DNA from: Candidatus Daviesbacteria bacterium
GTDB lineage: Bacteria > Patescibacteriota > Microgenomatia > Daviesbacterales > UBA10151
DNA: 64,000 nt
NCBI GenBank assembly: GCA_016186955.1
Contig: JACPKP010000007.1
Coordinates: forward strand, 1,962-65,961
Direction of reading: 5' to 3'
Below are positions 1 to 64,000 of the stretch, one piece after another. The position numbers and the translations under genes are program-made. How positions within the stretch are numbered: the first letter of the stretch is position 1; each line of letters begins with the position of its first letter. The notes beneath the pieces are model-generated. The model made no database searches, had not been told where the DNA came from, and was given only the letters and a program-made list of their open reading frames with translations.

Positions 1-40
1 AAAGAAACGGTTAGGCTTAAGAAAAAATATAAAAAAATTT

Positions 41-688
41 TCACTTAAAATTTGGTTTTCCGGGCACAATATGGTGATTTAAACAACGCGCTCCGTAGGT
101 GACCTTGCTGTTTTTGAGAGGATTTTTGTCTCCCACTGCTACTTTTGGGCTATTGTATGGGGCAGGCTGCCCGTCTATTAACATTTGTGTGCGGGTGGCA
201 CTGTCCAGTCCACACACATCGCAGCCCGAGGCTAATTTTTCTATGCTTGTAGCAACAGCCATCATGGCAGCTGATGTAGGACAAAATTCTTCATTAAAAT
301 ACTGGTCAAGCCCCGCAGCAAATACCCTGATACCGTTTCTCTGGGCTTCAACAGCAAGTAATGCCAGTTTTGTATCAAAAAACTGCATTTCGTCAATTGC
401 TAAAGTTCGGGGTTTGGAGGTTCTATCGAAAATTTTCCTGGCAAGCATCAGATTATAGATTTCATCTGCAGAGGAAGCATTCTCACATGGCAATAACAGT
501 CCGTTCCTTGATTTTAAGGTTTTTACCCCGGCCCTTTTTGCTTCCAAAATATGTGTGACAATCAGAGCAGGATTTTTAAAATGGAGATGTTTTGCAACTT
601 TAATCCCCAGCCAGCCTGTTTTGTCGGCAAACATCGGCCCAACAGCCACTTCAATAGTTCCAAGTTCGTGAGAATTTTCAGCCCCCAT
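41..688 (-). CDS. tdk: thymidine kinase
   Basis: P-loop GPMFADKTG, TK-like core and C-terminal Cys/His zinc-ribbon region (CDVCG...CLNHH). Confidence 0.75.
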   Translation of the reverse strand: MGAENSHELGTIEVAVGPMFADKTGWLGIKVAKHLHFKNPALIVTHILEAKRAGVKTLKSRNGLLLPCENASSADEIYNLMLARKIFDRTSKPRTLAIDEMQFFDTKLALLAVEAQRNGIRVFAAGLDQYFNEEFCPTSAAMMAVATSIEKLASGCDVCGLDSATRTQMLIDGQPAPYNSPKVAVGDKNPLKNSKVTYGARCLNHHIVPGKPNFK

Positions 689-772
689 GCAATTAAATTA
701 TAAGAAGTCCCCAAAAATAGCAAGTACAAAAAAACAAGATTACGATTGAGATTTTAATATCGGTTTGCCTAC

Positions 773-801
773 TTGACGATTTAACGCTGAAGATTTACAT
801 T
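773..801 (+). promoter_or_regulatory. candidate sigma70 promoter (TTGACG-17nt-TACATT) for the cupredoxin gene
   Basis: -35/-10 hexamers with a 17-nt spacer about 25 nt upstream of the ATG at 826. Confidence 0.3.
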
Positions 802-825
802 TTCAATGAATTGAAATTAGAGGCT

Positions 826-1260
826 ATGGAAAGAAGGGAATTTCTAAGGATTTTCGGTAGCACAACAGGATTGTTGGTTTTGAGTAGTTGTATCAACATT
901 CCAGAAAATACGATGGGGCAAGCAACGGCAGAAAGAGCAGGCCCACAAGAAATATCAATCAAAGCAGATGAATTCTCCTTCAAACCAAACAAAATTTTAT
1001 TAAAGCTTCAAAAACCTGTTTCACTCACAATAATCAATAAGGGTAAGATAGCCCATGATTTAAAAACAGGCATGCCTATTAAGGATTTAGAATATCAGCA
1101 GGCTGATAATAAAAATGGTACTTTTGATGTAGATTTTGAAGTAGGTCATACTGCAAAACTGACATTTACACCAATTCAAACCGGAGATTTTCCATTTTTT
1201 TGCGATATTAAAGGACATAAAGAATCAGGAATGGTAGGGACATTTACTGTAAAGGCATAA
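826..1260 (+). CDS. cupredoxin (azurin-like blue copper protein) with Tat-type signal and lipobox
   Basis: MERREFLRIF...LSSC signal. C-terminal FPFFCDIKGHKESGMVGTFTV resembles the azurin Cu ligand loop (C-x4-H-x4-M). An SD-like GAGG precedes the ATG at 826; the ORF-track start at 811 is TTG. Confidence 0.6.
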   Translation: MERREFLRIFGSTTGLLVLSSCINIPENTMGQATAERAGPQEISIKADEFSFKPNKILLKLQKPVSLTIINKGKIAHDLKTGMPIKDLEYQQADNKNGTFDVDFEVGHTAKLTFTPIQTGDFPFFCDIKGHKESGMVGTFTVKA

Positions 1261-1423
1261 TCTAATTTGATTTAGCTAGGCATCTCTCCTTTTTTGCTGC
1301 GGGATTGTACACTTTTAGTCGGCACTCACTGCGTTCTAACCTGGCACATCGGAGGTGGCAGGCTAGAGATTGGAGCTGTTTTTAGCTATTTACATGAAGT
1401 TTAATTTGAGGGATGATTAAAAG

Positions 1424-2179
1424 GTGCAAAAGGGATTTTCCGCTATTTTAGTTTTGGTAATGGTTCTACTTTTGGCTGCAATTGGCGGGGGTGCATATTA
1501 TTTTGGAAAGCAGAGCAATACTTCTGAGACTTTACCCAAACAGAGCAAAAGAGTAGATATCAAGCTGATTTCTCCCTCGCCCTCCCCAGCGCCGGTTGAT
1601 GAAACAGCTAAATGGAAAACTTATATAATAAAAACTCTTAGTTTGGAGTTTAAACTCCCTCCAGAAATTGGGTCATTAGGTGAGTTAACAGAAGTGATAG
1701 AGCCAGGTCAAACAGGTACACAACTTTGTGTTAGTTTTACAAAACCGCTAAGTTTAATTAAAAACGCATATGCTGGTGGTTTTTGTGTTACAGAATATCC
1801 TTTAACTATGAATATTGGAACAACTTCAGTAGATTATTCGCAAGGTCGGGGGGGCACTTTTACTGATTTGCAAGGTTTTAAATATCAGGATGGAAAGTAT
1901 TTAACAAGATTTGTTAATGGTCAGTTTTTAGAAGAGTTCCCTCAAGATTTAATTACTAAAGTGCAAAATAATAATGGAGTCGAAATAATTAAAATTAAGC
2001 CCCACCTTCCTTTAGATGATGGACCCTCACTTAGAAATACATTACCAGAAGGTTGGGTAGGAGTTGTGATGAATACAAAAAACACGACTTATCCAGGTCT
2101 TGCTTTGAAAATACAGCTATCCGATAAAGTCAACGAACAATTAGTGGATAAGATACTTTCGACATTTCAATTCAATTGA
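1424..2179 (+). CDS. membrane-anchored hypothetical protein (possible pilin-like N-terminus MQKGFSAIL)
   Basis: Single N-terminal hydrophobic segment after KGFS. The conserved Glu5 of type IV prepilins is absent, so the pilin call is weak. Confidence 0.35.
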   Translation: MQKGFSAILVLVMVLLLAAIGGGAYYFGKQSNTSETLPKQSKRVDIKLISPSPSPAPVDETAKWKTYIIKTLSLEFKLPPEIGSLGELTEVIEPGQTGTQLCVSFTKPLSLIKNAYAGGFCVTEYPLTMNIGTTSVDYSQGRGGTFTDLQGFKYQDGKYLTRFVNGQFLEEFPQDLITKVQNNNGVEIIKIKPHLPLDDGPSLRNTLPEGWVGVVMNTKNTTYPGLALKIQLSDKVNEQLVDKILSTFQFN

Positions 2180-2217
2180 CTTCTTTTCAAGGCTGAGATA
2201 AGCTAACAGAAATACTT

Positions 2218-3066
2218 ATGCCATATGGTGATGGGATAGAAAGGATTAATTGCTATTCTTTGACGGATTTTCATGATTTTGATTTTTGCCCTTTCAGGTT
2301 TTTTGTCAAACACCACTTAAACAAAAAATATGAAATTGAAGAAGGAAACCCCGCTATGGCTTTGGGGAGCTTGCTGGACCAGTCAATCAAGCTTTTTCAC
2401 AAATCCAAAGCTTATGGGCAGCCATCGGAATATCTGATCAATATTGTCAGGGCTGCATTCAATGAGATCAGAGAAAATGTGGCCAGAACTTCCGGCCCCT
2501 CGTTTTATTCAAGCATCGTGCCGTTTCTGGACCATTCAGTAATTTCAGAGGCCAATAAAATTTTCGTCAGTTACTACGGGGCCAGAAATAAAAAAATTAA
2601 TAGGTCTTTGGGGTATGAAAGATTTTCTGAATGGGTAATGGAAGGGGAAGACGGTAGATTCAAACTCTGGGGCGGAGCGGATGCTTATGAGATAGGTGAT
2701 GACGGTATGCCTGAGGTGGTAGATTACAAATCCAGGCAGAATTTAGAAAAAGGCAAAAACAATCTTGATATGGATTTGATGCCCAAAATCTATGTGCTTT
2801 TGGCTTCAAAATTCCTCAAAAATAAGGGATATGATAAAGCCAGGTTTAAAGTCAGGATCTGGCAAGACCCTTTAAATGAGGATTATTATGAGGAGTTTGA
2901 CCTGCAAAAAATTGGGGATCAGGAAAACCTGTTTAAGCAAAAAATTAATAGGATTTTGGCTGTTTCAGAGATAAAGTTTTGCGGGAGGGAATTTTGTAAA
3001 GCTTGTAAATCAGATAAAAGAGATGAGTTGATAAAAAGTTTAGCTGGGATGGGAATTTATGTTTAA
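2218..3066 (+). CDS. PD-(D/E)xK nuclease of the Cas4/RecB-like type with Cys cluster
   Basis: N-terminal Cys pair (INCYS, DFCPF). Motifs D(AYEIGDD)...EVVDYK (ExK) and a QxxxY-like PKIYVL. C-terminal C-x4-C-x2-C (CGREFCKAC) fits a 4Fe-4S Cas4/DUF83 arrangement. Confidence 0.5.
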   Translation: MPYGDGIERINCYSLTDFHDFDFCPFRFFVKHHLNKKYEIEEGNPAMALGSLLDQSIKLFHKSKAYGQPSEYLINIVRAAFNEIRENVARTSGPSFYSSIVPFLDHSVISEANKIFVSYYGARNKKINRSLGYERFSEWVMEGEDGRFKLWGGADAYEIGDDGMPEVVDYKSRQNLEKGKNNLDMDLMPKIYVLLASKFLKNKGYDKARFKVRIWQDPLNEDYYEEFDLQKIGDQENLFKQKINRILAVSEIKFCGREFCKACKSDKRDELIKSLAGMGIYV

Positions 3067-3568
3067 AAACATCGCTGTTTCAGGGGCTATTGCAACGGGC
3101 AAATCTACACTTGCTAGGAACCTGGCTCAAACCTTAGGCTGGCAGTGGCTCAGCGCTGGGGAGTACTTCAGGAAATGGCATGGTAAGCATAAAATTCCCC
3201 TCCATCATTCTGGGAAAGTGCCGCAGGAGTTAGACAAAAAATTCGATAAACATTTCCAAAACTTAATGAAAAATAAAGAGCATGTGGTATTCGAATCACA
3301 TCTGGCTGGTTTTTTTGCCAAAGATTATCCGCAAACCTTCAAAGTCCTTTGCTGCTCTGAATTGAAAACCAGGATTAAAAGGGCAGCAAAAGAAGCTGCA
3401 AAAAGCATAAAGATGAGGGCAGAGTCACACAGAAGGAAGTTTAAAAAGTTGTACGGGGTGGAAAACAGGCTGGATGAGAGCTATTTTAATCTTGTAGTGG
3501 ACACAACGGCTAAAACCCCGGAAGAAGTTTTACAGTTTGTGTTAAAATCAATCTATAGAAAATCCTGA
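3059..3568 (+). CDS. cmk: cytidylate kinase (short archaeal-type CMP kinase family)
   Basis: Walker A GAIATGKST followed by SAGEYFR; ~170 aa, typical of cytidylate-kinase-like family 2. Confidence 0.55.
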   Translation: MFKNIAVSGAIATGKSTLARNLAQTLGWQWLSAGEYFRKWHGKHKIPLHHSGKVPQELDKKFDKHFQNLMKNKEHVVFESHLAGFFAKDYPQTFKVLCCSELKTRIKRAAKEAAKSIKMRAESHRRKFKKLYGVENRLDESYFNLVVDTTAKTPEEVLQFVLKSIYRKS

Positions 3569-4953
3569 TGAAGGTTGATGAGAGTATCTTCAAAAGCTAC
3601 GATATTAGAGGGGTATACCCTACACAATTAAATGAACAGGTTTTACCCGTAATTATATCTTCAATATATTCATTCTTTCAGTCTAAACTTGGGGAAAAAC
3701 AGTTAAGTATAGCGCTGGGGAGGGATATGCGTTTGTCTTCACCGTCTTTATTTAAAATAGCTAGCAAAACACTGGTCGATTTAGGGGCAGATGTAGTTGA
3801 TATTGGTCTTGTTGCAACCACAACCTTTTATTTTGCAGTGCATAAATATAGATATGACGGGGGAATCCAGATTAGCGCTTCACACAACCCAAAAGAATAC
3901 AATGGCCTCAAAATTGTAATGAAGGCTGAAAAGGGGTTGATTAAGATAGGTAAAAGTACTGGAATGGAGGAAATTAAAAAGTCAGCCCTTGAAGCGAACA
4001 GTGAAAAGAGAAAAGCAAAAAACGGCAAAGTTGTTAAAAAGAAAAATATGGTTAGGGAGGAAGTTAAAAATGCATTTAAAATTGCTGGGGAAGGAAAGGT
4101 AAAAAAATTCAAAATTATAGCTGACACTGCAAATGCAATGGGTGCAACTTATATACAGGAATTATTTAAAAAGATCCCTTGCGAACTGGTAAAGATGAAT
4201 TTTAAACTTGATGGTACTTTTCCGGCCCATCAGCCTGACCCACTTCAGCTTGAAACCTTAAAAGATTTACAACAAAGAGTTGTTGAGGAAAAAGCTGATT
4301 TGGGGCTTGCGCCTGATGGGGATGGGGACAGAATCTTTTTTATTGATGAAAAAGGTGAAATTATACCGCCTTCTGTCATTACTGCAATTGTTGCCAAAGA
4401 GTTGCTCAAAAACAACAAGGGAGAGAAAATCCTATTTGACATAAGATATATATTAACCCCCAAGAGGGTGACAGAAGAACACGGCGGGATACCTGTTGTG
4501 ACCAAAGTTGGGCATGCTTTTATAACTGAGGCGATGCAAAAAGAAGATGGGCTTTTTGCAGGGGAGTCCTCCGGGCATTATTACTTTAGGACTACAGGAG
4601 GGGCTGAATCTTCGGTCTCTGTAATTTTGATCCTATTAAATGTATTAAGCAGAGAGGATATAAAGTTTTCTGAACTGGTTAAAAGATTTACAAGAAGCAG
4701 GGAATCAGGGGAGATCAATTTTAAAGTTAAAAATGCCCCTGAAATTATAGAAGTTTTAAAGGATAAATTTAGCGATGGGATGGTTTCTGAACTTGATGGA
4801 GTGGCAGTGGAGTACCCGGAATGGAGATTTTCTTTGAGAACTTCCAATACTGAACCGCTTTTAAGATTAAATGTGGAAGAAGAATTGATTGCTGCAAAAG
4901 GTAGGCATGCAGAGTTAGTGGATATTATTAAAAAGAATGCAATTTCTGAATAA
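3568..4953 (+). CDS. phosphoglucomutase/phosphomannomutase family protein
   Basis: Active-site SASHNP, metal-binding APDGDGDR, GESSGH sugar-binding loop; contains a Lys-rich insertion. Confidence 0.85.
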   Translation: MKVDESIFKSYDIRGVYPTQLNEQVLPVIISSIYSFFQSKLGEKQLSIALGRDMRLSSPSLFKIASKTLVDLGADVVDIGLVATTTFYFAVHKYRYDGGIQISASHNPKEYNGLKIVMKAEKGLIKIGKSTGMEEIKKSALEANSEKRKAKNGKVVKKKNMVREEVKNAFKIAGEGKVKKFKIIADTANAMGATYIQELFKKIPCELVKMNFKLDGTFPAHQPDPLQLETLKDLQQRVVEEKADLGLAPDGDGDRIFFIDEKGEIIPPSVITAIVAKELLKNNKGEKILFDIRYILTPKRVTEEHGGIPVVTKVGHAFITEAMQKEDGLFAGESSGHYYFRTTGGAESSVSVILILLNVLSREDIKFSELVKRFTRSRESGEINFKVKNAPEIIEVLKDKFSDGMVSELDGVAVEYPEWRFSLRTSNTEPLLRLNVEEELIAAKGRHAELVDIIKKNAISE

Positions 4954-5013
4954 CTTGACCTCCTATATAAATTCCCAATTGTAAGTCAAGAATGGGATTC
5001 TACCGGGCATTAG

Positions 5014-5256
5014 TTATTTTTTGAGTATTTCAATCAGTTTTTCAATTGAAATATCAATGTCGTCTAAAATTGCCTTTAGCGTGCCTTTTCTAATTTCTTG
5101 TTTCGGATGATAAGGGATAGTAGTGCGTCTCCCATCTGGATGCTTCAATTGAATATGGCTACCTACCTGATGATATTTTACAAAGCCTAGTTTTTGTAAA
5201 GTTTTGAGCAGCTTGTCAGCTTTGACAACCGGAAGTTTAGGCATGCAGAGTGACAA
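5014..5256 (-). CDS. hicA: HicA-family toxin (YcfA-like mRNA interferase)
   Basis: VGSHIQLKHPDGRRTTIPYH signature; ~75 aa; overlaps the upstream hicB stop. Confidence 0.8.
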   Translation of the reverse strand: MSLCMPKLPVVKADKLLKTLQKLGFVKYHQVGSHIQLKHPDGRRTTIPYHPKQEIRKGTLKAILDDIDISIEKLIEILKK

Positions 5257-5467
5257 TTTGGATTTCTTCTATTGCGTCTCTTTGTTGCAACGGTTTGACA
5301 CCATCTTTTAGCAAACCTTCTAAGTGGGTTTGAATGGCTTCTGCCAAGTTTTTTTTGGTTTCAGTAACAGTTCCCCCCCAAGTATGGACACCTTTTAAAA
5401 GAGGAACAAATCCATGGTAGCCATCTTCATCAGGTTCAATAATTGTACGGTAAGTATAAGTTTTCAT
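5237..5467 (-). CDS. hicB: HicB-family antitoxin (UPF0150)
   Basis: MKTYTYRTIIEPDEDGYHGFVPLLKGVHTWG matches the HicB N-domain. The ORF-track 5' extension to 5647 is probably not translated; the ATG is at 5465-5467 on the minus strand. Confidence 0.7.
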   Translation of the reverse strand: MKTYTYRTIIEPDEDGYHGFVPLLKGVHTWGGTVTETKKNLAEAIQTHLEGLLKDGVKPLQQRDAIEEIQIVTLHA

Positions 5468-5480
5468 GCTTGTATTATAA

Positions 5481-6902
<1,422 letters not shown>

Positions 6903-6968
6903 TCACACCTCCGAGGTGTGATATTTCTACAACAGTTGATTGACAAAGGGTTTGTTTGGTGTTAATAG
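6903..6968 (+). promoter_or_regulatory. 19-bp perfect palindrome TCACACCTCCGAGGTGTGA followed by candidate sigma70 promoter (TTGACA-17-TAATAG)
   Basis: Palindrome at 6903-6921, TTGACA at 6940-6945. The same palindrome and a TTGACA recur at 29979-30038. Confidence 0.4.
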
Positions 6969-7094
6969 TAAGTTTGGTTTTCAATAATATGACCGAATTA
7001 AATGGTTGAAAGATGCGAAGATGCAGAACATTATTTATGCCCGGGATACCCTTTTTGTGATGGAGGTGTTATAATCCAGATTGGAGGTGATGAT

Positions 7095-7367
7095 ATGACA
7101 CAAGAACAAGAAAATGTTGCAGAGGTACAGCCTGAGGTGCGTAAAAAAATTCTTGTAAAAGTAAATTTTTTTGAGGATGAGTTAGAAGATTTAAAAAGAC
7201 TTGCTGAAGCTAGAGGTACCAATATGACGGAGGCATTGCGAGGTGCGATTGCTACTGAAAAATTTTTGCGTGAGAAAATTGCTGAGGGGAACAGTATATT
7301 AATACAAAATAAAGAGGTTGGTACAATCAGAGAAGTGTTGCTGATTCCAAAAAAAGAGCAAACCTAA
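7095..7367 (+). CDS. ribbon-helix-helix (CopG/Arc/ParD-like) DNA-binding protein
   Basis: Beta-strand KILVKVNFFEDEL followed by two helices (LEDLKRLAEARGTNMTEALRGAIATEKFL). Strong SD GGAGGT before the ATG at 7095. Confidence 0.5.
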   Translation: MTQEQENVAEVQPEVRKKILVKVNFFEDELEDLKRLAEARGTNMTEALRGAIATEKFLREKIAEGNSILIQNKEVGTIREVLLIPKKEQT

Positions 7368-7408
7368 AATAGTTTAGAAACAAAACAAGTAGTAATTAAT
7401 TCTGAAAC

Positions 7409-8590
7409 ATGAAAGAGGTTTATATTGTCAGCGCTGCCAGGACTCCGATTGGTAAATTTTTGGGTTCCCTCTCCCCTTTTGGCGCCCCTGAACTTGGAGG
7501 TTTTGCAATCAGGGCAGCAGTTGGGTGGTCAGGTTTGAGGTCGGAAAATATAGAAGAGGTGATCATGGGGCAGGCGCTTCAGGCAGGAGTTGGCCAGGCG
7601 CCCGCCAGGCAGGCAATGCTTAAAGCCGGTTTACCCGAATCAGCGTCTGCCACCACAATAAACAAAGTTTGCGCTTCAGGTCTTGAAGCAATCCACATTG
7701 GCGCTTTAAAAATCCAAACCGGTGAAGCAAATTGTCTAGTTGCAGGCGGGATGGAAAGTATGAGTAGGGCTCCCCACATCCTGAAAAATTCCAGGAATTT
7801 AAAAATGGGTGATGTAAATTTGGTTGATAGTGCAATAAGTGATGGGTTATGGTGTGCTTTTGAAAACACCCATATGGGGAATTTGGCGGAATTTATTGCG
7901 AGAGAGCGGGGAATCAACCGGATGGAAATGGATAAATTTGCGCTACTTAGCCACCTCAAAGCAGTCAGCGCAATAAATAAGGGTAAATTTTTACAGGAAA
8001 TTATACCAGTACCTCAATTTGGAGGGAAAGGGTTTGTGGGCCGGGATGAAAATCCCCGGGCAGACACCAGTATGGAGAAACTTATGAAATTGGATCCGGT
8101 ATTTGAGAAGGGCAGCGGAATTGTCACTGCAGGCAATGCCCCGGGGTTGGCAGACGGGGCGGCAGCGCTGGTTTTGGCTGAAAAATCCTGGCTTGAAAAA
8201 AGTGGTATTCCTCCCCTGGCAAAAATTACCGGTTATGCTACAGCTGCAACAGAGCCAAAATGGCTTTTTGCAGCGCCTGAGGTTGCCATCAAAAAATTGC
8301 TGGCCAGGACAAAAACCCAGCTTTCAGATTATCACCTTTTAGAAGTAAATGAGGCTTTTGCTGCGCAGATTTTGGCAAACGGGCAGGCGCTCAATTGGGA
8401 TTGGGACAGGGTTAATGTCAACGGCGGGGCAATCGCTTTGGGCCATCCGGTTGGCGCCACAGGGGCCAGAATTGTTGTGACACTCGTCCATGCTTTAAAA
8501 GCCCGTGGTTTAAAAAGCGGTCTTGCCGCGCTTTGCCATGGCGGAGGCGGGGCTGTGGCAATGAGTTTTGAGCTATCCCGCTATTGTTAA
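7409..8590 (+). CDS. acetyl-CoA C-acetyltransferase (thiolase)
   Basis: VSAARTPIGKF N-terminus; catalytic Cys (NKVCASG); C-terminal GHPVGATGAR and CHGGG motifs. Confidence 0.85.
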   Translation: MKEVYIVSAARTPIGKFLGSLSPFGAPELGGFAIRAAVGWSGLRSENIEEVIMGQALQAGVGQAPARQAMLKAGLPESASATTINKVCASGLEAIHIGALKIQTGEANCLVAGGMESMSRAPHILKNSRNLKMGDVNLVDSAISDGLWCAFENTHMGNLAEFIARERGINRMEMDKFALLSHLKAVSAINKGKFLQEIIPVPQFGGKGFVGRDENPRADTSMEKLMKLDPVFEKGSGIVTAGNAPGLADGAAALVLAEKSWLEKSGIPPLAKITGYATAATEPKWLFAAPEVAIKKLLARTKTQLSDYHLLEVNEAFAAQILANGQALNWDWDRVNVNGGAIALGHPVGATGARIVVTLVHALKARGLKSGLAALCHGGGGAVAMSFELSRYC

Positions 8591-8598
8591 ACAATGCA

Positions 8599-8820
8599 TC
8601 AAAATAGATTTAAAAAAGTATCTTTATCCATTTCTGCCTGATGGAGTATAGAATTTAGAGTACCCGGAGCAATTGGTTTGTTATGTATTGCAATAGTGAT
8701 TTTTCTACCATCTGGGTGGACAAGTCTAAGATGAGAACCAGTTTGTCTGCTAATCATAAATCCTTGTTTTTGAAAAAATTTAAGCAGATCTTTTGGTCTG
8801 ATCTGTGGTAACTTGGCCAT
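8599..8820 (-). CDS. hicA: HicA-family toxin
   Basis: TGSHLRLVHPDGRKITIAIH signature; paralog of the 5014..5256 gene. Confidence 0.8.
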   Translation of the reverse strand: MAKLPQIRPKDLLKFFQKQGFMISRQTGSHLRLVHPDGRKITIAIHNKPIAPGTLNSILHQAEMDKDTFLNLF

Positions 8821-9092
8821 TAAAAAGTAAGGTGGGCGTTTTTCGGAATCTCTGTTTCAAAGCTGGTGAGAACAGGATGGTCTATCTCAATAGGTATCTT
8901 TTCTCCCTCCTCTGTTAAAGATTCTAAATGAAATGCAACTAGAGATTTAATCTCTTTTTGGACCTGCTCAAAAGTATCTGCCTCAGTGGCAACCTCCAAA
9001 ATAGGAACATAGGCACTATAGCAACCTTTATTAGTTCCGATCCGCTTCTCTTTTTTGATAACTACTGTATAATTTGCAACTTTCTGTTTCAT
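8820..9092 (-). CDS. hicB: HicB-family antitoxin (short form)
   Basis: YTVVIKKEKRIGTNKGCYSAYVPILEVATEADTFEQ has a UPF0150-like fold; directly upstream of and overlapping hicA. Confidence 0.65.
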   Translation of the reverse strand: MKQKVANYTVVIKKEKRIGTNKGCYSAYVPILEVATEADTFEQVQKEIKSLVAFHLESLTEEGEKIPIEIDHPVLTSFETEIPKNAHLTF

Positions 9093-9170
9093 AATAATAT
9101 TATAACACGTGGCAAAGACTTGTTTTCAGAATCCAGTTAGGATATATTTTATTTACTGAGCAGATTTATA

Positions 9171-12100
9171 ATGTTTGAAAAAAACATTATCCAAAAAGGC
9201 CTGTCTATCCGGCAGGCAGGCATAGCCCATCTGATGCTGCTAATTGCTGTGGTAGGGCTGGTGGCATTCCTGCTCATCTCCAACACTTTTGATTTTAAGA
9301 ATAAGATTTTCAATGCCCTGTTCCCAAAACCTGCTTCAAAAGCAGCTGAAAATTTAGATACGACTAAAATTATTTCAAATGAGCTTTTAGTAAAATTAAA
9401 ACCTGAAATAGCAAATGTTTTAAAAGGTAAAGTGGAAACTGCAGCACTTACAGAAACTGGAATAGCCTCATTTGATGAATCTTTGAAGAAAGCAAAAGTT
9501 AAGAAAATTGAGTTTGTATCTAAAAAGTCTAAAGTTAATAAAGGTAAAAGAGTTCAAAACCCTAATTTCAGCAGTGACCATGTTGATAGATGGTTTAAAT
9601 TAACTCTAGCAAACCCTCAAGAAAAGTTGTCTGTTGATGGAATTATACTGGATTCAGATCCAAAGTTAAATAACAGTCAACTTAATGCTAGTGTTCAAAG
9701 TCCATCAACATCTCGAAGCAATAGATTGTTTAACCTGAAACCTAAACCAACAAGTGAGTCGAGTTTTCAGCTAAAGGATCGTTCTATTCCCGAGCCAACA
9801 TTAGAGGCTAATAAAAATCTTGGATATGGATTATTAGCTGATTCGATGAAAGAGTTAAAGAAAAATTCTCAGATTGAAGTGGTGGAACCGAATTACATCT
9901 ATCATAAGTTCGAAGTGACCACGAATGATTTTTATTTTAATTCACCATTAAATGAACTTTGGGATTTAAAAAGAATTAATATTTCAAAAGCTTGGGATTT
10001 AACAATGGGGAGTAAGTCAACAGTGGTAGCTGTAGTTGATTCGGGTATTGATTATACACATCCTGATCTTTTGGATAATATATGGATTAATCCAGGTGAA
10101 AGTGGTGGTAAAGAGAATAATGGCATAGACGATGATAGCAACGGTTTTATAGATGATTATAGGGGATATGATTTTGTTACAATTGATCCAAGAAAAGAAG
10201 ATGTTTTAGATACTACTGATAATGATCCTATGGATGAGTTAGGGCATGGTACTCATGTTGCTGGGATAATTGGGGCTTTAGGAAATAATGATCCTGATCA
10301 TTCAATAGACACCGGCAAGCGGATGGTAGGAGTAAGCAATATTAGTTTAATGGCGGTGAAAGGATTGAACGCTAATGGTGAAGGATTAATAAGTGATTTG
10401 GGCGCAGCTATAAGGTATGTAACGGATAATGGGGCTGATGTTATAAACATGAGTTGGGGGGGAATGGGGAAAAGCCAATTTTTGGATGATCAACTTCAGT
10501 ACAGCTACAACAGGGGCGTGGTTTTGATTGCAGCTGCAGGTAATAGTGCTATTAATGCAGCTTATTTTAGTCCCGCTAGTTCGTCATATGTTATTACTGT
10601 TGCGTCCTCTAATGACCAGGATTCTTATTCCTGTTTTTCCAACTTTGGTTTCAAAATAGACCTTTCTGCTCCAGGAGGCGATTCTTCAAGTTGTGGTGGG
10701 GGCGGAAAGAACATTCTTTCCACAATTTCTAAGACTCACAGCAGTTCATTTTCCATATATGGTTGTTGTTATGCAGTTGCAGCAGGTACATCTATGGCGA
10801 CACCCCATGTTGCTGGAACTGCAGCCTTGCTTTTGACGCTTCATCCTGACTGGACTCAGGAGATGGTCAGACAAGCTTTGAGAAAAGGTAGTGATGATAT
10901 CGGGCCTCCTGGTTTTGACCTTGATACAGGATATGGCAGGTTGGATGTATTCAAAACCTTAAGTTGGCAAAAACCGTTATCAGTTAAAATAACCTATCCT
11001 ACCGAAAGTACGCTTTTTTCAACAACTAATATTCAAATTTCAGGGATAGTCAGTGGTGAAAATTTAAGCAATTGGAAACTCGAATATGCTTCTTATTATG
11101 ATCAAAATAATTGGCAGCTTTTAAATAGCGCCACCGTACCTGTGAATTACGGGCTTTTAAAAGATTGGGATATAACATCTTTGCTTGATAAGCCTTATAT
11201 TTTGAAACTTACAGCAACAGATCAGTCAGGGATAATTTATGAAGATAGGGTTGCAGTGGTAATAAATCAATTGATTTTGGATGATCCACCGCTTGCATAC
11301 CCAGATAACCGGTTTAGGGATTTTGCAGTTTATAACATAGGGCAGAAAGTAGTTATCAAAGGCACTGCAGCTCAGGCTAACTTGAAAAATTATCAGGTTA
11401 AAATTTATAAAGCCAATACATACGCAGAGATTACAAACGTCAAGATAGCCTTAACAAATGACGGATTGCAAAAGGTAAGAAACGGCATTTTAGGAACATG
11501 GGATACGAGTGGTCTTGCTCAGGATATGTATATTGTTGAACTCAGGGCTAACTTATCCGACGGAAGTTACAGCGCATTAGGTGGGACAGTATTGTTGGAT
11601 AATTTTGTTCATTCAGGTTGGCCAAAAAAGATCTTTGATTATGAAGGTAGTAATTGGTATTTACCCTCGCCATATGGTCATTTAATCACTGAAGATATAG
11701 ACGGAGACGGAAAAAAAGATCTGCTGACCGCTTATGGCGACAAAGTGGTTATTTATAATGGTGATGGAGGGGTTTTATCCGGATGGCCACAAACAGTTGA
11801 TCCATTTAATAAATTTGAATCTATTATTAAAGGGCCTACGGTTGGAGATTTAGATAATGATGGTAAACCCGAAATAGTGGCAGCTGCAAATTCTGTATCC
11901 GTCGAGACGGGCACATTTTTATTAAATGATGCTTTAATCTTGATTTGGCGTTCTGATGGGACTCTTTTTCCTGGTTGGCCAAAAAGGATATCGGGGATTA
12001 AAAATCCTTTCATAGTATTGAGTGATGTCGATGACGATGGTCAACAGGATATAGTATTAGAAAGTAGTTCTGGTGTGAATGCGGATCCTGCAAGGATTAC

Positions 12101-14012
12101 TGTTTTAAGAAAAGATGGGAGTATTCTACCGGGTTGGCCAAGAGATATAGAGCAAAGCCAGCAATTCAAATTGTTAATTGACCCCGCTGTATCGGATTTA
12201 AACGGGGATGGTAAAAAGGAAATTATTATAGCAGATGATCGGGGGCCGAGTAACTTGTATATCCTTGATTATAAAGGAGGTGTTATAAGTGGGTGGCCTA
12301 AGCCTCTAAATCCATCGTTACCTAACAACACTTCCGGAATATTGCTGTCAAACTTTGTCATAGGAGATATTGATAACGACGGCAAACCTGAAATTGTAGC
12401 GGGTAATCACAGCGGAGTTATTACCGCCTATAAAATTGACGGATCAATTGTTCTTGGTTGGCCGGTAACTGTCAATCCGTCAGGGCATATATATCCTGTG
12501 GTAATAGGAGATTTAGATAATGATGGCAAGCCGGAAATTGTTGCAGGAACAAGCAAAAACTATCTTTATGTGTTTAGGGGTGACGGCACTCTTGTTCCAG
12601 GTTGGCCAAAGAACATAAGCGTAACTTATGGAGGTTCAGGTTTTGGTTACCCGGTTTTAGCAGATACAGATGGAGATGACCTACCCGAAATAATTGTTGT
12701 GAGCAGTATGGATTTAAGAAATCCCTTTCCTTTGCATGCTTATAAATTAAACGGACAAGAAGCAAGTGGTTTTCCGAAACCTCTTTTGACAGGAGATGAT
12801 TCTCGCCATAATAATTCTCCTGTTGTGGGTGATTTTGATGGGGACGGGTTTTTAGAATTGGCATTCATTGATGGGACTTTGAGGCTAAATGTTTGGGATC
12901 TAGTTGGACCGGTTAATTCCAACCAGCCTTGGCCAATGTTCATGCATGATCCTCAAAAAACTGGAGTTTCTATCAAGACTGCGGAATCATTGATAACTTC
13001 CTGTGCCCCTGCTAAAAATACAGTAGGCATTAATGAACCCGTAATATGGTCCGCCCAGGCCAGCGGTGGTACTGGTTCCTACCAATTCAGCTGGTCAGGG
13101 GCTGACGGGCTTACCGGCGCCAGCCAATCTGTTACTAAAAGCTATGCTTCTCCAGGCATAAAGAATGCATCAGTTGCAGTTTCTTCAGGGACACAGGCAA
13201 AAACTGCAAATTGTGTGGTAACAGTAGCAGATAACATTCCGCCTGCAGTTTCAATTACATTCCCTGGCAATAACCAGACTGTACTTAGAACCTTCAATCT
13301 TACAGCTAATGCATCTGATAATGTGGCAGTGGCAGGAGTCCAGTTTAAAATGGATGGAGTAAACTTAGGTCCAGAAGATACAACTGCCCCCTATTCAGCT
13401 TCCTGGAATACCAAACTTGCTGCCAATGCAGTGCATACTTTAACTGCAGTTGCCAGGGATAGTTCTGGAAATACCACCACCAGTTCTTCTGTGACAGTCA
13501 CTGTAGATAACTCATATAACAGGGCATTTATCACAAAATCTACCTTCAATGGTAGTTTAGGAGGGTTGTCTGGCGGTGATTCAAAATGTCAGCAGGCTGT
13601 AAACTCCCTTACTTTTGGGGGCACATTTAAAGCCTGGTTGTCTGATTCAGTAACTTCTGTATCTTCGAGACTAAATCAGAGCAGTTTGTCATATAAACTT
13701 CTTAATCCAACTGCAGTAGGTGGTGGTACAATAATTGCCAATAACTGGACAGACTTAGTTGATGGGACACTGCTTGCCCCTATCAACATAGATGAAACAG
13801 GAAATACTGTTGCAGCAGGCAGAGTTGTCTGGACTAATACTAACCCTTCAGGTGGCATTGACTCCACATCCAACAACTGCAGTAACTTTTCTTCCTCCAA
13901 CTTTTCTTACAAATCAGGTATTGGTAAAAATGACCAGATAAAGAGTGGTTGGACAACAGGCGCTAACCAGTCCTGTGACCAGCAAGCCTCCCTTTATTGC
14001 TTTGAGCAATAA
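9171..14012 (+). CDS. giant secreted S8 subtilisin-like serine peptidase fused to FG-GAP beta-propeller and Ig-like domains
   Basis: N-terminal TM/signal. Catalytic triad motifs VVAVVDSGID (Asp), HGTHVAGII (His), GTSMATPHVAG (Ser). Eight DxDxDGxxE FG-GAP-like repeats alternate with (P/S)GWP motifs. The C-terminal part is Ig-like and Cys-containing. Confidence 0.8.
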   Translation: MFEKNIIQKGLSIRQAGIAHLMLLIAVVGLVAFLLISNTFDFKNKIFNALFPKPASKAAENLDTTKIISNELLVKLKPEIANVLKGKVETAALTETGIASFDESLKKAKVKKIEFVSKKSKVNKGKRVQNPNFSSDHVDRWFKLTLANPQEKLSVDGIILDSDPKLNNSQLNASVQSPSTSRSNRLFNLKPKPTSESSFQLKDRSIPEPTLEANKNLGYGLLADSMKELKKNSQIEVVEPNYIYHKFEVTTNDFYFNSPLNELWDLKRINISKAWDLTMGSKSTVVAVVDSGIDYTHPDLLDNIWINPGESGGKENNGIDDDSNGFIDDYRGYDFVTIDPRKEDVLDTTDNDPMDELGHGTHVAGIIGALGNNDPDHSIDTGKRMVGVSNISLMAVKGLNANGEGLISDLGAAIRYVTDNGADVINMSWGGMGKSQFLDDQLQYSYNRGVVLIAAAGNSAINAAYFSPASSSYVITVASSNDQDSYSCFSNFGFKIDLSAPGGDSSSCGGGGKNILSTISKTHSSSFSIYGCCYAVAAGTSMATPHVAGTAALLLTLHPDWTQEMVRQALRKGSDDIGPPGFDLDTGYGRLDVFKTLSWQKPLSVKITYPTESTLFSTTNIQISGIVSGENLSNWKLEYASYYDQNNWQLLNSATVPVNYGLLKDWDITSLLDKPYILKLTATDQSGIIYEDRVAVVINQLILDDPPLAYPDNRFRDFAVYNIGQKVVIKGTAAQANLKNYQVKIYKANTYAEITNVKIALTNDGLQKVRNGILGTWDTSGLAQDMYIVELRANLSDGSYSALGGTVLLDNFVHSGWPKKIFDYEGSNWYLPSPYGHLITEDIDGDGKKDLLTAYGDKVVIYNGDGGVLSGWPQTVDPFNKFESIIKGPTVGDLDNDGKPEIVAAANSVSVETGTFLLNDALILIWRSDGTLFPGWPKRISGIKNPFIVLSDVDDDGQQDIVLESSSGVNADPARITVLRKDGSILPGWPRDIEQSQQFKLLIDPAVSDLNGDGKKEIIIADDRGPSNLYILDYKGGVISGWPKPLNPSLPNNTSGILLSNFVIGDIDNDGKPEIVAGNHSGVITAYKIDGSIVLGWPVTVNPSGHIYPVVIGDLDNDGKPEIVAGTSKNYLYVFRGDGTLVPGWPKNISVTYGGSGFGYPVLADTDGDDLPEIIVVSSMDLRNPFPLHAYKLNGQEASGFPKPLLTGDDSRHNNSPVVGDFDGDGFLELAFIDGTLRLNVWDLVGPVNSNQPWPMFMHDPQKTGVSIKTAESLITSCAPAKNTVGINEPVIWSAQASGGTGSYQFSWSGADGLTGASQSVTKSYASPGIKNASVAVSSGTQAKTANCVVTVADNIPPAVSITFPGNNQTVLRTFNLTANASDNVAVAGVQFKMDGVNLGPEDTTAPYSASWNTKLAANAVHTLTAVARDSSGNTTTSSSVTVTVDNSYNRAFITKSTFNGSLGGLSGGDSKCQQAVNSLTFGGTFKAWLSDSVTSVSSRLNQSSLSYKLLNPTAVGGGTIIANNWTDLVDGTLLAPINIDETGNTVAAGRVVWTNTNPSGGIDSTSNNCSNFSSSNFSYKSGIGKNDQIKSGWTTGANQSCDQQASLYCFEQ

Positions 14013-14036
14013 CCGGAAATTAAATTAAACTAGGGG

Positions 14037-14066
14037 TTGACAGGGCGCTAAGTTTTGTGGTATCTT
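14037..14066 (+). promoter_or_regulatory. candidate promoter (TTGACA-18-TATCTT) upstream of rpoB
   Basis: Hexamers in the 96-nt gap between the protease gene and rpoB. Confidence 0.3.
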
Positions 14067-14150
14067 TACATTAATTCAATCATTTCTAAATAAGTAGGCG
14101 TACCAGAGGTGTATGCTTATTTTTTTGTGTTGCATAGGTATTATTTTTTT

Positions 14151-17100
14151 ATGCAAGCCGCAAAAGCCAGCAATATTAATAATAGGCTGTATTGGGGGAA
14201 AAGAAGCTCTATAGCGGAGCTTAAAAAACTTGATCTTACCAGGCTCCAAAAACAATCCTACGAACTTTTTTTAAACTCCGGCATCGGACAGCTTTTAAAT
14301 GAAATATCACCTGTTGCAGATTTCACCGGAAAAAACTGGAGACTTGAATTCGGCGAATACTTTTTCGGTAAAAGCAGGTTTTCACCTGAGCAGTGCATGA
14401 TTAAAGGGGTTTCTTTTGATGCCCCGCTCCGGGTTAAAGTGGTCCTGACCAACCTCCAGACAAATGAAACATACAAACAGGAGGCTTTTTTGGGTGATAT
14501 CCCCCAGATGACGGAAAAAGGCACCTTTATTATTAATGGTGTTGAAAGGGTGATAGTCAACCAGATTGTCCGTTCCCCAGGGGTTTTTTTCTCAGCCATA
14601 GAAGATCCTATCACAGGCAGGAAGCTGTTTGGCGCTGAGCTGCGCCCTTCCCATGGTTCCTGGCTGGAATTTTCAATCTCCCGCTCTGATGTGTTAACAG
14701 TCAAAATCGACCGGAGAAGAAAATTTGCAGCAACCACTCTGCTTAGGGCGCTTGGGTTTACTGACGGCCAGATCAGGGATAGGTTTTCATCAGCAGACCA
14801 AAACAGCGACCACCGCTACATTGAATCAACCCTGGCCAAAGACATGACTAAAGACGAGAATGAAGCTCTGCTGGAAATCTTCCGCAAGATGAGGCCCGGC
14901 GACCCGGTAGTTTTAGAAACTGCACGGACACTTTTGGAAAATATGTTTTTTAATGCCCGCCGGTATAACCTGACCAGGGTGGGCAGGTTTAAAATCAATA
15001 AAAGGTTAGGTTTAAATATCCCCAATACACCGGAAAACTGGACCCTGACTAAAGAAGATATAGTTGAAACCCTAATATACTTGATCGGGTTAGCAAACGG
15101 TGCGGGGAAAGTTGACGATATTGACCATTTATCCAACAGGAGGGTGAGGATGGTTGGGGAGCTGGTGGCCCAGAATGCTTTTTGGGTCGGCCTGCAAAGG
15201 TTGGAGAGGGTAATCAGGGAAAGGATGAGCCTGCTTTCGGCTGACCAGGAGATTACTGCTTCGGGTCTGGTCAACGCCAGGCCGGTTATTGCCGCCATTA
15301 ATGAATTTTTCCGCTCTTCGCAATTGTCTCAGATACTTGACCAGATCAACCCTTTATCGGAAGTGGACCATTTAAGAAGGCTTTCCGTAACAGGCACAGG
15401 GGGTATCTCCAGGGATAGGGCCAGTTTTTCCATCCGTGATATTAACCATTCCCAATACGGCAGGATTGACCCTGTCCGTTCCCCTGAAGGGCAAAATATC
15501 GGGCTGGTTACTTATCTTGCGCTCTATGCCAGGATTAATGAGTATGGTTTTTTAGAGACACCATACAGGAAGGTGGTTTTACAGGGGAACAAGCCGAAAA
15601 TCACTGATGAAATAGTTTATTTAACAGCAGACGATGAGGAGAACTTGTATATTACCGAAGCAACTATTGAAATCAGCAATGACGGATATATTACCCAAAA
15701 AAGAGTGCCTGTGCGTTTCGGCGGTAACTTTTTTGAAACAGACAACAAAATGGTTAATTTAATTGATGTATCTCCGCAGCAGATAGTCGGGACTTCGGCA
15801 TCGCTGATCCCCTTTTTGGCCCATGATGATGCCAACAGGGCCTTGATGGGTACCCATATGCAGTGCCAGGCAGTGCCCCTGCTTTTACCGCAATCCCCCA
15901 TGGTTGGGACAGGTATGGAGGAGATTATAGCCGATAATATGGCCAGGGTTGTCAGGGCAGGTTTTGATGGGACGATAACTTATGTTGATGGGGAAAAACT
16001 GGTGCTTGAGGGAAAAGGTAAAAAAGAGGAGCTTAAAATTGAGAAGTTTGTCAATTCCCCGGCTATGACCTGTTACTCCCAACGCCCGGCTGTTTTTTTG
16101 GGCCAAAAGGTCAAAACAGGTGACCTGCTTATTGAGGGTGTATCAACTCAGGGAGGAGAGTTGGCTTTGGGACAAAATTTAATGATAGCATATATGAGCT
16201 ATGACGGTTTAGAATACGAAGACGCGATCATCATCTCTGATCGGCTTGTCAAAGAAGACCTTTTAACCAGTATCCATATTGAAGAATATTCCACAGATGT
16301 GGTTGAGACGAAACTCGGGCCGGATGAGGTCACAAGCGATATACCAAATGTTTCGGAAGATAACCTGGCCAACCTTGATGCCGGAGGTGTTGTCAGGATT
16401 GGCGCAGAGGTGGGCCCGGGGGATATATTAGTCGGTAAAGTCCAGCCTAAAGGTGAAACTGAGCTGACTGCAGAGGAGAGGTTGCTGCGGGCAATATTCG
16501 GGGAAAAAGCCAAAGAAGTCAGGGATACATCTTTGAGGATGCCCCATGGTGAAAAAGGCATTGTTATCGGGATACAGATCTTATCCAGGGAGGCAGGGGA
16601 TGATTTGGGGGCAGGGGTGCTGCAGAGGATTAAAGTTAAAGTTGCCCAGTATAGGAAAGTTTCCGCAGGTGACAAATTAGCAGGCAGGCATGGCAATAAA
16701 GGGGTTATTTCTAAAGTAGTGCCTGAGTATGATATGCCGCGTCTTGAAGACGGCACCCCGGTTGATATTATTATCCGCCCGGCAGCTATTTTAAACAGGA
16801 TGAATTTGGGGCAGCTTTTGGAAGCGCATTTTGGTTTTGCTGCCAAAAAACTGGGTTATAAAATCGCTGCGCCGGTATTTGAAAAAATTCCCGAGGAGAT
16901 ACTCACAGAAGAGCTCAAAAAAGCAAAACTTCCTGTTTCAGGCAAAAGCCGCCTGATTGACGGAAGAACAGGGGATTACTTCTACCAAGACGTGACTGTG
17001 GGGTATGCATATTTCCTGAAATTGATACATATGGTTGAGGATAAAACCCACGCACGCTCTACCGGTCCTTATTCCCTGGTTACACAACAGCCTTTAGGCG

Positions 17101-17540
17101 GGAAAGCGCAAATGGGAGGCCAAAGGTTGGGGGAGATGGAGGTTTGGGCGCTTGAAGCATACGGCGCTGCAAATATATTACAGGAAATGTTGACTATCAA
17201 ATCTGATGATGTAGTCGGAAGGGCCAAAGCATTTGAGGCGATAGTCAAAGGGACAGAGATCCCGCAGGCTTTGATACCGGAGTCATTTAAGGTTTTGGGC
17301 AAAGAATTGCAGAGCCTGGCTGTATCGGTAGAGCCTCAGGGTGTGCAGATTGTCAGCGCTCCAGCTGTTGTGGGTTTGGATGATTCAGCTGCCGCAAGTG
17401 ATGATACCAAGCTAAAGGAAAAGAAAGAGTTGGAAGAGTTCAAAGAGGCGCTTGAAGTCACTGATGTTGGGGATGTTGCTGAATTGGAGAGTGAATCAAG
17501 CCCGATGGAGATTGTTGATGTTCCCAAAACATATGAATGA
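14151..17540 (+). CDS. rpoB: DNA-directed RNA polymerase subunit beta
   Basis: Full-length RpoB hallmarks ([25 protein letters not shown] etc.). The likely start is the ATG at 14151 rather than the ORF-track 14109. Confidence 0.95.
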
Positions 17541-20500
17541 CCTACTTGATTTTGAAAGCTTAAAAGTATCAATTGCCAGCCCTGAGGTAATCAGGGGGTG
17601 GTCTTTTGGTGAAGTTACAAAACCTGAGACTATCAATTACCGTACCTTAAAGGCTGAGAAAGATGGGCTTTTCTCGGAAAATATTTTTGGGCCTACCAAA
17701 GATTTTGAATGTTATTGCGGTAAGTACAAGAGGATCCGTTACAGGGGTGTAATCTGTGATAAGTGCGGGGTTGAGGTAACGCAGTCAAAGGTTAGGCGGG
17801 AGAGGATGGGTCATATCTCCCTTGCTACCCCTGTTGCACACATATGGTTTGTCAAAGGTGCTCCTTCCAAAATCTCACTGGTTTTGGACCTGACAATGAA
17901 AAACCTGGAGTCAGTGATATATTTTGCATCATATATGGTGGTGGAAATTGACAGTGAAGGGAAACAGCAAGCTTTAGAACATTTGGCTAGTCAACTCGCG
18001 GACAAGAAAGCGCTGACAGTCCAAAACCTGGACAGGGCTATTGGTGAGGTAGAGAAAAATCTTGAGCAAATCCTGAAGGAATTAAAAAAGAAACTGAAAG
18101 AGCATGAAAAATTTGAATTGGCTGCTTCTGAAGAAGAATTAAAGACCCGCCAGTTTGTTGCAAGCCTAAGGGATGGCAACCAAGTTGAGTTGGGCCAGTT
18201 GGAAGGTATATACAAGGTTGTTACTGATTTGACAAACAGCATTGTACCTCTCAGGCTTCTTTCTGAAGATGAGTATTATAAACTGCAGGAGTATGGCGTA
18301 GCTGATTTTCTCAAAGTGGGTATGGGCGCAGAGGTCCTTTTGGAGGTTTTACAAAGAATTGACCTTGATAAACTGGCTGCTGAATTGAGGATAGAAGTCC
18401 AAAAATCTTCAGGGCAACGCCATATTAAAGCTACAAAAAGGCTGCGTTTAGTTGAAGGGATGCGCAAATCTAAAATCAGCCCTGCATGGATGGTGTTGAC
18501 AGTTTTGCCTGTATTACCGCCTGACCTGCGGCCTATGGTGCAGCTCCCGGGGGGCAGGTTTGCAACAAGTGATTTAAATGACCTGTACAGACGGGTTATC
18601 AACAGGAATAACAGGTTAAAAAGGTTGATTGAGCTGGGCGCTCCCGAAATTATTTTAAGGAATGAAAAACGGATGCTGCAGGAGGCCGTTGATTCTTTGA
18701 TTGACACCAATACCAGGACAACCAGGAGGATTGGAGGCCACCAGTTGCGTTCCCTCTCTGATATGTTGCGCGGTAAACAAGGCAGGTTCAGGCAAAACTT
18801 ATTGGGTAAAAGGGTTGATTACTCCGGCAGGTCAGTTATTATTGTCGGGCCTAAACTTAAACTTCATCAGGTGGGTGTGCCAAAAGAGATGGCGCTTGAG
18901 GTGTTTAAACCGTTTGTTTTAAGGGAGTTGATCTCGCGCGGTCTGGCATCAAATGTGAAAGGTGCAAAAAATATCCTGGAATTTAGGCCGCCGGAAGTTT
19001 GGGATATCCTGGAAGAAGTTATTGAAAACCACCCGGTGCTCATTAACAGGGCCCCTACACTTCACAGGCTTGGGATACAGGCATTTTACCCGGTATTGAC
19101 AGACGGTGATGCAATCCAGATCCACCCGTGTATTTGTGCAGGGTTTAATGCAGATTTTGACGGGGATCAGATGGCCATACATGTGCCGTTATCTGAAAAA
19201 GCCAAAGCTGAAGCCAGGGAGCTGATGATGGCTAAAGAAAATATCTTAAAACCGGGTGACAGCTCGCCTGTCAATATGCCGAACAAAGAGATGGCGCTTG
19301 GTTGTTTCTACATAACTTCGATAGATAAAAAACTGGAGCCATCCGAAAAAATTTACTCCGAGCAGGAAGCGTTGCTGGCCTACCAGACCAATAAATTGCA
19401 GGCAAGAAGGCTGATAAAATGTTATATCCAGGACAAATTGTTAGAGACTACTGTCGGCAGGATTTTATTTAACAAATTTTTGCCCAAAGAGCTGCAATTT
19501 CTTAATGAAAACATATCGCAAGCCTGGATTGTCAAAATTATTATGAAAGCTTTCAAAACTTTTGAGAAATCTGAAATCGCCAAACTGATTGATGACATTA
19601 AAGATTTTGGTTTTTGGGGGGTAACTATTTCAGGACTATCGCTGGCTATTTCAGATAATAAAATTATCCCTGAAAAACCTAAGCTGATCGCTCAGGGGGA
19701 TCAAGAGATTGCGGAGATTGAAAATAACCTGGCAAAAGGACTCATTACAAATGAAGAAAGACGGGCCTTAGCCCAAGAGGTTTGGACTAGGATTGGTGAG
19801 GAGATAGTCAGGGGGACATTTGCCTCGATAGATGCTGATAGCCCGATCCAGATTATTATGCAGTCAGGGGGAGCCAGGGCTACTACTGCCCAAATTGCCC
19901 AGACCTCAGGCATGAGAGGGTTTTCGGTTGACCCAACCGGAAAGATTGTAGAGCTTCCTACGAAATCCAATTACAGGGAAGGGTTAGGTGTATTTGAATA
20001 CTTTACTTCCTGCAGGGGCGCCAGAAAAGGTGTTGCAGATAGGGCTATCAGGACTGCAGATGCAGGGTATTTGACCAGAAGACTGGTTGATGTTTCCCAC
20101 GATGTAATTATCAGGATCGAAGAATGCGGTACAGACCAGGGGATAAGTCTTGAAGTTTCAAAAGAGAATATCCCATCAAACAATTCAAGATTTTTAGGCA
20201 GGAAGACTCTAAACAAGGTAGTCGATCCCAAAACAAAGAAAACAATTATTGGAAGTGATTCCTACATTGAAGAGAATGAGGTTGTTGAGCTTTTTAAAAG
20301 CAATGTGGCAGAGGTGACTATCCGTTCTCCCCTGACATGCAAGGCTAAAATTGGACTTTGTTCAAACTGTTACGGGTTAGATCTATCAAGCAGGAAGCCG
20401 GTCCAGTTGGGGACTCCGGTTGGTGTAGTTGCAGCCCAAGCTATAGGTGAACCGGGCACCCAGTTGACGATGCGGACTTTTCATACCGGTGGAGTTGTCG

Positions 20501-21213
20501 GAGTGGATATAACCCAAGGATTGCCAAGGATAGAAGAGTTATTTGAAGCGAGAAGCCCCAAAGTTGCAAGCCCGGTTTCCGAGATCGCCGGAAAGATAAC
20601 TCTGGTTGATTCAGACCAGGGCAGGATTGTACGGGTGAGAACCACATCCAAGCCTCATGAAGAACGCGAATATAATATTCCCCCTTCAGCAGAGTTATTG
20701 GTTGAAGATGGTAATTTGGTAGCAGCCGGCAGCCCGCTGGCATCAGGGCATCTGGAAATTAATGAGGTTTTAAGAGTGAGGGGTTTGAGGGAGGCGCAAA
20801 GGTATATAGTGGGCCAGGCAAGGGAGGTGTATGAGTCGCAAGGGGTGCACATCCATGAGAAACACTTTGAGGTGATTGTACGCAAGATGTCTGACAAAGT
20901 TAGGATTGAATCCCAGGGTGATGCTGTGCTTTTGCCTGGAGAGATTGTAGATAGGAACAGGTTTGAGGATGAAAATACCAGGGTGCTGGCTGAAGGCGGG
21001 GAACCTGCTACAGCAGGGGTTATAATCTTGGGGATTACCAGGTCCTCGCTTCAGACAGAGAGTTTTCTTTCTGCAGCCTCATTTCAGGAAACCACTACTG
21101 TTTTGGCAGATGCTGCATCATCCGGTAAGGTGGACAAGTTGCTTGGGCTCAAAGAAAATGTTATCATTGGACGATTAATACCAACTAGCCCCGAACGGGC
21201 GAAGATGGAGTAA
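17533..21213 (+). CDS. rpoC: DNA-directed RNA polymerase subunit beta'
   Basis: Zn-finger [35 protein letters not shown] catalytic motif, trigger loop. The ATG at 17533 overlaps the rpoB stop (ATGAATGA). Confidence 0.95.
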
Positions 21214-21215
21214 AT

Positions 21216-21689
21216 ATGCCGACAATTAACCAATTAGTCAGAAAAGGGCGGAAAAGCAAGGCTAAGAAATTTAAAGCAACACTGCTGCGCCGTTCATATA
21301 ATGCTAAAGAGAGGAGATATACTTCCTCGCCAAATCCGCAAAAACGCGGGGTAGTTACTTTAGTGCGTACAATGACACCAAGAAAGCCAAATTCAGCCTT
21401 GCGTAAAGTTGCCAGAGTGAGGCTTTCAAACCGTGGGGAAGTCACAGCTTATATCCAGGGGATAGGGCATGATTTAGCTGAGCATGGGATTGTTTTGGTG
21501 CGGGGAGGCAGGGTTAAAGACCTTCCGGGTGTAAAATACCATTTGATCAGAGGGAAGCTTGACCTGGCAGGGGTTGCAGGCAGAAAAACATCAAGGAGCA
21601 AGTATGGTTCTAAAAAAGGCGGGGGTGGGGTAGCTGCGCCAAGAGCAGCAGCGCCTGCGCCGGCACCTGTAGCTGGAGGAGGAGCATAA
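21216..21689 (+). CDS. rpsL: 30S ribosomal protein S12 with Ala/Pro/Gly-rich C-terminal extension
   Basis: [12 protein letters not shown]...[13 protein letters not shown]; ~30 extra C-terminal residues. Confidence 0.9.
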
Positions 21690-21699
21690 GATTACAATT

Positions 21700-22173
21700 A
21701 TGAGATCAGGAAAAATTACAAAGAGAAAATTAGCGCCAGACCCGGTATATAATTCAAAACTTGTCACCCGTTTTATCAACAGGGTGATGTTTGACGGAAA
21801 AAAAACAGTTGCCCAAAACCTGGTGTACAAAGCTTTAGAACAAATTGAAAAAAGCGGCAAAAACCCGGTGCAGACCTTTGAGACAGCTATTGCTAATATC
21901 TCCCCCAGGATGGAAGTCAGGCCCAGAAGGGTGGGGGGAGCTTCCTACCAGGTGCCAACTGAGGTGCGGGGTGACAGGAGGGAAGCTTTGGCAATACGAT
22001 GGTTGATCACAGCCGCCAAATCCCGTTCCAACAAGGAATTCCACACTTTCTCGGAAAAATTGGCTGCAGAATTTTTGGCAGCTGCTGAAAACCAGGGTGC
22101 AGCCATTAAGAAAAAAGAAGATATTTCCAGGATGGCTGAAGCTAACAAAGCTTTCGCTCATTTCAGATGGTAA
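21700..22173 (+). CDS. rpsG: 30S ribosomal protein S7
   Basis: Typical S7 sequence; directly follows rpsL. Confidence 0.9.
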   Translation: MRSGKITKRKLAPDPVYNSKLVTRFINRVMFDGKKTVAQNLVYKALEQIEKSGKNPVQTFETAIANISPRMEVRPRRVGGASYQVPTEVRGDRREALAIRWLITAAKSRSNKEFHTFSEKLAAEFLAAAENQGAAIKKKEDISRMAEANKAFAHFRW

Positions 22174-22174
22174 T

Positions 22175-22366
22175 ATGAAAGAATTGACAAGAGATTTAAG
22201 CACGAGACAGGAAGCTATCAAAAACAATTTGAGTGATTTCAAATCTGATTATATGAATTTGCCTTTAAAGTGGAGAGTGGTGGGCACTGTTGCCTTTTTT
22301 GGATCAGCAATTGCAGCTGGAACTGGATTAGGGATTGCAGTAAGTATAGCCAAGTTATATTTTTAG
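22175..22366 (+). CDS. small hypothetical membrane protein (C-terminal TM)
   Basis: The ATG at 22175 immediately follows the rpsG stop. C-terminal VVGTVAFFGSAIAAGTGLGIAVSIA is hydrophobic. Confidence 0.3.
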   Translation: MKELTRDLSTRQEAIKNNLSDFKSDYMNLPLKWRVVGTVAFFGSAIAAGTGLGIAVSIAKLYF

Positions 22367-22376
22367 TTTTTTTTCA

Positions 22377-22401
22377 AATCCCGCCCCCGGGTAATCCTAG
22401 G
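22377..22401. repeat. X-repeat copy 0 (AATCCCGCCCCCGGGTAATCCTAGG)
   Basis: Related copies at 23724-23749 and 24431-24456. Confidence 0.5.
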
Positions 22402-22525
22402 CGCAACTTATGAAAGAACACCTACCAGACTTTAATCCTAAAACTGCTGTTTACATTGAAACAGGAGGCGATAGTGAAGTTTATCAAGTTGGGTTGGTGA
22501 TCTGATAATGTGATAAAATCTGGGT

Positions 22526-23383
22526 ATGGGTCCTGATGAAGAGACTGTGGAACCAGGGTTAGAAACAGAGGAATTGGCCCAAAAGATAAACCCCTTTTGG
22601 GAACAGCCCTATCAGTTGGCAAGAGCAGTTGCCAGAAGATGGAGAAAACCCGAGGCGAAAACAGAGATAGAACCTACTATTGCGTCTACTCACCAGGAAG
22701 ATATCCTTTCAACTAGAGATAAAAAAAACAAGCGGGAATTAGGAGCAGATAGCGCTAATGTTGTACTATTTGTTGAGCTTGAAGATGATGGCTCAGCAAT
22801 ATACAAACCCGTAAGTGGAGAGCAGCCTTACTTAAGACATGGTATTGAAGCAGGGACTTATTATCAAAGAGAACGGGCAGCATACCTAGTAGATAGGTTT
22901 TTAGGTCTCGGTTTAGTTCCACCAACCGTAATACGTGAATTAGATGGTGAGATTGGGAGTTTGCAGCAGTTTATTCCAGAAACAACGGGCAGTTGGGGTG
23001 TGGATCTTTCTCAACTACAAGAAGATTTATATCAACTTTGGGTTTTTGATTATATTATTTGGAATACAGATAGACATTCAGGTAATTTACTTTTTCAGGG
23101 TAATAAGCTTTTCGCAATCGATCATGGTCTGTCTTTTGGGAGTGAGTGTCGTATGTTCATGAGGCATTTTTATGACATTGCCGCTCCCAAACAACTGGTT
23201 GGTCTGCTGGAGCAATTTTTAAAAGATGACAAAAGCAAAAAAATTCTACAAGAACTACTTGAGGAGTTGCTCAGTGAAGATGAGGTAAAGGCTTGTGTGA
23301 GAAGGATTGAACATATCGGTTCTAAATTAATCAAAAATGGTATGATCAAACTTAATGAAGATAGCATTTTCAATCCTGAATAA
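22526..23383 (+). CDS. PI3K/PI4K-like atypical kinase-fold protein
   Basis: Catalytic-loop-like IWNTDRHSGNLLF (DRHxxN) and IDHGLSFG (DFG-equivalent). Upstream AIYKP beta-strand lysine and a conserved Glu in QRERAAYLVDRF. Confidence 0.45.
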   Translation: MGPDEETVEPGLETEELAQKINPFWEQPYQLARAVARRWRKPEAKTEIEPTIASTHQEDILSTRDKKNKRELGADSANVVLFVELEDDGSAIYKPVSGEQPYLRHGIEAGTYYQRERAAYLVDRFLGLGLVPPTVIRELDGEIGSLQQFIPETTGSWGVDLSQLQEDLYQLWVFDYIIWNTDRHSGNLLFQGNKLFAIDHGLSFGSECRMFMRHFYDIAAPKQLVGLLEQFLKDDKSKKILQELLEELLSEDEVKACVRRIEHIGSKLIKNGMIKLNEDSIFNPE

Positions 23384-23388
23384 CACAA

Positions 23389-23643
23389 ATGGCTTATGTA
23401 GAGATCTATAAATTAAATAATGATGGTTCGCAAAAGATTTTGGCTGTTTGCAGGCAGCTTGGGGAAGAGGTGGTTTGTGAAGGAGAGGAAAAGTTCATTG
23501 AATATTTAAATAAAGAGGGGATTAATGATTACAATTCCCCATCCCCGAAAAAATTATTCCCAAAAGACGGTAGGTTGTTTCTTGAACAATTAAAGTACAA
23601 TTTCAAATCAGGATACCTAAATGCCACTGATTTAAAAGAATGA
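23389..23643 (+). CDS. hypothetical protein
   Basis: ORF only; 84 aa; no recognisable motif. Confidence 0.3.
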   Translation: MAYVEIYKLNNDGSQKILAVCRQLGEEVVCEGEEKFIEYLNKEGINDYNSPSPKKLFPKDGRLFLEQLKYNFKSGYLNATDLKE

Positions 23644-23652
23644 ACCGCGTTA

Positions 23653-23719
23653 GGCACAAAAGGCGTCCCCTTTTGAGGCTAAATTAATTTATACCCCCTT
23701 GTTTTAACTGTAACTATTT
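23653..23719. repeat. Y-repeat copy 1: 67-nt exact duplicate of the 3' end of the regulator gene (24481..25785)
   Basis: Identical to 24457-24523. Its reverse complement encodes EIVTVKTRGYKLI*. Confidence 0.7.
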
Positions 23720-23723
23720 TTAA

Positions 23724-23749
23724 AATCCCACCCCCTGGGTGGTCCTGAG
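23724..23749. repeat. X-repeat copy 1 (variant, CCCACC-CCCT-GGGTGG hairpin)
   Basis: AAAATCCCACCCCCTGGGTGGTCCTGAG. Confidence 0.5.
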
Positions 23750-24449
23750 TATAGGTTTCCTTTCATCGAAAAGTTGCGGGCACAACAATTATAAGATATC
23801 ATTCTTGTTTATGGAGAGAATCAGTGTGCAGGAAGCAGGGTTAGAAGGTTTACCCAGGATTAGGGGACATCATCTAAATAAACTGAAAGAGCTCTATGTT
23901 TTTATGAATACTAAAAGGGAATCTTTATCCGAATCAGGATATCAAGGTTCTTTGTCAGGAGAAATGGAAGCTTTAATCAAATTTTTTATTCAGGAACATA
24001 GCAGCGATTTGTTGACATTTGTAGATCCTGCAACCCGTACTTTTGGTTTATCTCAAGAGTGGATGATGAGTTATATAAACGATACAATTGGAGGTATTGA
24101 AGCCGAGAAAGTTAAAATATACAATCAAAAAACATATGAAGCGATTGTAAAATATATTTCATATCCGGCAAGCCAACAAGTTCTATTGACAGTTACCCCG
24201 GATTTTATTTGCAGATTATGTTTAGTGGGAACACATTGTTTAAAAAGCTCAAAATTGATGCCACTTGATTATAGAGAAATCAGAGAATTTTCAAAGTTCC
24301 AAATAAACAGGAGAAGGGATATGCAAATTTATACGGAGGAATTTAAATTTAGCGATCGCCTGAAGCCATTAATCACTAAAGTAGTGTTAACCACCTTTGG
24401 AGATATTAGGTTTTACTTATCTTTTGGTGGAATCCCACCCCCGGGTTAG
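23739..24449 (+). CDS. hypothetical protein on a repeat-flanked cassette
   Basis: ORF bracketed by X/Y repeats. The true start may be MERISVQ at 23811. No recognisable domain. Confidence 0.4.
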   Translation: MVLSIGFLSSKSCGHNNYKISFLFMERISVQEAGLEGLPRIRGHHLNKLKELYVFMNTKRESLSESGYQGSLSGEMEALIKFFIQEHSSDLLTFVDPATRTFGLSQEWMMSYINDTIGGIEAEKVKIYNQKTYEAIVKYISYPASQQVLLTVTPDFICRLCLVGTHCLKSSKLMPLDYREIREFSKFQINRRRDMQIYTEEFKFSDRLKPLITKVVLTTFGDIRFYLSFGGIPPPG

Positions 24450-24523
24450 TCCTAGGCACAAAAGGCGTCCCCTTTTGAGGCTAAATTAATTTATACCCCC
24501 TTGTTTTAACTGTAACTATTTCA
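24431..24523. repeat. X-repeat copy 2 plus Y-repeat copy 2 (native 3' end of the regulator gene)
   Basis: AATCCCACCCCCGGGTTAGTCCTAGG followed by the 67-nt Y sequence. Confidence 0.7.
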
Positions 24524-25785
24524 TAAGAGCTGTTTTGTTGCTTCAGCTTACTCCGGACTCTTGCTACCAGCCTGTCTATTGCCCAATCGGAGACTCCCAA
24601 TTCCTCTTCTTCAGGCCAGACTGCTTCAATTATGGCTTCCCGCTCACATATCTGGTTTAAGTTATTTTGTAGACAAGTAAACAACAGATGTTCTTTTTTA
24701 CTGAGTTCCAACGGTGGCATTTCCAGCGGTTTGGCCCCATTTGTCTGTCTTGATTTGATGAAATTTTCAAAGATCGGGCTAAAAATCCGGGTTTTACCTT
24801 TTTCAGTAGCAACCAGGCCGGTATCCCAAAGGTATTTACTTGAAAGTTGCCCATCTTTTGAAATTTTTTCTTTGGAGACAATCTGAATCAGTGTATCTTG
24901 CTCTGTTTCATTTAAACTGTCCCAGAGTTCTTCGGATTGTAAAGCTATCCTTTCATCCTCTATCAAGGCCGGAAAAAGTTCAAAATTTTTGTTTAAAATT
25001 TTGATTTTTTCTGAGAGAGTAATCAAGGCGAGCAGCAGGTATTGGATATATCCGCCGGAAAACGCAAATAACTCTTCCTTAAATTTTTTGGGAAGGTGCA
25101 AGTTATACTTTCTGGTGTTAACTTTATAGATAGTTTCCAGATCTTTGGGCTCTGCTGTTTTAACATACATCTGGTATACGATTAGGGCGGGAGAGGCTTG
25201 GCTGAATGCCTTGGGTGCAAGCTGGTCTAAACTCCTAAAACTTGTCAAAACATAAGTTAACTGGTGGTTGGTTGCATCATACAGGCTTTCAAGGTTGGCA
25301 AAAAGCTCAGGCGTGACAGCATCTTTAATACGGTCAAAATGGATTAAAAACATTGTCGGGATAAAGCCTGCCTGTGTGATTTTTATCAAGCTTAACCTGA
25401 CACAATCAAATAATAAAAACAGGTCTTTTGATTGAATTGAATCCAAAAAAAGGTTCTCGACATATTTTTTAATTTTAGGTTCCAAATTTAAGCGCTCGCA
25501 GTTATCAACAATCCTTTTTAAAGTTAACATCCAAAATGGGAAAACCTCCCTTTCTACCAAATCATTTAGATCCACATGGATAAATAAATGTTTTTTTCTA
25601 TTTGGAATGTGTTTGTCTATCACCTTTTTATGGCTTAAGAAAAACCTTAAGAAATTGCTGATGCCAACCCGGCGCATACCGATCATAATGATTGTCTGGC
25701 GGTTTTTGAGATAATATCCTAAATTTTGGGAGATCTCTTTCCTGAAGGTTTTTGGGTAATACGATTCCAGGACCGTGTTTACCAT
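24481..25785 (-). CDS. transcriptional regulator: degenerate AAA/STAND-like NTPase domain fused to C-terminal OmpR/PhoB-type winged helix
   Basis: N-terminal IIMIGMRRVGISNFL resembles a Walker A with Lys replaced by Ile. Walker B-like LFIHVDLND. The C-terminus EAVWPEEE...IDRLVARVRSKL...IVTVKTRGYKLI is trans_reg_C-like. Confidence 0.6.
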   Translation of the reverse strand: MVNTVLESYYPKTFRKEISQNLGYYLKNRQTIIMIGMRRVGISNFLRFFLSHKKVIDKHIPNRKKHLFIHVDLNDLVEREVFPFWMLTLKRIVDNCERLNLEPKIKKYVENLFLDSIQSKDLFLLFDCVRLSLIKITQAGFIPTMFLIHFDRIKDAVTPELFANLESLYDATNHQLTYVLTSFRSLDQLAPKAFSQASPALIVYQMYVKTAEPKDLETIYKVNTRKYNLHLPKKFKEELFAFSGGYIQYLLLALITLSEKIKILNKNFELFPALIEDERIALQSEELWDSLNETEQDTLIQIVSKEKISKDGQLSSKYLWDTGLVATEKGKTRIFSPIFENFIKSRQTNGAKPLEMPPLELSKKEHLLFTCLQNNLNQICEREAIIEAVWPEEEELGVSDWAIDRLVARVRSKLKQQNSSYEIVTVKTRGYKLI

Positions 25786-25805
25786 GCAGGTTAATTTTAG
25801 AAGGA

Positions 25806-25862
25806 TTTGGTCAAATTAGCAAATAAATCAGGATTTTGTCAGAATGTGGTCAAAATAGCGTC
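25806..25862. promoter_or_regulatory. direct repeats GGTCAAAWTAGC(N) in the regulator gene's upstream region (possible wHTH operator)
   Basis: GGTCAAATTAGC (25808) and GGTCAAAATAGCG (25848), with a TTGTCAGAATG between them. Confidence 0.25.
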
Positions 25863-25898
25863 AAGCATATATTTTATCCTTGGCAATAAAATATATCA

Positions 25899-26177
25899 GT
25901 GACAGAAAAAGAATGGACGGATTACGGTTATGGTATCTCTCCGCTTTATGCTGCAGAAAACCCGGTGACTTATTTGCCTATTGCCCAGTTTTCTGCTCCT
26001 CTTGAATGTCCGCAGGGAATAATTGTAAAAGAAGCCCAACCGGAACAAAAAATTCAACCCAGACAAATTATTGTCGCACAGCCAAAAGTAGAGTACAGCA
26101 GCTATAAACGGCTACCCTTTTGGCGCAATTTAATAATAATTCTGCAAAAATGGGCGCCCCGTATAGGTTCCATTTGA
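25899..26177 (+). CDS. hypothetical protein
   Basis: ORF only; Gln/Pro-rich. Confidence 0.25.
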   Translation: MTEKEWTDYGYGISPLYAAENPVTYLPIAQFSAPLECPQGIIVKEAQPEQKIQPRQIIVAQPKVEYSSYKRLPFWRNLIIILQKWAPRIGSI

Positions 26178-26237
26178 CTTTTAAGTTCCAAGAGGTTAAT
26201 ATGTTATTCTGTCAAACGAAAAACCACGGAAGTTAAT

Positions 26238-26368
26238 CGTGGATGAAGTTTGCTTCGCCGACAGGCGAATCTCGCCGAAGGCGAGCAGGAAGAGAAACTA
26301 CGGGCGAAGCGAAGCGGAGTCCGTAGAGGCTCATTCTAAAGCACCCCTCTTCAGGGGGCTATTTTTTG
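26238..26368 (+). ncRNA. structured leader/possible small RNA: nested GC stems ending in an intrinsic-terminator-like hairpin plus T6
   Basis: GCTTCGCC...GGCGAAGC long-range pairing, CTCGCC-GAA-GGCGAG and CTACGG...CCGTAG stems, then CCCCTCTTCAGGGGG followed by TTTTTT (26343-26368). Confidence 0.3.
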
Positions 26369-26379
26369 AAATCACACCT

Positions 26380-26628
26380 ATGGATCAGTTAAAAAAACAA
26401 AAGCTTGAAATGTGGCAAAAAAAACTTGAAGGGCTTCAAAAAGAGTTCAAGGAGATTATGGTGCGCAAAGGGGAAGCTGCAGCTGACGGTGACCTTTCAG
26501 AAAATGCAGCATACAAACAGGCTGTGGAGGAGGCTGATATTTGCCTGGTCAGGATCAGTGAAATTAAAAAAATTATAGCTAATTTGGAAGGACCCGCCTC
26601 CGCCAAGGCTCCGGCGGGCAAGGGATAA
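26380..26628 (+). CDS. stand-alone GreA/GreB N-terminal coiled-coil domain protein
   Basis: GDLSENAAYKQA signature of the Gre-factor N-terminal domain, with two Asp/Glu near the coiled-coil tip. No FKBP-like C-domain; 82 aa. Confidence 0.55.
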   Translation: MDQLKKQKLEMWQKKLEGLQKEFKEIMVRKGEAAADGDLSENAAYKQAVEEADICLVRISEIKKIIANLEGPASAKAPAGKG

Positions 26629-26632
26629 TAGA

Positions 26633-28801
26633 ATGGCTGTTACAAAGACTAAGAGAGATTACCCCCTTGATAGGATACGTAACATAGGCATCATTGCCCA
26701 TATTGATGCCGGGAAGACCACCACAACAGAGCGGATCTTATTTTATACCGGTAAAACTTATAAAATAGGTAATATTGATGAAGGCACTACCACAACTGAT
26801 TGGATGGAACAGGAAAAGGAACGTGGTATTACAATAGTTTCTGCTGCTATAACCGCTTCCTGGACTGCCAAGTCAGGACCTTTTCAAGACCAGGAGATGA
26901 GGATTAATTTAATTGATACCCCCGGGCATGTGGATTTTACAGTGGAGGTAGAGCGGTCCTTGCGGGTTTTGGACGGAGGGGTGATTGTTTTGGATGCAGC
27001 CTCTGGTGTGCAGTCCCAGACCGAGACTGTCTGGAGGCAGGCCAATAAATACCATGTTCCTCTGATTGCATTTGCCAACAAGATGGATGTGGTTGGGGCT
27101 GATTTTTTGGGCACAATCCAGTCAGCCAGAGATAGATTAGGGGCAAACGCTATCGCCTATAACCTGCCGATTGGTGCGGAAACCAGTTTTAAAGGGGTTG
27201 TGGATTTGTTGGGTAATGATGAGAAGGGTGCTTTCGCGATTGTTTGGGAGCAAAGTGGTTCTGATTTTGATCCCAGTGGTTCAAAATTTAACATAACAGA
27301 TATTCCAGAAGATATGAAAATTGCAGTTGAGGAGCACAGAAATAAATTGATTGAAGAGATTTGTGCTACGGATGAAGTTTTATTGGAACAGTTTCTTAAT
27401 GGTAAGAAGATTGCTGTTAATGATTTGAAGTTAGCTTTGAGAAAAGCAGTAATTGCTGAAAAAATTGTCCCGGTTATGGCAGGTTCTTCACTTCGCAATA
27501 AAGGGGTGCAACCAATGCTTGATAATGTGGTTAATTTTTTGCCTTCCCCCCAGGATTTGCCTGAGATTAAAGGGCTTGACCCTAAAACCCAAGAGGAAAA
27601 GATTTTTCAGAATGTAAAAGATGCCCCTTTGGGCGCTTTGGCTTTTAAAATCCAGGTTGACCCTCATGTTGGGAGGCTCACTTATGTTAGGGTTTATTCT
27701 GGGATTTTAAAATCAGGTTCATATCTTTACAACTCAACAAAAGATGTAAAAGAGCGGGTAGGGAGGGTGCTTTTAATGCACGCCAATGATAGGGAGGAGA
27801 TTGATGAAGCTTTTGCAGGGGAAATTATAGCAGTAGTGGGGTTGAAAGATACTGTGACTGGAGATACGCTTTGTGATGATTCAAACCCGATTGTTTTGGA
27901 ATCCATTACTTTTGCAGAACCTGTGATCTCTCTTGCTATTGAACCCAAAACTAAATCAGACCAGGAAAAACTGGCTTATTCTTTGCAAAGACTGGGGGAA
28001 GAAGACCCAACATTTCGGGTAAAATCTAACCCTGAGACAGGACAGACTATTATCTCCGGTATGGGAGAGCTCCATCTGGAGATTATTGTGGACAGGATGA
28101 AAAGGGAGTTTAAGGTGGAGGCGAATATTGGAGAGCCTCAGGTTGCATACCGGGAAACTATCCAAAAAGAAGCAAGGGGTGAGGGTAAGTACATCAGGCA
28201 GACTGGTGGCAGAGGCCAATACGGACATTGCTTGCTTAGGATTGAACCTCTTCCCAGGGGCCAGGGACGGGAATTTGTCTCAGAAGTTGTGGGTGGGGCA
28301 ATACCAAGGGAGTTTATTCCGGCTATCGAAAAAGGGGTTATTGAAAAAGAAGACACCGGAATGTTGGCCGGTTTTCCGGTAACGGATATCAAAGTTGCGG
28401 TTTATGACGGGTCATATCATGATGTTGATTCATCTGAGATTGCATTTAAAATTGCCGGATCCTTAGGGCTTTCCGAGGCTGCCAAAGAGGCGGATATGAT
28501 ACTTTTGGAGCCTATTATGAAGGTGGAAGTGACAACGCCTGAGGAATTTATGGGAGATCTGATTGGGGATTTATCTTCAAAACGGGCACAGATCCTGGGT
28601 ACTGAGAAAAGGCATAATTCAAGCGTGATTAATGCTTTGGTGCCTCTTGCAGAACTTGGAGGTTATATAACTGCCATAAGGTCAATGTCACAAGGTCGTG
28701 CTTCAGCCTACATTGAGCCCTCCCATTATGAGAGTGTGCCAAGTAACATTACCCAAAAAATTGTTGCATCTTCAGGGTTCACTGGCAGAGTTGAGCATTA
28801 A
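26633..28801 (+). CDS. fusA: elongation factor G
   Basis: AHIDAGKTTTTERIL, DTPGHVDF, NKMD; full length. Confidence 0.95.
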   Translation: MAVTKTKRDYPLDRIRNIGIIAHIDAGKTTTTERILFYTGKTYKIGNIDEGTTTTDWMEQEKERGITIVSAAITASWTAKSGPFQDQEMRINLIDTPGHVDFTVEVERSLRVLDGGVIVLDAASGVQSQTETVWRQANKYHVPLIAFANKMDVVGADFLGTIQSARDRLGANAIAYNLPIGAETSFKGVVDLLGNDEKGAFAIVWEQSGSDFDPSGSKFNITDIPEDMKIAVEEHRNKLIEEICATDEVLLEQFLNGKKIAVNDLKLALRKAVIAEKIVPVMAGSSLRNKGVQPMLDNVVNFLPSPQDLPEIKGLDPKTQEEKIFQNVKDAPLGALAFKIQVDPHVGRLTYVRVYSGILKSGSYLYNSTKDVKERVGRVLLMHANDREEIDEAFAGEIIAVVGLKDTVTGDTLCDDSNPIVLESITFAEPVISLAIEPKTKSDQEKLAYSLQRLGEEDPTFRVKSNPETGQTIISGMGELHLEIIVDRMKREFKVEANIGEPQVAYRETIQKEARGEGKYIRQTGGRGQYGHCLLRIEPLPRGQGREFVSEVVGGAIPREFIPAIEKGVIEKEDTGMLAGFPVTDIKVAVYDGSYHDVDSSEIAFKIAGSLGLSEAAKEADMILLEPIMKVEVTTPEEFMGDLIGDLSSKRAQILGTEKRHNSSVINALVPLAELGGYITAIRSMSQGRASAYIEPSHYESVPSNITQKIVASSGFTGRVEH

Positions 28802-28900
28802 ATTTGCATTTTTTTGTAAGTTGTATTAGTATATATATACTTAAATCTCCCGCAAGGACCAAAAGTCATTTGCGGGATTTTTTGTGCTATACTCATTTGC

Positions 28901-29455
28901 ATGAAACAAGCCCGCTGCGTGATTATTATTGATGGGAGTAACTTCTACTTCAAGTTAAAAGATTTGGATTTACATTATGAACTGCAATTTGATTTCTCTG
29001 GTTTTGCTAAATTGCTGGCTGGTAAGAATAAAATTGCGAGGTGTGTGTACTATGTGGGTGCGGTAAGAACAGATGGTACAAAACATACCCAAAAGTTGTT
29101 TAATAAGCAGCAGAAACTTTTTGCAAATCTCAAGAAACATAATTTTCAATATTCGCTTGGATATTTGTTGAAATCTGGCGGAAAAATGCATGAAAAAGGA
29201 GTAGATGTTAATATGGCTGTTGATATAGTTAAAGGTGCGCTAAAAGATGAGTTTGAACATTTTATTATAGTCAGCTCGGACACGGATTTGTTACCAGCTA
29301 TATTAGTAGTCAAAGAAGCGGGCAAAACTATTGAATATATAGGATTTTCTCATCAAGCAAGTTTGGCGATGGTAGCTAATTGTTCCGAATCCAGGTTATT
29401 GAAAAAAGAGGATTTACTACCTTTTGTAAGTCGCAAAATATCACCCAAAAAATAG
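28901..29455 (+). CDS. NYN-domain (LabA/PIN-like) nuclease-fold protein
   Basis: IIIDGSNF and FIIVSSDTDL motifs typical of the NYN/DUF88 PIN-like fold. Confidence 0.65.
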   Translation: MKQARCVIIIDGSNFYFKLKDLDLHYELQFDFSGFAKLLAGKNKIARCVYYVGAVRTDGTKHTQKLFNKQQKLFANLKKHNFQYSLGYLLKSGGKMHEKGVDVNMAVDIVKGALKDEFEHFIIVSSDTDLLPAILVVKEAGKTIEYIGFSHQASLAMVANCSESRLLKKEDLLPFVSRKISPKK

Positions 29456-29494
29456 TGGCATCCTCCGGGTTTACAGGCAGAGTAGAGCATTAAT
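29444..29494 (+). repeat. 51-nt synonymous-codon duplicate of the fusA 3' terminus (encodes TQKIVASSGFTGRVEH*)
   Basis: 9 of 51 nt differ from 28751-28801, all at synonymous third positions; out of frame with the NYN gene. Confidence 0.8.
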
Positions 29495-29877
29495 TATTTG
29501 AAATATTGCCTTTTACGATAAATTGCCCAGAACCAGAGTGTGCTTACGATGATAAGACTTAACCAAGCAGGTATATAAGAATAGGGCCAATATGCACCTG
29601 AAGAATTTTTGAAAAAAATAACCAAATAATCAAGAAATGATATTATCCAGCTAATTATTGATAAATAAATCCCCCACTTTTGAAATTTCCAAAGTCCGTA
29701 TATTAAGACAATTGCCACTAAGTTTACTAAGATCCTGTAGGGAAAATACCAAATAGGGTTGAAATTTTCAAGGTTTATTTGGTTAAATTTGAAGAAAATT
29801 AAGTAAAGGGAATATAAAACGGATAAAGAAAAAATAAATAGAACAATTGTTAAAAATTTGCCTCGCTCTTTTTTCAT
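29494..29877 (-). CDS. integral membrane protein (4 predicted TM helices)
   Basis: Highly hydrophobic and Trp/Tyr-rich, with TM segments throughout. Confidence 0.5.
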   Translation of the reverse strand: MKKERGKFLTIVLFIFSLSVLYSLYLIFFKFNQINLENFNPIWYFPYRILVNLVAIVLIYGLWKFQKWGIYLSIISWIISFLDYLVIFFKNSSGAYWPYSYIPAWLSLIIVSTLWFWAIYRKRQYFK

Positions 29878-29978
29878 ATAAACTAATTATAATATTAAAT
29901 TACACTTTTTACAAAGATTGTTTAAGAAAACGTTTTTCTTAAACATTACCCCTCTGATGTGGCAGGACAATTTTAATA

Positions 29979-30038
29979 TCACACCTCCGAGGTGTGATAA
30001 AAATAGCTGTTGACAAATTGGATACAAGCTCATAGAAT
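29979..30038 (+). promoter_or_regulatory. 19-bp palindrome TCACACCTCCGAGGTGTGA followed by sigma70 promoter TTGACA-17-TAGAAT
   Basis: Second copy of the palindrome. The -10 lies only ~8 nt before the ATG at 30046, suggesting a near-leaderless transcript. Confidence 0.45.
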
Positions 30039-30045
30039 CACTGGC

Positions 30046-30780
30046 ATGGAGAGCCAAGGTGCAGTGAAGAAAATTTCAAGAGTTAGAAAAACCATCATTG
30101 ATACCAAACCAGAACCTGTATCACAAATAGACTCCATACCCACTATTCAACTTCACTCAAAAAAAGATATTTTCAATAACCTCAATGAAGAAATAAAAAA
30201 ATTAAAAGATCAATTTGATATTTTGGAAAAAGAAATTACTGAAACAAGACAAGAGTGGGTTAAGGAACAAAGAGTTCATCAACAGGAGATGGAGGAAAGA
30301 GAACGTCAAGAGAATCTTGGAAGAAAACATGAGCAAGAGCTGTACCAGTATGAAACAAATTTGAATCATAAAAAAGCGGAAGATGAATTTAGTGACAAAA
30401 AAACTAAGTGGGAAAAGGAGCTTTTAGAGCGTAAAGATGAGCTTGCAAAAGATAAACAGGAATTAGCGGAATTAAGAAGCAAGGTAGCAGGTTTTGAACA
30501 ACAGCTTGTCAAAGCAGCAGATGGGGCATCTGAAGCGGCTAAAAAAGAGCTGGAATCTAGGTTTGAGAATGAAAAAAGATTATATGAGCAGCAAGTCAAG
30601 GCGGAAAAAGATGTACTCAATTTAAGGCTCAGCAATTTGACTGCTGATAATAGTAGGCAAGCTCATGAGATAGAAACTCTCAAAAAAGCTTTGGATGAAG
30701 CTACAAGACAGGTGAAGGAGATAGCGGTAAAAGTGATTGAATCAAACAGCGGTGTAATTAAAACCTCCTCTGCAGAATAG
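30046..30780 (+). CDS. coiled-coil protein (Glu/Lys-rich)
   Basis: Heptad-like EELKKL periodicity throughout. The ORF-track start at 30010 lies inside the promoter; the ATG at 30046 is preferred. Confidence 0.45.
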   Translation: MESQGAVKKISRVRKTIIDTKPEPVSQIDSIPTIQLHSKKDIFNNLNEEIKKLKDQFDILEKEITETRQEWVKEQRVHQQEMEERERQENLGRKHEQELYQYETNLNHKKAEDEFSDKKTKWEKELLERKDELAKDKQELAELRSKVAGFEQQLVKAADGASEAAKKELESRFENEKRLYEQQVKAEKDVLNLRLSNLTADNSRQAHEIETLKKALDEATRQVKEIAVKVIESNSGVIKTSSAE

Positions 30781-30834
30781 TTACTTTTAATGTGATCGTT
30801 TAAATATCCGTAGTATGGTAAAATAAATTTACGT

Positions 30835-31191
30835 ATGAATGAACAAGAGGTTAGTTTAGACCAACTAAAACAGATAATACGGGAAAAAGGCATAAATCCC
30901 GCCCCTGGCGCTAAACCCGGCAGTTTTACAGCATATGGAATCGTTTTAGGAAACCATGGATTAGCAGCTACGGAAGTTTTTTATGAAATTTATAAAAGAC
31001 TTAAACCTATCTTTGGAGAAGCGCTGCTGGATGGTTTTTCAACTTCTGCCGCGCATGCGGAACTGGGGAGATTTGAGCCTAAATTAGCGCCTTACTCCGA
31101 TGGAGAAACAGCCTGGCTTGAGGCTCAGAAATCAGAGCTGACTGTTTATTTAAAAAGCACACTGAAGCGGAGGAAACAGGTAGGATTGTAA
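30835..31191 (+). CDS. hypothetical protein
   Basis: ORF only; 118 aa. Confidence 0.35.
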   Translation: MNEQEVSLDQLKQIIREKGINPAPGAKPGSFTAYGIVLGNHGLAATEVFYEIYKRLKPIFGEALLDGFSTSAAHAELGRFEPKLAPYSDGETAWLEAQKSELTVYLKSTLKRRKQVGL

Positions 31192-31205
31192 GTGGCCGAG
31201 CCAAT

Positions 31206-32291
31206 ATGGTTGAGAATAAACCCCAAAAATTATGGTTGTACGATCAAACTATTGCAGGTGAAGGTTTGAGCCAAATTGTCCAAGATCTTCTGAAAGATGT
31301 CCCAAGTATCGGGCAGCCAAATATCTTTCCATTGGAGTGGCATGGTGATGCCCATGGAAAATTAGCAAAGCTTTATGAAACAGCAAAAGAACGTGCTTGG
31401 AATCCGGCTCAGGCGATTGATTGGAAAAAGTTGGATCCCAAAGACTTTACAAGAGAACAACGGTTGGGGGTAATGTATTGGTATTCAGTTTTGGCGAATT
31501 TCGACGGTTCGGGGCCTCCGGTTTTTGCTAAAGCAATGATAAAATCTTATGAAACACATGAACCTAATGAGCTTAGAAATGCATTTTTTTCAATAGCCCG
31601 GGATGAAGTAAACCATGAAGAGGTTTGTTACCGGACAGTTTCCAGGCTTTGGTCTCAAACCCCGACAGAATGGGACCCTCAAAATGACCTAGAAGCTTTA
31701 GCCTTGAGAAACATCCGTTGGCTTTATTATAACGGCGGTAGATATTGGAAAGGTTATTCCAAGGCTTTGGAAGAAAAATATCCGATGAGCGTACTTTTTT
31801 CTTCATTTATGATGGGAGAGGTTGCGGCCACAACCCTTTTTCACAACATGAGTAAGGCAGCCAAACATCCTGTTTTTGCCCAGGGGCTTAAAAAAGTTGG
31901 GCAGGATGAAGCTAGGCATATGGCAATTTGCCTGGCTGCGTTGGAGCATGAATATATGAAACTGACAGAAGAAGATAAACAGATGATTACTAAGCAGCTT
32001 CGGGCCGGGTTTGTATTTCTTTCCATGATTTTGTATGAACCGCCTGATGAATTTTGGAAGCTGCCCCCGGAATTTTTGGAGGTTCATAGAAAATTAGAAC
32101 AGTTAGCAAGGGAAGCAGGTTTGGGAGTGGCAACCTTAAGCGAAAAGAAACAAGTTTGGCAGGAGGCAATGCTTAAAGTAAAAACAGTAGTAAACTCCTA
32201 TGGAGTGGAATTTCCAGCCATGCCTGAAGTAGGTATCACCGGAAAGGAGGTTGTAAATATCAGCATGGAAGATATAATTCCTGTATTCTAA
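31206..32291 (+). CDS. ferritin-like diiron-carboxylate oxygenase superfamily protein
   Basis: Two E...ExxH pairs (E-THE...DEVNH and GEVAA...DEARH) spaced as in diiron enzymes of the R2/AurF/desaturase type. Confidence 0.5.
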   Translation: MVENKPQKLWLYDQTIAGEGLSQIVQDLLKDVPSIGQPNIFPLEWHGDAHGKLAKLYETAKERAWNPAQAIDWKKLDPKDFTREQRLGVMYWYSVLANFDGSGPPVFAKAMIKSYETHEPNELRNAFFSIARDEVNHEEVCYRTVSRLWSQTPTEWDPQNDLEALALRNIRWLYYNGGRYWKGYSKALEEKYPMSVLFSSFMMGEVAATTLFHNMSKAAKHPVFAQGLKKVGQDEARHMAICLAALEHEYMKLTEEDKQMITKQLRAGFVFLSMILYEPPDEFWKLPPEFLEVHRKLEQLAREAGLGVATLSEKKQVWQEAMLKVKTVVNSYGVEFPAMPEVGITGKEVVNISMEDIIPVF

Positions 32292-32292
32292 T

Positions 32293-32778
32293 ATGGAAAG
32301 AATGGTTGGAAAAGCAGTCAGAACCTTAGATGACAAAACAACTGTTTTGAACTTTGACAGTATAAAGAGAGGCGACAGGTTTGTGATGGAGCAGGAAGTT
32401 ACAAGGGAAAAGGTGATGCTTTTTGCACAGGCTTCCGGTGATTTCAGTCTTTTACACTCTGATCCTCAATATGCATTAAATACCCGTTTTGGCAAGGTTA
32501 TTGCCCATGGAATGCTGACAGGGGGTTTTATTTCTGCAGCGCTTGCGGGTTTAGGTAAAGACGCAATGACTGCAGTCTATCTGGAGCAGTTTTTAAAATT
32601 CCACAGGCCGGTTGTAGAAGGGGATATTTTAAGGGTTTATTTAAAAATCACTTGTAAAAATAACACAGACAAAAGCCTTTGTTTGACGACAGATTGTTAC
32701 AACAGAAGAGATCGATTGGTAGTCAGCGGTAGGGCAAAAATCCGTTTGGATCCATACCCATATCCTCAAGCTGCCTGA
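32293..32778 (+). CDS. MaoC-like (R)-specific enoyl-CoA hydratase/dehydratase (hotdog fold)
   Basis: ASGDFSLLHSDPQYA...GKVIAHGML motif. Its start overlaps the stop of the diiron gene. Confidence 0.7.
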   Translation: MERMVGKAVRTLDDKTTVLNFDSIKRGDRFVMEQEVTREKVMLFAQASGDFSLLHSDPQYALNTRFGKVIAHGMLTGGFISAALAGLGKDAMTAVYLEQFLKFHRPVVEGDILRVYLKITCKNNTDKSLCLTTDCYNRRDRLVVSGRAKIRLDPYPYPQAA

Positions 32779-32821
32779 AAATTCAGGATGATCGGGATCA
32801 CGCAAAATTTCAAACTAACTA

Positions 32822-32850
32822 TTGCATTTTGCGCTAGATTATTATATTAT
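32822..32850 (+). promoter_or_regulatory. candidate tuf promoter TTGCAT-17-TATTAT with long leader
   Basis: Good hexamers, followed by a CCAGCTT-TGGA-AGCTGG hairpin and a ~140-nt leader ending in an AAGGA SD. Confidence 0.4.
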
Positions 32851-32991
32851 TTGGTATAAGCCCAGCTTTGGAAGCTGGATTTTAATGGGTTGGTACCCAT
32901 GTCATTTCGATACGCAAGTGAGAAATCTTATATAGAAATTAGATTGCCACGTCGCTCGTAAACTCACTCCTCGCAATGACAAAGGAAACAT

Positions 32992-34176
32992 ATGGCAGAT
33001 TCTAAAAAGTACGAAAGAACTAAACCGCACGTAAATGTCGGAACCATGGGTCATGTTGACCATGGTAAAACTACCCTGACTGCAGCGATTACCAAAGTTT
33101 TGGCAGGTAAAGGTTTGGCAGAGGTTAGAACTGTAGACCAAATTGATGCAGCCCCGGAGGAAAAAGCCCGCGGAATCACCATCAATATTTCCCATCAGGA
33201 ATATGAGACCGAAAAACGCCACTATGCCCACATCGATATGCCGGGTCATGCTGACTATATCAAAAACATGATTACCGGAGCAGCGCAGACAGACGGAGCT
33301 ATTCTGGTAGTTTCTGCCCCGGATGGCCCAATGCCTCAAACCAGGGAACATCTTTTGCTAGCCCGTCAGGTGGGGGTTCCGGCGATTGTGGTCTACCTTA
33401 ATAAAACAGATATGGTTGATGACCCTGAGCTTTTAGATTTAGTGGAAGAAGAGGTCAAAGACTTGCTTAAAAAATATGAATATGACCCCAATTCACCAAT
33501 AATCAGAGGCAGCGCTAAAAAAGCTTTGGAAGGCGATCCTGAAGCAGTTAAATCTATTGAAGCTTTAATGGAAGCTGTTGATACATGGATCCCAACCCCT
33601 GTTAGGGATAAAGATAAGCCGTTTTTGATGGCTGTTGAAGATGTATTTTCCATTAAAGGGCGTGGTACAGTGGCTACAGGCAGGATTGAAAGAGGGGTTG
33701 TCAAAATTAATGAGGAAATTGAAATTGTGGGTATCAGGCCTACCAAAAAGAGCGTTGTGACAGGCATTGAGATGTTCCATAAAATGCTCGACCAGGGTGA
33801 AGCAGGGGATAATGCCGGGATACTATTGCGGGGTGTTGAGAAAGATGATATTGAAAGAGGGCAGGTTTTGGCAAAACCCGGTTCAATCACCCCTCACAGT
33901 GAATTTGAGGCTGAAATTTATGTTTTGAGTAAGGAAGAGGGTGGAAGGCATACCCCGTTTTTTAAAGGCTACAGGCCGCAATTTTACATCAGGACTACTG
34001 ATGTGACAGGTGAGGTGCAGCTTCCTGAGGGGGTTGAGATGGCTATGCCTGGGGACACAGTTAAAATTGTAGGAAAATTAATCACCCCGGTTGCTATGGA
34101 GGATGGTTTGAGGTTTGCAGTCAGGGAAGGCGGGAAAACAGTAGGGGCAGGGGTCATTACCAAGATAATTGCTTAA
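32992..34176 (+). CDS. tuf: elongation factor Tu
   Basis: [22 protein letters not shown]; full length. Confidence 0.95.
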
Positions 34177-34234
34177 AATTTAGTCTGTCCCAAGGGGCCG
34201 AAAGGCTCCTTTTTATTATTAACAGAGAGGAAAG

Positions 34235-34501
34235 ATGCCTGAAATTGAAATTACCGAAGACAAGAGAAAAGATTTACGCAGTTGGGCTGATGGAGCTGGG
34301 AAGCGTTTAAAGAACATTGATCCAAACGGAGGAAGCTTAATATGGGACATTGCCGGCGAGCCGTTTGTCATGCATACAAGGCTTCTGGCGCTGTATACTA
34401 GCGGCCGCTCTTTTGACTGTTGGGCAGAGAGGTATTTTGTGCTTTGCAGCGATAAACATGCTGAGACCCTTGAGCAAGCAGGTATTATTGAGTTAGAGTA
34501 G
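34235..34501 (+). CDS. hypothetical protein inserted between tuf and rpsJ
   Basis: ORF with an SD-like AGAGAGGAAAG upstream; no known motif. Confidence 0.35.
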   Translation: MPEIEITEDKRKDLRSWADGAGKRLKNIDPNGGSLIWDIAGEPFVMHTRLLALYTSGRSFDCWAERYFVLCSDKHAETLEQAGIIELE

Positions 34502-34562
34502 TTGACCTATAATTGGTTTTTAGGGGGTTTGTGGTACAATAGCACATTGAAAGGGGAATAAT

Positions 34563-34871
34563 ATGGCAAAAGGCAGAATTAGAGTCCGTTTAAAATCTTA
34601 TGACCATCGGGTTTTAGATGCTACTTGTGAGCAGCTGCTGGATACTGCTTTGCGTACCGGCGCCAAAATTGTCGGTCCCATTCCCCTTCCCACAAAACGC
34701 TCCAGGATTACCATTCCCCGTTCTCCTTTTAAACACAAAGATTCCCAGGAAGCTTTTGAAATAAAAACCCACAAAAGAGTAGTAGATATCGTTGAACCCA
34801 CTGATAAAACCATAGATTCACTAATGCATTTGGAACTTCCAGCTGGTGTGGATATAGAAGTAAAGATGTGA
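34563..34871 (+). CDS. rpsJ: 30S ribosomal protein S10
   Basis: [14 protein letters not shown]...IVGPIPLPT. Confidence 0.9.
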
Positions 34872-34883
34872 TATTTTAAACAA

Positions 34884-35189
34884 ATGGTAGAGACAGAATA
34901 TCGCGACCCTATAGATACAGAATATAACAGGTATTTAGACAGTCCTTCTAAGAAGCTTTGGGATGATGTTGATATAGAGGTAAAAAAACTTTTATATTTT
35001 GCCGAAATGACCTCAGGTATGACATCCTTGGAAAGAACGGTTTATCTGTTGAGGTTTGAAGTTAGAAATATTATCAATAAAAGATACTCACGAAGAGAAG
35101 TGGGAGAGTTAATAGAAAAATCCCCCAGGACTGTACAAAGATTGGAAAAGAGTGCCATGGCCAAAATTGCATCCGGATTTGGCGCCTGA
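34884..35189 (+). CDS. stand-alone sigma-70 region-4-like HTH protein
   Basis: LERTVYLLRFEV...YSRREVGELIEKSPRTVQRLEKSAMAKI closely fits the sigma-70 region 4 pattern. Confidence 0.5.
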   Translation: MVETEYRDPIDTEYNRYLDSPSKKLWDDVDIEVKKLLYFAEMTSGMTSLERTVYLLRFEVRNIINKRYSRREVGELIEKSPRTVQRLEKSAMAKIASGFGA

Positions 35190-35526
35190 TTCTTCCATTC
35201 TTTATCCCAAAATAGTATACGATCGTACAACGTTTTGTCAAATGATAGCCCGGTGTTGCTTTTGTGCGCAAGCCTGTGTTAGAATTGTATAAGTGTTTAT
35301 GCCTAGAGTTTGTTAAAAAATAAACTTTAAGTTTTCAGTAGATCGCGCGTCTGAGCAGAAACAGATATGATGCAGCACACATAGATTGTCCGGTGGCGGG
35401 TAAAACCGTTATTTTTGACGTGTATGATGAGCCAATGATCTGTCCGGAGTGCCACAAACTGTTAGAGCCCCGGATTATTACTGAAGGGGAATTTAAATCG
35501 TTTGGAAAAGATAAAGAAAGGATAGT

Positions 35527-36324
35527 ATGATCCAGACATTACTGGGCACTAAAAAATTTATGACTTCAACTTATGATTCCCGCGGCAGGCGGGTGGGTGC
35601 AACAGTGGTTGAAATGAACCCGAATATGGTCACGCAAATTAAAGATAAGGAAGGGAAAGACGGATACGATGCTGTGCAATTGGGTTATGGAACTAAAAAG
35701 AGCGTAAAAAAACCCCAGATTGGTCATGCAAAAAAAGCCGGAGTTGAGGGTAAGATCAGGTGGATGCGTGAAGTTAGGGCTAGCGAGACTGTAAAACCTG
35801 GCGACCAGATCAGTTTGGGCCAGGTTTTTTCTGTTGGTGATGCAGTTAAAATAACAGGGGTAAGCAAGGGTAAAGGGTTTCAGGGTGGAGTCAGAAGGCA
35901 TGGATTCCATGGAGGGCCAAAAACCCATGGCCAATCAGACCGCCACCGGGCGCCAGGTTCCATCGGGGCCGGTACAACTCCGGGCCGGGTTTACAAGGGT
36001 AAAAGAATGGCAGGGCATATGGGAGTGGAGAGGGTGAGTTATAAAGGTTTGGAGGTTGTCAAAGTGGATAAACAAAACAACCTGTTGACTATCAAAGGCG
36101 GTGTGCCTGGTCCGGCAGGAGGATTTGTAATAGTTGAAAAACAAGGACGGATAAAAGGTTATACGCCACCACCTGAGGAAAAACCTGAAGAGGAAGAATT
36201 AGAGTCAAGTGACAACACCTCGGAGGTGAAGTCAGAAGAGCCAAAAGTTGAAGCAACAGAAGAGGTTGAATCTACTGAAAGTTCCGATGAGGTAAAGGAG
36301 GAAACAGGAAATGGCAGTAATTAA
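35527..36324 (+). CDS. rplC: 50S ribosomal protein L3 with acidic C-terminal tail
   Basis: L3 core (GVSKGKGFQGGVRRHGF); about 50 aa of Glu/Ser-rich extension. Confidence 0.9.
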   Translation: MIQTLLGTKKFMTSTYDSRGRRVGATVVEMNPNMVTQIKDKEGKDGYDAVQLGYGTKKSVKKPQIGHAKKAGVEGKIRWMREVRASETVKPGDQISLGQVFSVGDAVKITGVSKGKGFQGGVRRHGFHGGPKTHGQSDRHRAPGSIGAGTTPGRVYKGKRMAGHMGVERVSYKGLEVVKVDKQNNLLTIKGGVPGPAGGFVIVEKQGRIKGYTPPPEEKPEEEELESSDNTSEVKSEEPKVEATEEVESTESSDEVKEETGNGSN

Positions 36325-37180
36325 GTCAAAAGTCAAAAGCCCGTCTGCCGGACGGGCAGGTCAAAAGTCAAAAGTATCAAGAAAAGATTCTGTCGCCCCG
36401 AGTAACTCGGGGATCCAGAATGACAAAAAACCAAAAAAGACTAAAAAAGTTGCAGGAGTAAATAAGATTGCCACGTCCTCCGAAAAGGTTAAAAAACCTA
36501 TAGTTAAAACTAAGACAACATCAAATTTGTCAATTCCTGTTTATTCTCTGGCAGGCAGCAAGACCGCAGCAAGTTTGGCATTGCCTAAAGAAATTTTTGG
36601 CGCCAAAGTAAACAAAGCCTTGCTTGCCCAGGCGATGAGGGTTTACCTTAATAATCAGAAAAGCCATTGGTCAAATACCAAAACCCGTGGTGAAGTAAAA
36701 GGGTCAACCAGGAAAATTTTTAAACAAAAAGGCACCGGCAGGGCAAGACATGGGGCAATCAGGGCCCCAATTTTTGTGGGCGGGGGGATTGCTTTGGGGC
36801 CAAAAAACCGGAAGGTAGTTTTGGATCTGCCCGCAAAAATGAAAAATGCGGCGCTGGTTTCAGCCTTAGCACAAAAAGCAGATGAGAAGCAGGTTTTAGG
36901 GATCAGCGGCTTGGATAAAGCAAGCGGAAAAACCAAAGAGATGATAGGCTTAGTCACAAGAGTCCAGAGTCAAGAGTCCAGTAAAAAAAGTATTTTGATT
37001 GTGGTGGGGGAGAAGATAGAAAATGCTGCTAGGGCTGTGAGAAATATTACAGGGGTAGATTTACTGCAATTTGACCAGATTAATGCTTATGAAGTAATTA
37101 AACACCAAAGCCTGGTTTTAACAAAGGAAGCTGTTGAAAAATTGCAGGGAAGACTATTGGGTAAAAAGGAGGCTAAATAA
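36311..37180 (+). CDS. rplD: 50S ribosomal protein L4 with ~80-aa Lys-rich N-terminal extension
   Basis: L4 core from about IPVYSLAG. The N-terminal extension contains the palindromic element (36324-36374) in-frame. Confidence 0.9.
   Translation: MAVIKSKVKSPSAGRAGQKSKVSRKDSVAPSNSGIQNDKKPKKTKKVAGVNKIATSSEKVKKPIVKTKTTSNLSIPVYSLAGSKTAASLALPKEIFGAKVNKALLAQAMRVYLNNQKSHWSNTKTRGEVKGSTRKIFKQKGTGRARHGAIRAPIFVGGGIALGPKNRKVVLDLPAKMKNAALVSALAQKADEKQVLGISGLDKASGKTKEMIGLVTRVQSQESSKKSILIVVGEKIENAARAVRNITGVDLLQFDQINAYEVIKHQSLVLTKEAVEKLQGRLLGKKEAK
36324..36374. repeat. GTCAAAA(x2)-GCCCGTCTGCCGGACGGGCAGG-GTCAAAA(x2) palindromic element, in-frame in rplD
   Basis: Encodes KSKVKSPSAGRAGQKSKV; family members at 37599, 38199, 47643, 44466 and 49419. 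Confidence 0.75.
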
Positions 37181-37182
37181 AA

Positions 37183-37692
37183 ATGACAGCTGTTATATTA
37201 AAACCGTTGGTTACGGAAAAATCAATGTCGCTTGTCAAATCAGGAATGTTTACATTCCTGGTGGATAAAAACGCCACCAAAAGTCAGATTGGGAAAGCTG
37301 TTTCCGGGAGATTTGCAGTGGATGTTTTAAGTGTCAGTACAGTGAATATGAAGGGTAAAACCAAACTGCAAAAGAGCAGAAAAGGGTATTTTCAGAAACC
37401 ATCGTTTAAAAAAGCAATAGTCCAGCTTAAAAAAGGGCAAAAAATTGCTTTGTTTGAATCAGCAGAGAAAGAAGAAGTAGAAGTGAGGACAGCAGAAGGT
37501 GAAGTAGTTGGCAAAACCACAGAAAAAAAGAGTTTATTGGGGAGGACAAAGATAAAGATCAGCAAGCTGTCTCCTGTGGAGATTGAACAAAATACAGCAG
37601 TCAAAAGCCCGCCTGCCGGACGGGCAGGTCAAAAGGCAAAAGTTAAAAGTACAAGTAAAAAATTAAAAGTAAACAAGAAAGGAGCTAAGTAA
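37183..37692 (+). CDS. rplW: 50S ribosomal protein L23 with C-terminal extension
   Basis: L23 core; the C-terminal 70 aa are Lys-rich and contain the palindromic element. Confidence 0.85.
   Translation: MTAVILKPLVTEKSMSLVKSGMFTFLVDKNATKSQIGKAVSGRFAVDVLSVSTVNMKGKTKLQKSRKGYFQKPSFKKAIVQLKKGQKIALFESAEKEEVEVRTAEGEVVGKTTEKKSLLGRTKIKISKLSPVEIEQNTAVKSPPAGRAGQKAKVKSTSKKLKVNKKGAK
37599..37645. repeat. palindromic element copy in the rplW 3' extension (GCCCGCCTGCCGGACGGGCAGG flanked by GTCAAAAG)
   Basis: Encodes VKSPPAGRAGQKAKVKS. Confidence 0.7.
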
Positions 37693-37695
37693 AAA

Positions 37696-38556
37696 ATGGC
37701 GCTAATTAGTTACAAAGAAAACACACCAACCAGAAGGTTTATGACCAAGCTCGAAAAACCAAAGAAAAACGGTAAACATCATAAATCCCTGGTCAGTATA
37801 CTGCCGAAACAAAGCGGCCGGTCGCATGGCAAAGTTACAGTCCGCCACCAGGGCGGAAGGCACAAGAGATATTACAGGTTAGTTGATTTCAAAAGGAATA
37901 AATTTGGAGTAGAAGCAGTAGTGGAAGCTTTTGAGTATGACCCAAACAGGAATGTCAATATTGCCCTGGTTAAATATGCCGATGGTGAGAGAAGATACAT
38001 CTTAGCGCCTTCAGGTTTAAAGCCGGGGGATAGAGTGATATCAGGAGAAAGGGTTGAAGTAAAGGTTGGCAATGCCATGAAACTTAAAAATATGCCTGTA
38101 GGTACAATAGTCCATAATGTGGAGTTGACACCGGGCAGAGGAGGCCAGTTTGGGCGTAGTGCAGGTACAGGGTTGACTATCCAGGCGAAAGATAGCGGCC
38201 TGCCTGCCGACCTGCCTGACGGCAGTCAGGGCAGGCAGGGGTTTGCGCACTTGAAAATGCCCTCAGGAGAGATTAGAATGGTTCCCCTGGAGGCTATGGG
38301 GACTGTTGGAAGCTTGGGTAACGAAGAATGGAAGAATGTTACTTTTGGTAAGGCTGGAAGAAAAAGGCATATGGGGATCAGGCCGACTGTCAGGGGGACA
38401 GCCCAGGATCCCCACTCACATCCGCATGGTGGAGGAGAGGGCAGGTCAGGAATCGGCAGAAAAAGCCCCATGACGGTATACGGTAAAAAGGCAGTGGGAA
38501 ATACCAGAAAAAAGAATAAATGGACAAGCAAGTATATTTTGAAAAGGAGGAAATAG
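37696..38556 (+). CDS. rplB: 50S ribosomal protein L2 with ~14-aa internal insertion
   Basis: L2 core (HGGGEGR...). The insertion LPADLPDGSQGRQG is encoded by a ~41-nt palindrome. Confidence 0.9.
   Translation: MALISYKENTPTRRFMTKLEKPKKNGKHHKSLVSILPKQSGRSHGKVTVRHQGGRHKRYYRLVDFKRNKFGVEAVVEAFEYDPNRNVNIALVKYADGERRYILAPSGLKPGDRVISGERVEVKVGNAMKLKNMPVGTIVHNVELTPGRGGQFGRSAGTGLTIQAKDSGLPADLPDGSQGRQGFAHLKMPSGEIRMVPLEAMGTVGSLGNEEWKNVTFGKAGRKRHMGIRPTVRGTAQDPHSHPHGGGEGRSGIGRKSPMTVYGKKAVGNTRKKNKWTSKYILKRRK
38199..38239. repeat. GC-rich palindrome CCTGCCTGCCGACCTGCCTGACGGCAGTCAGGGCAGGCAGG in-frame inside rplB
   Basis: Outer arms CCTGCCTGC/GCAGGCAGG; shares the CTGCCGAC core with the intergenic copies. Confidence 0.65.
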
Positions 38557-38650
38557 AGTCTAGTCGCAAGAGTCCAGAGTCAAGTGAACGTCATTGCGAG
38601 GACTCCGATGGACATCGGAGGACGAAGCAATCTAATAAAAATTAAAAATT
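38556..38650. repeat. rplB-rpsS spacer element: GTCAAGA 7-mers, TCCGATG-GA-CATCGGA palindrome, AAAATTAAAAATT before the rpsS ATG
   Basis: A 94-nt spacer where these genes are normally adjacent. Confidence 0.5.
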
Positions 38651-38935
38651 ATGTCAAGATCATCATATAAAGGTCCGTATGTGGACGTCAAATTGTTAAA
38701 AAAAGTTAATGCACAAAAGGCTGATGGTGCAAAAACTCCGATTAAAACCTGGGCCAGAAGGTCACAGATTCCGCCTGAATTCGTGGGCCATACATTTTTG
38801 GTGCATCAAGGTAAGAATTTTGTGTCTGTTTATATTTCTGAATCCATGGTGGGGCACAAACTTGGGGAATTTGCGCCAACCAGAATTTTTAGGTCACATG
38901 GAAAGATGACTGAGAAAAGCGTAGCAAAAACATAA
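38651..38935 (+). CDS. rpsS: 30S ribosomal protein S19
   Basis: S19 signature [33 protein letters not shown]. Confidence 0.9.
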
Positions 38936-38941
38936 AACATA

Positions 38942-39418
38942 ATGGAGTATACAACAATACAAAAAAATATTACTACTTCGCCCAGGAAACTGAGGTTGGT
39001 GGCTGATATGGTGAGAAAAATGAGCCCAGAGCAGGCTGTAGAAATTTTGCAGTTTACCAATAAAGCGGCTGCTCAACCTTTGATCAAAGCCATCAAAACT
39101 GTTTTGGCAAACAGCAAAAAAGCTGATGTGGTTTTTAAAACCATTGAGATCAACGAAGGGCCAAAATTAAAAAGATACAGGGTGGGTACAGCCGGTAGAG
39201 GACGGGGCAGGCCGTACAGGAGAAGATGGAGCCATATAAAAATCGTTTTGATAGACGATTTAAATGTCAAAAGTCAAATGTCAAAAGTCAAAAGTACAGT
39301 TCAAAATGCAAAAGTAGAAGATAAGAAGGCAGCGTTAAAAGAAAAAGGAAGGGAGGGTAAAAAGAGTGTGCGGACTCCCGAAGTAGATCCTTCGACTCGC
39401 TACGCTCGCTCAGGATGA
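38942..39418 (+). CDS. rplV: 50S ribosomal protein L22 with C-terminal extension
   Basis: L22 core; the extension contains GTCAAAA/GTCAAAT 7-mer repeats (39266-39294). Confidence 0.9.
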   Translation: MEYTTIQKNITTSPRKLRLVADMVRKMSPEQAVEILQFTNKAAAQPLIKAIKTVLANSKKADVVFKTIEINEGPKLKRYRVGTAGRGRGRPYRRRWSHIKIVLIDDLNVKSQMSKVKSTVQNAKVEDKKAALKEKGREGKKSVRTPEVDPSTRYARSG

Positions 39419-39451
39419 CAAAGTAAGTTTAAAAATTGTACTTACTTTGTC
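39417..39451. repeat. perfect 12-bp inverted repeat hairpin GACAAAGTAAGT-N11-ACTTACTTTGTC between rplV and rpsC
   Basis: Overlaps the rplV stop; followed by an A-rich tract and then the rpsC ATG. Confidence 0.5.
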
Positions 39452-39462
39452 AAATAAAAACT

Positions 39463-40104
39463 ATGGCGCAAAAGATACATCCGGTTGGTTTTAGGTTGGG
39501 GATCGGTACCACCTGGGAGTCAAGGTGGTTTGCCAACGGCAAAAAATACCAGCAAAACTTACTGGAAGATATAAAAATAAGAAATTTGCTAATCAAAAAA
39601 CTCAGGCCCGCCGGGATTACAAAAATAGAAATAGAACGTTCTATCAATAAAATCAGGATCATTATTTTTGTTACACGCCCTGGTATACTAATTGGCAGGG
39701 GAGGTACAGGTTTAACAGATTTAAAAAAATATTTATTAAATGAGCTGAAAATAAAAGAGGAAAATAATTTAGAAGTTATACCTATGGATATTAAGCAGCC
39801 TGACCTATCAGCTTATTTAGTTGCGCAAAACATTGCAGAGCAATTAGCAAGAAGGATGCCTGCAGCCAGGGTAATGAACCAGGCTATAGACAGGGTGATG
39901 CGCTCAGGTGCAAAAGGGGTGAGGATTGTTTTGTCAGGTAGGATCGGAGGGGCTGAGATTGCCAGACGTGAGTGGAAAGCCTCTGGTTCAATGCCGTTGC
40001 ATACCTTAAGGTCGGATATTGATTTTACAGTTTACCCGGCAATGACCAAGTCTGGTTATGTGGGGGTAAAAGTTTGGATAAACAAGGGGGAAAGTAAAAT
40101 ATAA
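39463..40104 (+). CDS. rpsC: 30S ribosomal protein S3
   Basis: [13 protein letters not shown]...; KH and S3-C domains. Confidence 0.9.
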
Positions 40105-40517
40105 TGGCGCTTTTAGTACCAAAAAGAGTTAAATACCGGAAAGCCTTTAGAGGTAAGAGGGGTGGGGTAGCTACCCGCAATAATACCATTGTTTTTGGCA
40201 ACTTTGGATTAAAAAGCGAAGCTGCCGGTTGGGTATCTTCCCGCCAGCTGGAAGCTTCCAGGCGTGCCATGACCCGCTACACACAGCGGGGTGGACGTAT
40301 TTGGATCAGGGTTTTTCCTGATAAGCCGGTTACCAAACACCCGGCAGAATCAAGGATGGGTTCAGGGAAGGGAGATGTTGAGGGGTATGTGGCTGTGATT
40401 AGGCCGGGGACGATTTTATTTGAGATGGGCGCTGTTTCAGAGGAGATTGCGAAAGAAGCCATGAGGCTGGCAGCCCATAAATTACCGTTAAAAACCAGAT
40501 TTATTATAAAGGAATAA
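40104..40517 (+). CDS. rplP: 50S ribosomal protein L16
   Basis: L16 signature [14 protein letters not shown]. Confidence 0.9.
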
Positions 40518-40523
40518 TATTTT

Positions 40524-40760
40524 ATGCGTAAAAATGATTTTGTACAGATAAAAGGGTTAGACAAACAGGTTATTTCAGGCAAAGTTAAGGAGCTTAGGCA
40601 GGAGATCTCAGCTTTAATTATGGATAAAAATATGAATAAACTGAAGGATTTAAAAAGTATTTATAAAAAAAGGAAAGATTTAGCCCAACTGTTGACTGTA
40701 CGGCGGCAAAAACAGTTGTTGGAACAATTGGAGTCAACAGTGAAAGGAGCAACAGAATGA
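40524..40760 (+). CDS. rpmC: 50S ribosomal protein L29
   Basis: Position and size between L16 and S17; coiled-coil L29-like. Confidence 0.8.
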   Translation: MRKNDFVQIKGLDKQVISGKVKELRQEISALIMDKNMNKLKDLKSIYKKRKDLAQLLTVRRQKQLLEQLESTVKGATE

Positions 40761-41173
40761 TCGGACGGGTTATATCAACAAAAATGCAAAAAAGCGCTGT
40801 TGTTTTGGTAAACAACAAGAAAAAGCATCCATTGTATAAAAAAACCTTTTTAAGGACCAAAAAATATTTGGTTGATGACCCTATTGGGGTAAAAGACGGA
40901 AATATTGTAGAGATTATCAAAATAAAGCCGGTATCAAGGCATAAACATTGGGGCGTTGTGAAGGTGTTGGGTACAGATATAGTTACTTTAGGGACAGAGG
41001 TTTTGAAGGAAGAGGCAAAAGAGGCGATTGAAGAGGTTCTGCCTGTTGAAAAACAAGGAGAAGCTGCAGCTCAGGAGCCGCTGCCAAAAGAAGAAGTGAA
41101 AAAGAAAGTGGGAAAAACTGAAAAAGTAAAAATTGAAAGACCAAAAAGAAAAAGAAAGGGGGAACTTAGTTAG
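40757..41173 (+). CDS. rpsQ: 30S ribosomal protein S17 with Lys/Glu-rich C-terminal extension
   Basis: S17 core GRVISTKMQKSAVV... Confidence 0.85.
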   Translation: MIGRVISTKMQKSAVVLVNNKKKHPLYKKTFLRTKKYLVDDPIGVKDGNIVEIIKIKPVSRHKHWGVVKVLGTDIVTLGTEVLKEEAKEAIEEVLPVEKQGEAAAQEPLPKEEVKKKVGKTEKVKIERPKRKRKGELS

Positions 41174-41255
41174 TCCGCTTGTCAAAAATGCTGCGCATTT
41201 TTGCAAGCGATCTCAAAAACTATAATTGTTTGTAGTTTAGAGGAAGTTTTTTCCG

Positions 41256-41624
41256 ATGGTACAACACAGAAGTATGTTAAATGTAGCAGATAATTCAGGG
41301 GCCAGAAAGGTTCAGGTTATCCAGCTGCTTGGCGGATCGGGTAAACGGTTCGGCAGGTTGGGTGAGACCTTGGTGGCTGTAGTCAAGGGGGCTTTATCCA
41401 ACAGCCAGGTTAAAAACGGGGAGATTGTCAGGGCTGTCTTGGTTAGGGCCCGTAAAGAGAAACGGCGGGATGACGGTTCTTATGTAAAATTTGATGACAA
41501 TGCGGCAGTTGTAGTCGACAAAGACGGAAATTTGCGGGCAACCAGGATTTTTGGTCCTATTGCCAGAGAGGTGAGGGATGCCGGGCACAATAAAATTGCA
41601 TCACTAGCACAGGAGGTATGGTAA
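41256..41624 (+). CDS. rplN: 50S ribosomal protein L14
   Basis: L14 N-terminus MVQHRSMLNVADNSGARKV. Confidence 0.9.
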   Translation: MVQHRSMLNVADNSGARKVQVIQLLGGSGKRFGRLGETLVAVVKGALSNSQVKNGEIVRAVLVRARKEKRRDDGSYVKFDDNAAVVVDKDGNLRATRIFGPIAREVRDAGHNKIASLAQEVW

Positions 41625-41731
41625 TCGGACTGAAGCGAGAAACAATTACACTAATCCCTAATTGTTTCGAGCAAAGGAGATCGCTTGCCACAATTGTGTA
41701 ATCAATTGTGGACAAGGGAAAGGAAAACAAT
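41621..41731. repeat. intergenic element E copy 1 (GGTAATCGGACTGA...CCACAATTG-N6-CAATTGTGG...GGAAAGGAAAACAAT)
   Basis: Starts in the rplN stop codon and ends at the rplX ATG. Paralogous to 43397-43482. Contains a perfect 9-bp inverted repeat at 41689-41712. Confidence 0.65.
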
Positions 41732-42034
41732 ATGTCTAAAATAAGAAAAGGCGATAAAGTTAAAATTTTGTTGGGAAAAGACAGAGGAAAAACCGGCGCT
41801 ATCGAAAAAGTATTGGTTCAAAAAAGCCGGGTTTTAGTTTCAGGTGTCAATTTAGTAAAAAGGCATGTAAAAAAACAAGGGACTATTGAAGGCGGAATTA
41901 TTGATATCGCCAAGCCAGTCAATATTTCCAACGTTATGTTAATTTGTCCCAGTTGCAACTTGCCAACAAGAGTGGGGTTTAAGATAGGGGCAGAAAAAGC
42001 CAGGATATGTAAAAAATGCAAAAAGGAGATTTGA
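41732..42034 (+). CDS. rplX: 50S ribosomal protein L24 (KOW) with C-terminal 4-Cys zinc-ribbon variant
   Basis: L24 start MSKIRKGDKVKIL; C-terminal CPSC...CKKC. Confidence 0.85.
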   Translation: MSKIRKGDKVKILLGKDRGKTGAIEKVLVQKSRVLVSGVNLVKRHVKKQGTIEGGIIDIAKPVNISNVMLICPSCNLPTRVGFKIGAEKARICKKCKKEI

Positions 42035-42040
42035 TGATTT

Positions 42041-42589
42041 ATGAAGACTTTAAAAGAAAAATATTTGGAGGAGGTGCAACCGAAAATGATGGAAGAGTTC
42101 AGTATTAAAAATGTTTTTGCAGCGCCTAAATTAAAAAAGATAGTTATCAATATGGGTCTGGCTGACGCAAAAGAGGATGCCGGTATTTTAGAAAAATCAG
42201 TGGTTAATGTTGCAGCTATTTCAGGCCAGAAGCCGGTTGTGACAAAGGCTAAAAAATCCATCGCAGCTTTTAAACTTACGAAAGGCGCTTCAATAGGGTT
42301 GATGGTAACTTTAAGGGGTGATAAGATGTATGCTTTTTTCAATAAACTTGTAAATATAGTATTGCCAAAAGTGAGGGATTTTAGGGGAGTTGCACAAACC
42401 GGCTTTGACAGCAAGGGAAATTATAATTTAGGTTTTAAGGAACTACTCATATTCCCTGAAATAAACTATAAAAATGTTGATAAACCAAGGGGGTTGCAGG
42501 TTACTATTAATACAACAGCAGAAAACAGGGAGCAGGGGAAAATGTTGCTAGAGCTGATGGGGATGCCTTTTAAGAAAGGGGACAGATAA
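42041..42589 (+). CDS. rplE: 50S ribosomal protein L5
   Basis: Typical L5. Confidence 0.9.
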   Translation: MKTLKEKYLEEVQPKMMEEFSIKNVFAAPKLKKIVINMGLADAKEDAGILEKSVVNVAAISGQKPVVTKAKKSIAAFKLTKGASIGLMVTLRGDKMYAFFNKLVNIVLPKVRDFRGVAQTGFDSKGNYNLGFKELLIFPEINYKNVDKPRGLQVTINTTAENREQGKMLLELMGMPFKKGDR

Positions 42590-42690
42590 AATTTTCAATT
42601 TAAAATTTACAATTTTCAATCAAATCTTAATTTTAAATTAAAACATTGGAAATTCATTGAAAATTAAAAACTGAAAATTAAAAATTAATT
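42588..42690. repeat. AT-rich intergenic repeat R copy 1 (AAATTTTCAATTTAAAATTTACAATTTTCAAT...AAAATTAAAAATTAATTT-ATG)
   Basis: Paralogs at 42887, 44381 and 49333. Confidence 0.7.
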
Positions 42691-42870
42691 TATGGCTAAG
42701 GTTAGTAATATAGTCAAGAAAAAAGTTAAATATGAAGTCCAAAAAGTGAACCGCTGTTTACGGTGTGGCAGGTCACGTGGTTTTATCAGACGCTTTGGTG
42801 TATGCAGAATTTGTTTTAGGGAACTTGTTTACCGCGGTTATTTACCGGGAGTAAAAAAATCATCATGGTA
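42691..42870 (+). CDS. rpsZ: 30S ribosomal protein S14 type Z (zinc-binding, 59 aa)
   Basis: [59 protein letters not shown] with a CxxC...CxxC motif. Below the 60-aa ORF-track cutoff; called by eye. Confidence 0.8.
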
Positions 42871-42886
42871 ATAGAAAGGAAAAAAG

Positions 42887-43004
42887 AGAAATTTTCAATT
42901 TAAAATTTACAATTTTCAATCAATGATTTAATGTTTAAATTTTGAAAATTAATCAAATGAAAATTCATTAAAAATTGAAAAATAAAAATTAAAAATTAAT
43001 TATT
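42887..43004. repeat. AT-rich intergenic repeat R copy 2
   Basis: Same head (GAAATTTTCAATTTAAAATTTACAATTTTCAATCAATGATTTAAT) and tail (AAAATTAAAAATTAATTATT-ATG) as copy 1. Confidence 0.7.
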
Positions 43005-43400
43005 ATGGATACAGTAGCCGATGCATTAACCAGAATAAAGAATGGATATATGGCCCGTAGGACCGAGGCGGTTTTGACATACTCAAAACTGGTTTTAGCA
43101 GTGCTCAAAGTTTTAGAAAAAGAGGGTTATATTGAAAATTTTAAAGAAAAAAAAGATGAGAAAAATAAAAATATTATTCAGATTTTAGTGGGGTTAAAGT
43201 ATGACGGCAAGAAGCCGGTTTTGACAGATCTTAAAAAGATTTCGAAACCCGGTTTGAGGGTATATAAAAGCAGCAAGAAGTTGCCCAGGGTTTTGAATGG
43301 TTTAGGTGTTGCAATAATTTCAACCCCAAAAGGGGTTATGACAGACAGACAAGCCAGAAAAGTTGGGCTCGGAGGAGAAATATTGGCGTATGTCTGGTAA
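43005..43400 (+). CDS. rpsH: 30S ribosomal protein S8
   Basis: S8 N-terminus DTVADALTRIKNG. Confidence 0.9.
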   Translation: MDTVADALTRIKNGYMARRTEAVLTYSKLVLAVLKVLEKEGYIENFKEKKDEKNKNIIQILVGLKYDGKKPVLTDLKKISKPGLRVYKSSKKLPRVLNGLGVAIISTPKGVMTDRQARKVGLGGEILAYVW

Positions 43401-43482
43401 TCGGACTGAGCGTAGCGAAGGAGATCGCTTGCCACAATTGTGTAACCAATTGTGGACAAGGGTAAAGAAAGGATAAAAATTT
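43397..43482. repeat. intergenic element E copy 2 (with CCACAATTG-N6-CAATTGTGG at 43432-43455)
   Basis: Starts in the rpsH stop codon and ends at the rplF ATG. Confidence 0.65.
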
Positions 43483-44037
43483 ATGTCACGGATAGGGAAT
43501 GTGCCAATTACTATACCTGCAGGTGTTGATGTCCGGATAGATGGGCAAAATATTGCTGTGTCCGGTCCAAAAGGGGAACTTGAGATAGTTGTCCGTCCGG
43601 AACTAAAAATAGAAAAAGGGGATACTAAACTGTTAATCAAAACCATAAAACAGAACCGTATCTCCCGTTCTTTGCATGGTTTGACCCGGTCCCTGTTAAA
43701 TAATATGGTTTTGGGTGTCCATACAGGATGGATTAAAAATTTAGAGATGGTGGGAGTTGGGTACCGGGCTCAGGGAGGGGGAGATACATTAACGCTTAGT
43801 ATAGGATTTTCTCATCCTGTGACAGTCAAAGCGCCTGCAGGGATAACTTTTAGTGTTACGGACAATACCAAAATAACCGTTGCAGGCATTGATAAAAATC
43901 TGGTCGGGCAAACTGCGGCAAATATCAGGGCAGTAAAACCTCCGGAAGTATACAAAGGAAAAGGGATCAGGATGAGCGGTGAATATGTCAGGCGGAAACC
44001 AGGCAAGGCAGGTAAAGCCATAGGAGGAGCAAAATAA
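43483..44037 (+). CDS. rplF: 50S ribosomal protein L6
   Basis: MSRIGNVPITIPAGVDV. Confidence 0.9.
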   Translation: MSRIGNVPITIPAGVDVRIDGQNIAVSGPKGELEIVVRPELKIEKGDTKLLIKTIKQNRISRSLHGLTRSLLNNMVLGVHTGWIKNLEMVGVGYRAQGGGDTLTLSIGFSHPVTVKAPAGITFSVTDNTKITVAGIDKNLVGQTAANIRAVKPPEVYKGKGIRMSGEYVRRKPGKAGKAIGGAK

Positions 44038-44038
44038 T

Positions 44039-44374
44039 ATGTATAAGATCAAGCGGATGCAAAAACATAAAAAGATCAGGAAGGATATATCAGGGACTCA
44101 AGATAGGCCTAGGCTAGCTGTGTTTAAATCCAGCCAGCATATTTATGCCCAGATTATTGATGATACACAAAATAAAACCCTGGTGGATGCGTCAGACCTC
44201 AAGATAAAAAATGGTAAAAAATCAGACAAGGCATCAATGGTCGGTGAAGAATTGGCTAAAAAAGCTGTCAAAAGAAACTTAAAAAAAGTTGTTTTTGACA
44301 GAGGTGGTTTTAGATACCATGGCAGGATAATGGCTTTAGCAGAAGCTGCAAGGAAGGGAGGACTAGAGTTCTGA
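44039..44374 (+). CDS. rplR: 50S ribosomal protein L18
   Basis: L18 core ...RPRLAVFKSSQHIYAQIID. Confidence 0.85.
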   Translation: MYKIKRMQKHKKIRKDISGTQDRPRLAVFKSSQHIYAQIIDDTQNKTLVDASDLKIKNGKKSDKASMVGEELAKKAVKRNLKKVVFDRGGFRYHGRIMALAEAARKGGLEF

Positions 44375-44380
44375 GGAACT

Positions 44381-44507
44381 CAAATTTTCAAGTCACAATT
44401 TACAATTTTCAATAAATGATTTAATTTTAAATTTTAAACATTGAAAATTCATTGTAAATTGAAAACCTGTCTGCCGACAGGCAAGACTAAAAATTAAAAA
44501 TTAATTT
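44381..44507. repeat. AT-rich intergenic repeat R copy 3, carrying embedded GC hairpin CCTGTCTGCCGACAGG (44466-44481)
   Basis: Head CAAATTTTCAAGTCACAATTTACAATTTTCAAT, tail AAAATTAAAAATTAATTT-ATG (rpsE). Confidence 0.7.
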
Positions 44508-45020
44508 ATGGATCCAAGAAATAGGTTTAACAATCAAAGAAGGGGTTATAACAGGCCACCGCAAGAGCCCTCTGAATTTTTTGAAAAAGTAGTCCAGGTC
44601 AATAGGGTATCAAAAAAGACAAAGGGAGGAGATAAACGTTCGTTGTCTGTTTTGGTGGTCGTTGGGGATAAGAAAGGCAGGGTGGGTGTGGGCTTGGGCA
44701 AAGCGGCGGATGTCCAGTCAGCTGTCAGGAAAGCTACAGCCTATGCTAAAAAACATCTTTTCGCAGTCCCTTTAAAAAACAATCGGACAATTCCCCACAG
44801 CATATTTGTAAAACTGGGCGCTGCAAAGGTAATGATGAAGCCTGCATCGGAGGGGATAGGGGTGATTGCAGGGGGGGCAGTCAGGGTTGTGATGGAGGCG
44901 GCAGGCATCAAAGATATAATTTCAAAAGTATTGGGCACCAGTAACCAGGCATCTAATGTCTATGCAAGTTTGGAGGCGTTGAAGCAGCTTAAGCCTTTTG
45001 TAAAGAGGGGGGATAAATGA
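44508..45020 (+). CDS. rpsE: 30S ribosomal protein S5
   Basis: S5 dsRBD and C-domain. Followed directly by rplO with no L30 gene between them. Confidence 0.9.
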   Translation: MDPRNRFNNQRRGYNRPPQEPSEFFEKVVQVNRVSKKTKGGDKRSLSVLVVVGDKKGRVGVGLGKAADVQSAVRKATAYAKKHLFAVPLKNNRTIPHSIFVKLGAAKVMMKPASEGIGVIAGGAVRVVMEAAGIKDIISKVLGTSNQASNVYASLEALKQLKPFVKRGDK

Positions 45021-45472
45021 AATTACATAAATTACCAAAACTGAAAGCCAGGCCTAAAAAACGCCTCGGGAGGGGTTTGGGTTCAGGTAAAGGAAAAACC
45101 GGCGGGAGAGGACAAAAAGGCCAGAAAGCACGCGGAAAGATTCCTGCAGCCAATGTCGGCGGAGGCCTGATTTTATATAAAAAACTGCCCTTCCGGAGGG
45201 GGTTAAGCCGGAAAGGCGGTAACCCGCCCCGTTTGCCAAAACCTATATTAATTAGTCTTTCCAGCTTAAATCAGGTTAAAGCAAAAACACATATTAATAT
45301 AGATACTTTGATTGAAAATGGTTTGATTAAGGCAAAAGATGCTAAAATTAGGGGAGTTAAAATATTAGCCAACGGTAAATTACAGATACCGCTTGTAGTT
45401 GAGCTGCCTGTAAGCAAAAAAGCCAAGGAGTTAATTGAAAAGGCCGGAGGTAATATTGGAATTATAGGTTAA
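45017..45472 (+). CDS. rplO: 50S ribosomal protein L15
   Basis: Gly/Arg-rich L15 N-terminal region. Confidence 0.85.
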   Translation: MKLHKLPKLKARPKKRLGRGLGSGKGKTGGRGQKGQKARGKIPAANVGGGLILYKKLPFRRGLSRKGGNPPRLPKPILISLSSLNQVKAKTHINIDTLIENGLIKAKDAKIRGVKILANGKLQIPLVVELPVSKKAKELIEKAGGNIGIIG

Positions 45473-46765
45473 TTGATGAATAAGATATTTGCCCCTCTGC
45501 TCAATGCATTTAAAATACCGGATCTCAGAAAAAAAATTCTGATCTCTATCCTCATTTTAATAATTTTCAGGATAGCTGCCTATATTCCAGTCAGTGGTGT
45601 GGACCTTGTAGGGCTGCGCGATTTATTTACAAATAATGAATTTTTAGGCCTTTTGGATATTTTCTCAGGAGGGACTCTGGCAAACTTTTCAGTGATTGCC
45701 TTAGGGTTAAACCCGTATATTAATGCGTCGATTATTATCCAGCTTTTAACAATGGTTTTTCCAAAACTTGAAGCAATGAGCAAAGAAGGGGAACAGGGCA
45801 GACAAAAAATAACCCAATACACCCGTTATTTGACAGTGCCTTTAGCAGTCGTCCAGGCGATAGGTATGGTTACCCTTTTGAAAAAACAGGATCTTATAAC
45901 CGTTTCTACACCTGTTGATATCCTGGCGATTATTATCGGGATGACAGCAGGCACCCTGTTTTTAATGTGGTTGGGAGAACTTTTAACTGAATACGGGATA
46001 GGTAACGGCATTTCAGTTTTGATTTTTGCAGGCATTGTGGCGAGAGCGCCTGTGGTGCTTTTCCAAACAGCATCAGTGGTGCAGCAGCAACAGGTCATTA
46101 ACCTGTTAATTTTTGCAGGTGTGGCAATTCTAATTATAGCAGGCGTTGTTTTTGTCAACGAAGGCAGAAGACAGATTCTGGTGCAGTATGCCAGAAGATA
46201 TTCCGGCGCCAGACAGGTTGCAGCATCCCACACATACCTGCCGCTTAGAGTAAACCAGGCAGGAGTTATACCGATCATTTTTGCAGTTTCACTGGTTTTA
46301 ATACCTTCTTTCGGAGGGCAGTTTTTAACGCAACTCCCCCAACCTTTTTTCCAGCAGGTAGGATATTTCTTAAACGCAAATTTTCAACCCAGGTCTTTGG
46401 TTTATAACCTTGTTTACTTTATTCTTGTTATAGGGTTTACTTATTTTTACACGGCGGTAGTTTTTAACCCGACAAAAATTGCAGACGAGATTAAAAAATA
46501 TGGTGGATTTATCCCGGGAATCAGGCCGGGGAGTGCCACAGCCAGTTACTTAAATTATATCTTAGTGAGGATTACTTTGGCTGGCGCTGTATTCTTGGGG
46601 ATGATTGCTATTCTGCCTTCAATGATCTCGCAATTGACTGACATTTCAACGTTGGTGGTTGGAGGCACCTCGCTTTTGATCGTAGTTTCAGTAATATTGG
46701 ATACTGCCAAACAGTTTGAAAGCAAGCTGATTGAACGAAATTATGAAGGGTTTTTGAAAAAGTGA
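45473..46765 (+). CDS. secY: preprotein translocase subunit SecY
   Basis: 10-TM SecY topology with conserved motifs. Confidence 0.95.
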
Positions 46766-47313
46766 AAATTTTAATCACCGGTCCGCAGGGTTCTGGTAAA
46801 ACAACCCACGCCAAAATTGTGGCAGAAAAATTTAATTTATGTTTTATCAAAACCGGGGACTTGGTGAGGAATAAAGCTTTAGAAAATAGTGATGAAGGAA
46901 GAAAGTTGAAAGAGGCTTTGGATAAAGGTGAGTTGGCAGATGATAGGATTATTGCAAATTTAGTAGAAAATGCGTTGGTACAACAAAATTGCAAAGATAA
47001 TTTTGTAATGGATGGTTATCCCAGGCGGCTGCCCCAGCTTCAGGTTTTTGACCCTGGTTTTGATAAGGTTTTTTATTTGGACTTATCTGATGAGATGGCA
47101 GTAGAGAGGATGCTGAAAAGAAGCAGGGAGGATGATACTCCTCAATTAATTCAACAAAGGCTAATGTTGTACCATCGGGAAACTGAAAAAGCGCTAAAGT
47201 ACTATCAAACTATGGGAATTTTAATAAAAATTAATGCAGCAAGAAGTATTGGAGAAGTTGCTGGAGATATAGTGGACCATTTAAAAAGACATGGCAATAA
47301 ATACAAGGACTAA
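46762..47313 (+). CDS. adk: adenylate kinase (short form, no zinc lid)
   Basis: [15 protein letters not shown]. Confidence 0.85.
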
Positions 47314-48091
47314 GGGAGAACTGGCGCTAATGAGAAAGAGTGGGGTTATTACTGCCAGGGCGTTGGGAGAAGTCTTGAAGAATGTCCGTGAAGGTATTAG
47401 CCTGATAGAATTGGAAAAAGTTGCGGAAAACCAGGTTGTCAAGTTGGGAGGAGAACCTTCATTTAAAACCGTCCCTGGTTACAGATGGACTTCCTGCTTG
47501 ACTATCAACAATGAGGTTGTACACGGAATCCCAAGGGATATTAAGTTGAAAAATGGTGATATCTTAAGTGTTGATTTAGGCGCAGTTTTTAAAGGCTGGC
47601 ATACGGATGCTGCATGGAGTGTGGTGGTGGGAAGTCAAAAGTCAAAAGCCCGTTTGCCGAACGGGCAGGTCAAAAGTCAAAATGATGAAAAAGAGAAATT
47701 TTTAGCAGTGGGGGAAGAGGCTCTATGGAAGGGGATTGGGCAGGCAGTGGATGGTAATAGAATAGGTGATATCTCCGGGGTTATACAGGAAGTTGTGGAG
47801 AGCGCAGGTTATTCAGTTGTGCGGGCGCTGGTAGGGCATGGGGTGGGCAGGGAGCTGCATGAAGACCCCGAAGTGCCGGGATATGGTAAAAAAAGTACAG
47901 GGCTCAAACTTATTGCAGGCATGACGCTTGCGGTAGAGGTGATTTACACCAGCGGGAAACCTGATGTAGTTTTGGATCCTGATGGTTGGACTATCACTAC
48001 TGCAGATGGAAGCCTGGGTGGACTTTTTGAGATGAGTGTGGTGGTAGGTGTAAAACAAGCTGAAGCGCTGACGGATTGGAGACAAAAGTGA
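47291..48091 (+). CDS. map: methionine aminopeptidase type I with ~25-aa internal insertion
   Basis: Pita-bread fold motifs. The true start may be the internal Met at 47324. The insertion is encoded by the palindromic element (47643-47690). Confidence 0.85.
   Translation: MAINTRTKGELALMRKSGVITARALGEVLKNVREGISLIELEKVAENQVVKLGGEPSFKTVPGYRWTSCLTINNEVVHGIPRDIKLKNGDILSVDLGAVFKGWHTDAAWSVVVGSQKSKARLPNGQVKSQNDEKEKFLAVGEEALWKGIGQAVDGNRIGDISGVIQEVVESAGYSVVRALVGHGVGRELHEDPEVPGYGKKSTGLKLIAGMTLAVEVIYTSGKPDVVLDPDGWTITTADGSLGGLFEMSVVVGVKQAEALTDWRQK
47643..47690. repeat. palindromic element copy in-frame in map (GTCAAAAGTCAAAAG-CCCGTTTGCCGAACGGGCAGG-TCAAAAGTCAAAA)
   Basis: Stem bases differ from the rplD copy in a compensatory manner (GCCCGTT/AACGGGC versus GCCCGTC/GACGGGC). 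Confidence 0.75.
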
Positions 48092-48139
48092 CTATGGGTT
48101 GTTTTTTGAATTTAAAACTGCTACAATTGTAAGGTTAAT

Positions 48140-48391
48140 ATGGATGACCAGATACCGGATTTAATTAAAGTGCAGGGAGTAGTCAGGGAGGTTTTGCCGA
48201 ACACTTTATTCCGGGTTGAAGTCACCGGTTCCGCGGATCTGCCTGAACTGACTAGCCGGGTGATTTTATGTCACATATCTGGTAAAATGCGTAGGCACTA
48301 TATCAGGCTGTTGGCAGGAGATAGGGTTGAGGTAGAGATGAGCCCGAAATATGATCTTGATAAAGGACGAATTACTTTTAGATTAAAGTGA
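48140..48391 (+). CDS. infA: translation initiation factor IF-1
   Basis: S1-like OB fold: [18 protein letters not shown]... Confidence 0.9.
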
Positions 48392-48392
48392 T

Positions 48393-48509
48393 ATGAGAGT
48401 ACAAGCAAGCGTTAAAACCAGATGCAAGTTTTGTAAATTTGTGCGCAGGGAGGGCGTATTGTTTGTAATATGCCCGCGTGACCCAAAACACAAGCAGAGG
48501 CAGGGATAA
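48393..48509 (+). CDS. rpmJ: 50S ribosomal protein L36 (38 aa)
   Basis: [38 protein letters not shown], a zinc-ribbon L36; below the ORF-track cutoff. Confidence 0.8.
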
Positions 48510-48512
48510 ATT

Positions 48513-48908
48513 ATGGCACGTATCGCAGGAGTGGATTTACCAAATGAAAAAAGGGCGGATATCGGGCTTACTTACATCTATGGTGTAGGCAGGTCTAATG
48601 TTGTGCAAATTTTGGAAAAAGCAGGAGTGGATGGCAGCAAAAGGATTAAAGATTTAAGTGAGGAAGAGGTTAATAAATTAGCTAAAGCTTTGGAGGGGAT
48701 TACAGTTGAAGGAGACCTGCAGAGAGAGATTGAACAAAATATCAAAAGGTTGGAGGAGATCGGAAGTTACCGGGGTTTGAGGCACAGAAAAGGGTTGCCG
48801 GTTAGAGGCCAGAGGACCAGGTCAAACGCCAGGACTAAAAAAGGCAAGAGAAAAACAGTAGGCACTGTCAGAAAGGAAGTTACAGCCAAAACGATGCCGA
48901 AGCAATGA
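48513..48908 (+). CDS. rpsM: 30S ribosomal protein S13
   Basis: [14 protein letters not shown]. Confidence 0.9.
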
Positions 48909-48934
48909 GGCATCGTCCTGAACAAGAAGGAAAC

Positions 48935-49330
48935 ATGGCAAAGAAAACAATTATAACAAAGAAAAAGATTACAACCGGAAAGCATATAAGCGCTGGAAGG
49001 ATCTACGTGACCGCCACCTTCAATAATACGCTGGTTACCCTAACTGATATGAATGGTCAGACTTTAGCTTGGAGCTCTTCAGGAAATGCCGGTTTTAAAG
49101 GAGCCAGGAAAGCCACGCCTTTTGCTGCAATCAGCGCTATTGAGAAGGTGGCGAAAAAAGGCAAAGAGGGTGGGTTGGCCACGGTTGAGGTATTTATCAA
49201 AGGCCCGGGGCCAGGAAGGGATGCTGCGATCAGGGCTTTAAGGAATGCCGGTTTAAATATTACTATGATTGCAGATGTAACGCCTGTACCGCATAACGGC
49301 CCAAGGGCTAAGAAAAGGAGAAGAGTATAA
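48935..49330 (+). CDS. rpsK: 30S ribosomal protein S11
   Basis: S11 core; the preferred start is the ATG at 48935, preceded by an AAGGAAACA SD. Confidence 0.9.
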
Positions 49331-49332
49331 AC

Positions 49333-49458
49333 TAAATTTTCAAGTCACAATTTACAATTTTCAATCAATGATTTAATTCTTAAATTTTAAACATTGAAAA
49401 TTCATTAAAAATTGAAAACCTGTCTGCCGACAGGCAAGACTGAAAATTAAAAATTATT
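49333..49458. repeat. AT-rich intergenic repeat R copy 4, carrying GC hairpin CCTGTCTGCCGACAGG (49419-49434)
   Basis: Near-identical to copy 3; tail AAAATTAAAAATTATT-ATG (rpsD). Confidence 0.7.
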
Positions 49459-50061
49459 ATGTCTCGCTATACAGGACCAAAACGAAGATTATCAAAAAGA
49501 GAAGGGGTGGCGCTATTTGCTAAAGATGCTAAAGCGCTGGAAAGAAAAGGTGCAGTCCCTCCCGGGATGAGGGGTACAAAAGTCAGGCCCAGATTTTCAG
49601 AATACAGTTTTCAGCTTAGGGAAAAGCAAAAAACCAAAAGGATTTTTGGTTTAAATGAGAGGCAGTTCAGGAATACTTTTAATGAGGCTTCGAAATCTAA
49701 AGGTGCGACAGGCAACAGGTTGCTTGAACTTTTAGAAAGAAGGTTGGATAATGTAGTTTATAGGTTGGGGTTTGTAAAATCCAGGGCTGAAGCAAGGCAA
49801 ATAGTTACGCATGGGCACATTACTGTTGACGGCAAAAAGGTAAGTATTCCGTCATTTAAGGTGAAAACAAACTCAGTAGTTGCAATTTCACCTAAATTTG
49901 TGGATAATACACAAGTACAAAAAAGCCTAGAGGAAAATACACCGGTTCCTGGATGGCTTTCAAGAAAGGCAACGGTAGGCAAGATTTTACGGGTTCCGGA
50001 ACGGCAAGAGATGGAAAGTATAGTAAATGAGCAGCTGATAGTAGAGTACTATAGTAGGTAA
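49459..50061 (+). CDS. rpsD: 30S ribosomal protein S4
   Basis: MSRYTGPKRRLSKREG. Confidence 0.9.
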   Translation: MSRYTGPKRRLSKREGVALFAKDAKALERKGAVPPGMRGTKVRPRFSEYSFQLREKQKTKRIFGLNERQFRNTFNEASKSKGATGNRLLELLERRLDNVVYRLGFVKSRAEARQIVTHGHITVDGKKVSIPSFKVKTNSVVAISPKFVDNTQVQKSLEENTPVPGWLSRKATVGKILRVPERQEMESIVNEQLIVEYYSR

Positions 50062-50067
50062 CATGAT

Positions 50068-50268
50068 ATGAGTTGTGAAAACTTAGATTTAAAAAGATTA
50101 ACAGGTGAAGAGTTATTTCATTTGATGGATCATCATCAGGATGGAATATGGTTGGCAACTGAAGAAATGCTGCAACACTGTAAGTCAAGTGGTGACATTA
50201 TGCGTGAGCTAGAAGAAAGAAATTTATTTGCAAAATATTTGGATCAAAGAGTTCAAAAGTTAATATGA
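50068..50268 (+). CDS. small hypothetical protein inserted between rpsD and rpoA
   Basis: 66-aa ORF whose stop overlaps the rpoA start (ATGA). Confidence 0.3.
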   Translation: MSCENLDLKRLTGEELFHLMDHHQDGIWLATEEMLQHCKSSGDIMRELEERNLFAKYLDQRVQKLI

Positions 50269-51179
50269 TTAAATTTAAAATAAAAACTGAAAATGAAAAA
50301 GAAAATTATGCCAAAGTGGTAATCGAACCGCTTGAGCAGGGCTACGGGCATACGCTGGGTAATAGTTTAAGGCGCTGTATGCTTAATTCCCTGCCCGGGG
50401 CTGCCATCACTTCTGTCAAAATTGCAGGGGTATCCCACCAGTTTTCTACAATCCCCGGAGTAGTAGAAGATGTAATTGAAATGATCCTAAACCTCAAAAA
50501 AGTCAGGGTTAAAGTGTTTGGTGAAAAATCTATCCGGTTGTCTTTGCAAAAAAGCGGAAAAGGCGAGGTTAGGGCTCGGGATATTGATACTTTAGGCCAA
50601 GGTGAAATTGTCAATGGCGACCAGCATATTGCCACCATAACAGACCCCAAGGTGAAACTTAATATGGAGATGACTTGTGAACTGGGAACGGGATATGTAC
50701 CTGCAGACGAGAGGAAGCTCAATGAAATTGGAGTTATCCCGACTGATGCTATTTATACCCCGGTCTTTTCGGTAAACTATACTGTGGATCAGACACGTGT
50801 CGGCAGGCGCACGGATTTTGACAGCCTGGTTTTAGAGGTGACGACCGATGGTACGATTGAACCGCAAGCAGCGGTTGAAAAAGCTGCGCGGATATTGGCC
50901 GGTTATTTTAAACAGGTTTATGAGCCGGAAGAGGAAGTTATAGCAGAAGTGCAAACCCCAAGTTTTGTATCGGATGATCTGCTCAAATCTTCTGTTGAAG
51001 AGTTGGATCTGCCGGTCAGGATAACCAATGCATTGAAGGCTATTGAGATTGATACAATAGGCAAACTTTTGACCATGCCGGCCCAACAACTTATGAAGGC
51101 AAAAAACCTTGGTGCAAAATCCCTGACACTGATTTCAGAAAAGCTTGCAGAGAGGGGGCTGTCTTTAGGTGAGGCATAA
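50265..51179 (+). CDS. rpoA: DNA-directed RNA polymerase subunit alpha
   Basis: N-terminal domain motifs (GYGHTLGNSLRR) and C-terminal domain. Confidence 0.9.
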   Translation: MIKFKIKTENEKENYAKVVIEPLEQGYGHTLGNSLRRCMLNSLPGAAITSVKIAGVSHQFSTIPGVVEDVIEMILNLKKVRVKVFGEKSIRLSLQKSGKGEVRARDIDTLGQGEIVNGDQHIATITDPKVKLNMEMTCELGTGYVPADERKLNEIGVIPTDAIYTPVFSVNYTVDQTRVGRRTDFDSLVLEVTTDGTIEPQAAVEKAARILAGYFKQVYEPEEEVIAEVQTPSFVSDDLLKSSVEELDLPVRITNALKAIEIDTIGKLLTMPAQQLMKAKNLGAKSLTLISEKLAERGLSLGEA

Positions 51180-51588
51180 GGTATATGGTAAGCGCCTCGG
51201 TAGAGATAAGAATGCAAGGAACGCACTTTTTAAAAACCTAGTGCGTTCTCTGGTTTTGTGGGAAAAAATTGAAACTACAGAAGCTAAAGCAAAAGCTGTA
51301 AAAGGGCTGGTTGATAAACTGATCAATGCTGCTAAAACTCCAAACACCAGGAGGTTAGTTTCCCAGTTTTTGATTGATAAAAAAGCGCAGGAAAAATTAA
51401 TTAAAGACCTATCCCCCAGGCTTGGAAGCAGAAATTGTGGGTATACATCAGTTATTAAACTGGGGAAAAGATTGGGGGATAGGGCGATGATGGTAGAGAT
51501 GAGGTTGTTAACAGAAGAACCAAAGGCGCAGGTTTCTAAAGAGTTAGTGAAGAAACCAACTGCGAGAGGAGTGAAAAAAGAAGTTTGA
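51169..51588 (+). CDS. rplQ: 50S ribosomal protein L17
   Basis: MRHKVYGKRLGRDKNARNALFKNL. Confidence 0.85.
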   Translation: MRHKVYGKRLGRDKNARNALFKNLVRSLVLWEKIETTEAKAKAVKGLVDKLINAAKTPNTRRLVSQFLIDKKAQEKLIKDLSPRLGSRNCGYTSVIKLGKRLGDRAMMVEMRLLTEEPKAQVSKELVKKPTARGVKKEV

Positions 51589-51591
51589 TCT

Positions 51592-52017
51592 ATGTCTACG
51601 AATGTTTTATCAGCAAAAGATATAAAGCGGGATTGGCATTTAATTGATGCAGAAGGGAAAATATTGGGCAGGCTGGCAACGGATGTGGCGGTTAAGCTTT
51701 CGGGAAAACATAAGCCTTCCAGAGTACCATATTTGGATACAGGGGATTTTGTGGTAGTGACTAATGCTGCAAAAGTCCGTGTTACAGGGAAAAAAGCCCA
51801 GCAAAAAAAATATGTCCGTCATTCCGGTTATCCCGGGGGTTTGAGAGAGGAAACTTTTAGCAAGCTTTTAGTCCGCCGGCCGGAGGAGGTAATAAGACAT
51901 GCTGTCAAAGGAATGCTGCCAAAGACAAGTTTGGGAAGAGCGATGATTACTAAATTGCATATTTTTGCCGGGAGTGAACACCCGTTTGAAAAACAATTGG
52001 AGACAAAAGATGCCTGA
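51592..52017 (+). CDS. rplM: 50S ribosomal protein L13
   Basis: L13 signature DAEGKILGRLAT. Confidence 0.9.
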   Translation: MSTNVLSAKDIKRDWHLIDAEGKILGRLATDVAVKLSGKHKPSRVPYLDTGDFVVVTNAAKVRVTGKKAQQKKYVRHSGYPGGLREETFSKLLVRRPEEVIRHAVKGMLPKTSLGRAMITKLHIFAGSEHPFEKQLETKDA

Positions 52018-52411
52018 CCAAAACTACAAACAAGCAGTGGGGAGAAGAAAAGAGGCGGTTGCCAGAGTTAGGGTTTTCCCCGGACAGGGGCAGATGATAA
52101 TAAACGGCAAACAGGTGGCAGAGTACTTTAAAGGCCCGGTCTTCCAGAAAAAATACCAGAAGCCTTTTGAAGTAACAAAAACTTTGGGTAAATATACTGC
52201 GACGGTAAAAGTGTTGGGAGGGGGTGTGGTTTCCCAGCTTGATGCAACAGTCCACGGGATTGCCAGGGCTTTGGATCTTTTTGATAGGGATAATTACAGG
52301 CCAAGTTTGAAAAAGGTAGGGCTTTTAACAAGGGATGCCAGAGTGAAAGAGAGAAGAAAATATGGCCTCGCCCATAAAGCCAGGGCAAAAAAGCAATCCC
52401 CAAAAAGGTAA
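52010..52411 (+). CDS. rpsI: 30S ribosomal protein S9
   Basis: GRRKEAVARV...; C-terminal KKQSPKR. The ATG at 52010 overlaps the rplM stop. Confidence 0.9.
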   Translation: MPDQNYKQAVGRRKEAVARVRVFPGQGQMIINGKQVAEYFKGPVFQKKYQKPFEVTKTLGKYTATVKVLGGGVVSQLDATVHGIARALDLFDRDNYRPSLKKVGLLTRDARVKERRKYGLAHKARAKKQSPKR

Positions 52412-52427
52412 AAATTAAACGGTATAC

Positions 52428-53372
52428 TTACTTGAATACTACTGCGTTTGGTAATGCCCTGCCAGGTCCGGCTTTGTACCCGCCGCTATAAAGAGCAATG
52501 GACCCGCCACCGTCTAAATTAAGCGCGTATTTTGCGCCTAAGGCTTTAAAGACTGCTGCGAAATCGTACATATCAACATTATAAGCAACTACTAAAAAGA
52601 TATTAGAATCGTTAAACCCGATTCCGCCTTTTGTGCCTTTAGAAGATTGTTTCGCTGAAAGCGATCCGCCCTCTACTGTAATATGACCGTTATTTAAAAT
52701 GCCCGGATAATTAACAATTCCTGCACGGATTCCATCGGCCCGGCCGGCATCCTGACGGTAATGGTAAGCGCCTCCGTTATCCTGATAAACCATGCTTCTT
52801 CCGCCCCAACCGAGATTACCCTCATTAATCCACTTATTTAACCTAGAGTTATAAACTGAAAAATCAAAAGAATTCTTTTTAGCAGCGCAATCGGCATAAT
52901 CTGCAGGACATGTATAAGTGCCGTGGATCCCTGCGTAACCCCCGAAATGATTAATATATTCTGCTAAGGGTTTTACAGGACAATCTGCGGCACAGTCTGA
53001 ATCATTGGCGGTATCCGTAATCATTTGTGCGCTAATCGGGAGGGTAACGACTGTTGCCCTGAAACTACCCTGTTCTGTCTGAATATTTCCTCCGGAATTT
53101 ACACCTGAGGAAGTGGTGGCAGAAGGTTTAGGAGTGGGGGAAGATTGAGGAGTTGGCGAAGAAGTTGATATTGGTGTGGGAGTTGGTGTGGGGGTAGAGG
53201 TAGACGATGGGGAAGGGGAGGGGCTTGGAGATAGTAATGGTGATGGACTGGGAGAGGGGGCAAGAAAGGTTTTACTTTTGCCCGCCTGGTTATAAGTGAC
53301 AACCAGAGTTGTTACTACAGCAATAATTAAAATTAAAACAATAGGGGCGATTCCTGAAGAATTCAACTGCAC
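52428..53372 (-). CDS. secreted/membrane-anchored protein with Pro/Ser/Thr linker and phosphodiester-glycosidase-like (DUF2233/NAGPA-like) C-domain
   Basis: N-terminal TM, a PSPSP/TPTP linker, and C-terminal NLDGGGS...GGYKAGPGRALPNAVVFK; paralog of 56225..57406. Confidence 0.45.
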   Translation of the reverse strand: MQLNSSGIAPIVLILIIAVVTTLVVTYNQAGKSKTFLAPSPSPSPLLSPSPSPSPSSTSTPTPTPTPISTSSPTPQSSPTPKPSATTSSGVNSGGNIQTEQGSFRATVVTLPISAQMITDTANDSDCAADCPVKPLAEYINHFGGYAGIHGTYTCPADYADCAAKKNSFDFSVYNSRLNKWINEGNLGWGGRSMVYQDNGGAYHYRQDAGRADGIRAGIVNYPGILNNGHITVEGGSLSAKQSSKGTKGGIGFNDSNIFLVVAYNVDMYDFAAVFKALGAKYALNLDGGGSIALYSGGYKAGPGRALPNAVVFK

Positions 53373-53384
53373 AATCTTAGAATA

Positions 53385-54461
53385 TCACAACTTGATTATC
53401 TGTTCCCATGGGTAATCTGGGTTACCAAAGTGGCCATAGCTAGCTGTTTGAAGATAAATGGGTTTTCTTAAATTGAGTCTTTCTATAATTGCCAAAGGCC
53501 GGAAATCAAAATTTTTTTCAACCAATCTGGAAAGGCTTTTGGCGTCTTGGTCAACTGCTTCAACCATCAAAGGTTCTGCGCGGCCTATTGCGTATGAAAC
53601 AGATACCAGGCAGTTTTTGGCATGTTTGTTGGCTACAATATTTTTGGCAACAAACCTGCACATATAAGCTGCGGAGCGGTCAACTTTTGTCGGGTCTTTG
53701 CCGGAAAAACAACCCCCGCCATGCGGGACCAGTCCGCCATAGGTATCAACAATAATTTTCCTGCCGGTCAACCCCGTATCAGAGGCGAAACCGCCAATTA
53801 CAAAAGAGCCGGTCGGGTTAACCAAAATTTCAATTCCTTTGATATTTCCCACAATAGGTTTGATTAGTTTGTTGGCCAGGTCTTTTCTGATTTGGGACTG
53901 GGTTACTTTTTTATCATGCTGGCAGGAAATAAGGATTGTTTTGACTGTTTTGCCTTCAATGGTAACCTGGGCTTTGCCGTCAGGTTTTAACCATTTGAGA
54001 ATGCCTTCTTCACGCAGTTTCTGCAGACCTTTGGTAAGTTGATGGACTAAGACTACACCTTTGGGTAAAAACTGGGGTGTTTCATCAGTGGCAAACCCGT
54101 ACATAATGCCCTGGTCGCCTGCGCCGCCGCTGTCGACCCCCTGTGCAATGTCAGGGGATTGCCGGACTATGCGGGTGATGATTTTGATTGGTTCTTTATA
54201 TCCCAATTTTTTGTATAAATCAGCTGCTATTTTTTTAAAGTTGACTTCTGCTTGAGTTGTCAGCTCCCCGCCAATAACCAGCATCCCATGGCAGCCGAAA
54301 GATTCAATAGCCACTCGCGATTTGGGGTCTTGCCGTAAACATTCATCTAAAATTGCGTCTGAGATTTGGTCGCAGACTTTATCAGGGTGTCCGCAGGTGA
54401 CAGATTCTACAGTGTAGATTTTTGGGTTGATAATCATAAACCCCCGCATCATCTTTGGCAC
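53385..54461 (-). CDS. metK: S-adenosylmethionine synthetase
   Basis: ESVTCGHPDKVCDQISDAILD, GGGAFSGKD. Confidence 0.9.
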   Translation of the reverse strand: MPKMMRGFMIINPKIYTVESVTCGHPDKVCDQISDAILDECLRQDPKSRVAIESFGCHGMLVIGGELTTQAEVNFKKIAADLYKKLGYKEPIKIITRIVRQSPDIAQGVDSGGAGDQGIMYGFATDETPQFLPKGVVLVHQLTKGLQKLREEGILKWLKPDGKAQVTIEGKTVKTILISCQHDKKVTQSQIRKDLANKLIKPIVGNIKGIEILVNPTGSFVIGGFASDTGLTGRKIIVDTYGGLVPHGGGCFSGKDPTKVDRSAAYMCRFVAKNIVANKHAKNCLVSVSYAIGRAEPLMVEAVDQDAKSLSRLVEKNFDFRPLAIIERLNLRKPIYLQTASYGHFGNPDYPWEQIIKL

Positions 54462-54589
54462 CGCGTCCTGTTTACCAACAAACTCGGTTGCCGGTCCGAT
54501 GTTAGATCGGACTCTCTTGATGTTTACATCTATATTTTTAACTTATTGAAAATTTTTTGTCAAGACATTGTTGTAGATACGAACTAATA

Positions 54590-55567
54590 TTAATAAGTAC
54601 AAATACCACCTGCACCGATAATTGTTAGATCAGATCCTACCTCATAAACTGCATTATCATTCCCGCCATCTGAAACCACTTTGGGTGATTGTTGACTGGA
54701 TTCCAGTGCAGCATCGATCTCCCATTTTGAACCTCCATCCGAACAATAGGTATAGTGATAAATACCACTATTAACCGGATCTACCGGTAAAATTGGTACG
54801 CCCACAGCTTTTTGGGCCTGCAAATTAACTTTTATCCATCCTGTTCCTGCAGCAGACCGGTTATTTGAACTGGTATCTAAACTTCTACCTGTACATCCTT
54901 CTTTTGCAACTCCTCCCATGCACAAAACTGAAGCTGTTGATGTTGCCTCTTGGTATGTAACATTAATAGCTTGTTGCAGGTTCGCAAGATCAGAAAGCCT
55001 GTAAGCGTCTCTTGACCTTTTAGTTAATTCGGACACATCATTCGGGGTGTTTTGCTTTGTTGATTCACCATTAATTGGAGCCGGAGGGACCAAAGCCGAA
55101 TTAGCATTTAATTTAAAACAGTAATTTCCCTTTGGATGCTGCCATTTTTTATCAGTGTATGAATAATCATAAACTTGACCCAAACGCGGCTCATCTGAAA
55201 CTTTTGTATTATCTGTCGAGAAATCTGCGCAAAGCTGGTAATCACTACTGGCCCCGGCTGTATATTGATAATCAGCTTTTGTCTCCGGATCCTTGGTATT
55301 TTTACTAACATAACTGTAAGTACTATCTTCAGTAACTTCTTTCAGGTCTTTGGGTAGCTTGTTGCTTTTTTGGTAGTAGCTTTCTATGGCGTAACTGATA
55401 TTTGATAAATCAGAAATTCTCTGAGCATCAAATTTTTTATTCCTGGTTTCAAAAGGTGAGCCGGATTCAGAAATCCCATAAATTACTGCCCCGAGCATAA
55501 TCAAGCTTAAGATGGTGATAGTTATTATCTGCTTAATCATTGGTTTTGCGGTCTTCCCGGACTTCAT
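54590..55567 (-). CDS. secreted hypothetical protein with N-terminal TM anchor (weakly pilin/pseudopilin-like)
   Basis: A single N-terminal TM followed by RISDLSNISYAIESYYQKSNKLP, reminiscent of pseudopilin N-domains. No prepilin cleavage motif. Confidence 0.3.
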   Translation of the reverse strand: MKSGKTAKPMIKQIITITILSLIMLGAVIYGISESGSPFETRNKKFDAQRISDLSNISYAIESYYQKSNKLPKDLKEVTEDSTYSYVSKNTKDPETKADYQYTAGASSDYQLCADFSTDNTKVSDEPRLGQVYDYSYTDKKWQHPKGNYCFKLNANSALVPPAPINGESTKQNTPNDVSELTKRSRDAYRLSDLANLQQAINVTYQEATSTASVLCMGGVAKEGCTGRSLDTSSNNRSAAGTGWIKVNLQAQKAVGVPILPVDPVNSGIYHYTYCSDGGSKWEIDAALESSQQSPKVVSDGGNDNAVYEVGSDLTIIGAGGICTY

Positions 55568-56177
55568 TTAAAAGATAAACAAATATTGAACCGGCGACCA
55601 GAAAAGTTACCCCCAAGTGGGCAAAAGAACGGGTGCTGGTAGTTCCGCCCAGGAAACCGTATATTGTGGAAATCAGGTGGCTGATCATGATAATAAAAGT
55701 GCCGACCAGGGTTAAATAGATGAGAACTTTTCTCGCCCTTAAGTTTCTGATACCAGGTTTGGTTATGAGTTGGTGTTTCAGCAGCAAAAAAAGCGCTGCA
55801 AATACCGGAAAAGTCACAATGATTCCGGCAATATAGCCCTTCAAAAGCCAATTATCGGCATAGGACAGATAATTCAAAGTTGTCCGGTCAATGCTATCTT
55901 TAATCAGTTGGTCAACCGCGTGGTGAAGGATTCCTCCCAGTGAGGTAAAACTAACATAAAGACAGATAAAAAGCAGGATGTATTGGAAGGAAACCCACAT
56001 TCCAAATTGAGGTACAGGCGGAGGAGGCAGATTAATACCCGGTGTTGACGGAGCCAAGGCTTCATTAACATCATGTTCAGACCAGCCGGATTTTATTAAA
56101 TGGGCTTTAATCTGTTCATCTGTAACTTTTTGGGTTCTTGCTTGGGTGATATATTTTATTAATTCCGAATTTGCCAT
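55533..56177 (-). CDS. integral membrane protein (cytoplasmic N-domain plus 4 TM)
   Basis: Hydropathy only. Confidence 0.4.
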   Translation of the reverse strand: MANSELIKYITQARTQKVTDEQIKAHLIKSGWSEHDVNEALAPSTPGINLPPPPVPQFGMWVSFQYILLFICLYVSFTSLGGILHHAVDQLIKDSIDRTTLNYLSYADNWLLKGYIAGIIVTFPVFAALFLLLKHQLITKPGIRNLRARKVLIYLTLVGTFIIMISHLISTIYGFLGGTTSTRSFAHLGVTFLVAGSIFVYLLNEVREDRKTND

Positions 56178-56224
56178 TTCAATTAATTATTGCTGAATAA
56201 AATCATAAAATCAACAAACATGCA

Positions 56225-57406
56225 CTACTTTTTTACTAAAAGCAGGGCATTGGGGATCTGTCTGCCCGGGCCGGCTTTGTAACCGCCAAACCAGAGGGCG
56301 GTTGAGCCGCCTTGGTCCAAACCTAAAGCATTTTGCATCCCCATTGTTTTTAAGACCTGGGCTGTTTCTCCTGCGGAGGCATTATAAACAAGCCCTATAT
56401 AAACCGTTGAACCGGTAGTTCCTACAAAAGTCCTTGTCCCTTTGCTGTCAATTTTCGGGTCGCCGTTTGCAGAGAATTGTACTTCGCCGTTTAAAACATA
56501 CAATGGGTAATTTGCCAACACGCTGTCTACGGAGGTATCGCGCCCCCATTGCAGGCTTTGGGTGACAAACCTGGCGCTGCCTCCGGAAAAAATCACCGCC
56601 GGGACATTTGAGTAAACGTTATTGTCGGAGTTAAAATAAGTTTTATTTTTATTCATCAGCAGCGTATCAAAAGAGTTAGTTTTGCCGGTGCAGGACGGGT
56701 AAGATGAAGGGCAAAAAAATGAGCCGTTGATCCCGGCAAAAGCGCCTGACCTGGAGACAAAATCAGCCAGCGGTAAAACCGGGCAGTTGTCTCTGCAATC
56801 CCCATCTGACGCTGTATCAACGATAACTTTGGTGGAGTTTAAGTCTGCAGAAACGATGTTGACTAAAAAATCCCTGTTATCAATGTGGACTTTTTGCTGT
56901 GAGAAGCCTGAGCTTGGGGGAGTATTATTTTGGGGGACATTTTCCGGGATTTTAAAAGCTGCAGCTGCTTTTTGATTTTCTTTCTCAATGGAGCTTTTTA
57001 CATCAGCCAAAATCTTGCCGGCTTCGGAATAATTTCTTCCAGACAAAAGCTTTAGGGATTTGGCAAAACTTTTTTCAAATTCCGCTTTTTTTGTTTTATC
57101 GCCGGAGAAGTCCAGCATCTTTTCATAGGTTACGACAGCGCTGTCATAAGTTTTTTGGATATTGTCAACCTCTTTTTTAAGGTCCTGGTTTATTTTATAC
57201 TGGTCCTGGCTTTTTAATTCCAACAACTCTTTTTGTATGGCAAAAAGATCCTTCCTTAACTTTGTATCGTCATTGGAGATTTTTTGATAAATTACTTCCA
57301 GCTGGTTGGTTTTGTATAAAAAACCGCCGGATAACAGAATGAAAAACACAACTAAAATTATCAGGAATTTTGTCCGCAATATTTTAAACGGGGGAAAATG
57401 CTTCAC
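56225..57406 (-). CDS. membrane-anchored coiled-coil protein with phosphodiester-glycosidase-like C-domain (paralog of 52428..53372)
   Basis: C-terminal GLDQGGSTALWFGGYKAGPGRQIPNALLLVKK and shared CP..D/C motifs. Confidence 0.45.
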   Translation of the reverse strand: MKHFPPFKILRTKFLIILVVFFILLSGGFLYKTNQLEVIYQKISNDDTKLRKDLFAIQKELLELKSQDQYKINQDLKKEVDNIQKTYDSAVVTYEKMLDFSGDKTKKAEFEKSFAKSLKLLSGRNYSEAGKILADVKSSIEKENQKAAAAFKIPENVPQNNTPPSSGFSQQKVHIDNRDFLVNIVSADLNSTKVIVDTASDGDCRDNCPVLPLADFVSRSGAFAGINGSFFCPSSYPSCTGKTNSFDTLLMNKNKTYFNSDNNVYSNVPAVIFSGGSARFVTQSLQWGRDTSVDSVLANYPLYVLNGEVQFSANGDPKIDSKGTRTFVGTTGSTVYIGLVYNASAGETAQVLKTMGMQNALGLDQGGSTALWFGGYKAGPGRQIPNALLLVKK

Positions 57407-57437
57407 ATAAATTATAGTAACAAAGAATTAGATGGAA

Positions 57438-57824
57438 TTAAAGCGACTCCGGCAGATATTTCATCAGGAATTGTTCGGTCCCTGTGATAGCTTCGTTTAC
57501 AGAATCAGGTGGGTTTTGTTTGTGTTTAAGCGCATAGACTTCATAAAGCTTTTTTAGGCTGCCATTAGGCGGTATTGGCAATAACTCAATCTCTTCTGCT
57601 GAATGTAAGCTAATGGGTGGAAATTTAATCAATATTGTCAGGATTTTTTTATCACCTAATGCCCGTTCTATAACAGATCCGGCAACAGTGTGCTGTTTAT
57701 CTGCACGATCAATCCTAAACAGGCCGTCATAAATCCTATTCCCTTTGACATGTTTTAATTTCCAGCCTTTCTGCTGCCATAACTCTTTTGGCTGTTCAGG
57801 CGATTTTCTGATCTTTCTTTCCAT
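57438..57824 (-). CDS. hypothetical protein
   Basis: ORF only; probable start MERKIRK. Confidence 0.3.
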   Translation of the reverse strand: MERKIRKSPEQPKELWQQKGWKLKHVKGNRIYDGLFRIDRADKQHTVAGSVIERALGDKKILTILIKFPPISLHSAEEIELLPIPPNGSLKKLYEVYALKHKQNPPDSVNEAITGTEQFLMKYLPESL

Positions 57825-57876
57825 TTTTGTATTATACCCAAAGGATGCATCCTTTTGCAACCATGAAATTTGTGGT

Positions 57877-58164
57877 ATGGTAAAGGTGATGGGCAAAAAA
57901 AGTTTTTTGGTGGTTTTGGGAGGGACTATTATTTGGTTTATTTCTACTATAATTCAACCTTTTGTTGATTTTTTTATATTTAAAAAACACATTGTGTCAA
58001 TTTTTGGGTCTCAATGTAGACCAACAGGTTACCCAATTCCACTTTGCCTAAGCGAAAATTCAGGTACGTTTTTTTACTACATGGTTATTTTAATTAATAT
58101 AATTTTTTGGTTTGCGGTTGTTTGGGTAATCTGGAAGATTCTTTTCAGAAGGAGAAAAAGCTAG
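57877..58164 (+). CDS. small membrane protein (2 TM)
   Basis: Hydrophobic ORF. The alternative longer ORF-track start would overlap the minus-strand gene. Confidence 0.25.
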   Translation: MVKVMGKKSFLVVLGGTIIWFISTIIQPFVDFFIFKKHIVSIFGSQCRPTGYPIPLCLSENSGTFFYYMVILINIIFWFAVVWVIWKILFRRRKS

Positions 58165-61160
58165 TACCCTGTTTCTAAGACCCCCTTGTTGGTAGTTAAA
58201 AAGATTAAGAGTAAACCATCTTTTTCTAAGACCTGTTTTTTATTATCATCAGATTTGATCTCCAGTTTGGTCCGGTTGGTTTTGGGGTCAAAATTGGCTG
58301 TCAGTTTGCCGTCACCGCTTAAAATTATTTTTTGGTCTAAGTTATCTTTGGCTTCCAGGTAGGTTTTATCAAAAGTAATTGGCGGTGATAAATTGTAGGA
58401 TAAACTTTTTAATTCCAGCCAGTCTTTTTTGTTTTGATTTTTTGGTTCAACTGCCAGTTGGGTTTGGTTGCCTGCCTCATCTGTTAAGTTTACCAGCCCG
58501 TTACCTGAATCTGAAACATCAACTGCGGATAGATTATCCGTGCCTAAAATATTGATATTCTGAAGCTGCGGGTTATAGATGATTTTTGCTTCCGGGGGAG
58601 TTTTATCAATTTTAATCCCTGTTTCCTGAGGAAACTCCCCGTTACCGGCATTATCAACAGACCTGAATTTTAATTTACTTAAACCTTCAACAGAGACAGT
58701 AAAAGGCCGGGTATAAGTTTGGACACTCTGGCCATTATCCAATGAGTACTCTGTTTTTAAAACACCGGAGTTGTCGTCTGTTGCGGTAAGTTCAACAGCC
58801 ACATCCGACCTGTACCAGCTGTTGCTGCCTGAGGCGCCGGTTAGTTTAACTGTGGTAATGGGGGGTGTCAGATCCGAGGTTTGGCTGCCGGTTAAAATAC
58901 TGGTTGGGGAAACTTGCAGGTCTTTTGTGCCGTCACCATCCCGGTCAATTTGTAGAATCGGCGGGTCGGCAGATCCGGTCTCAAAAACAGTTTCCGCTTT
59001 GGTATTTGGTGTTAAAGGGATATCTTGATAAAGGGTAGTTTGGGTGTTGATATCTTCGTTGTAGTCCCTGATTTTAAAATCAAAACTGCCCTGGCCAGTG
59101 GCTTCAAATTTAACGGTATAAATTCCATCATCAGGCAGAAAGATAAATTTGGCGTCACCTAAGCTGTCATAGGAACTGCCCGGGATATTTGCCTCAAACC
59201 CGCCATCAGGCAAAGGCCCGGTATGATTTCCCAAAAAGTCATAAAGATGGATGTTGACAGGCGAGTGGACGGAAAATAATTCCCCTTTTAATTTAAAAGC
59301 CTCTGCAGATACCCCTGAGGGTAAAGCAGGGTCGTCTTTTAAAATATTTTTAACTAAATTTAGCGCAGGACCGTTGCCCGGCAGGCTGGCATGGTTTTGT
59401 TTGGTGAAATAAACCCCGCCGGGTTTTTTTAAAGAAGCGCTCAAAAGCGGGACAGTATCATCGCCGTTGATTTTCAGCCCGTCGGTTTGGGGGATTTTTA
59501 TCCCGGCAAAGTCTATTTTATATTTTTCAATGATCTGGCCTAAAGTGTCTATGCCGGAGCCGGCAATAACAGATACCTGGACCCCGTTGGTGTTGTCCAG
59601 GCTATTGTCTAAGTTGTGGAAAGATTCTGCAGGGGTAAAAAGTTGGGTGTTGTGGCCAAGGTTGGTTAGAAGCTCTTTGGTCTGGGTATAGTTTAAACCA
59701 CCGGTGACGTTGTTGTTGTCGATATCCCGCAAATCCTTAAAAGGGACAGGGTGCTGGTTGTCAGACCCTGAATAAAAGTCATAATATTTTTGTGTAGGAG
59801 CAAGTTCAAATGCCCCAGTCAGGTTTTGAAAAACATCTTTTAGTTCTGAAGGAGAAATTCCTATACAAAGAGGACTCGTGTCTTTTGTACTCAAACAATC
59901 CCCGTACAACAATCCTTTTAAAATCTTTACTGATCCTAAATTTGGCGGCGCTAGGGTGATTAATTTCCTGACATTGCCTGCTTTGGTTGGGTCTGCAATA
60001 TAATTTCTGGCAACCAAACCGCCCATGGAGTGGGTGACAATGTCTACTTTATCAGCGCCTGTTTGGGTTTTTATGGCGTTTATTTTTTGGTCAAGCAGGT
60101 CTTTGGTTTGGGATAGATCTTTTCTCCAGTCATAAGGGAAGATAAACAGGTCCTGGTTTAGGATGTAGCCGTTTTGGGTGAAAAAATCTAAAGTCTGCTG
60201 GTAAGCACCAGGAAACAGATTACCGGTTAGTTCTAGATCGGCCTCCGGGGTTATCCCGTCAGCTTTTAACTTTAAAATATCAAAATAATCATCATCCCCG
60301 GGCTTGATTGCTTCCCCCTCATTGACCCAGACTTTTTCTCCTGCAGAGTAGTTATTGGTAAAAGTACCTCCATGGCCATTGGGTTTTGACCAGCTGACAG
60401 CATCTTTAGTTTTCAGCTCCGAACCCCCTATGCCCGGGATAAAAATTAAGGGGGTTTTGGTAGGCGGAGGGGGAGCGCTCAACAGGGAGGTAATTTTAAC
60501 ATTGTCAAACTTTACATAAATTTTTCCCAAGTCGCCGGTCCAGGACTGCAGCCCGATCCCGCCCTTTTTTAGATTCGTCCCGGCATCGGTATAGTTTATA
60601 ACTAAGTTATTATTGATCCAAAGCTTAATATTTTCACCTATAACCTCAATTTTGATGTGGTACCAGACGTTGTTTAAAAGCTGTTGGGAGCGGGTGGACT
60701 TGACCAGGGCGCCATGGCCATTTTCAGACTTCCAAAATTTTACCTCAGGGGTGTTATATGCACCAGTCCCGTGCCTTAAATTAAATGCATAAGCATTTCC
60801 TCCTGCCCTTCTGAACTCTATCCCCTCATCTACCCCGGAATAATTATTTACATCAATCTCAATCCGGTAATTATCCCACTCGCTGCTGCCTGTATTGATC
60901 TCACTGAAAATATTGGTTTTACCTGAAACATTAGATATTAAATTCCCGCCATTGACAGACCAAACCCCTGCAGCAACAGTCCAGCCGTTAAAATTTCCGT
61001 CATTGAAATTATCAGAAAAAAGCAGCGGGCCATCGGTTGTATCAGCAAAAACAAGGTTGGGAGGGACAAGTAAAAAAGAAAAGAGGATTAAAAAAATAAC
61101 TTTAAAAATTTTTGCTGCCATAAAGCCGGGCAGCTTTGAGTTCCGGGCAAAATATACCAT
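58161..61160 (-). CDS. large secreted LamG/concanavalin-like domain protein fused to alpha/beta-hydrolase lipase (GHSMGG) and Ig-like domains
   Basis: Signal/TM. An N-terminal lectin-like region, then DIVTHSMGGLVARNY (a GxSxG nucleophile elbow of PGAP1/LCAT-like lipases), then repeated Ig-like C-terminal modules. Confidence 0.6.
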   Translation of the reverse strand: MVYFARNSKLPGFMAAKIFKVIFLILFSFLLVPPNLVFADTTDGPLLFSDNFNDGNFNGWTVAAGVWSVNGGNLISNVSGKTNIFSEINTGSSEWDNYRIEIDVNNYSGVDEGIEFRRAGGNAYAFNLRHGTGAYNTPEVKFWKSENGHGALVKSTRSQQLLNNVWYHIKIEVIGENIKLWINNNLVINYTDAGTNLKKGGIGLQSWTGDLGKIYVKFDNVKITSLLSAPPPPTKTPLIFIPGIGGSELKTKDAVSWSKPNGHGGTFTNNYSAGEKVWVNEGEAIKPGDDDYFDILKLKADGITPEADLELTGNLFPGAYQQTLDFFTQNGYILNQDLFIFPYDWRKDLSQTKDLLDQKINAIKTQTGADKVDIVTHSMGGLVARNYIADPTKAGNVRKLITLAPPNLGSVKILKGLLYGDCLSTKDTSPLCIGISPSELKDVFQNLTGAFELAPTQKYYDFYSGSDNQHPVPFKDLRDIDNNNVTGGLNYTQTKELLTNLGHNTQLFTPAESFHNLDNSLDNTNGVQVSVIAGSGIDTLGQIIEKYKIDFAGIKIPQTDGLKINGDDTVPLLSASLKKPGGVYFTKQNHASLPGNGPALNLVKNILKDDPALPSGVSAEAFKLKGELFSVHSPVNIHLYDFLGNHTGPLPDGGFEANIPGSSYDSLGDAKFIFLPDDGIYTVKFEATGQGSFDFKIRDYNEDINTQTTLYQDIPLTPNTKAETVFETGSADPPILQIDRDGDGTKDLQVSPTSILTGSQTSDLTPPITTVKLTGASGSNSWYRSDVAVELTATDDNSGVLKTEYSLDNGQSVQTYTRPFTVSVEGLSKLKFRSVDNAGNGEFPQETGIKIDKTPPEAKIIYNPQLQNINILGTDNLSAVDVSDSGNGLVNLTDEAGNQTQLAVEPKNQNKKDWLELKSLSYNLSPPITFDKTYLEAKDNLDQKIILSGDGKLTANFDPKTNRTKLEIKSDDNKKQVLEKDGLLLIFLTTNKGVLETGY

Positions 61161-61182
61161 AACAATGTTATAATTTCAAGCA

Positions 61183-61253
61183 CGGGGAGTAGTATAGTGG
61201 TAACACGCCGCGCTGGGGGTGCGGCATCGGGAGTTCGATTCTCCCCTCCCCGA
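61183..61253 (+). tRNA. tRNA-Pro (anticodon GGG)
   Basis: Hand-folded. Acceptor CGGGGAG/CTCCCCG with C1-G72 and A73 (the bacterial tRNA-Pro identity). D-loop AGTGGTA with G18G19. Anticodon stem CCGCG/UGCGG, loop CUGGGGG. T-arm GGGAG-TTCGATT-CTCCC. No encoded CCA. Confidence 0.7.
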
Positions 61254-61335
61254 CCTTTCGACTCGCTTCGCTCGCTCAAGGTCTTCGACCAGCAAAATTT
61301 AGTAGAGTCGAAAGGCCCTGAGCTTGTCGAAGGGC
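61254..61335. repeat. long imperfect palindrome downstream of tRNA-Pro (CCTTTCGACTC...GAGTCGAAAGG; GTCTTCGAC...GTCGAAG)
   Basis: Also shares the 25-nt motif TTCGACTCGCTWCGCTCGCTCARG with 39391-39415. Confidence 0.5.
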
Positions 61336-61340
61336 TAAAT

Positions 61341-61595
61341 ATGTTCAAAGTATATATTTTGAGAGGTCCATTGAATCATCTTTACATAGGATATACTCAT
61401 GATCTAGACAATCGAATAAAGAGACATCAGTTGGGAGTTGGAGCTGAATTTACCAAACGCAATAAAACACTTGAGGTTGTATATACTGAAACATTTAATA
61501 CTTTGCTAGAAGCTCGTAGACGAGAATCACAAATTAAAGGTTGGAGAAGAGAAAAGAAAGAGAATTTAATCAAGTTTGGCAAACCAGTTTTATAA
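61341..61595 (+). CDS. GIY-YIG nuclease family protein (UPF0213/YhbQ-like)
   Basis: VYILRGPLNHLYIGYTHDLDNRIKRHQ...E...IKGWRREKK matches GIY-YIG motifs. Confidence 0.75.
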   Translation: MFKVYILRGPLNHLYIGYTHDLDNRIKRHQLGVGAEFTKRNKTLEVVYTETFNTLLEARRRESQIKGWRREKKENLIKFGKPVL

Positions 61596-61925
61596 TTATT
61601 AAACTGGATAAAGTAATCCTTTGATCTGTTTAGAACATTGGGCCTTCGGCCGAAGCTCTAAAACTGTCGGCTCGAACGGTCAAGAAAAATTCTTCGACTT
61701 CGCTCAGAACATGCGGAACACGCAAATTTTTAATACACCTCTCGCCTTTGGTGAGGCAAAGAACTTTTTTCCTTCTGCTTTCAACTTAAAAGGCGCAACC
61801 GGTGGAGACAATTTATATTAAAATCTATCTTATACTTTGCTTGAATTCCTTCAGTGCTTTAATTTTTACCTTTCAAAATACCTAAATGCTAATTACCCGC
61901 CTTGGTAAAAAACTAATCTTATAAT

Positions 61926-62333
61926 TTACTTACCTTGTTTTTCAGGTTGTTTAGTGTGTTCCTTATGAGCTTGGTTGTGTTCATCTCCCTCGTGGGTATG
62001 TTCAGGCTGGTTAGGATCTTCACCCTTAGCCCATCTTTTTAATACTTCATAATCAACTGCCCCACAAAGGACTACTTTTGAATCTTCGTTATAATACATT
62101 GGGACTCCTTGGCAGCCAGTTTGGAGACTAAACATCTTATTAGCGTTTTCCTCATTACCCCAAACTTCCAATCTTTCAAGTTTTACCCCAAGCTCTTTTT
62201 CTAACCTTTCATCCAGTGGTTTCATCTGATGACAATAACCACATCCCTGTCCATAAAATTTTATAAACGAAGCTTGAAAACTTCGTTTGAAAGATGAGCT
62301 TTCAAACTTGTTTATTAATGCCATATATTTCAC
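61926..62333 (-). CDS. thioredoxin/glutaredoxin-fold protein with His-rich C-terminal tail
   Basis: FYGQGCGYCHQMKP CxxC active site. Confidence 0.5.
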   Translation of the reverse strand: MKYMALINKFESSSFKRSFQASFIKFYGQGCGYCHQMKPLDERLEKELGVKLERLEVWGNEENANKMFSLQTGCQGVPMYYNEDSKVVLCGAVDYEVLKRWAKGEDPNQPEHTHEGDEHNQAHKEHTKQPEKQGK

Positions 62334-62779
62334 CTTCTTTGCTTAAATCTATTTAATGCTTCAATTTGAACTTTCCTAAGGTGAATTTGAGGTCTTTTAG
62401 ATTTGATCTTTTCAATAGCATCATTTATGTCCATCCCTTTGGAGATAAAATAGGCTGCTAAAAGTGTCGGCGACCTGCCGTGTCCGTTTTTACAATGGAC
62501 ATAAACTTTTTTATTGTTTTTTACTAAACTTTCTATAACGGCAACACCGGTATTGAGTTGTTCTTGGGTCGGGGCTTGTTGGTCTTTAACAGGCAACCAG
62601 AGGTAAGTATCGATATTGGCCGTTTGTTCCTGTCTGTCTTCCTCAAGGTCAATATCTGCTTTAATTCCATGATCCAGCAGAATTTTAATGTGGGGGACGG
62701 CACTGCAACAAAGATTAGTCCCGAGATATATTAAATCTGTAATCTGATTAAGCTCTAAAATTTTGTGGTTGTTATTCAT
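62330..62779 (-). CDS. dual-specificity/protein-tyrosine phosphatase
   Basis: VHCKNGHGRSPT is a CX5R P-loop. Confidence 0.7.
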   Translation of the reverse strand: MNNNHKILELNQITDLIYLGTNLCCSAVPHIKILLDHGIKADIDLEEDRQEQTANIDTYLWLPVKDQQAPTQEQLNTGVAVIESLVKNNKKVYVHCKNGHGRSPTLLAAYFISKGMDINDAIEKIKSKRPQIHLRKVQIEALNRFKQRR

Positions 62780-62783
62780 ATTG

Positions 62784-63173
62784 TTAAAGATTGGCTACCT
62801 TTTCTTTTACCAATGTTTTTAAGTCTTCTAAGCTTTTTAGTTGATTAATTTCATTGGTTGAAATAAACTCAGTGAGCAAATTTTCCTCTTTGACAAATGC
62901 TATAGGAAAGGTAATATTTTGCCTGTCGGGATAAAATTTTAAGAATTCATCTTTGTGTAAGAACCCTACTTTAACAGGTAGCAAGTTGATAAATTCTTTC
63001 CAGTCTTTTTTCATACTAGCCCCTGAGTAAGTTAAGCTACATAAATTGCATGGATAAGTTTTAGGTGAGATTGTCTTGTGAATAAAGTCGCCAACTTGAT
63101 TAAATAAAGACGAATCAGCGTTATAGACAAACAAGACAGGCTTGCCACTGCGTGATAAAAGTTTTTTGTTCAT
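62784..63173 (-). CDS. hypothetical CxxC protein
   Basis: YPCNLCSLTY; no further assignment. Confidence 0.3.
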   Translation of the reverse strand: MNKKLLSRSGKPVLFVYNADSSLFNQVGDFIHKTISPKTYPCNLCSLTYSGASMKKDWKEFINLLPVKVGFLHKDEFLKFYPDRQNITFPIAFVKEENLLTEFISTNEINQLKSLEDLKTLVKEKVANL

Positions 63174-63697
63174 TTAAGCTTCCTTTCTCCGGCTTTAATA
63201 GGAATTGGTAAAACGTTTTCTTTTGGAGTTATAGGGCAATCCCAATTGCCATTGTAAGAGCTATATGGATTGTAGGCATAATTAAAATCAACAATTAAAT
63301 TGTCCCCCTTTTTGGGAATTTGTAACATCCTGCCATTTTCATAAGTTTCTTCTCCAGTTGTTTGGTCGCGAAATAAAAGATAATATTGAAACTGTTCCTG
63401 TTCTGGATCCTCGAAAACTATCGCTTCTATTTCTTTTCCCTCAACTGTAAATGTAATTTTTCCAGCTCTTAAATAAATTTGCTCATCTCCGCCAGTGGTT
63501 TTAATATTTACCTCTTTGCTTACATCGGCAATGTTTTTATCTAGTGTTAACTCGAAACTTAAATTTGGGTTAGCGGGAAAGTAATTAAGCCCTTTAAAAT
63601 CCCTCTTTTGTCCTTCGGTTAAAGGAGATTCTTTATCGTTTTTCCAAGCCTCATCCTTTTGTTTTCTAAATTGTAAAAGCTTCTTTTCGTCGTACAT
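63170..63697 (-). CDS. DUF1684-family protein
   Basis: DFNYAYNPYSSYNGNWDCPITPKENVLPIPIKAGE resembles the conserved DUF1684 C-terminal motif. Confidence 0.5.
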   Translation of the reverse strand: MYDEKKLLQFRKQKDEAWKNDKESPLTEGQKRDFKGLNYFPANPNLSFELTLDKNIADVSKEVNIKTTGGDEQIYLRAGKITFTVEGKEIEAIVFEDPEQEQFQYYLLFRDQTTGEETYENGRMLQIPKKGDNLIVDFNYAYNPYSSYNGNWDCPITPKENVLPIPIKAGERKLK

Positions 63698-63708
63698 AAT
63701 TATTTTTG

Positions 63709-64000
63709 TTATCCAATATCAAAAAATGCTCTTTGTAACCATTCAGGTAAAGCCGGATGGATATAAACAGAATTCGTGATTGCCTCTACTTTACCGTTTG
63801 CCTTCATAGCAACAATGGCCTCATGTATTAAAATGGAAGCATTAGGCCCAATAATATGACAACCTAAAATATTATCCTGCTCCGAAACTAATACTTTAGC
63901 TAAACCATTTTGCTGCAGCGCGCCTCCCATACCTGTATCTTTAAGTTCTGCTTTACCAACTTTGTAAGAAATGCCTTCTTTTTTAAGTTCTTGTTCTGTT
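63709..64000 (-). CDS. FAD-dependent pyridine nucleotide-disulfide oxidoreductase, C-terminal dimerisation domain (partial; N-terminus outside window)
   Basis: GCHIIGPNASILIHEAIVAMKANGKVEAI...HPALPE is characteristic of the dimerisation domain of the lipoamide-dehydrogenase/glutathione-reductase family. The reading frame continues to the window edge. Confidence 0.6.
   Translation of the reverse strand, partial: TEQELKKEGISYKVGKAELKDTGMGGALQQNGLAKVLVSEQDNILGCHIIGPNASILIHEAIVAMKANGKVEAITNSVYIHPALPEWLQRAFFDIG

Follow-up and report, generated by a model that had tools for sequence, protein, structure and literature searches.

How might a GC-rich palindrome come to lie within the reading frame of a ribosomal protein gene? 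The question is raised by rplB in a 64-kb stretch of DNA from a Candidatus Daviesbacteria bacterium (all 64,000 nt of which are referred to here as the window), where a sequence-only reading had described a 41-nt palindrome that would add 14 residues to ribosomal protein L2 and would belong to a mobile family. As explained below, we consider it likely that the palindrome is a selfish hairpin micro-element of ~20 nt that is translated and tolerated, and not an evolved feature of L2.

The insert in ribosomal protein L2

The host gene encodes a protein of 286 aa that is identical to the L2 recorded at NCBI for "Candidatus Daviesbacteria bacterium", matches Pfam families PF00181 and PF03947 and aligns over its full length with solved uL2 chains (E = 4e-80). 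The palindrome, CCTGCCTGCCGACCTGCCTGACGGCAGTCAGGGCAGGCAGG, was confirmed at positions 38199-38239 in the frame of rplB, where it is read as LPADLPDGSQGRQG (residues 169-182) after ..IQAKDSG and before FAHLKMPSGEIR; the window L2 peptide region over the insert is DSGLPADLPDGSQGR. Its outer arms (CCTGCCTGCC/GGCAGGCAGG) pair without a mismatch over 10 bp, as compared to the 9 bp of the sequence-only reading.

Comparison with other L2 genes bears out the claim that the 14 residues are an insertion relative to canonical L2. The closest homologues lack any insert in 118 of 120 cases, and L2 is typically 272 aa long, as against 286 in the window. In the nearest relatives (P0002 and P0003, with 85-86% identity outside the insert) QAKE(S/G)G is followed directly by FAHLKM, with nothing between them at the DNA level either, and the empty rplB sites in L158, L002 and L159 read AGC or TCT and then GGT joined to TTT. 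Measured against such empty sites, the inserted DNA in rplB amounts to 42 nt, or 14 codons. The sequence-only reading had named phylum-wide conservation of the same 14 residues in non-palindromic DNA as the contrary outcome; the relatives lack these residues, and since the insert is absent from even the closest of them, we regard it as young. An exact-protein look-up returned no other record of the window L2, an allele that comes from a single MAG contig.

One unrelated lineage of Daviesbacteria (L001, protein P0005) has the same Gly codon filled by an insert of 7 aa, LPAGRQA. This insert is encoded by the perfect palindrome CCTGCCTGCCGGCAGGCAGG, present in a 21-nt version (GGCCTGCCTGCCGGCAGGCAGGCC), and the sequence is that of a Logan contig (SRR8426590) from another sample and another assembly than the window. 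The nearest relative of P0005 (P0089, 87%) has an empty site, and an NJ clade has to span 50 of the 60 sequences before it includes both filled L2 genes, a pattern that marks this as an independent second event at the codon. All three L2 insertion events are 21 nt in length, as compared to 20 nt for canonical insertions; the extra base might reflect selection or a 21-nt subfamily.

Nested architecture and other copies in the window

The insert in rplB is made up of two copies of one unit. The 20-mer CCTGCCTGCCGGCAGGCAGG, with one additional nucleotide, is interrupted after its nucleotide 11 by a second, 21-nt copy in reversed orientation, and 2 x 21 nt gives the 14 codons (Table 1). The inner copy departs from the 20-mer at two positions, and in the 16-nt hairpin register these two form a pair. 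Splitting of the host copy after nucleotide 11 is seen in the window and also in a deltaproteobacterium (L020) and a member of the Bacteroidetes (L044).

The 21-nt plan consists of a 6-nt stem, TGCC(G), the complementary stem, CAGG or CAAG, and one further nucleotide (N), and for the canonical CCTGCCTGCCGGCAGGCAGG one possible reading is stem CCTGCC, loop TGCC, stem GGCAGG and tail CAGG. Five stem variants occur in the window, with pairing kept through compensatory changes: CCTGCC/GGCAGG in the outer copy in rplB, CCTGAC/GTCAGG in the inner copy on the minus strand, CCTGTC/GACAGG at both 44466 and 49419, CCCGTC/GACGGG at 36340 and CCCGTT/AACGGG at 47649. The earlier placing of the rplB palindrome in one family with the 44466 and 49419 hairpins is upheld by this common plan, by the compensatory stems and by the shared core CTGCCGAC. 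The core occurs 6 times in the window against an expectation of 0.5; three of the sites are the elements in rplB and at 44466 and 49419, and the remainder are minus-strand sites that seem to be chance matches in coding sequence.

Altogether, the window contains eight copies of the unit: the rplB pair, single copies in rplD, rplW, map and a subtilase gene, and two in intergenic repeats. Five of the eight lie inside period-7 (heptamer) tandem arrays, and the rplB copy itself is outside any such array. The closest relative (L002) lacks the rplD copy in its L4 and the whole rplW segment in its L23, and alignment of the map product with PDB 1o0x leaves a 14-aa gap exactly at the element. Two paralogous intergenic repeats (42635-42690 and 42946-43001) are empty where the repeat at 44466 has its element. 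The composites in rplD and rplW on the one hand and in map on the other represent one element in two reading frames, which places the constraint on the DNA and not on the peptide. The copy in the subtilase gene is the weakest member of the set.

That the family is mobile, as the sequence-only reading proposed, is supported by presence/absence patterns, namely the empty orthologous sites, the empty paralogous repeats and the independent L2 event in another lineage. The nesting, the copies in rplD, rplW and map, the spread over many phyla and phages and the link to GIY-YIG genes go beyond what that reading contained.

Table 1. Copies of the hairpin unit, and genes associated with them, in the 64-kb window
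Feature	Positions	Strand	Remarks
Diverged copy CCTGTC-TATCC-GGCAGG-CAGG	9200-9220	+	One stem mismatch; codons ~10-17 of a 1613-aa subtilase/FG-GAP gene (Pfam)
Copy CCCGTC-TGCCG-GACGGG-CAGG in rplD N-terminal extension	36340-36360	+	Within (GTCAAAA)n array; ..KSPSAGRAGQK..
21-nt copy in rplW C-terminal extension	37608-37628	+	Translated as ..KSPPAGRAGQK..
rplB (ribosomal protein uL2), host gene	37696-38556	+	ORF, 286 aa
Outer copy, left 11 nt (CCTGCCTGCCG) of canonical 20-mer	38199-38209		With 38231-38239 rebuilds CCTGCCTGCCGGCAGGCAGG exactly
Inner 21-nt copy, reversed; CCTGAC-TGCC-GTCAGG-CAGG-T on minus strand	38210-38230	-	Perfect 6-bp stem, TGCC loop, CAGG tail
Outer copy, right 9 nt (GCAGGCAGG) plus extra G	38231-38240		Gives 21-nt outer insert, by comparison with empty sites
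Copy CCTGTC-TGCC-GACAGG-CAAGA upstream of rpsE	44466-44486	+	In AT-rich, heptamer-containing repeat; rpsE by Pfam
map (methionine aminopeptidase)	47291-48091		Pfam Peptidase_M24 over residues 13-219
Copy CCCGTT-TGCCG-AACGGG-CAGG in map	47649-47669	+	With flanking GTCAAAA heptamers; other frame, ..KARLPNGQVK..
21-nt copy upstream of rpsD	49419-49439	+	Subfamily of the 44466 copy; rpsD by Pfam
tRNA-Pro	61183-61255		ARAGORN; just upstream of the GIY-YIG gene
Small GIY-YIG gene (UPF0213, bacterial SLX1-like)	61341-61595	+	Profile match; Pfam PF01541, E = 1e-13

Distribution and insertion geometry in other genomes

At least 119 species genomes and 35 viral contigs contain the exact 20-mer CCTGCCTGCCGGCAGGCAGG; carriers include the WWE3 genome MEWB01000001 and isolates of Flagellimonas and Winogradskyella. 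Three composition-matched control palindromes, one of them an arm-swapped control built of the same repeats (GGCAGGCAGGCCTGCCTGCC), gave 0, 0 and 0 viral matches. The carriers belong to more than 10 phyla, including Patescibacteria, Bacteroidota, Omnitrophota, Planctomycetota and Proteobacteria, in addition to the phage contigs; no cyanobacterium is named in the record titles of the 119 genome loci. This cross-phylum distribution is far above chance. Several loci have 2-6 copies of the 20-mer, and at many loci outside the window the element is again embedded in heptamer arrays. A text search with the strings of the 20-mer, CTGCCGGCAGG and GTCATTGCGAG found no published description of this CCTGCC-type family of 20/21-nt hairpin micro-elements, which is newly defined here and resembles the SDRs of cyanobacteria and the palindromic elements (RPEs) of Rickettsia.

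In L172 and L204 the insertion is exactly 20 nt long and has no target duplication. Coding inserts keep the frame, and the measured non-coding insertions outside the window genome are 20 nt. Intact ORFs run through the 20-mer in genes for FtsK, GatB, RfbB, ScpB and GT39-like proteins, and GatB and RfbB have extra residues at the palindrome relative to solved homologues, in loops that are too variable for a clean 7-aa gap. The 20-mer also lies inside otherwise complete tRNA genes in L231 and L204, and its deletion in silico from L231 restores a tRNA-Leu (ARAGORN).

Several candidate descriptions of these sites were rejected. One was a tRNA intron: when the 20-mer was cut out of apparent tRNA contexts, with the boundaries shifted by as much as 2 nt in both directions, ARAGORN gave a full tRNA in L231 only, and most of these contexts are not interrupted functional tRNAs but orphan 5' tRNA fragments running into GIY-YIG genes. 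Derivation as a solo-TIR remnant of a larger transposon was set aside on finding no long arm-bounded elements and exact insertions free of target duplication. The flanks of the sites are biased toward A on the left and T on the right and show no GTAG-like motif. Flanking helices of at least 5 bp occur at ~6% of the sites, a frequency that is roughly 4-fold above chance and at the same time too low for the idea that the element always sits at the tip of a pre-existing hairpin, so that structure-directed targeting is not general. The L2 target has no convincing hairpin.

Link to GIY-YIG nuclease genes and a possible mode of spread

The family is tightly linked to small SLX1-like GIY-YIG genes with tRNA-like leaders. 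Within these leaders, 12-66 nt upstream of the genes, the 20-mer is ~100-fold enriched over the remainder of the loci. The palindrome stands 17-41 nt upstream in six of the ten GIY-YIG ORFs of palindrome loci (one of these being a 2-mismatch near-copy), and 46 of 77 GIY-YIG genes that were retrieved by protein similarity alone have it upstream at no more than 4 mismatches; the metagenome search for GIY-YIG genes used a 3-sequence alignment as the query. For a set of 80 such genes, 40 palindromes were located at most 140 nt upstream, as against 6 elsewhere in the same loci. The linked proteins are UPF0213/SLX1-like, and the family matches PDB 1zg2 and 1ywl.

The window has a small GIY-YIG gene as well (Table 1). 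Its product belongs, by alignment, to a somewhat different subfamily, and its leader has no canonical palindrome, so that we regard the protein as a candidate trans-acting partner of the window elements, the palindrome linkage being seen in other genomes only. Among the genome loci, the 20-mer has a GIY-YIG gene beside it at only ~5% of its sites, and most dispersed copies, including that in rplB, have no nuclease gene next to them. The link may be an indirect one, in which palindromes pile up in dispensable tRNA-like leaders because real tRNA genes cannot tolerate them.

As a tentative explanation of spread, and one to which we give a good deal less than even weight, we suggest nuclease-initiated, template-copied repair in the manner of homing or gene conversion, with GIY-YIG cutting at or near the palindrome. 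GIY-YIG enzymes cut with a 2-nt 3' stagger, and the off-centre position of the nesting point on either strand would fit such a cut. A fuller version of this scheme, somewhat more doubtful still, would make CCTGCCTGCCGGCAGGCAGG the smallest known nuclease-driven mobile element. A minimal SLX1-like GIY-YIG protein would recognise the palindrome, or its hairpin or cruciform, and make a cut with a 2-nt stagger at a distance of one base from the centre; new sites would receive a copy of the hairpin during repair, free of target duplication; the GIY-YIG cassettes would duplicate the 5' part of tRNA genes; and phages would carry the element between phyla. The sites so occupied would be tRNA D-loops, heptamer arrays and the element's own centre, and might extend to essential genes such as rplB if a 21-nt product arises.

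In rplB, a 21-nt unit would have entered the Gly168 codon and been entered in turn by a second 21-nt copy, reversed and one base past the centre, for a total of 42 nt or 14 codons that would be translated and not removed. Survival of the insert can be attributed to a length divisible by three, a frame without stops and a location at a surface turn; the canonical unit is stop-free whichever frame is read, as is the nested 41-mer in the one used here.

Alternative explanations of the rplB insert

The AlphaFold2 model of the window L2 shows residues 167-182 as coil between strands 160-166 and 183-187, with a pLDDT of ~57 over the loop vs 82-91 on either side, and the turn residues that flank the insert vary among L2 homologues. 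By this model the insert is a predicted flexible loop of Gly, Pro, Gln and Arg at a beta-hairpin tip, within the globular domain of uL2 that is exposed to solvent and faces the 30S subunit. Going by a numbering offset and not by coordinates, we take residues Ala162 and Lys163 of chloroplast uL2c to correspond to positions some 3-5 residues before the window insert. [quoted passage not shown] An L2 loop that did touch the 30S platform would amount to a naturally occurring perturbation of bridge B7b.

Such considerations, together with the occurrence of inserts at one turn in two lineages, might be taken to mean that the loop has been recruited as a lineage-specific extension of uL2 that alters the contact with the 30S platform (B7b, bS6, h23). 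We think this improbable. The young age of the insert speaks against an adaptive expansion, as does the fact that DNA pairing is conserved (in the perfect arms and the compensatory inner stem) and the peptide is not; other genes read the element in different frames, and the loop is modelled at low confidence. Recurrence at the same turn would be explained equally well if this were the only L2 turn that tolerates an insert.

The possibility that the palindrome acts as a regulatory RNA hairpin in the S10-operon mRNA, serving for RNase III cleavage, pausing or stabilisation with only incidental coding, seems more remote. A 71-nt region of rplB is predicted to fold strongly as RNA (-35.6 kcal/mol; z = -2.6 vs shuffles), and other copies of the family occur in the leaders of rpsE, rpsD and GIY-YIG genes. 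Against such a role, no terminator-like site (U-tract after a stem) was found in 37600-38700 and no Rfam match at E <=1 in 36000-50000, the same operon in relatives lacks the element, and a set of copies that includes N-terminal, C-terminal, internal-loop and intergenic locations fits no single function.

A local, non-mobile origin by slippage or template switching on CCTG/CAGG-like sequence, with a merely convergent resemblance to the family, is a shade less probable again and is already largely refuted. The element is indeed composed of CCTG/CAGG-type tetranucleotides, and TRF finds a short GGCAGGCAG repeat at 38221-38240. The palindrome taken alone is also not exceptional: the window has no other GC-rich inverted repeat with arms of 10 bp or longer and a spacer no greater than 30, but one or more such repeats turned up in 34 of 300 first-order Markov simulations of its sequence (p ~ 0.1), so that its significance beyond this level derives from its being an insertion relative to orthologues and from the identity of its arms with a specific, widespread 20-mer. 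The empty sites (GGT joined to TTT) offer no CCTG-like seed for slippage, however. The arms correspond letter for letter to the 20-mer of the genomes counted above, whereas the arm-swapped control had no viral match; the same codon was filled independently in L001, and the inner copy is a complete, reversed member of the family.

Least probable of all is an artefact of assembly or sequencing, or a segment that is cut from the RNA like an intron, leaving a canonical protein: the derivation of the allele from one MAG contig, the capacity of palindromes to mislead assemblers and the interrupted tRNA genes of L231 and L204, whose function would need removal of the 20-mer, are outweighed by an insert that is exactly 42 nt, in frame and open, by the 21-nt version at the same codon in a separate assembly and by the maintenance of frame in ORFs vs 20-nt inserts measured in non-coding DNA of other genomes, a contrast that is expected only if the coding inserts are translated. 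We know of no bacterial mechanism for splicing such a hairpin from mRNA.

If the rplB insert is a selfish micro-element, as we think likely, then a repeat of ~20 nt can enter, and be translated in, one of the most conserved proteins known, and would have entered L2 twice at one spot in one lineage and once independently in another. Lineage-specific "insertions" in ribosomal proteins from candidate-phyla bacteria need not be adaptive, and the non-homologous segments of this kind that the phylogeny markers uL2, uL4 and uL23 carry should be masked. The GIY-YIG link provides a concrete and testable hypothesis for the movement of very small dispersed repeats and for the function of the widespread UPF0213 proteins.

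Comparison with known systems

The small dispersed repeats (SDRs) of heterocystous cyanobacteria are reportedly 21-27 nt long and confined to one subgroup of cyanobacteria. They are similar to the CCTGCC-type elements (20-21 nt) in their very small size, in forming hairpins with compensatory changes, in occurring within heptamer tandem repeats, in being nested within themselves and in their presence or absence among related sequences, and they also encode no protein and have no known mechanism. The CCTGCC-type sequence probably differs from that of the SDRs, its range extends over many phyla and viral contigs, and its in-frame copies in essential genes and GIY-YIG link are features that are not known for SDRs.

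The Rickettsia palindromic elements (Ogata et al. 2000) measure ~100-150 bp, are restricted to Rickettsia and code for a peptide of 30-50 aa that is conserved (PMC10969869). They too are palindromic selfish DNA that is translated in frame within unrelated housekeeping genes where the fold tolerates it, as is seen here for rplB, rplD, rplW, map and the subtilase gene in the window and for FtsK, GatB, RfbB and ScpB elsewhere. The CCTGCC-type elements, in contrast, are 20-21 nt (7 aa), are read in several frames, cross phyla and have a Daviesbacteria MAG as host.

REP and REPIN sequences are mobilised by RAYT (IS200/IS605-like) transposases (PMC3116915). Like the CCTGCC-type elements they are short, GC-rich, dispersed and non-autonomous hairpins, and insertion of the latter without target duplication would fit an enzyme that recognises single-strand hairpins. 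The CCTGCC-type elements differ in that they lack a GTAG-type 5' tetranucleotide, do not form doublets and are also intragenic, and the gene associated with them is a GIY-YIG nuclease; no Y1 transposase is among the Pfam families listed for 41 scanned ORFs of the window. MITEs, which derive from DDE transposases and have a size of 50-500 bp, terminal inverted repeats and target-site duplications, are distinct from elements of 20 nt that insert with no duplication (L172, L204 and L231).

Free-standing GIY-YIG homing endonucleases, such as SegB of phage T4 in a tRNA gene cluster, share with the present system a small nuclease gene located among or next to tRNA genes, and spread by cleavage of empty sites and repair from a filled copy, without target duplication, would be common to both. 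The proteins linked to the CCTGCC-type palindrome differ from them as minimal UPF0213/SLX1-like proteins of ~80 aa with no DNA-binding extension (PMC1564403; for general reviews of the GIY-YIG family see PMC2988022 and PMC3943268). A further difference is that most dispersed CCTGCC-type copies are 20-nt hairpins with no such gene, and cleavage in this system is putative.

The mobile GC clusters of yeast mitochondria are 30-50 bp long, have target duplications and are optional in VAR1, a ribosomal protein gene. They resemble the CCTGCC-type elements as short, GC-rich palindromes in an AT-rich genome that are polymorphic between strains and can occupy a gene for a ribosomal protein, and differ from them in being organellar, in their greater length and target duplications and in their unrelated sequence.

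A nested hairpin element in the L2 gene

The window covers the str/S10/spc/alpha ribosomal-protein region of a Candidatus Daviesbacteria (Patescibacteria/CPR) metagenome-assembled genome (MAG) with a G+C content of 41%. As the sequence-only reading had proposed, a 41-nt GC palindrome lies in frame within rplB. It has perfect 10-bp outer arms and an inner hairpin CTGCC/GGCAG, and encodes LPADLPDGSQGRQG, residues 169-182 of L2. The RNA across it is predicted to fold at -35.6 kcal/mol (z = -2.6); neither an Rfam match nor a terminator-like signal was found at the insert. It is the sole GC-rich inverted repeat with arms of at least 10 bp in the window, but at least one such repeat arose in 34 of 300 Markov simulations of the window, and the palindrome by itself is therefore not decisive.

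Comparison with relatives bears out the claim of a 14-aa insertion relative to canonical L2. The site between QAKE-x-G and (F/Y)AHLKM is empty in 118 of the 120 best L2 homologues (BLASTP identity 68-81%), whose typical length is 272 aa, that is, 286 minus 14. Two sister sequences (P0002 and P0003), with 85-86% identity outside the insert, lack it, and their DNA reads ..TCT GGT/TTT GCG.. at the empty site. At the same Gly codon, the homologue P0005, encoded on a Logan contig (L001), carries a 7-aa insert, LPAGRQA, specified by the perfect palindrome GGCCTGCCTGCCGGCAGGCAGGCC; its nearest relative (P0089, 87%) has no insert. The smallest clade containing both filled rplB genes in a neighbour-joining tree spans 50 of the 60 sequences, and two independent gains at this Gly codon are the simplest reading of these sequences.

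The left and right outer pieces of the rplB insert, when joined, give the exact 20-mer of L001, while the inner copy reads CCTGAC-TGCC-GTCAGG-CAGG-T on the minus strand, its 6-bp stem being perfect, its loop TGCC and its tail CAGG; the whole amounts to 2 x 21 nt, or 14 codons. The host copy is likewise divided after nt 11 in nested pairs from L020, a deltaproteobacterial MAG, and L044, a Bacteroidetes MAG. The analysis supports the view that rplB here tolerates two copies, one nested in the other, of a very small selfish hairpin element.

In an AlphaFold2 model, L2 residues 167-182 form a coil at the tip of a beta-hairpin built from strands 160-166 and 183-187, with a pLDDT of ~57 as against 82-91 on either side, and the turn residues differ between homologues. 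The globular domain of uL2 is solvent-accessible and forms bridge B7b (PMC4245932), near which Ala162/Lys163 of chloroplast uL2c contact bS6c (PMC5737520). Placed by numbering offset rather than by coordinates, the equivalents of these two residues would lie a few residues before the insert. Downstream, the rplB-rpsS interval is spacer only in the window, whereas two Daviesbacteria relatives (L001 877-1176 and L157 915-1184) have there an extra ORF of ~90-100 aa with no Pfam match.

Features of the window, with positions in nucleotides
Feature	Position	Strand	Description
rplB	37696-38556	+	286 aa
rplB palindrome	38199-38239		CCTGCCTGCCGACCTGCCTGACGGCAGTCAGGGCAGGCAGG
Outer copy, left 11 nt	38199-38209		CCTGCCTGCCG
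Inner 21-nt copy	38210-38230		ACCTGCCTGACGGCAGTCAGG
Outer copy, right 9 nt	38231-38239		GCAGGCAGG
One extra base	38240		G
21-nt copy	9200		subtilase gene, N-terminus; weakest member
21-nt copy	36340		rplD, N-terminal extension
21-nt copy	37608		rplW, C-terminal extension
21-nt copy	44466		intergenic, upstream of rpsE
21-nt copy	47649		within map
21-nt copy	49419		intergenic, upstream of rpsD
Period-7 coding arrays	5819-5851, 5970-6002		tgt
Period-7 coding array	36959-36981		rplD
Period-7 coding array	37638-37670		rplW
Period-7 coding array	39262-39295		rplV, C-terminus
AT-rich repeats, ~110 nt	42589-42700, 42889-43011, 44382-44503, 49334-49456		intergenic
Second palindromic family	38590-38635		rplB-rpsS spacer
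Second palindromic family	32999-33010		
57-nt repeat	41670-41726, 43414-43470		two spc operon spacers
69-nt direct repeats	23651-23719, 24453-24521		flanking the 236-aa ORF
ORF	23739-24449		236 aa, no Pfam match
tRNA-Pro/GIY-YIG spacer	61256-61340		two stems
GIY-YIG gene	61341-61595		directly after tRNA-Pro

Further copies in the window

Six further 21-nt copies in the window match the plan stem6-TGCC(G)-stem6'-CAGG(N), and this common plan confirms that the intergenic hairpins at 44466 and 49419 belong to the same family as the rplB palindrome. The stems covary with pairing retained (CCTGCC/GGCAGG, CCTGAC/GTCAGG, CCTGTC/GACAGG, CCCGTC/GACGGG and CCCGTT/AACGGG). Five of the eight window copies lie within period-7 tandem arrays, (GTCAAAA)n or (ATTAAAA)n, whose phase the 21-nt insert keeps. 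The closest relative (L002) has neither the rplD nor the rplW copy, alignment of map with PDB 1o0x leaves a 14-aa gap precisely where its copy lies, and no copy occupies the paralogous intergenic repeats at 42635-42690 and 42946-43001. The suggestion that the family is mobile is supported by the empty L2 sites in relatives, these empty paralogous repeats and the separate gain at the same L2 codon in another lineage; both the original observation and its interpretation are supported.

rplD and rplW use frame 0 of the composite of heptamers and hairpin (KSPSAGRAGQK), and map uses frame 1 (KARLPNGQVK); since one composite is used in two reading frames, it is the DNA and not the peptide that is conserved. 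The canonical 20-mer contains no stop codon in any frame.

Period-7 arrays (AAAAGTC, AAGAGTC, AGAGTCC) also occur in coding regions, where they specify K/S/Q/V-rich low-complexity segments of ribosomal proteins and of queuine tRNA-ribosyltransferase; at 21 nt, or 7 codons, a run of three heptamers equals the period of the hairpin element. The four AT-rich repeats, composed mostly of heptamers (AATTTAC, ATTAAAA), lie immediately before ribosomal protein genes and may act as common promoter or leader modules; two of them contain the 21-nt hairpin.

Distribution of the 20-mer

At least 119 loci of a one-genome-per-species collection contain the exact 20-mer, and its hosts, among the matches listed, include Patescibacteria of many classes, Omnitrophota, Bacteroidota, Planctomycetota, Gamma- and Deltaproteobacteria, Bdellovibrionales, Thermodesulfovibrionales, Elusimicrobia, Verrucomicrobia and Chloroflexi, with cultured Bacteroidota isolates such as Winogradskyella, Flagellimonas, Longitalea and Aquiflexum. 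It is present in 35 IMG/VR loci, one 29.5-kb contig having the maximum of 6 copies; zero viral matches in IMG/VR were obtained for three control palindromes with the same composition, one of them an arm-swapped version from the same repeats. Near-copies with 1-3 mismatches are present in the 20-mer loci, and none were found for unrelated control palindromes. Intact ORFs run through the 20-mer in FtsK, GatB, RfbB (nested), ScpB and GT39-like proteins, its translation being mostly xLPAGRQx, and many non-coding copies are embedded in tandem arrays of heptamers or octamers that are unrelated in sequence. The flanks are biased towards A on the left and T on the right, and only ~6% of sites place the 20-mer on a longer pre-existing helix.

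We found no published description of this sequence in the literature. The family behaves like the small dispersed repeats of cyanobacteria and resembles the Rickettsia RPEs (PMC10969869) in its coding insertions, but each of these two groups has defining features that it lacks, as do REP/RAYT elements and MITEs.

Mode of insertion

At the same locus in each of L172 and L204, one tRNA sequence is present in filled and empty copies whose difference is exactly these 20 nt; the target is not duplicated, which argues against a DDE-type MITE. Insertion by hairpin/single-strand transposition, or by copy-repair after a break, would fit. In L231, ARAGORN detected a complete tRNA-Leu once the 20-mer was deleted, and only then. 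The palindrome here (~1757), as in L204 (~1941), sits in the D-loop of an apparently complete tRNA gene; the L204 tRNA has a second, variant copy at its T-arm, and a copy in L181 immediately follows the anticodon loop.

All three rplB events are of 21 nt each (20 plus one base: G, A/T or C), as would be expected if an essential gene tolerates only products of 3n length; the intergenic and heptamer-array copies of this genome have the same length of 21 nt. The frame kept in ORFs, set against the 20-nt non-coding gains in other genomes, argues that coding copies are translated and not removed.

A linked GIY-YIG gene

In palindrome loci, the domain of six of the ten small GIY-YIG ORFs is preceded at 17-41 nt by the palindrome, in one case as a 2-mismatch near-copy. 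The association also holds in the converse direction, for 80 metagenome loci retrieved solely by similarity to GIY-YIG proteins: a palindrome (at most 4 mismatches, most being exact) lies within 140 nt upstream in 46 of the 77 loci with enough upstream sequence. At 2 mismatches or fewer there are 40 copies upstream versus 6 in the remaining ~158 kb, a roughly 100-fold enrichment. The linked proteins are Pfam GIY-YIG members of UPF0213, the bacterial SLX1-like minimal family (PDB 1zg2, 1ywl; PMC1564403). In these cassettes the palindrome is located within a tRNA-like 5' leader, mostly in the D-loop (for example between GCTCAGCTGGATA and GAGCA); the cassettes can occur in tandem, and an array may finish with an intact, palindrome-free tRNA (L172). 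The most likely mechanism that can be drawn from this linkage, and a tentative one, is that the SLX1-like nuclease might act as the mobiliser. Alternatively, the palindrome might merely accumulate in dispensable tRNA-like leaders.

The tandem unit in L172 (1040-1800), L226 and L235 consists of the 5' part of a tRNA (nt 1 to ~48, palindrome in the D-loop) plus a GIY-YIG ORF, and looks like a cassette inserting at the variable-loop/T-arm junction of tRNA genes. The L172 array terminates in tRNA-Arg(TCT), and the ATG of its GIY-YIG ORF coincides with the first bases of the T-stem; L226 and L235 have an additional GIY-YIG gene immediately upstream of the leader. In L061 (3861-4150) the two repeated halves of a type I restriction specificity (HsdS-like) gene are separated by an in-frame, mid-gene insertion of a GIY-YIG domain preceded by the 20-mer.

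The window has one GIY-YIG gene of this type, and its leader lacks the canonical palindrome. The spacer before it contains two stems, a 10-bp hairpin (CTTTCGACTC...GAGTCGAAAG) around a CGCTTCGCTCGCTCAAGG-type sequence and, after this, GCCCT...AGGGC; this spacer may be equivalent to the palindrome-bearing leaders found elsewhere. The Pfam scan of 41 window ORFs listed no transposase among its families.

Other repeats

A second dispersed palindromic family, GTCATTGCGAGG...CGACGAAGCAATC, has an 18-nt hairpin, CTCCGATGGACATCGGAG, at its centre in the window, and in L050 (around 940) the same central position is occupied by a nested CCTGCC 20-mer. In the fetched loci there are 9 occurrences of the 12-mer GTCATTGCGAGG versus 0.16 expected. 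The 57-nt repeat (93% identity) contains a hairpin, CCACAATTGTG..CAATTGTGG, and gave no Rfam match. The 69-nt direct repeats are 100% identical and, with the ORF between them, could represent a duplication or a small mobile cassette.

Follow-up and report, generated by a model that had tools for sequence, protein, structure and literature searches.

A palindromic heptamer repeat between ribosomal protein genes of a Daviesbacteria genome looks like a widespread insertional element of CPR bacteria

Introduction

The genomes of CPR bacteria (Patescibacteria) are tiny and gene-dense and are thought to be poor in mobile DNA; to our knowledge, almost nothing has been established about their promoters, translation signals and repeats. 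In the window studied here, a 64,000-nt stretch of DNA from a Candidatus Daviesbacteria MAG, four related repeats fill the spacers in front of four S-protein genes of the spc and alpha operons. What are these repeats, and do they serve the genes that they abut? A preliminary description, made from the letters alone, had proposed that they replace the Shine-Dalgarno (SD) motif of S-protein genes, and had named a MITE as the alternative.

Results

Four copies of one repeat abut S-protein start codons

The four repeats were found within 1–2 nt of the positions first proposed for them, together with an isolated piece of the tail:

42589..42690, + strand: copy 1, from the rplE stop codon to the rpsZ ATG; nhmmer E=8.6e-15 on the + strand and 5e-07 on the − strand
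42889..43004, + strand: copy 2, from the rpsZ stop region to the rpsH ATG; nhmmer match
44382..44507, + strand: copy 3, from the rplR stop codon to the rpsE ATG; composite with a nested GC hairpin; repeat family D9
49334..49458, + strand: copy 4, from the rpsK stop codon to the rpsD ATG; composite with a nested GC hairpin
38636..38650, + strand: mini tail only, TAAAAATTAAAAATT, two heptamers, adjoining the rpsS ATG (which starts at 38651)

Pfam assigned the genes 3' of the copies to S14, S8, S5 and S4, and rpsS to S19. With 9 S genes among the 31 cistrons, the placement of all four copies 5' of S-protein genes has a hypergeometric probability of about 0.004, calculated post hoc.

A repeat search assigned the copies to families D1, D2 and D9, and an nhmmer profile run over the window recovered these four and no others. 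Their mean column identity is 77% (MAFFT alignment A1). Copies 3 and 4, which lie 5 kb apart at unrelated junctions, are 95% identical, nested hairpin included, and copies 1 and 2 are 82% identical and have a private TTTAAA variant of heptamer 2. As the preliminary description had claimed, all four share a head, AAATTTTCAA(T/G)T(TAA/CAC)AATTTACAATTTTCAAT, and a tail, AAAATTAAAAATTA, which ends 0–3 nt from the ATG; the internal (C)ATTG(G/A)AAATTCATT turned out to be only approximately common to them. The alignment also confirmed the extra CCTGTCTGCCGACAGG hairpin that makes composites of copies 3 and 4, and the tail AAAATTAAAAATTA reported 5' of rpsS at 38638 is indeed there. Allowing up to 3 mismatches, the 17-mer AATTTACAATTTTCAAT matched the window 18 times versus 1.66 expected, a number reached by 0/100 shuffles.

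The head of copy 1 consists of four heptamers (AATTTTC/AATTTAA/AATTTAC/AATTTTC), followed by a short centre, the core CATTGGAAATTCATTG and the tail GAAAATT/AAAAACT/GAAAATT/AAAAATT. TRF detected period-7 arrays in the tails of all window copies. This 7-nt periodicity had been overlooked, as had the palindromy of tail and head and the SD-like motifs that survive 5' of each copy.

The junctions are empty in relatives and the insert separates SD from ATG

Comparison with sister genomes, suggested at the outset, was carried out on seven related Daviesbacteria, and the full element was absent at these junctions in 7/7. The junctions were tight or differently filled in the closest relative (L065, whose S5 is 85% identical) and in L001, L002, L058, L060 and L062; L064 had merely a 50-nt mini-version, at L18/S5. 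Many S5 gene calls among the relatives were over-long.

In L065 the S14/S8 junction reads TGGTAA-AGGAAAGGGAAT-ATG, i.e. an SD and then the ATG. At the same junction in the window, the homologous AGAAAGGA is kept 5' of the insert and the element lies between SD and ATG. SD-like motifs were found 5' of each copy and of the rpsS mini tail:

42575..42582, + strand: SD-like AAAGGGGA, end of rplE, about 110 nt from the rpsZ ATG; the site is empty in L002
42874..42880, + strand: SD-like GAAAGGA, directly 5' of copy 2; homologous to AGGAAAGG of L065, there 4–5 nt from the rpsH ATG
44373..44378, + strand: SD-like GAGGAA, overlapping the rplR stop codon, directly 5' of copy 3
49315..49320, + strand: SD-like AAGGAG, end of rpsK, 5' of copy 4
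38626..38631, + strand: GGAGGA, 18 nt upstream at rpsS, whose ATG starts at 38651

No SD-like motif was present between element and ATG in the four window copies, although about 19/31 cistrons of the cluster have one. The proposal that the element replaces the SD was correct in that none adjoins the four starts, but comparison with L065 indicates that the SD was separated from the ATG rather than replaced. Filled and empty sites together document this displacement from the start codon.

One possibility considered was that the element folds so as to carry the retained SD close to the AUG, in the manner of phage T4 gene 38, where a hairpin places an upstream SD next to the AUG. The window fits such bridging, with an SD-like motif 5' of all four copies. 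Yet, across the family described below, SD-like motifs 5' of the copies were not enriched (12/47 versus 13/47 and 17/47 in control windows). A further point against bridging is that the unpaired tail would keep SD and AUG about 18–20 nt apart, and it was rejected as a family property.

The repeat belongs to a family found in many CPR lineages

The family was gathered with one exact gapped pattern fixing 26 nt. This yielded 55 loci, 52 of which had the full architecture and an nhmmer match on both strands. The lineages that carry the element are Saccharibacteria, Moran-, Kaiser-, Blackburn-, Campbell-, Falkow-, Davies-, Roizman-, Portnoy-, Peri-, Magasanik- and Doudnabacteria and other Patescibacteria. 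One locus is labelled Gammaproteobacteria, and the named relatives of its AtpD are all Patescibacteria or Roizmanbacteria. The matches in Flavobacteria (L011, L035, L053) were chance hits in coding sequence, lacking both the heptamer architecture and the nhmmer match.

Throughout the family the layout is constant: an (AATTTNC)n head, a variable centre, a CATTGAAAATTCATTG core and a (GNNAATT)n tail. One arm repeats CAAT and the other ATTG, each with a period of 7 nt, and the three positions in between vary. Head and tail are reverse complements, which makes the element palindromic, and the nhmmer profile matches every copy on both strands. Members measure 90–150 nt, mostly 100–130 nt, contain no ORF and have a GC content of 18±4% in hosts of 33–55% GC. 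Up to 4 copies per 8-kb locus occur elsewhere, and two copies in one locus (L057) are 92% identical. Identity is 0.73 within a genome versus 0.71 between phylum-level lineages (p=0.08), an effect so marginal that higher within-genome similarity was rejected as a demonstration of bursts. Orthologous copies in related Moranbacteria differ by the insertion or deletion of a 15-nt internal unit. We found no description of this CPR element in Rfam or in the open-access papers searched.

The elements fill their spacers completely, leaving about 0 nt to the stop codon on one side and to the start codon on the other, and either orientation occurs (tail-to-start in about 22 cases, head-to-start in about 32). 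Judged from gene calls that are crude in the family loci, 47 junctions with an element are co-directional, 5 convergent and 1 divergent, versus 266/36/24 in the background (p=0.29). In three cases an ORF listing confirmed an element between convergent gene ends with no start codon near. At the level of the family, copies are thus not bound to one orientation or to gene starts, an outcome that the preliminary description had itself named as refuting its reading. The link to S proteins is likewise local to the window: the genes 3' of 45 other copies are unrelated housekeeping genes, and essential genes flanked by the element across CPR include those for r-proteins, dnaK, atpD, murG and dnaE. As the downstream genes are unrelated, the element is not an r-protein-specific leader. 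The same S11/S4 junction that copy 4 occupies does hold a family member in a distant Kaiserbacteria MAG (L008). Taken as a whole, the element looks like a widespread, apparently undescribed insertional repeat of many CPR bacteria and not like a regulator of S-protein genes.

The nested hairpin is related to a second inserted module

The hairpin nested in copies 3 and 4 resembles a module, D5, that occurs within genes of the window:

44465..44482, − strand: GC hairpin ACCTGTCTGCCGACAGGC within the copy 3 tail; D5-related
49418..49435, − strand: the same GC hairpin in the tail of copy 4
36323..36387, + strand: D5 module, consisting of AAAAGTC heptamers, the GC hairpin CCCGTCTGCCGGACGGG and AAAAGTC heptamers, inside the rplD frame
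37591..37655 and 47632..47696: further D5 copies, in the rplW C-terminus and in map, respectively

The pattern of a hairpin plus a T-run is present on the minus strand only (44482–44465 and 49435–49418). On that strand the hairpin of copy 3 is followed by TTTCAATTT, so that it scores as terminator-like, antisense to the operon. On the + strand it is followed by CAAGACTAAAAA and is not an intrinsic terminator for the operon. In Map, D5 forms a 17-aa in-frame insertion in a loop, and the relatives are without it. Hairpin/heptamer modules related to the element do, then, insert in this Daviesbacteria genome.

The arms show no compensatory pairing

The fold of copies 1 and 2 was no better than that of shuffles (z=-0.98 and -0.36), and the z of -4.27 for copy 3 is due to its GC hairpin. 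Among members from other genomes, 9/14 fold into one long end-to-end hairpin (z<=-2.9), matched by 0–2/200 shuffles. RNAalifold nonetheless found 0 pairs in the family, and Rfam gave no match to the element at gathering or permissive thresholds. In a 22-pair model, 90.0% of cells pair versus 89.7±0.3 with shuffled partners (93/500 shuffles as high), and there was no compensatory change between the arms (covariation 0.041 versus 0.035 shuffled; 64/500 as high). A conserved RNA structure was rejected on the RNAalifold, covariation and Rfam results. Judging from these alignments, the arms behave like terminal inverted repeats rather than RNA helices.

Another idea was that the arm nearest the start decays selectively (G to A, with weaker pairing near the AUG). 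A first test gave 66% versus 89% G (p=0.0005), a signal that arose because the search pattern had fixed the head arm. An orientation-neutral re-test was null (137/39 versus 131/45, p=0.53; Wilcoxon p=0.96), and the idea was rejected.

Discussion

A probable insertional repeat, tolerated by its hosts

We favour, with a probability of about 0.55, the reading that the element is a non-autonomous, MITE- or ERIC-like palindromic repeat, co-transcribed and tolerated, that leaves four cistrons of the window without an adjacent SD. [quoted passage not shown] The CPR element, too, is small and non-coding, ends in inverted repeats and is dispersed in copies whose presence varies between relatives. What the preliminary description had offered as its alternative is in this respect the closer reading. 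Its repeat family, its composites and its missing SDs all stand, and the S-protein link and the replacement of the SD do not.

By this account the element would land in, or survive only in, the tiny stop-to-start spacers of compact genomes, and for that reason would abut both neighbouring genes. The Daviesbacteria lineage would have gained copies at four spc and alpha operon junctions, with recent intragenomic copying yielding the pairs 1/2 and 3/4 and a second module, the GC hairpin, becoming nested in the 3/4 subfamily. Each insertion would have moved the ancestral SD about 110–125 nt from the start codon. Transcription of the operon presumably includes the element, and translation of the four S-protein cistrons would then have to begin in an A/U-rich leader that lacks an adjacent SD. 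That mobility was the mechanism of spread, that the repeat is co-transcribed and that initiation is SD-independent are points that we infer.

Several observations sit less easily with mobility. No target-site duplication was detected: the best flanking direct repeat averages 1.78 nt versus 1.95±0.14 for mismatched flanks, and 181/200 controls were at least as high. Since the boundaries of the element are fuzzy, a 2-nt AT-rich duplication could still be present. A Pfam scan of the window ORFs revealed no transposase or recombinase, and no cognate transposase was seen among the 45 genes 3' of family copies. A phage vector was rejected, with 0 matches in 2.9 million viral contigs. The placement of all window copies before S genes and the S11/S4 site in Kaiserbacteria weigh against a MITE-like reading. 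In addition, the even similarity across lineages and the fixed 18% GC point to a lasting, radiation-wide sequence constraint, one not usually seen in a purely selfish MITE and also compatible with a functional site.

Possible functions of the heptad arms

The family may instead be a conserved CPR cis-regulatory module, in which the arms are outward promoters and/or A/U-rich, SD-independent initiation regions; we consider this, and with it the translation enhancer or internal promoter of the preliminary description, possible but unlikely. In the window, rpsZ, rpsH, rpsE and rpsD would thereby acquire short-leader or leaderless transcripts, or enhanced initiation. A promoter-like site lies in the tail of copy 1:

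42657..42685, + strand: TTGAAA-N17-AAAAAT, 9/12 positions, a consensus match only

The tail of copy 2 has its equivalent at 42975–43003, and all four heads carry the mirror image, TTGAAA-N17-GAAAAT, on the minus strand. Each arm has an outward TTGAAA-N17-(G/A)AAAAT that agrees with the sigma-70 hexamers at 9/12 positions, and in every arm the 17-nt gap between TTGAAA and (G/A)AAAAT follows from the 3 x 7 nt periodicity. The −10-like hexamer of copies 1 and 3 ends 6 nt short of the ATG, which would put a start site on the A of the ATG or right beside it. An SD between element and start is present in just 1/47 downstream genes family-wide, and the sequence is kept across the radiation regardless of host GC. 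Correia elements contain real promoters (PMC10969869), and translational control has been proposed for start-abutting heptamers, r-protein operon sites included (MacGregor 2015, PMC4679880).

These points are offset by others. The hexamers match at 9/12 positions only, in AT-rich sequence, and the element is neither enriched at gene-start junctions nor depleted at convergent ends. With a palindrome, transcription from one of the two arms would in every case run antisense into the upstream gene. The four initiation regions have an unremarkable predicted opening energy (6.0 versus 7.1±2.7 kcal/mol, p=0.26), and the notion that they are unusually open was rejected. Finally, close relatives express these genes with no element present.

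No better than tentative, in our estimation, is a superphylum-wide cis-element whose heptad arrays are read by a CPR factor, be it a sigma factor, ribosomal protein S1 or a dedicated heptad-binding protein. Such a factor would give the abutted gene SD-independent or leaderless expression, or would exert chromosome-level control. It would explain why the consensus survives in phylum-level lineages and in hosts of 33–55% GC with no compensatory pairing, and why Daviesbacteria and Kaiserbacteria both carry a copy at the S11/S4 junction.

The arrays might instead be DNA sites for a conserved CPR protein, for example of the ribbon-helix-helix or nucleoid-associated type, that binds consecutive 7-bp units. 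They would then serve to organise or segregate the chromosome, or to repress globally, and not to express the gene next to them. The omega repressor of plasmid pSM19035, whose targets are 7-bp heptads arrayed in both direct and inverted orientation, provides a precedent. The conservation of CAAT/ATTG every 7 nt around three variable positions, the symmetry of the arms without compensatory change and the constraint on the sequence across the radiation, whatever the host GC, would all agree with this. No candidate protein was identified, however, confinement to spacers is equally expected of any tolerated insertion, and gain and loss between close relatives argue against an essential architectural role at particular sites. 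We regard such sites as rather improbable.

A structured RNA within the operon mRNA, such as a hairpin processed by RNase III, a stabiliser of the mRNA or an autoregulatory r-protein leader of the S genes, appears very unlikely. The end-to-end folding of 9/14 members from other genomes would favour it, as would the cleavage of Correia TIR hairpins by RNase III and the effect of ERIC on RNase E decay (PMC10969869). Against it stand the 0 pairs of RNAalifold, a helix model no better than shuffled partners, the lack of an Rfam match, the shuffle-like folds of copies 1 and 2 in the window, and the occurrence of copies in both orientations and between convergent genes.

A separate origin at each junction by replication slippage of heptamers is the least credible account. 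In its favour, tandem arrays of several different heptamers abound in the genome, the Moranbacteria orthologues differ by a 15-nt unit, and, according to Mrazek 2007 as cited in PMC4679880, no long simple-sequence repeat is commoner in bacteria than the heptamer. Against it, the copies have in common private variants, a 95%-identical nested hairpin and a core and centre that are not repetitive, and the same 100–130-nt architecture recurs in dozens of lineages; the non-periodic core that they share already refutes this origin for the most part. Slippage probably merely modulates arm length.

What the family implies

One palindromic family is common to many CPR lineages and fits exactly into the spacers of essential genes, from stop codon to start codon. 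Should it be selfish DNA, then a small repeat is able to persist in, or move horizontally across, a whole radiation, and essential cistrons tolerate the loss of an adjacent SD. Should it be functional, it would be the first candidate for a CPR-wide cis-regulatory signal. In either case the element may serve as a marker for CPR contigs, being carried by MAGs labelled Gammaproteobacteria or Bdellovibrionales, of which the one that we checked proved to have CPR-like genes. Assembly breaks are probably caused by the element as well, and so, as the over-long S5 calls suggest, are miscalled gene starts.

Comparison with known repeat systems

The likenesses to the Correia, ERIC, RUP, BOX and SPRITE repeats considered at the end of this section concern features, and no sequence similarity is claimed. 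Like REPs and BIMEs, the CPR element is an extragenic palindrome without detectable target-site duplication that lies between co-directional or convergent genes. REPs are 20–40 nt long, GC-rich and marked by a GTAG or CGTC tag (PMC3733652). The CPR element differs from REP/RAYT systems in its 100–130 nt, its 18% GC and its lack of a GTAG/CGTC tag, and no RAYT or Y1 transposase was seen in the window.

Rickettsia palindromic elements (RPE) were compared with the D5 module only. As in RPE (PMC10969869), D5 is a small palindromic repeat inserted in frame in essential genes, with its peptide in a surface loop (Map, L4, L23). Unlike RPE (about 150 nt), it measures about 50–65 nt, has AAAAGTC heptamers around a terminator-like hairpin and belongs to an unrelated lineage.

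The TAACTGA heptamers are intergenic direct repeats of marine Beggiatoaceae, some Cyanobacteria and Bacteroidetes (MacGregor 2015, PMC4679880). Like the CPR arms, these tandem heptamers end a few nt from start codons, usually without an SD, have sites inside r-protein operons, also upstream of S4, precede diverse genes and are patchily distributed (PMC4679880). In contrast, the CPR unit is GAAAATT/AATTTTC, arranged as an inverted pair around a non-repetitive core to form a discrete palindrome, which also abuts 3' ends and occurs between convergent genes. The STRR of heterocystous cyanobacteria, which are simple, GC-containing arrays, share tandem 7-nt intergenic units with the CPR element and differ in having no palindromic composite or conserved core.

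The closest parallels are the MITE-like palindromic repeats Correia/CREE of Neisseria, ERIC/IRU of Enterobacteriaceae and RUP, BOX and SPRITE of pneumococcus. These are likewise non-coding, about 100–150 nt long, with long imperfect inverted arms and many copies per genome; they lie in spacers within operons, are co-transcribed (as the CPR element presumably is) and carry outward sigma-70-like hexamers; one small repeat may be nested in another, and presence varies between relatives (PMC10969869). The CPR element differs from them in having no detectable TA or other target-site duplication and no known cognate IS, and in arms that are arrays of a 7-nt unit rather than unique TIRs. And whereas those repeats are restricted to a genus or family, the consensus of the CPR element is kept across a superphylum, in hosts of 33–55% GC.

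Four copies of a palindromic heptad repeat in the ribosomal-protein cluster

The S10/spc/alpha ribosomal-protein cluster lies on the + strand of the window, its translations running from rplC (35527) to rplM (52017). Its S5 protein is 100% identical to the 30S ribosomal protein S5 of Candidatus Daviesbacteria bacterium at NCBI, and no rpmD is found between rpsE and rplO, an absence that is usual in CPR bacteria. L5, S14, S8, L18, S5, S11, S4 and S19, the genes around the elements, were confirmed with Pfam. The four repeat copies reported in the preliminary description were recovered, as repeat families D1, D2 and D9:

42589-42690, + strand: element copy 1, before rpsZ
42889-43004, + strand: element copy 2, before rpsH
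44382-44507, + strand: element copy 3, before rpsE, with an extra CCTGTCTGCCGACAGG hairpin
49334-49458, + strand: element copy 4, before rpsD, with an extra CCTGTCTGCCGACAGG hairpin

These copies align at 77% mean column identity, and each extends from the upstream stop codon to 0-3 nt short of the next ATG. Copies 3 and 4 (95% identical) are indeed composite, both containing the extra GC hairpin, and copies 1 and 2 (82% identical) have a private second-heptamer variant in common. The tail described before rpsS is also present, as a two-heptamer tail alone. Two properties had not been remarked: a 7-nt periodicity, detected with Tandem Repeats Finder, and the fact that the tail, (G/A)NNAATT x4-5, is the reverse complement of the head, (AATTTNC)x4. 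These arms flank a centre that is AT-rich and variable, together with a conserved core, CATTGAAAATTCATTG. The 17-nt head motif, with at most 3 mismatches, was found 18 times in the window versus 1.66 expected, and none of 100 shuffles had as many. A profile search of the 64-kb window matched copies 1-4 and nothing else, each on both strands because of the complementarity of head and tail.

The element is spread across CPR bacteria

Scanning 185,579 species-representative genomes with AATTTACAATTTTCAAT-N20-50-AAATTCATT yielded 55 loci, 52 of which share the same complete architecture; three Flavobacteria matches were due to chance, inside coding sequence. By database label, the family occurs in Saccharibacteria, Moran-, Kaiser-, Blackburn-, Campbell-, Falkow-, Davies-, Roizman-, Portnoy-, Peri-, Magasanik- and Doudnabacteria, Microgenomates and unclassified Patescibacteria. 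It was also found in TPA MAG contigs labelled 'uncultured Gammaproteobacteria' or 'Bdellovibrionales' (L006, L015, L017, L022, L029, L034, L044, L045, L050, L051, L054 and L057). These labels look wrong from the sequence of one locus, L022, whose ATP synthase beta subunit (AtpD) has only Patescibacteria or Roizmanbacteria as named relatives; on that basis we treated off-CPR labels as unreliable and the family as restricted to CPR bacteria.

In an alignment of 49 copies (A2), a conserved motif recurs with 7-nt spacing in each arm, CAAT in the head and ATTG in the tail, and the three positions between successive motifs vary freely. Copies L013 and L051, from other lineages, have unrelated GC hairpins inserted directly after the core. 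The GC content of the element is 18 ± 4% in loci of 33-55% GC.

The element separates the Shine-Dalgarno motif from the start codon

We compared the clusters of seven Daviesbacteria whose S5 is 75-85% identical (L001, L002, L058, L060, L062, L064 and L065). All seven lack the full element at every one of the four junctions; at L18/S5, L064 has a mini-palindrome of 50 nt that is of this type. The S14/S8 spacer reads TGGTAA-AGGAAAGGGAAT-ATG in L065, the closest relative, versus TGGTAA-TAGAAAGGAAAAAAGAGA-(115-nt element)-T-ATG in the window, indicating that the start codon is separated from the ancestral SD by the element. The proposal that the element replaces the SD holds only in that the four genes lack an adjacent SD; the SD is displaced instead, and SD-like motifs persist just 5' of each window element. 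About 19 of the 31 cluster cistrons have an SD at normal spacing; rpsZ, rpsH, rpsE, rpsD and rpsS do not. The elements would be transcribed within the operon mRNA, and the four cistrons would initiate from an A/U-rich leader without an adjacent SD. Initiation regions downstream of the elements are predicted to open at an ordinary energy cost.

A promoter scan returned TTGAAA-N17-AAAAAT/AATTAT in the tails of copies 1 and 2 and, on the minus strand, TTGAAA-N17-GAAAAT in the heads of all four, these being only 9/12 matches in AT-rich DNA. The 17-nt spacing of the hexamers is automatic, since three heptamers make 21 nt.

S5 start calls at the L18/S5 junction are inconsistent: the L002 call (10001-10633, 210 aa) begins directly at the L18 stop, leaving no spacer; the L001 call (1181) begins downstream of an in-frame ATG at 1071. 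Among S5 homologues P0003-P0120, many gene calls in relatives are 190-232 aa long versus about 160-170 aa. Such miscalled start codons appear to result from upstream repeats or spacers. A 66-aa ORF without Pfam match separates rpsD from rpoA (50068-50268); it has 71 aa in L058/L059 (L058 16031-16246), being present in some Daviesbacteria and missing from others.

Other repeats in the window and in relatives

The D5 repeat (AAAAGTC heptamers, GC hairpin CCCGTCTGCCGGACGGG, AAAAGTC heptamers) and the D12 spacer repeat occupy other sites of the cluster:

36323-36387: D5, in frame, rplD (L4) N-terminus
37591-37655: D5, in frame, rplW (L23) C-terminus
47632-47696: D5, in frame, loop of map
41670-41726: D12, before the L-protein gene rplX
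43414-43470: D12, before the L-protein gene rplF

These in-frame insertions of D5 resemble the RPE style. In Map, D5 forms a 17-aa loop insertion that L002, L064 and L001, three of six relatives in the comparison, lack entirely; L058 has a long insertion of its own, and L060 and L062 have shorter ones. Terminator-like matches score highest at the five GC hairpins of the cluster (three D5, plus those of copies 3 and 4), and all five lie on the antisense strand, which fits purifying selection against sense-strand terminators inside the operon.

D12 consists of GGAGATCGCTTGCC, a 9-bp hairpin (CACAATTG..CAATTGTG) and GACAAGGG. Its flanks, CCCTTGTC...GCAAGCGATCT, recur in reverse orientation with different stems in the L14/L24 spacer of L064 and the S4/rpoA spacer of L060; judging from these sequences, the stems look as if they covary between the window and relatives. 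Another hairpin repeat, CCTTGCC-TTTTGGC...GCCAAAA-CGTAA followed by an SD, is found in L064 and L002 spacers (L2/S19, S3/L16, infA/S13 and L14/L24).

Heptamer arrays (AAAAGTC/AAATGTC, AGAGTCC/AGAGTCA) occur in the rplV C-terminal extension (39262-39302), near the rplD 3' end (36957-36981) and in the rplB/rpsS spacer (38553-38591), the coding ones translating to Lys/Ser-rich tails. In the tgt ORF (5496-6902), arrays of AAAAGTC x4-5 and AAGAGTC x4-5 (5819-5851 and 5970-6002) surround about 120 nt; its Pfam TGT match falls into two separate stretches, suggesting that here too a heptamer-flanked segment was inserted in frame. The 24-nt palindromic ATCACACCTCCGAGGTGTGATATT at the tgt 3' end (6902-6925) and its 96% complementary inverted partner (29975-29998) may be a shared terminator-like hairpin. 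Perfect 69-nt direct repeats (23651-23719 and 24453-24521) flank a 236-aa ORF without Pfam match (23739-24449) and could represent a recent duplication or cassette.

Mobile repeat or regulatory site

We considered that the palindrome might act as an RNA structure. A single long hairpin folds better than shuffles in 9 of 14 family members (z ≤ -2.9). In the window, copies 1 and 2 fold no better than shuffles (z = -0.98 and -0.36), and the good scores of copies 3 and 4 are owed to the GC hairpin only. RNAalifold predicted no consensus base pairs and Rfam had no match to the element. With 22 pairs modelled explicitly, the paired cells amount to 90.0% versus 89.7 ± 0.3 in shuffles (93/500 as high), the covariation score is 0.041 versus 0.035 (64/500 as high), and a change on one side of an arm pair is not accompanied by a change on the other. 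These negative tests indicate that two equivalent arms are conserved and that base-pairing is not selected; by analogy, the arms resemble the terminal inverted repeats of transposons or symmetric sites for a protein.

A conserved role in cis-regulation or protein binding, both taken together, appears rather unlikely. All four window copies precede S-protein genes (hypergeometric probability about 0.004, with S genes making up 9 of the 31 cistrons; a post hoc value). At family level, an S-protein-specific regulatory function is not supported. Judged with a crude ORF caller, strong copies directly adjoin (about 0 nt) the stop and start codons on either side; the tail faces the start codon in about 22 copies, the orientation seen in the window, and the head does so in about 32. 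Junctions were co-directional in 47 cases, convergent in 5 and divergent in 1, versus 266/36/24 in the background of the same loci (chi-square p = 0.29). Three convergent cases were confirmed by ORF listing, the element lying between SerRS and PBP (L030), between an ORF and MiaA (L052) and between PBP and an 87-aa minus-strand ORF (L009). A Pfam census of 45 downstream genes included holB, glycosyltransferases, Hsp70, MreB, MurG, ABC transporters, SMC, NrdD, SHMT, DnaE, GltX, AtpD and an EF-Tu-type GTPase (PF00009 only), among others. The family is therefore tied neither to S-protein genes nor to gene starts, and copies abut ATG codons because the spacers they occupy in these compact genomes are very short.

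Both the window and a Kaiserbacteria locus of 52% GC have a family member at the S11/S4 junction. In L001, this junction has another heptamer array, CTAAACG x4 (6817-6913), adjoining the rpsD ATG and accompanied by an inverted head, TAGCGTTTAG, an element-like architecture with a different unit; in Beggiatoa, it is occupied by TAACTGA repeats (PMC4679880). Such repeated occupancy may reflect junctions tolerating uncoupling, local hopping or a yet-unseen function.

We favour, with a probability of about 0.55, the reading that a MITE/ERIC-like palindromic heptad repeat, CPR-wide and apparently undescribed, was inserted between SD and ATG. Mobility is supported by the gain or loss of the element between Daviesbacteria relatives, by near-identical copies at unrelated junctions (window copies 3/4 and both L057 copies) and by the nesting of a second module, the GC hairpin, whose relative D5 entered Map in frame and is also found in L4 and L23. 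Yet no target-site duplication was detected, no transposase was found in the window and no copies in viral contigs, and identity within genomes (0.73) barely exceeds that between genomes (0.71; p = 0.08). This low excess, together with the independence from host GC, points to a lasting, radiation-wide sequence constraint, which could be imposed by a mobilising enzyme or host factor.

Comparison with known systems

No earlier description of the element turned up in Rfam or in the open-access literature searched. It departs from canonical MITEs in target-site duplication and from REP sequences in size, composition and tag, so we place it among small palindromic intergenic repeats, outside the named families. 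By analogy, it would function most like the MITE-like intergenic palindromes of the Correia and ERIC type, in which nesting occurs and which provide both promoters and RNase sites (PMC10969869). For its start-proximal heptamer arrays, a close parallel is offered by the TAACTGA repeats of Beggiatoaceae, of unknown function, which adjoin start codons, usually without an SD, and also lie inside r-protein operons, including before S4 (PMC4679880).

Follow-up and report, generated by a model that had tools for sequence, protein, structure and literature searches.

A palindrome in a bacterial methionine aminopeptidase gene is probably one copy of a very small mobile DNA element

The type I methionine aminopeptidase gene map (47291..48091, + strand) hosts a palindrome that recurs, with altered and still matching arms, elsewhere in the window, the whole 64-kb stretch of DNA analysed here. 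The question raised by this locus is whether such matched changes betray a folded structure that is useful to the host, or have another origin. The first-pass annotation had favoured selection on a folded DNA or RNA, serving either the machinery that moves the element or a post-transcriptional signal. Its reading of the 19-mers in map (47648-47666, GCCCGTT-TGCCG-AACGGGC) and rplD (36339-36357, GCCCGTC-TGCCG-GACGGGC) is accurate, including the matched change at the loop-closing pair (C-G for rplD, T-A for map). Chance is not an explanation, as 100 dinucleotide shuffles contained 0 matches to the 19-mer even with 3 mismatches allowed. As set out below, the map hairpin is probably a copy of a mobile DNA element, very small and non-coding, and the matched stem changes are most likely an outcome of the spread of this element rather than a signal of use to the host.

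The repeated unit is exactly 21 nt long, with the family consensus CCCGCCTGCCGGACGGGCAGG. At map it occupies 47649..47669 (+ strand; CCCGTTTGCCGAACGGGCAGG, three substitutions from the consensus) and is read ARLPNGQ, its boundaries being fixed by filled/empty pairs elsewhere (phage sheath loci and lpxH). It interrupts a (GTCAAAA)n array whose upstream half lies at 47634..47648 (+ strand; GTCAAAAGTCAAAAG) and whose downstream half lies at 47670..47682 (+ strand; TCAAAAGTCAAAA); joining these halves yields an uninterrupted (GTCAAAA)4, and the perfect array is regained on removal of the unit in map or in rplD. The insertion in the protein spans residues about 113-129, between a strand (103-112) and a helix (130-150), so that the suggested placement in a loop of the fold is upheld, the loop being modelled, with low confidence, as coil. 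Its length had been put at about 25 aa; the actual figure is 14 aa relative to solved methionine aminopeptidases (MetAPs) or 17 aa relative to the shortest close homologues, with 7 aa (ARLPNGQ) derived from the element and the remainder from the heptamer array.

Nine copies or relatives are present in the window, seven of them at 36.3-49.5 kb, within a ribosomal-protein cluster of 13 kb, where all three copies of type A and both of type B lie on the sense strand. The rplD copy (36340..36360, + strand; CCCGTCTGCCGGACGGGCAGG) is located in the N-terminal extension, uses a different reading frame, which gives (S)PSAGRAG, and interrupts the same heptamer array as the map copy at the same phase. 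A third sibling, overlooked by the first-pass annotation, lies in the C-terminal tail of rplW (37608..37628, + strand), is identical to the consensus and is read (S)PPAGRAG; in its palindrome (37607-37625, GCCCGCC-TGCCG-GACGGGC) the sixth stem pair is mismatched (C.A). The rplB gene contains a nested pair from a sister subfamily (38199..38240; 42 nt, giving a 14-aa insertion in uL2), in which the inner element (38211-38230, antisense of CCTGACTGCCGTCAGGCAGG) is centred in the outer one (CCTGCCTGCCGA...GCAGGCAGGG). A type-B element precedes rpsE (44466..44486, + strand; CCTGTCTGCCGACAGGCAAGA) in an AT-rich heptamer-repeat leader, the paralogous leaders at 42652 and 42963 being without these 21 nt, and a second type-B element lies in the rpsD leader (49419..49439, + strand), with both leader and element missing from strain contig L002. 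Outside the cluster, a decayed antisense copy (9200..9220, - strand; + strand CCTGTCTATCCGGCAGGCAGG), close to the start of an ORF of 1613 aa, is read LSIRQAG, and a GreA-like ORF carries at its 3' end a 31-nt relative with the same termini (26593..26623, + strand; CCCGCCT...GGGCAAGG), which is tentatively placed in the family. The window copies in period-7 tandem arrays are in phase with them (21 = 3 x 7).

The element is a GC-rich quasi-palindrome for which three overlapping pairing registers are possible. RNA folding places the map and rplD copies in the register given by the first-pass annotation, and the rplW/consensus copy instead in CCUGCC-GGACG-GGCAGG; predicted stabilities of the hairpins range from -12 to -15 kcal/mol (z about -2 to -3). 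The intergenic copies that had been described are indeed present (44466-44481 and 49419-49434), but they read CCTGTC-TGCC-GACAGG. Because this is a 6-bp stem with a 4-nt loop, the supposedly invariant TGCCG loop is not a single loop, and across the family the stem is at least as well conserved, position by position, as the loop. The 21-nt element is stop-free in all six frames, five of which are in use; since it equals seven codons and has no stop on either strand, its insertion adds seven residues and leaves the gene unbroken.

The view that the palindrome is an inserted element was borne out by filled and empty sites that differ by exactly 21 nt. The phage sheath paralogues L071 and L072 differ in this way at four sites, without duplication, and Chitinophagaceae lpxH exists as TTAAAAG[21]AAAAAAA (filled) and TTAAAAGAAAAAAA (empty). 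In pheS of candidate-phyla-radiation (CPR) bacteria the two states are G-K-ARLPDGQ-G-C and G-K-G-C; among 120 proteins, 27 carry the additional 7 aa and 86 are empty. Between lineages the pheS element is 90-100% identical, whereas the flanking coding DNA is just 62-72% identical, which points to either repeated insertion at one nucleotide or sequence constraint, and the latter, if real, would imply some function. Insertion is precise, in either orientation and without target-site duplication; among phage copies, a purine occupies position -1 in 34/35 and a pyrimidine position +1 in 27/35. Removal of the unit also restores arrays of other heptamers in L040 and L070; this heptamer setting, shared with the window copies, is absent from the phage, lpxH and pheS copies. 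An origin of the arrays as 7-nt target duplications was ruled out because the filled/empty pairs show no duplication. Elements nest at the centre of other copies in L058, L064, L068 (a triple) and the window's rplB, and copies decay in place in Chitinophagaceae lpxH and CPR pheS. Copies are polymorphic for presence between strains with 99% flank identity: the map copy and the rpsK-rpsD copy are both missing from such a strain. Exact-protein look-ups with full-length map, rpsS and rplP products gave no match.

In a metagenome sample, about 40 low-GC contigs carried the element in about 30 gene contexts; the sampling pattern fixed AAAAG and the outer stem, so that frame and orientation counts from this sample are biased. 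Host genes of the 21-mer include lpxH, pheS, pheT, tsaD, helicases and phage tail and head genes, with in-frame palindromic insertions in map, rplD, rplW, rplB, pheS and lpxH, and the named hosts are Levybacteria, Daviesbacteria-like bacteria and Chitinophagaceae. Myovirus-like contigs of IMG 2820306284 have about one copy per kb in both orientations. A manual count of 35 phage copies gave 22 sense and 13 antisense, the sense copies being read as xRLPDGQ (14), xPPAGRAG (8) and PACRTGR (0), which suggests that they are translated and filtered by selection. One inverted pair, 71 nt apart, was seen in L022. The 21-nt family is a new one and is not confined to a single phylum, its carriers being CPR bacteria, soil Bacteroidota and also phages; literature searches for the 22-mer or the peptide ARLPDGQ found no paper, and those for palindromic in-frame elements in Patescibacteria nothing relevant. 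A scan of genome contigs with AAAAG-N7-TGCCG-N7-AGGTCAAAAG returned two matches, a 24-nt tandem repeat in Nostoc and a coding region in Desulfobacteraceae, both unrelated. Matches in GenBank phages and PLSDB plasmids were at chance level, bar one exact 22-mer in an intergenic, high-GC stretch of Pleomorphomonas plasmid pSM30-1. Across the window, Rfam matched a tRNA only; coding copies of the element are not followed by the T-run of an intrinsic terminator. The CRISPR type I-F repeat hairpin has the same stem (CUGCC...GGCAG), a mere resemblance since there is neither an array nor spacers.

Covariation, on which the first-pass annotation had leaned, was found at one stem pair between subfamilies and is marginal within type A. 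For 27 distinct type-A variants the 7-bp stem scored 0.094, against 0.072 +/- 0.011 for shuffled alignments, and 16/500 shuffles reached 0.094. Stem pair 6-14 is unpaired in 20 of the 27 variants, and seven of the eight copies with G13 changed to A have no compensating T at position 7. The type-A consensus itself has a stem mismatch in the register first proposed, and the 'repaired' stems of map and rplD share one derived T, so that they cannot be counted as two separate events. The full-length palindrome register and the alternative 6-bp register likewise gave no covariation in type A. Of 28 distinct low-GC copies in the sister subfamily (CCTGNCTGCCGN'CAGGCAGG), to which the intergenic and rplL2 copies belong, 18 have T/A at the N/N' pair, 6 have C/G and 4 have A/T, with 0 mismatches; palindromy has thus been maintained between amplified subfamilies. 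A second wildcard scan (CCNNTCTGCCGANNGGCAGG) found two further stem pairs without variation, and hence no extra covariation. Such palindromy, kept across differing subfamilies, fits the option of a structure required by the moving machinery.

Within this genome, type-A copies may have descended from rplW (consensus) to rplD (C to T) and then to map (two more transitions), the C to T change in rplD pairing by happenstance with the opposing A; on such a descent, the stem differences would be changes inherited among palindrome copies. They could be maintained because palindromic copies alone propagate, or through hairpin-templated correction of quasi-palindromes. We infer that the stem differences do not indicate a host-selected RNA structure. 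The mobilising activity would be provided in trans and act on a folded single strand; by analogy with REP/RAYT and IS200/IS605 the best guess, though a doubtful one, is an HUH/tyrosine-type nuclease. It may favour exposed or hairpin DNA, which would account for both insertion at the centre of existing copies and insertion in slippage-prone arrays. Phages are plausible carriers between phyla. The places where copies survive are surface loops and tails that can take seven added residues. Some points weigh against a mobile element: the 20 non-ribosomal window ORFs scanned yielded no mobilising enzyme, the pheS element is better conserved than its flanks, the clustered, sense-strand copies of the window also fit a role at the host level, and its three type-A copies, bordered by 14-15 nt of identical array to either side, may have spread within this genome by array recombination.

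The last two of these can each be extended to a full alternative. Were the hairpin a host-selected RNA or DNA signal, such as a point of RNase processing, protein binding or translational pausing in the ribosomal-protein operon mRNA, the concentration of 7/9 window copies at 36.3-49.5 kb with type A and type B in sense orientation, the stability of the hairpins, the conservation of the pheS element well beyond its flanking codons and the one covarying pair between subfamilies would all be accommodated. Such a signal is nevertheless improbable, and with it the post-transcriptional option of the first-pass annotation: a strain with 99%-identical flanks does without the map and rpsK-rpsD copies, the same 21-mer occurs in unrelated genes, including phage genes, in both orientations, orthologous copies decay with no compensation, window siblings fold in differing registers, covariation within type A is marginal and the element matches no Rfam family. 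There may also have been no transposition in this genome at all, a patch of 35-50 nt, made up of the hairpin and the heptamers on either side of it, having been copied between the identical rplW, rplD and map arrays by gene conversion or illegitimate recombination. The heptamer is broken at an identical phase in all three cases (AAAAG^TCAAAA), the flanks match perfectly over 8-15 nt in either direction, the copies form a nested substitution series, and GTCAAAA arrays free of the element exist at 5838-5851 and 39280-39293. However, the phage, lpxH and pheS insertions have unrelated flanks and exact 21-nt boundaries, L040 and L070 carry the element in arrays of other heptamers, and recombination would have had a homology of 14 nt to work with, which is short, so that patch copying has little chance of being the explanation.

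That the element is an ordinary REP/REPIN moved by a REP-associated tyrosine transposase (RAYT) is equally hard to credit. It is a short, imperfect and dispersed palindrome without target duplication, the L022 copies form an inverted pair, and intragenic REPs are known in some species (PMC3733652); yet the GTAG/CGTC end tag is lacking, stem and loop geometry are unlike those of described families, copies are mainly single and mainly intragenic, and the element is common to different phyla and phages. The 20 non-ribosomal window ORFs scanned contain no transposase, HUH or reverse-transcriptase domain and no RAYT-like ORF. Least probable by far is a peptide motif (ARLPDGQ) under selection at the protein level, or an artefact of assembly or sequencing. 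The frame K-ARLPDGQ-G does predominate in the metagenome sample, but AAAAG in the sampling pattern favours sense-strand lysine codons; moreover, the nucleotides are identical, with GC-rich codons in genomes of 37-45% GC, the same DNA is read in 5/6 frames and also lies between genes, independent JGI, NCBI, ENA and Logan assemblies all show the element, and its copies decay gradually.

Beyond the mobile element favoured here for map, we tentatively propose that it may belong to a superfamily of 20-21-nt 'nano-transposons' (CCYGNCTGCCG...GGCAGG), with phages as their vehicles from phylum to phylum and a putative enzyme, acting in trans through recognition of folded single strands, to mobilise them. 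These would insert without duplication into exposed DNA, for example hairpin tips and heptamer arrays; the 21-nt length and six stop-free frames would be products of selection at the level of the element itself, letting it survive within essential genes. If true, nano-transposons would repeatedly furnish new surface loops to core proteins such as uL2, uL4, uL23, MetAP and PheS. The family also shows that essential, highly conserved proteins of reduced-genome CPR bacteria owe part of their hypervariable loops to selfish DNA, with a bearing on CPR-specific protein insertions and on phylogenies from ribosomal-protein alignments. For annotation, the case cautions that compensatory-looking changes in a DNA palindrome should not be taken to show a functional RNA. 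The smallest accepted class of mobile DNA comprises very few cases, REPs and cyanobacterial small dispersed repeats, and the present element makes the question of movement testable through its exact boundaries, lack of duplication, central nesting and clear filled/empty alleles, in a family available in public Levybacteria and Chitinophagaceae MAGs and in phage contigs.

Among known systems, MITEs have terminal inverted repeats and target duplications and are usually 50-500 bp long, whereas this unit is just 21 nt and shows no duplication at any filled/empty pair, so that a MITE was rejected. Yeast mitochondrial GC clusters and mitochondrial 'byp' elements are short, mobile GC-rich hairpin inserts in AT-rich genomes; they are organellar and may lie inside coding sequence, and byps are skipped by the ribosome. 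By contrast, nothing points to bypassing of the 21-nt element, because it comprises a whole number of codons and is open in every frame. Ogata et al. (2000) reportedly described Rickettsia palindromic elements (RPEs), which are likewise palindromic and in frame in protein genes, including housekeeping genes, where surface loops tolerate the added peptide. RPE-1, with a length of about 100-150 bp, occurs in Rickettsia alone, unlike a 21-nt element in several phyla and phages; RPE-4 and RPE-6 are discussed in PMC3733652. REPs and REPINs are short palindromes (20-40 bp) of imperfect symmetry that show no target duplication and are presumed to be processed as single-stranded hairpins (PMC3116915, PMC3733652), in families that range from species-specific to common to several species (PMC3733652). 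Members of the GTAG and CGTC super-families have a stem of 5-13 bp, a short tail and an unpaired GTAG or CGTC tetranucleotide at one end. Our element is also a short imperfect palindrome without target duplication, and REPs are occasionally intragenic; however, its distribution is cross-phylum, its copies are mostly single and within ORFs rather than extragenic inverted doublets (the L022 pair being the one inverted pair), and the consensus RCCCGCCTGCCGGACGGGCAGG has no terminal GTAG/CGTC, CGTC being internal and on the antisense strand only. A CGTC-tagged REP was ruled out by this anatomy.

We regard the element as a mobile repeat of very small size whose nearest known counterparts are the small dispersed repeats (SDRs) of cyanobacteria. 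According to Elhai (2008), SDRs are said to be 21-27 nt long and linked to heptamer repeats. Precise insertion of SDR5 into HIP1 is cited in passages of PMC4390886 and PMC3116915, and Nostoc heptanucleotide repeats carry indels of non-heptamer elements (PMC3488679). The present element differs from SDRs in having a sequence that is probably distinct from those of SDR1-8; in its hosts, which are Patescibacteria, Chitinophagaceae and phages rather than cyanobacteria; in the occurrence of the same 21-mer across phyla, overwhelmingly in frame within coding genes; and in nesting at its own centre. What it shares with them is its size class (21 nt) and dispersal without coding capacity, precise presence or absence as established by filled/empty comparison, a predicted hairpin character and, in the window, L040 and L070 copies, an association with tandem heptanucleotide arrays in which it is embedded.

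The palindrome in map, a 266-aa type I methionine aminopeptidase (MetAP) ORF at 47291-48091, reads GTCAAAAGTCAAAAG-CCCGTTTGCCGAACGGGCAGG-TCAAAAGTCAAAA (47634-47682). A window search with the 19-mer palindrome returned siblings at 36339 (rplD) and 37607 (rplW), and zero matches in shuffled sequence; the three copies (type A, with rplW as the consensus) are members of a 65-nt repeat family with 80-89% identity (D5). The first-pass annotation had compared map with rplD, and the stem difference that it claimed is real, the loop-closing pair being T-A in map and C-G in rplD, but the comparison was incomplete: the rplW copy (GCCCGCC-TGCCG-GACGGGC), which carries a C·A mismatch at stem pair six, had been overlooked. 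Nor is the TGCCG loop invariant as supposed, the intergenic copies before rpsE and rpsD (CCTGTC-TGCC-GACAGG) having a loop of four bases. An additional palindrome is found in rplB, where a 42-nt pair lengthens uL2 by 14 aa relative to solved ribosomes, and the window copies are concentrated in the ribosomal-protein gene cluster.

Filled and empty sites define the unit as 21 nt. Among Logan contigs of strains of the same species, retrieved via the identical RpsM protein, L001 matches the window at the map site, whereas in L002, with flanks 99% identical, the element and its GTCAAAA array are replaced by a different and shorter heptamer run; the rpsK-rpsD interval of L002 also has neither the AT-rich leader nor the hairpin. 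The window leaders at 42652 and 42963 are themselves without the 21 nt found at 44466 and 49419. A metagenome scan with AAAAGCCCNNNTGCCGNNNGGGCAGG yielded 50 loci; ~40 low-GC metagenome contigs carry AAAAGCCCGCCTGCCGGACGGGCAGG, the rplW version, in ~30 unrelated gene contexts. In viral contigs, a scan picked up the element at ~1 copy per kb in several that belong to a single IMG genome (2820306284), with copies in both orientations within genes for tail sheath, tape measure, terminase and head. The sheath paralogues L071 and L072 of this genome, ~72% identical loci, have their copies at different sites, giving four clean filled/empty pairs in which each difference is exactly 21 nt (CCCGCCTGCCGGACGGGCAGG) with zero target duplication. 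In Chitinophagaceae lpxH, carriers encode 267 aa as against 260 aa in 93%-identical orthologues, and the DNA reads TTAAAAG[21 nt]AAAAAAA when filled and TTAAAAGAAAAAAA when empty. In pheS of CPR bacteria (Levybacteria and others), 86 of 120 close homologues have G-K-G-C as the zinc-knuckle loop, and most of the remainder have G-K-ARLPDGQ-G-C or a decayed form of it. The unit inserts precisely, without duplication and in both orientations. Its copies are found in many genes, across two or more bacterial phyla as well as phages; near-identical strains differ in whether they have it, and copies decay where they stand and nest within one another. An exact copy of the 22-mer also lies in the high-GC deoR/ureE intergenic region of Pleomorphomonas sp. 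SM30 plasmid pSM30-1 (AP017627.1, 98968-98989; L076, 1501-1522), which may be chance or may mean that the family reaches Alphaproteobacteria.

Aligned with solved MetAPs, the window protein carries 14 extra residues at the junction of the strand that ends in ...SVVVG with the helix that starts with FLAVGEEAL. This insertion is shorter than the ~25 aa first assigned to it: the element contributes 7 aa and the heptamer array the rest. Its placement in a surface loop is supported by this strand-helix position and by an AlphaFold model built with 44 homologues (pLDDT 89.9, pTM 0.88, confident overall), in which residues ~113-129 are coil with pLDDT 58-73. Among the 120 closest MetAPs, the closest named of which are Candidatus Daviesbacteria at ~61-64% identity, this loop holds 0 to 28 extra residues, including several unrelated low-complexity or repeat-derived inserts, and ARLPNGQ occurs in the window species only. 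Other peptides recur in the loop in related CPR bacteria, e.g. DPSTS(S/P)QDDF and IASEARQS...SPEAPRDDK (P0007, P0009, P0010, P0024, P0070, P0084, P0088, P0090, P0099, P0102 and P0109), and one PheS homologue has ...ILRQAQDDK... in its zinc-knuckle loop; these peptides resemble translated copies of other small repeat families.

The element is repeatedly found within heptamer arrays. With the 21-mer taken out, rplD and map each regain an unbroken (GTCAAAA)4 array, and the rplW junction reads as a continuous run of GTCAAAA-like heptamers. Outside the window, it sits within a (GTAAAAA)n array in L040. In another Microgenomates MAG (L070), the MetAP gene has, at the loop that holds the window insert, an (AAATCCG)n array with a relative in it, antisense and diverged but sharing its termini with the element. 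Period-7 tandem arrays are very common in the window, with ~20 of 49 Tandem Repeats Finder rows having a period of 7, 14 or 21 (for example 5819-5851, 5970-6002, 36959-36981, 37638-37677, 39262-39316, 42587-42688, 42889-42999, 44383-44504 and 49335-49413); they occupy lysine-rich tails and loops of ribosomal proteins as well as AT-rich spacers, and recall the cyanobacterial heptanucleotide repeats (STRR). A ~60-aa insert in the N-terminal part of the tRNA-guanine transglycosylase encoded at 5496-6902 holds two such arrays, (AAAAGTC)n and (AAGAGTC)n. A very AT-rich, heptamer-built repeat of ~120 nt precedes rpsN/Z, rpsH, rpsE and rpsD (42589-42700, 42889-43011, 44382-44516 and 49334-49456; families D1, D2, D4 and D11), and in L002, the strain contig with 99% identity, a different, shorter spacer takes the place of the copy before rpsD.

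The window has further repeats and other features of gene order. A 57-nt repeat (93% identical; D17) upstream of rplX and rplF (41670-41726 and 43414-43470) contains the palindrome CCACAATTGTG-N-CAATTGTGG, a distinct repeated hairpin in the same operon. Direct repeats of 69 nt, 100% identical (23651-23719 and 24453-24521), lie on either side of a 236-aa ORF (23739-24449) with no Pfam match, and the whole may represent a small cassette, duplicated or mobile. A 101-aa ORF, likewise with no Pfam match, lies between rpsJ and rplC (34884-35189), an unusual site for an additional gene. At 44508-45472, rplO comes straight after rpsE without an intervening rpmD (L30), in agreement with reports on CPR bacteria.

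The 21-mer is a quasi-palindrome about a central G, with seven Watson-Crick, one G·T and two C·A among its ten pairs. Since it is built from GCC/GGC-like blocks, two shifted registers are also possible, (G)CCCGYC/GRCGGG(C), as first annotated, and CCTGCC-GGACG-GGCAGG; RNA folding places map (-12.4 kcal/mol) and rplD (-14.7 kcal/mol) in the former and the consensus rplW copy (-13.5 kcal/mol) in the latter. It is stop-free in every frame on both strands, being read as SP(S/P)AGRAG in rplD and rplW and, in a different frame, as ARLPNGQ in map. By our own count, the 35 phage copies comprise 22 in the sense orientation of the host ORF (14 xRLPDGQ, 8 xPPAGRAG, 0 PACRTGR) and 13 antisense, which suggests that copies are translated and filtered by the effect of the peptide. 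A purine precedes the unit in 34 of 35 copies and a pyrimidine follows it in 27. Copies nest within copies at or adjoining the central G in L058, L068 (a triple), the high-GC phage L064 and the window rplB pair. In L022 (2531-2623), inverted copies 71 nt apart with common flanks form a REPIN-like doublet, the sole one seen. The tail-sheath gene of phage L068 (8471-11373) is apparently split between two ORFs, one of 759 aa that holds the N-terminal part of the sheath and extra domains, and one of 182 aa that holds its C-terminal domain; several element copies lie within and around them.

Whether the paired stem changes reflect selection on a fold was assessed with 27 distinct type-A variants out of 85 copies with distinct contexts. 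The first-annotated stem is paired in 74% of cells, with pair 6-14 unpaired in 20 of 27 variants; its covariation score of 0.094 (against 0.072 ± 0.011) was reached by 16 of 500 shuffles, a marginal result in view of the false-positive range that the tool states for related sequences, and one partly due to the two window copies that prompted the finding. The alternative 6-bp register is 94% paired owing to near-invariance and shows no covariation in type A, and neither does the full-length register. G13 has become A in eight type-A copies, seven without a compensating T at position 7; orthologous lpxH copies carry four substitutions each, mostly GC to AT and not consistently compensated, and pheS copies span all stages from intact to barely recognisable. 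Between subfamilies, palindromy does matter. A scan with CCTGNCTGCCGNCAGGCAGG, a form that takes in the window intergenic and rplB copies, found the N/N' pair as T/A in 18, C/G in 6 and A/T in 4 of 28 distinct low-GC copies, with no mismatch, so every amplified subfamily is palindromic at that pair; the five mismatched cases were all in high-GC contigs. When two other stem pairs were left free in a second scan, canonical bases alone were returned, and the N/N' result rests on just two or three evolutionary events. Quasi-palindrome template switching, a hairpin-templated correction, is an established mutational mechanism and can produce paired changes in a DNA palindrome without selection; they could equally reflect selection on the element's copyability. 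Overall, covariation within type A falls short of significance and we found no sign of a host RNA signal; the first-pass reading is borne out in part, as to a mobile insert within a loop and as to palindromy between subfamilies.

We propose that the element is a non-autonomous mobile element, which an enzyme acting in trans would handle as a folded single strand. It would survive within genes because it is seven stop-free codons long, and in this genome it may target heptamer arrays or spread via them. The window type-A copies form an apparent series from rplW (consensus) through rplD (one C-to-T) to map (the same T and two more transitions); the rplD change would pair with the opposing A by happenstance and, as rplD and map share this T, the 'compensation' in map would be one event in one lineage. 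Flanks of the pheS element are 62-72% identical between lineages in which the element itself is 90-100% identical; this conservation and the concentration in the ribosomal cluster of the window are at odds with a selfish element that is purely neutral. Both could be accounted for by repeated insertion at a favoured site, and by DNA that is transcription-exposed or array-rich. What emerges is of more interest than one isolated hairpin: a family of 21-nt insertions, found across phyla and in phages, which reshapes loops in essential proteins.

Neither the 22-mer nor its peptide was found in the literature searched, and the family is undescribed as far as we found. In tags and geometry, the element does not match what defines the GTAG and CGTC REP families, and no RAYT-like gene was present among 20 window ORFs scanned; a DDE-type MITE is ruled out because there is no target duplication. 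Rickettsia palindromic elements show a similar in-frame tolerance in housekeeping genes, but exceed the 21-nt element five- to sevenfold in length. Among described classes, the small dispersed repeats (SDR) of Nostoc come closest, reportedly (in work attributed to Elhai et al., 2008) very small mobile repeats of 21-27 nt that insert precisely and are linked to heptamer repeats. The insertion of SDR5 into HIP1 is cited in PMC4390886, and Nostoc heptanucleotide arrays have indels of non-heptamer elements (PMC3488679). The 21-nt element behaves like an SDR, a likeness in behavior that does not establish membership in the Nostoc families, and it differs from them in its hosts and in its cross-phylum identity.
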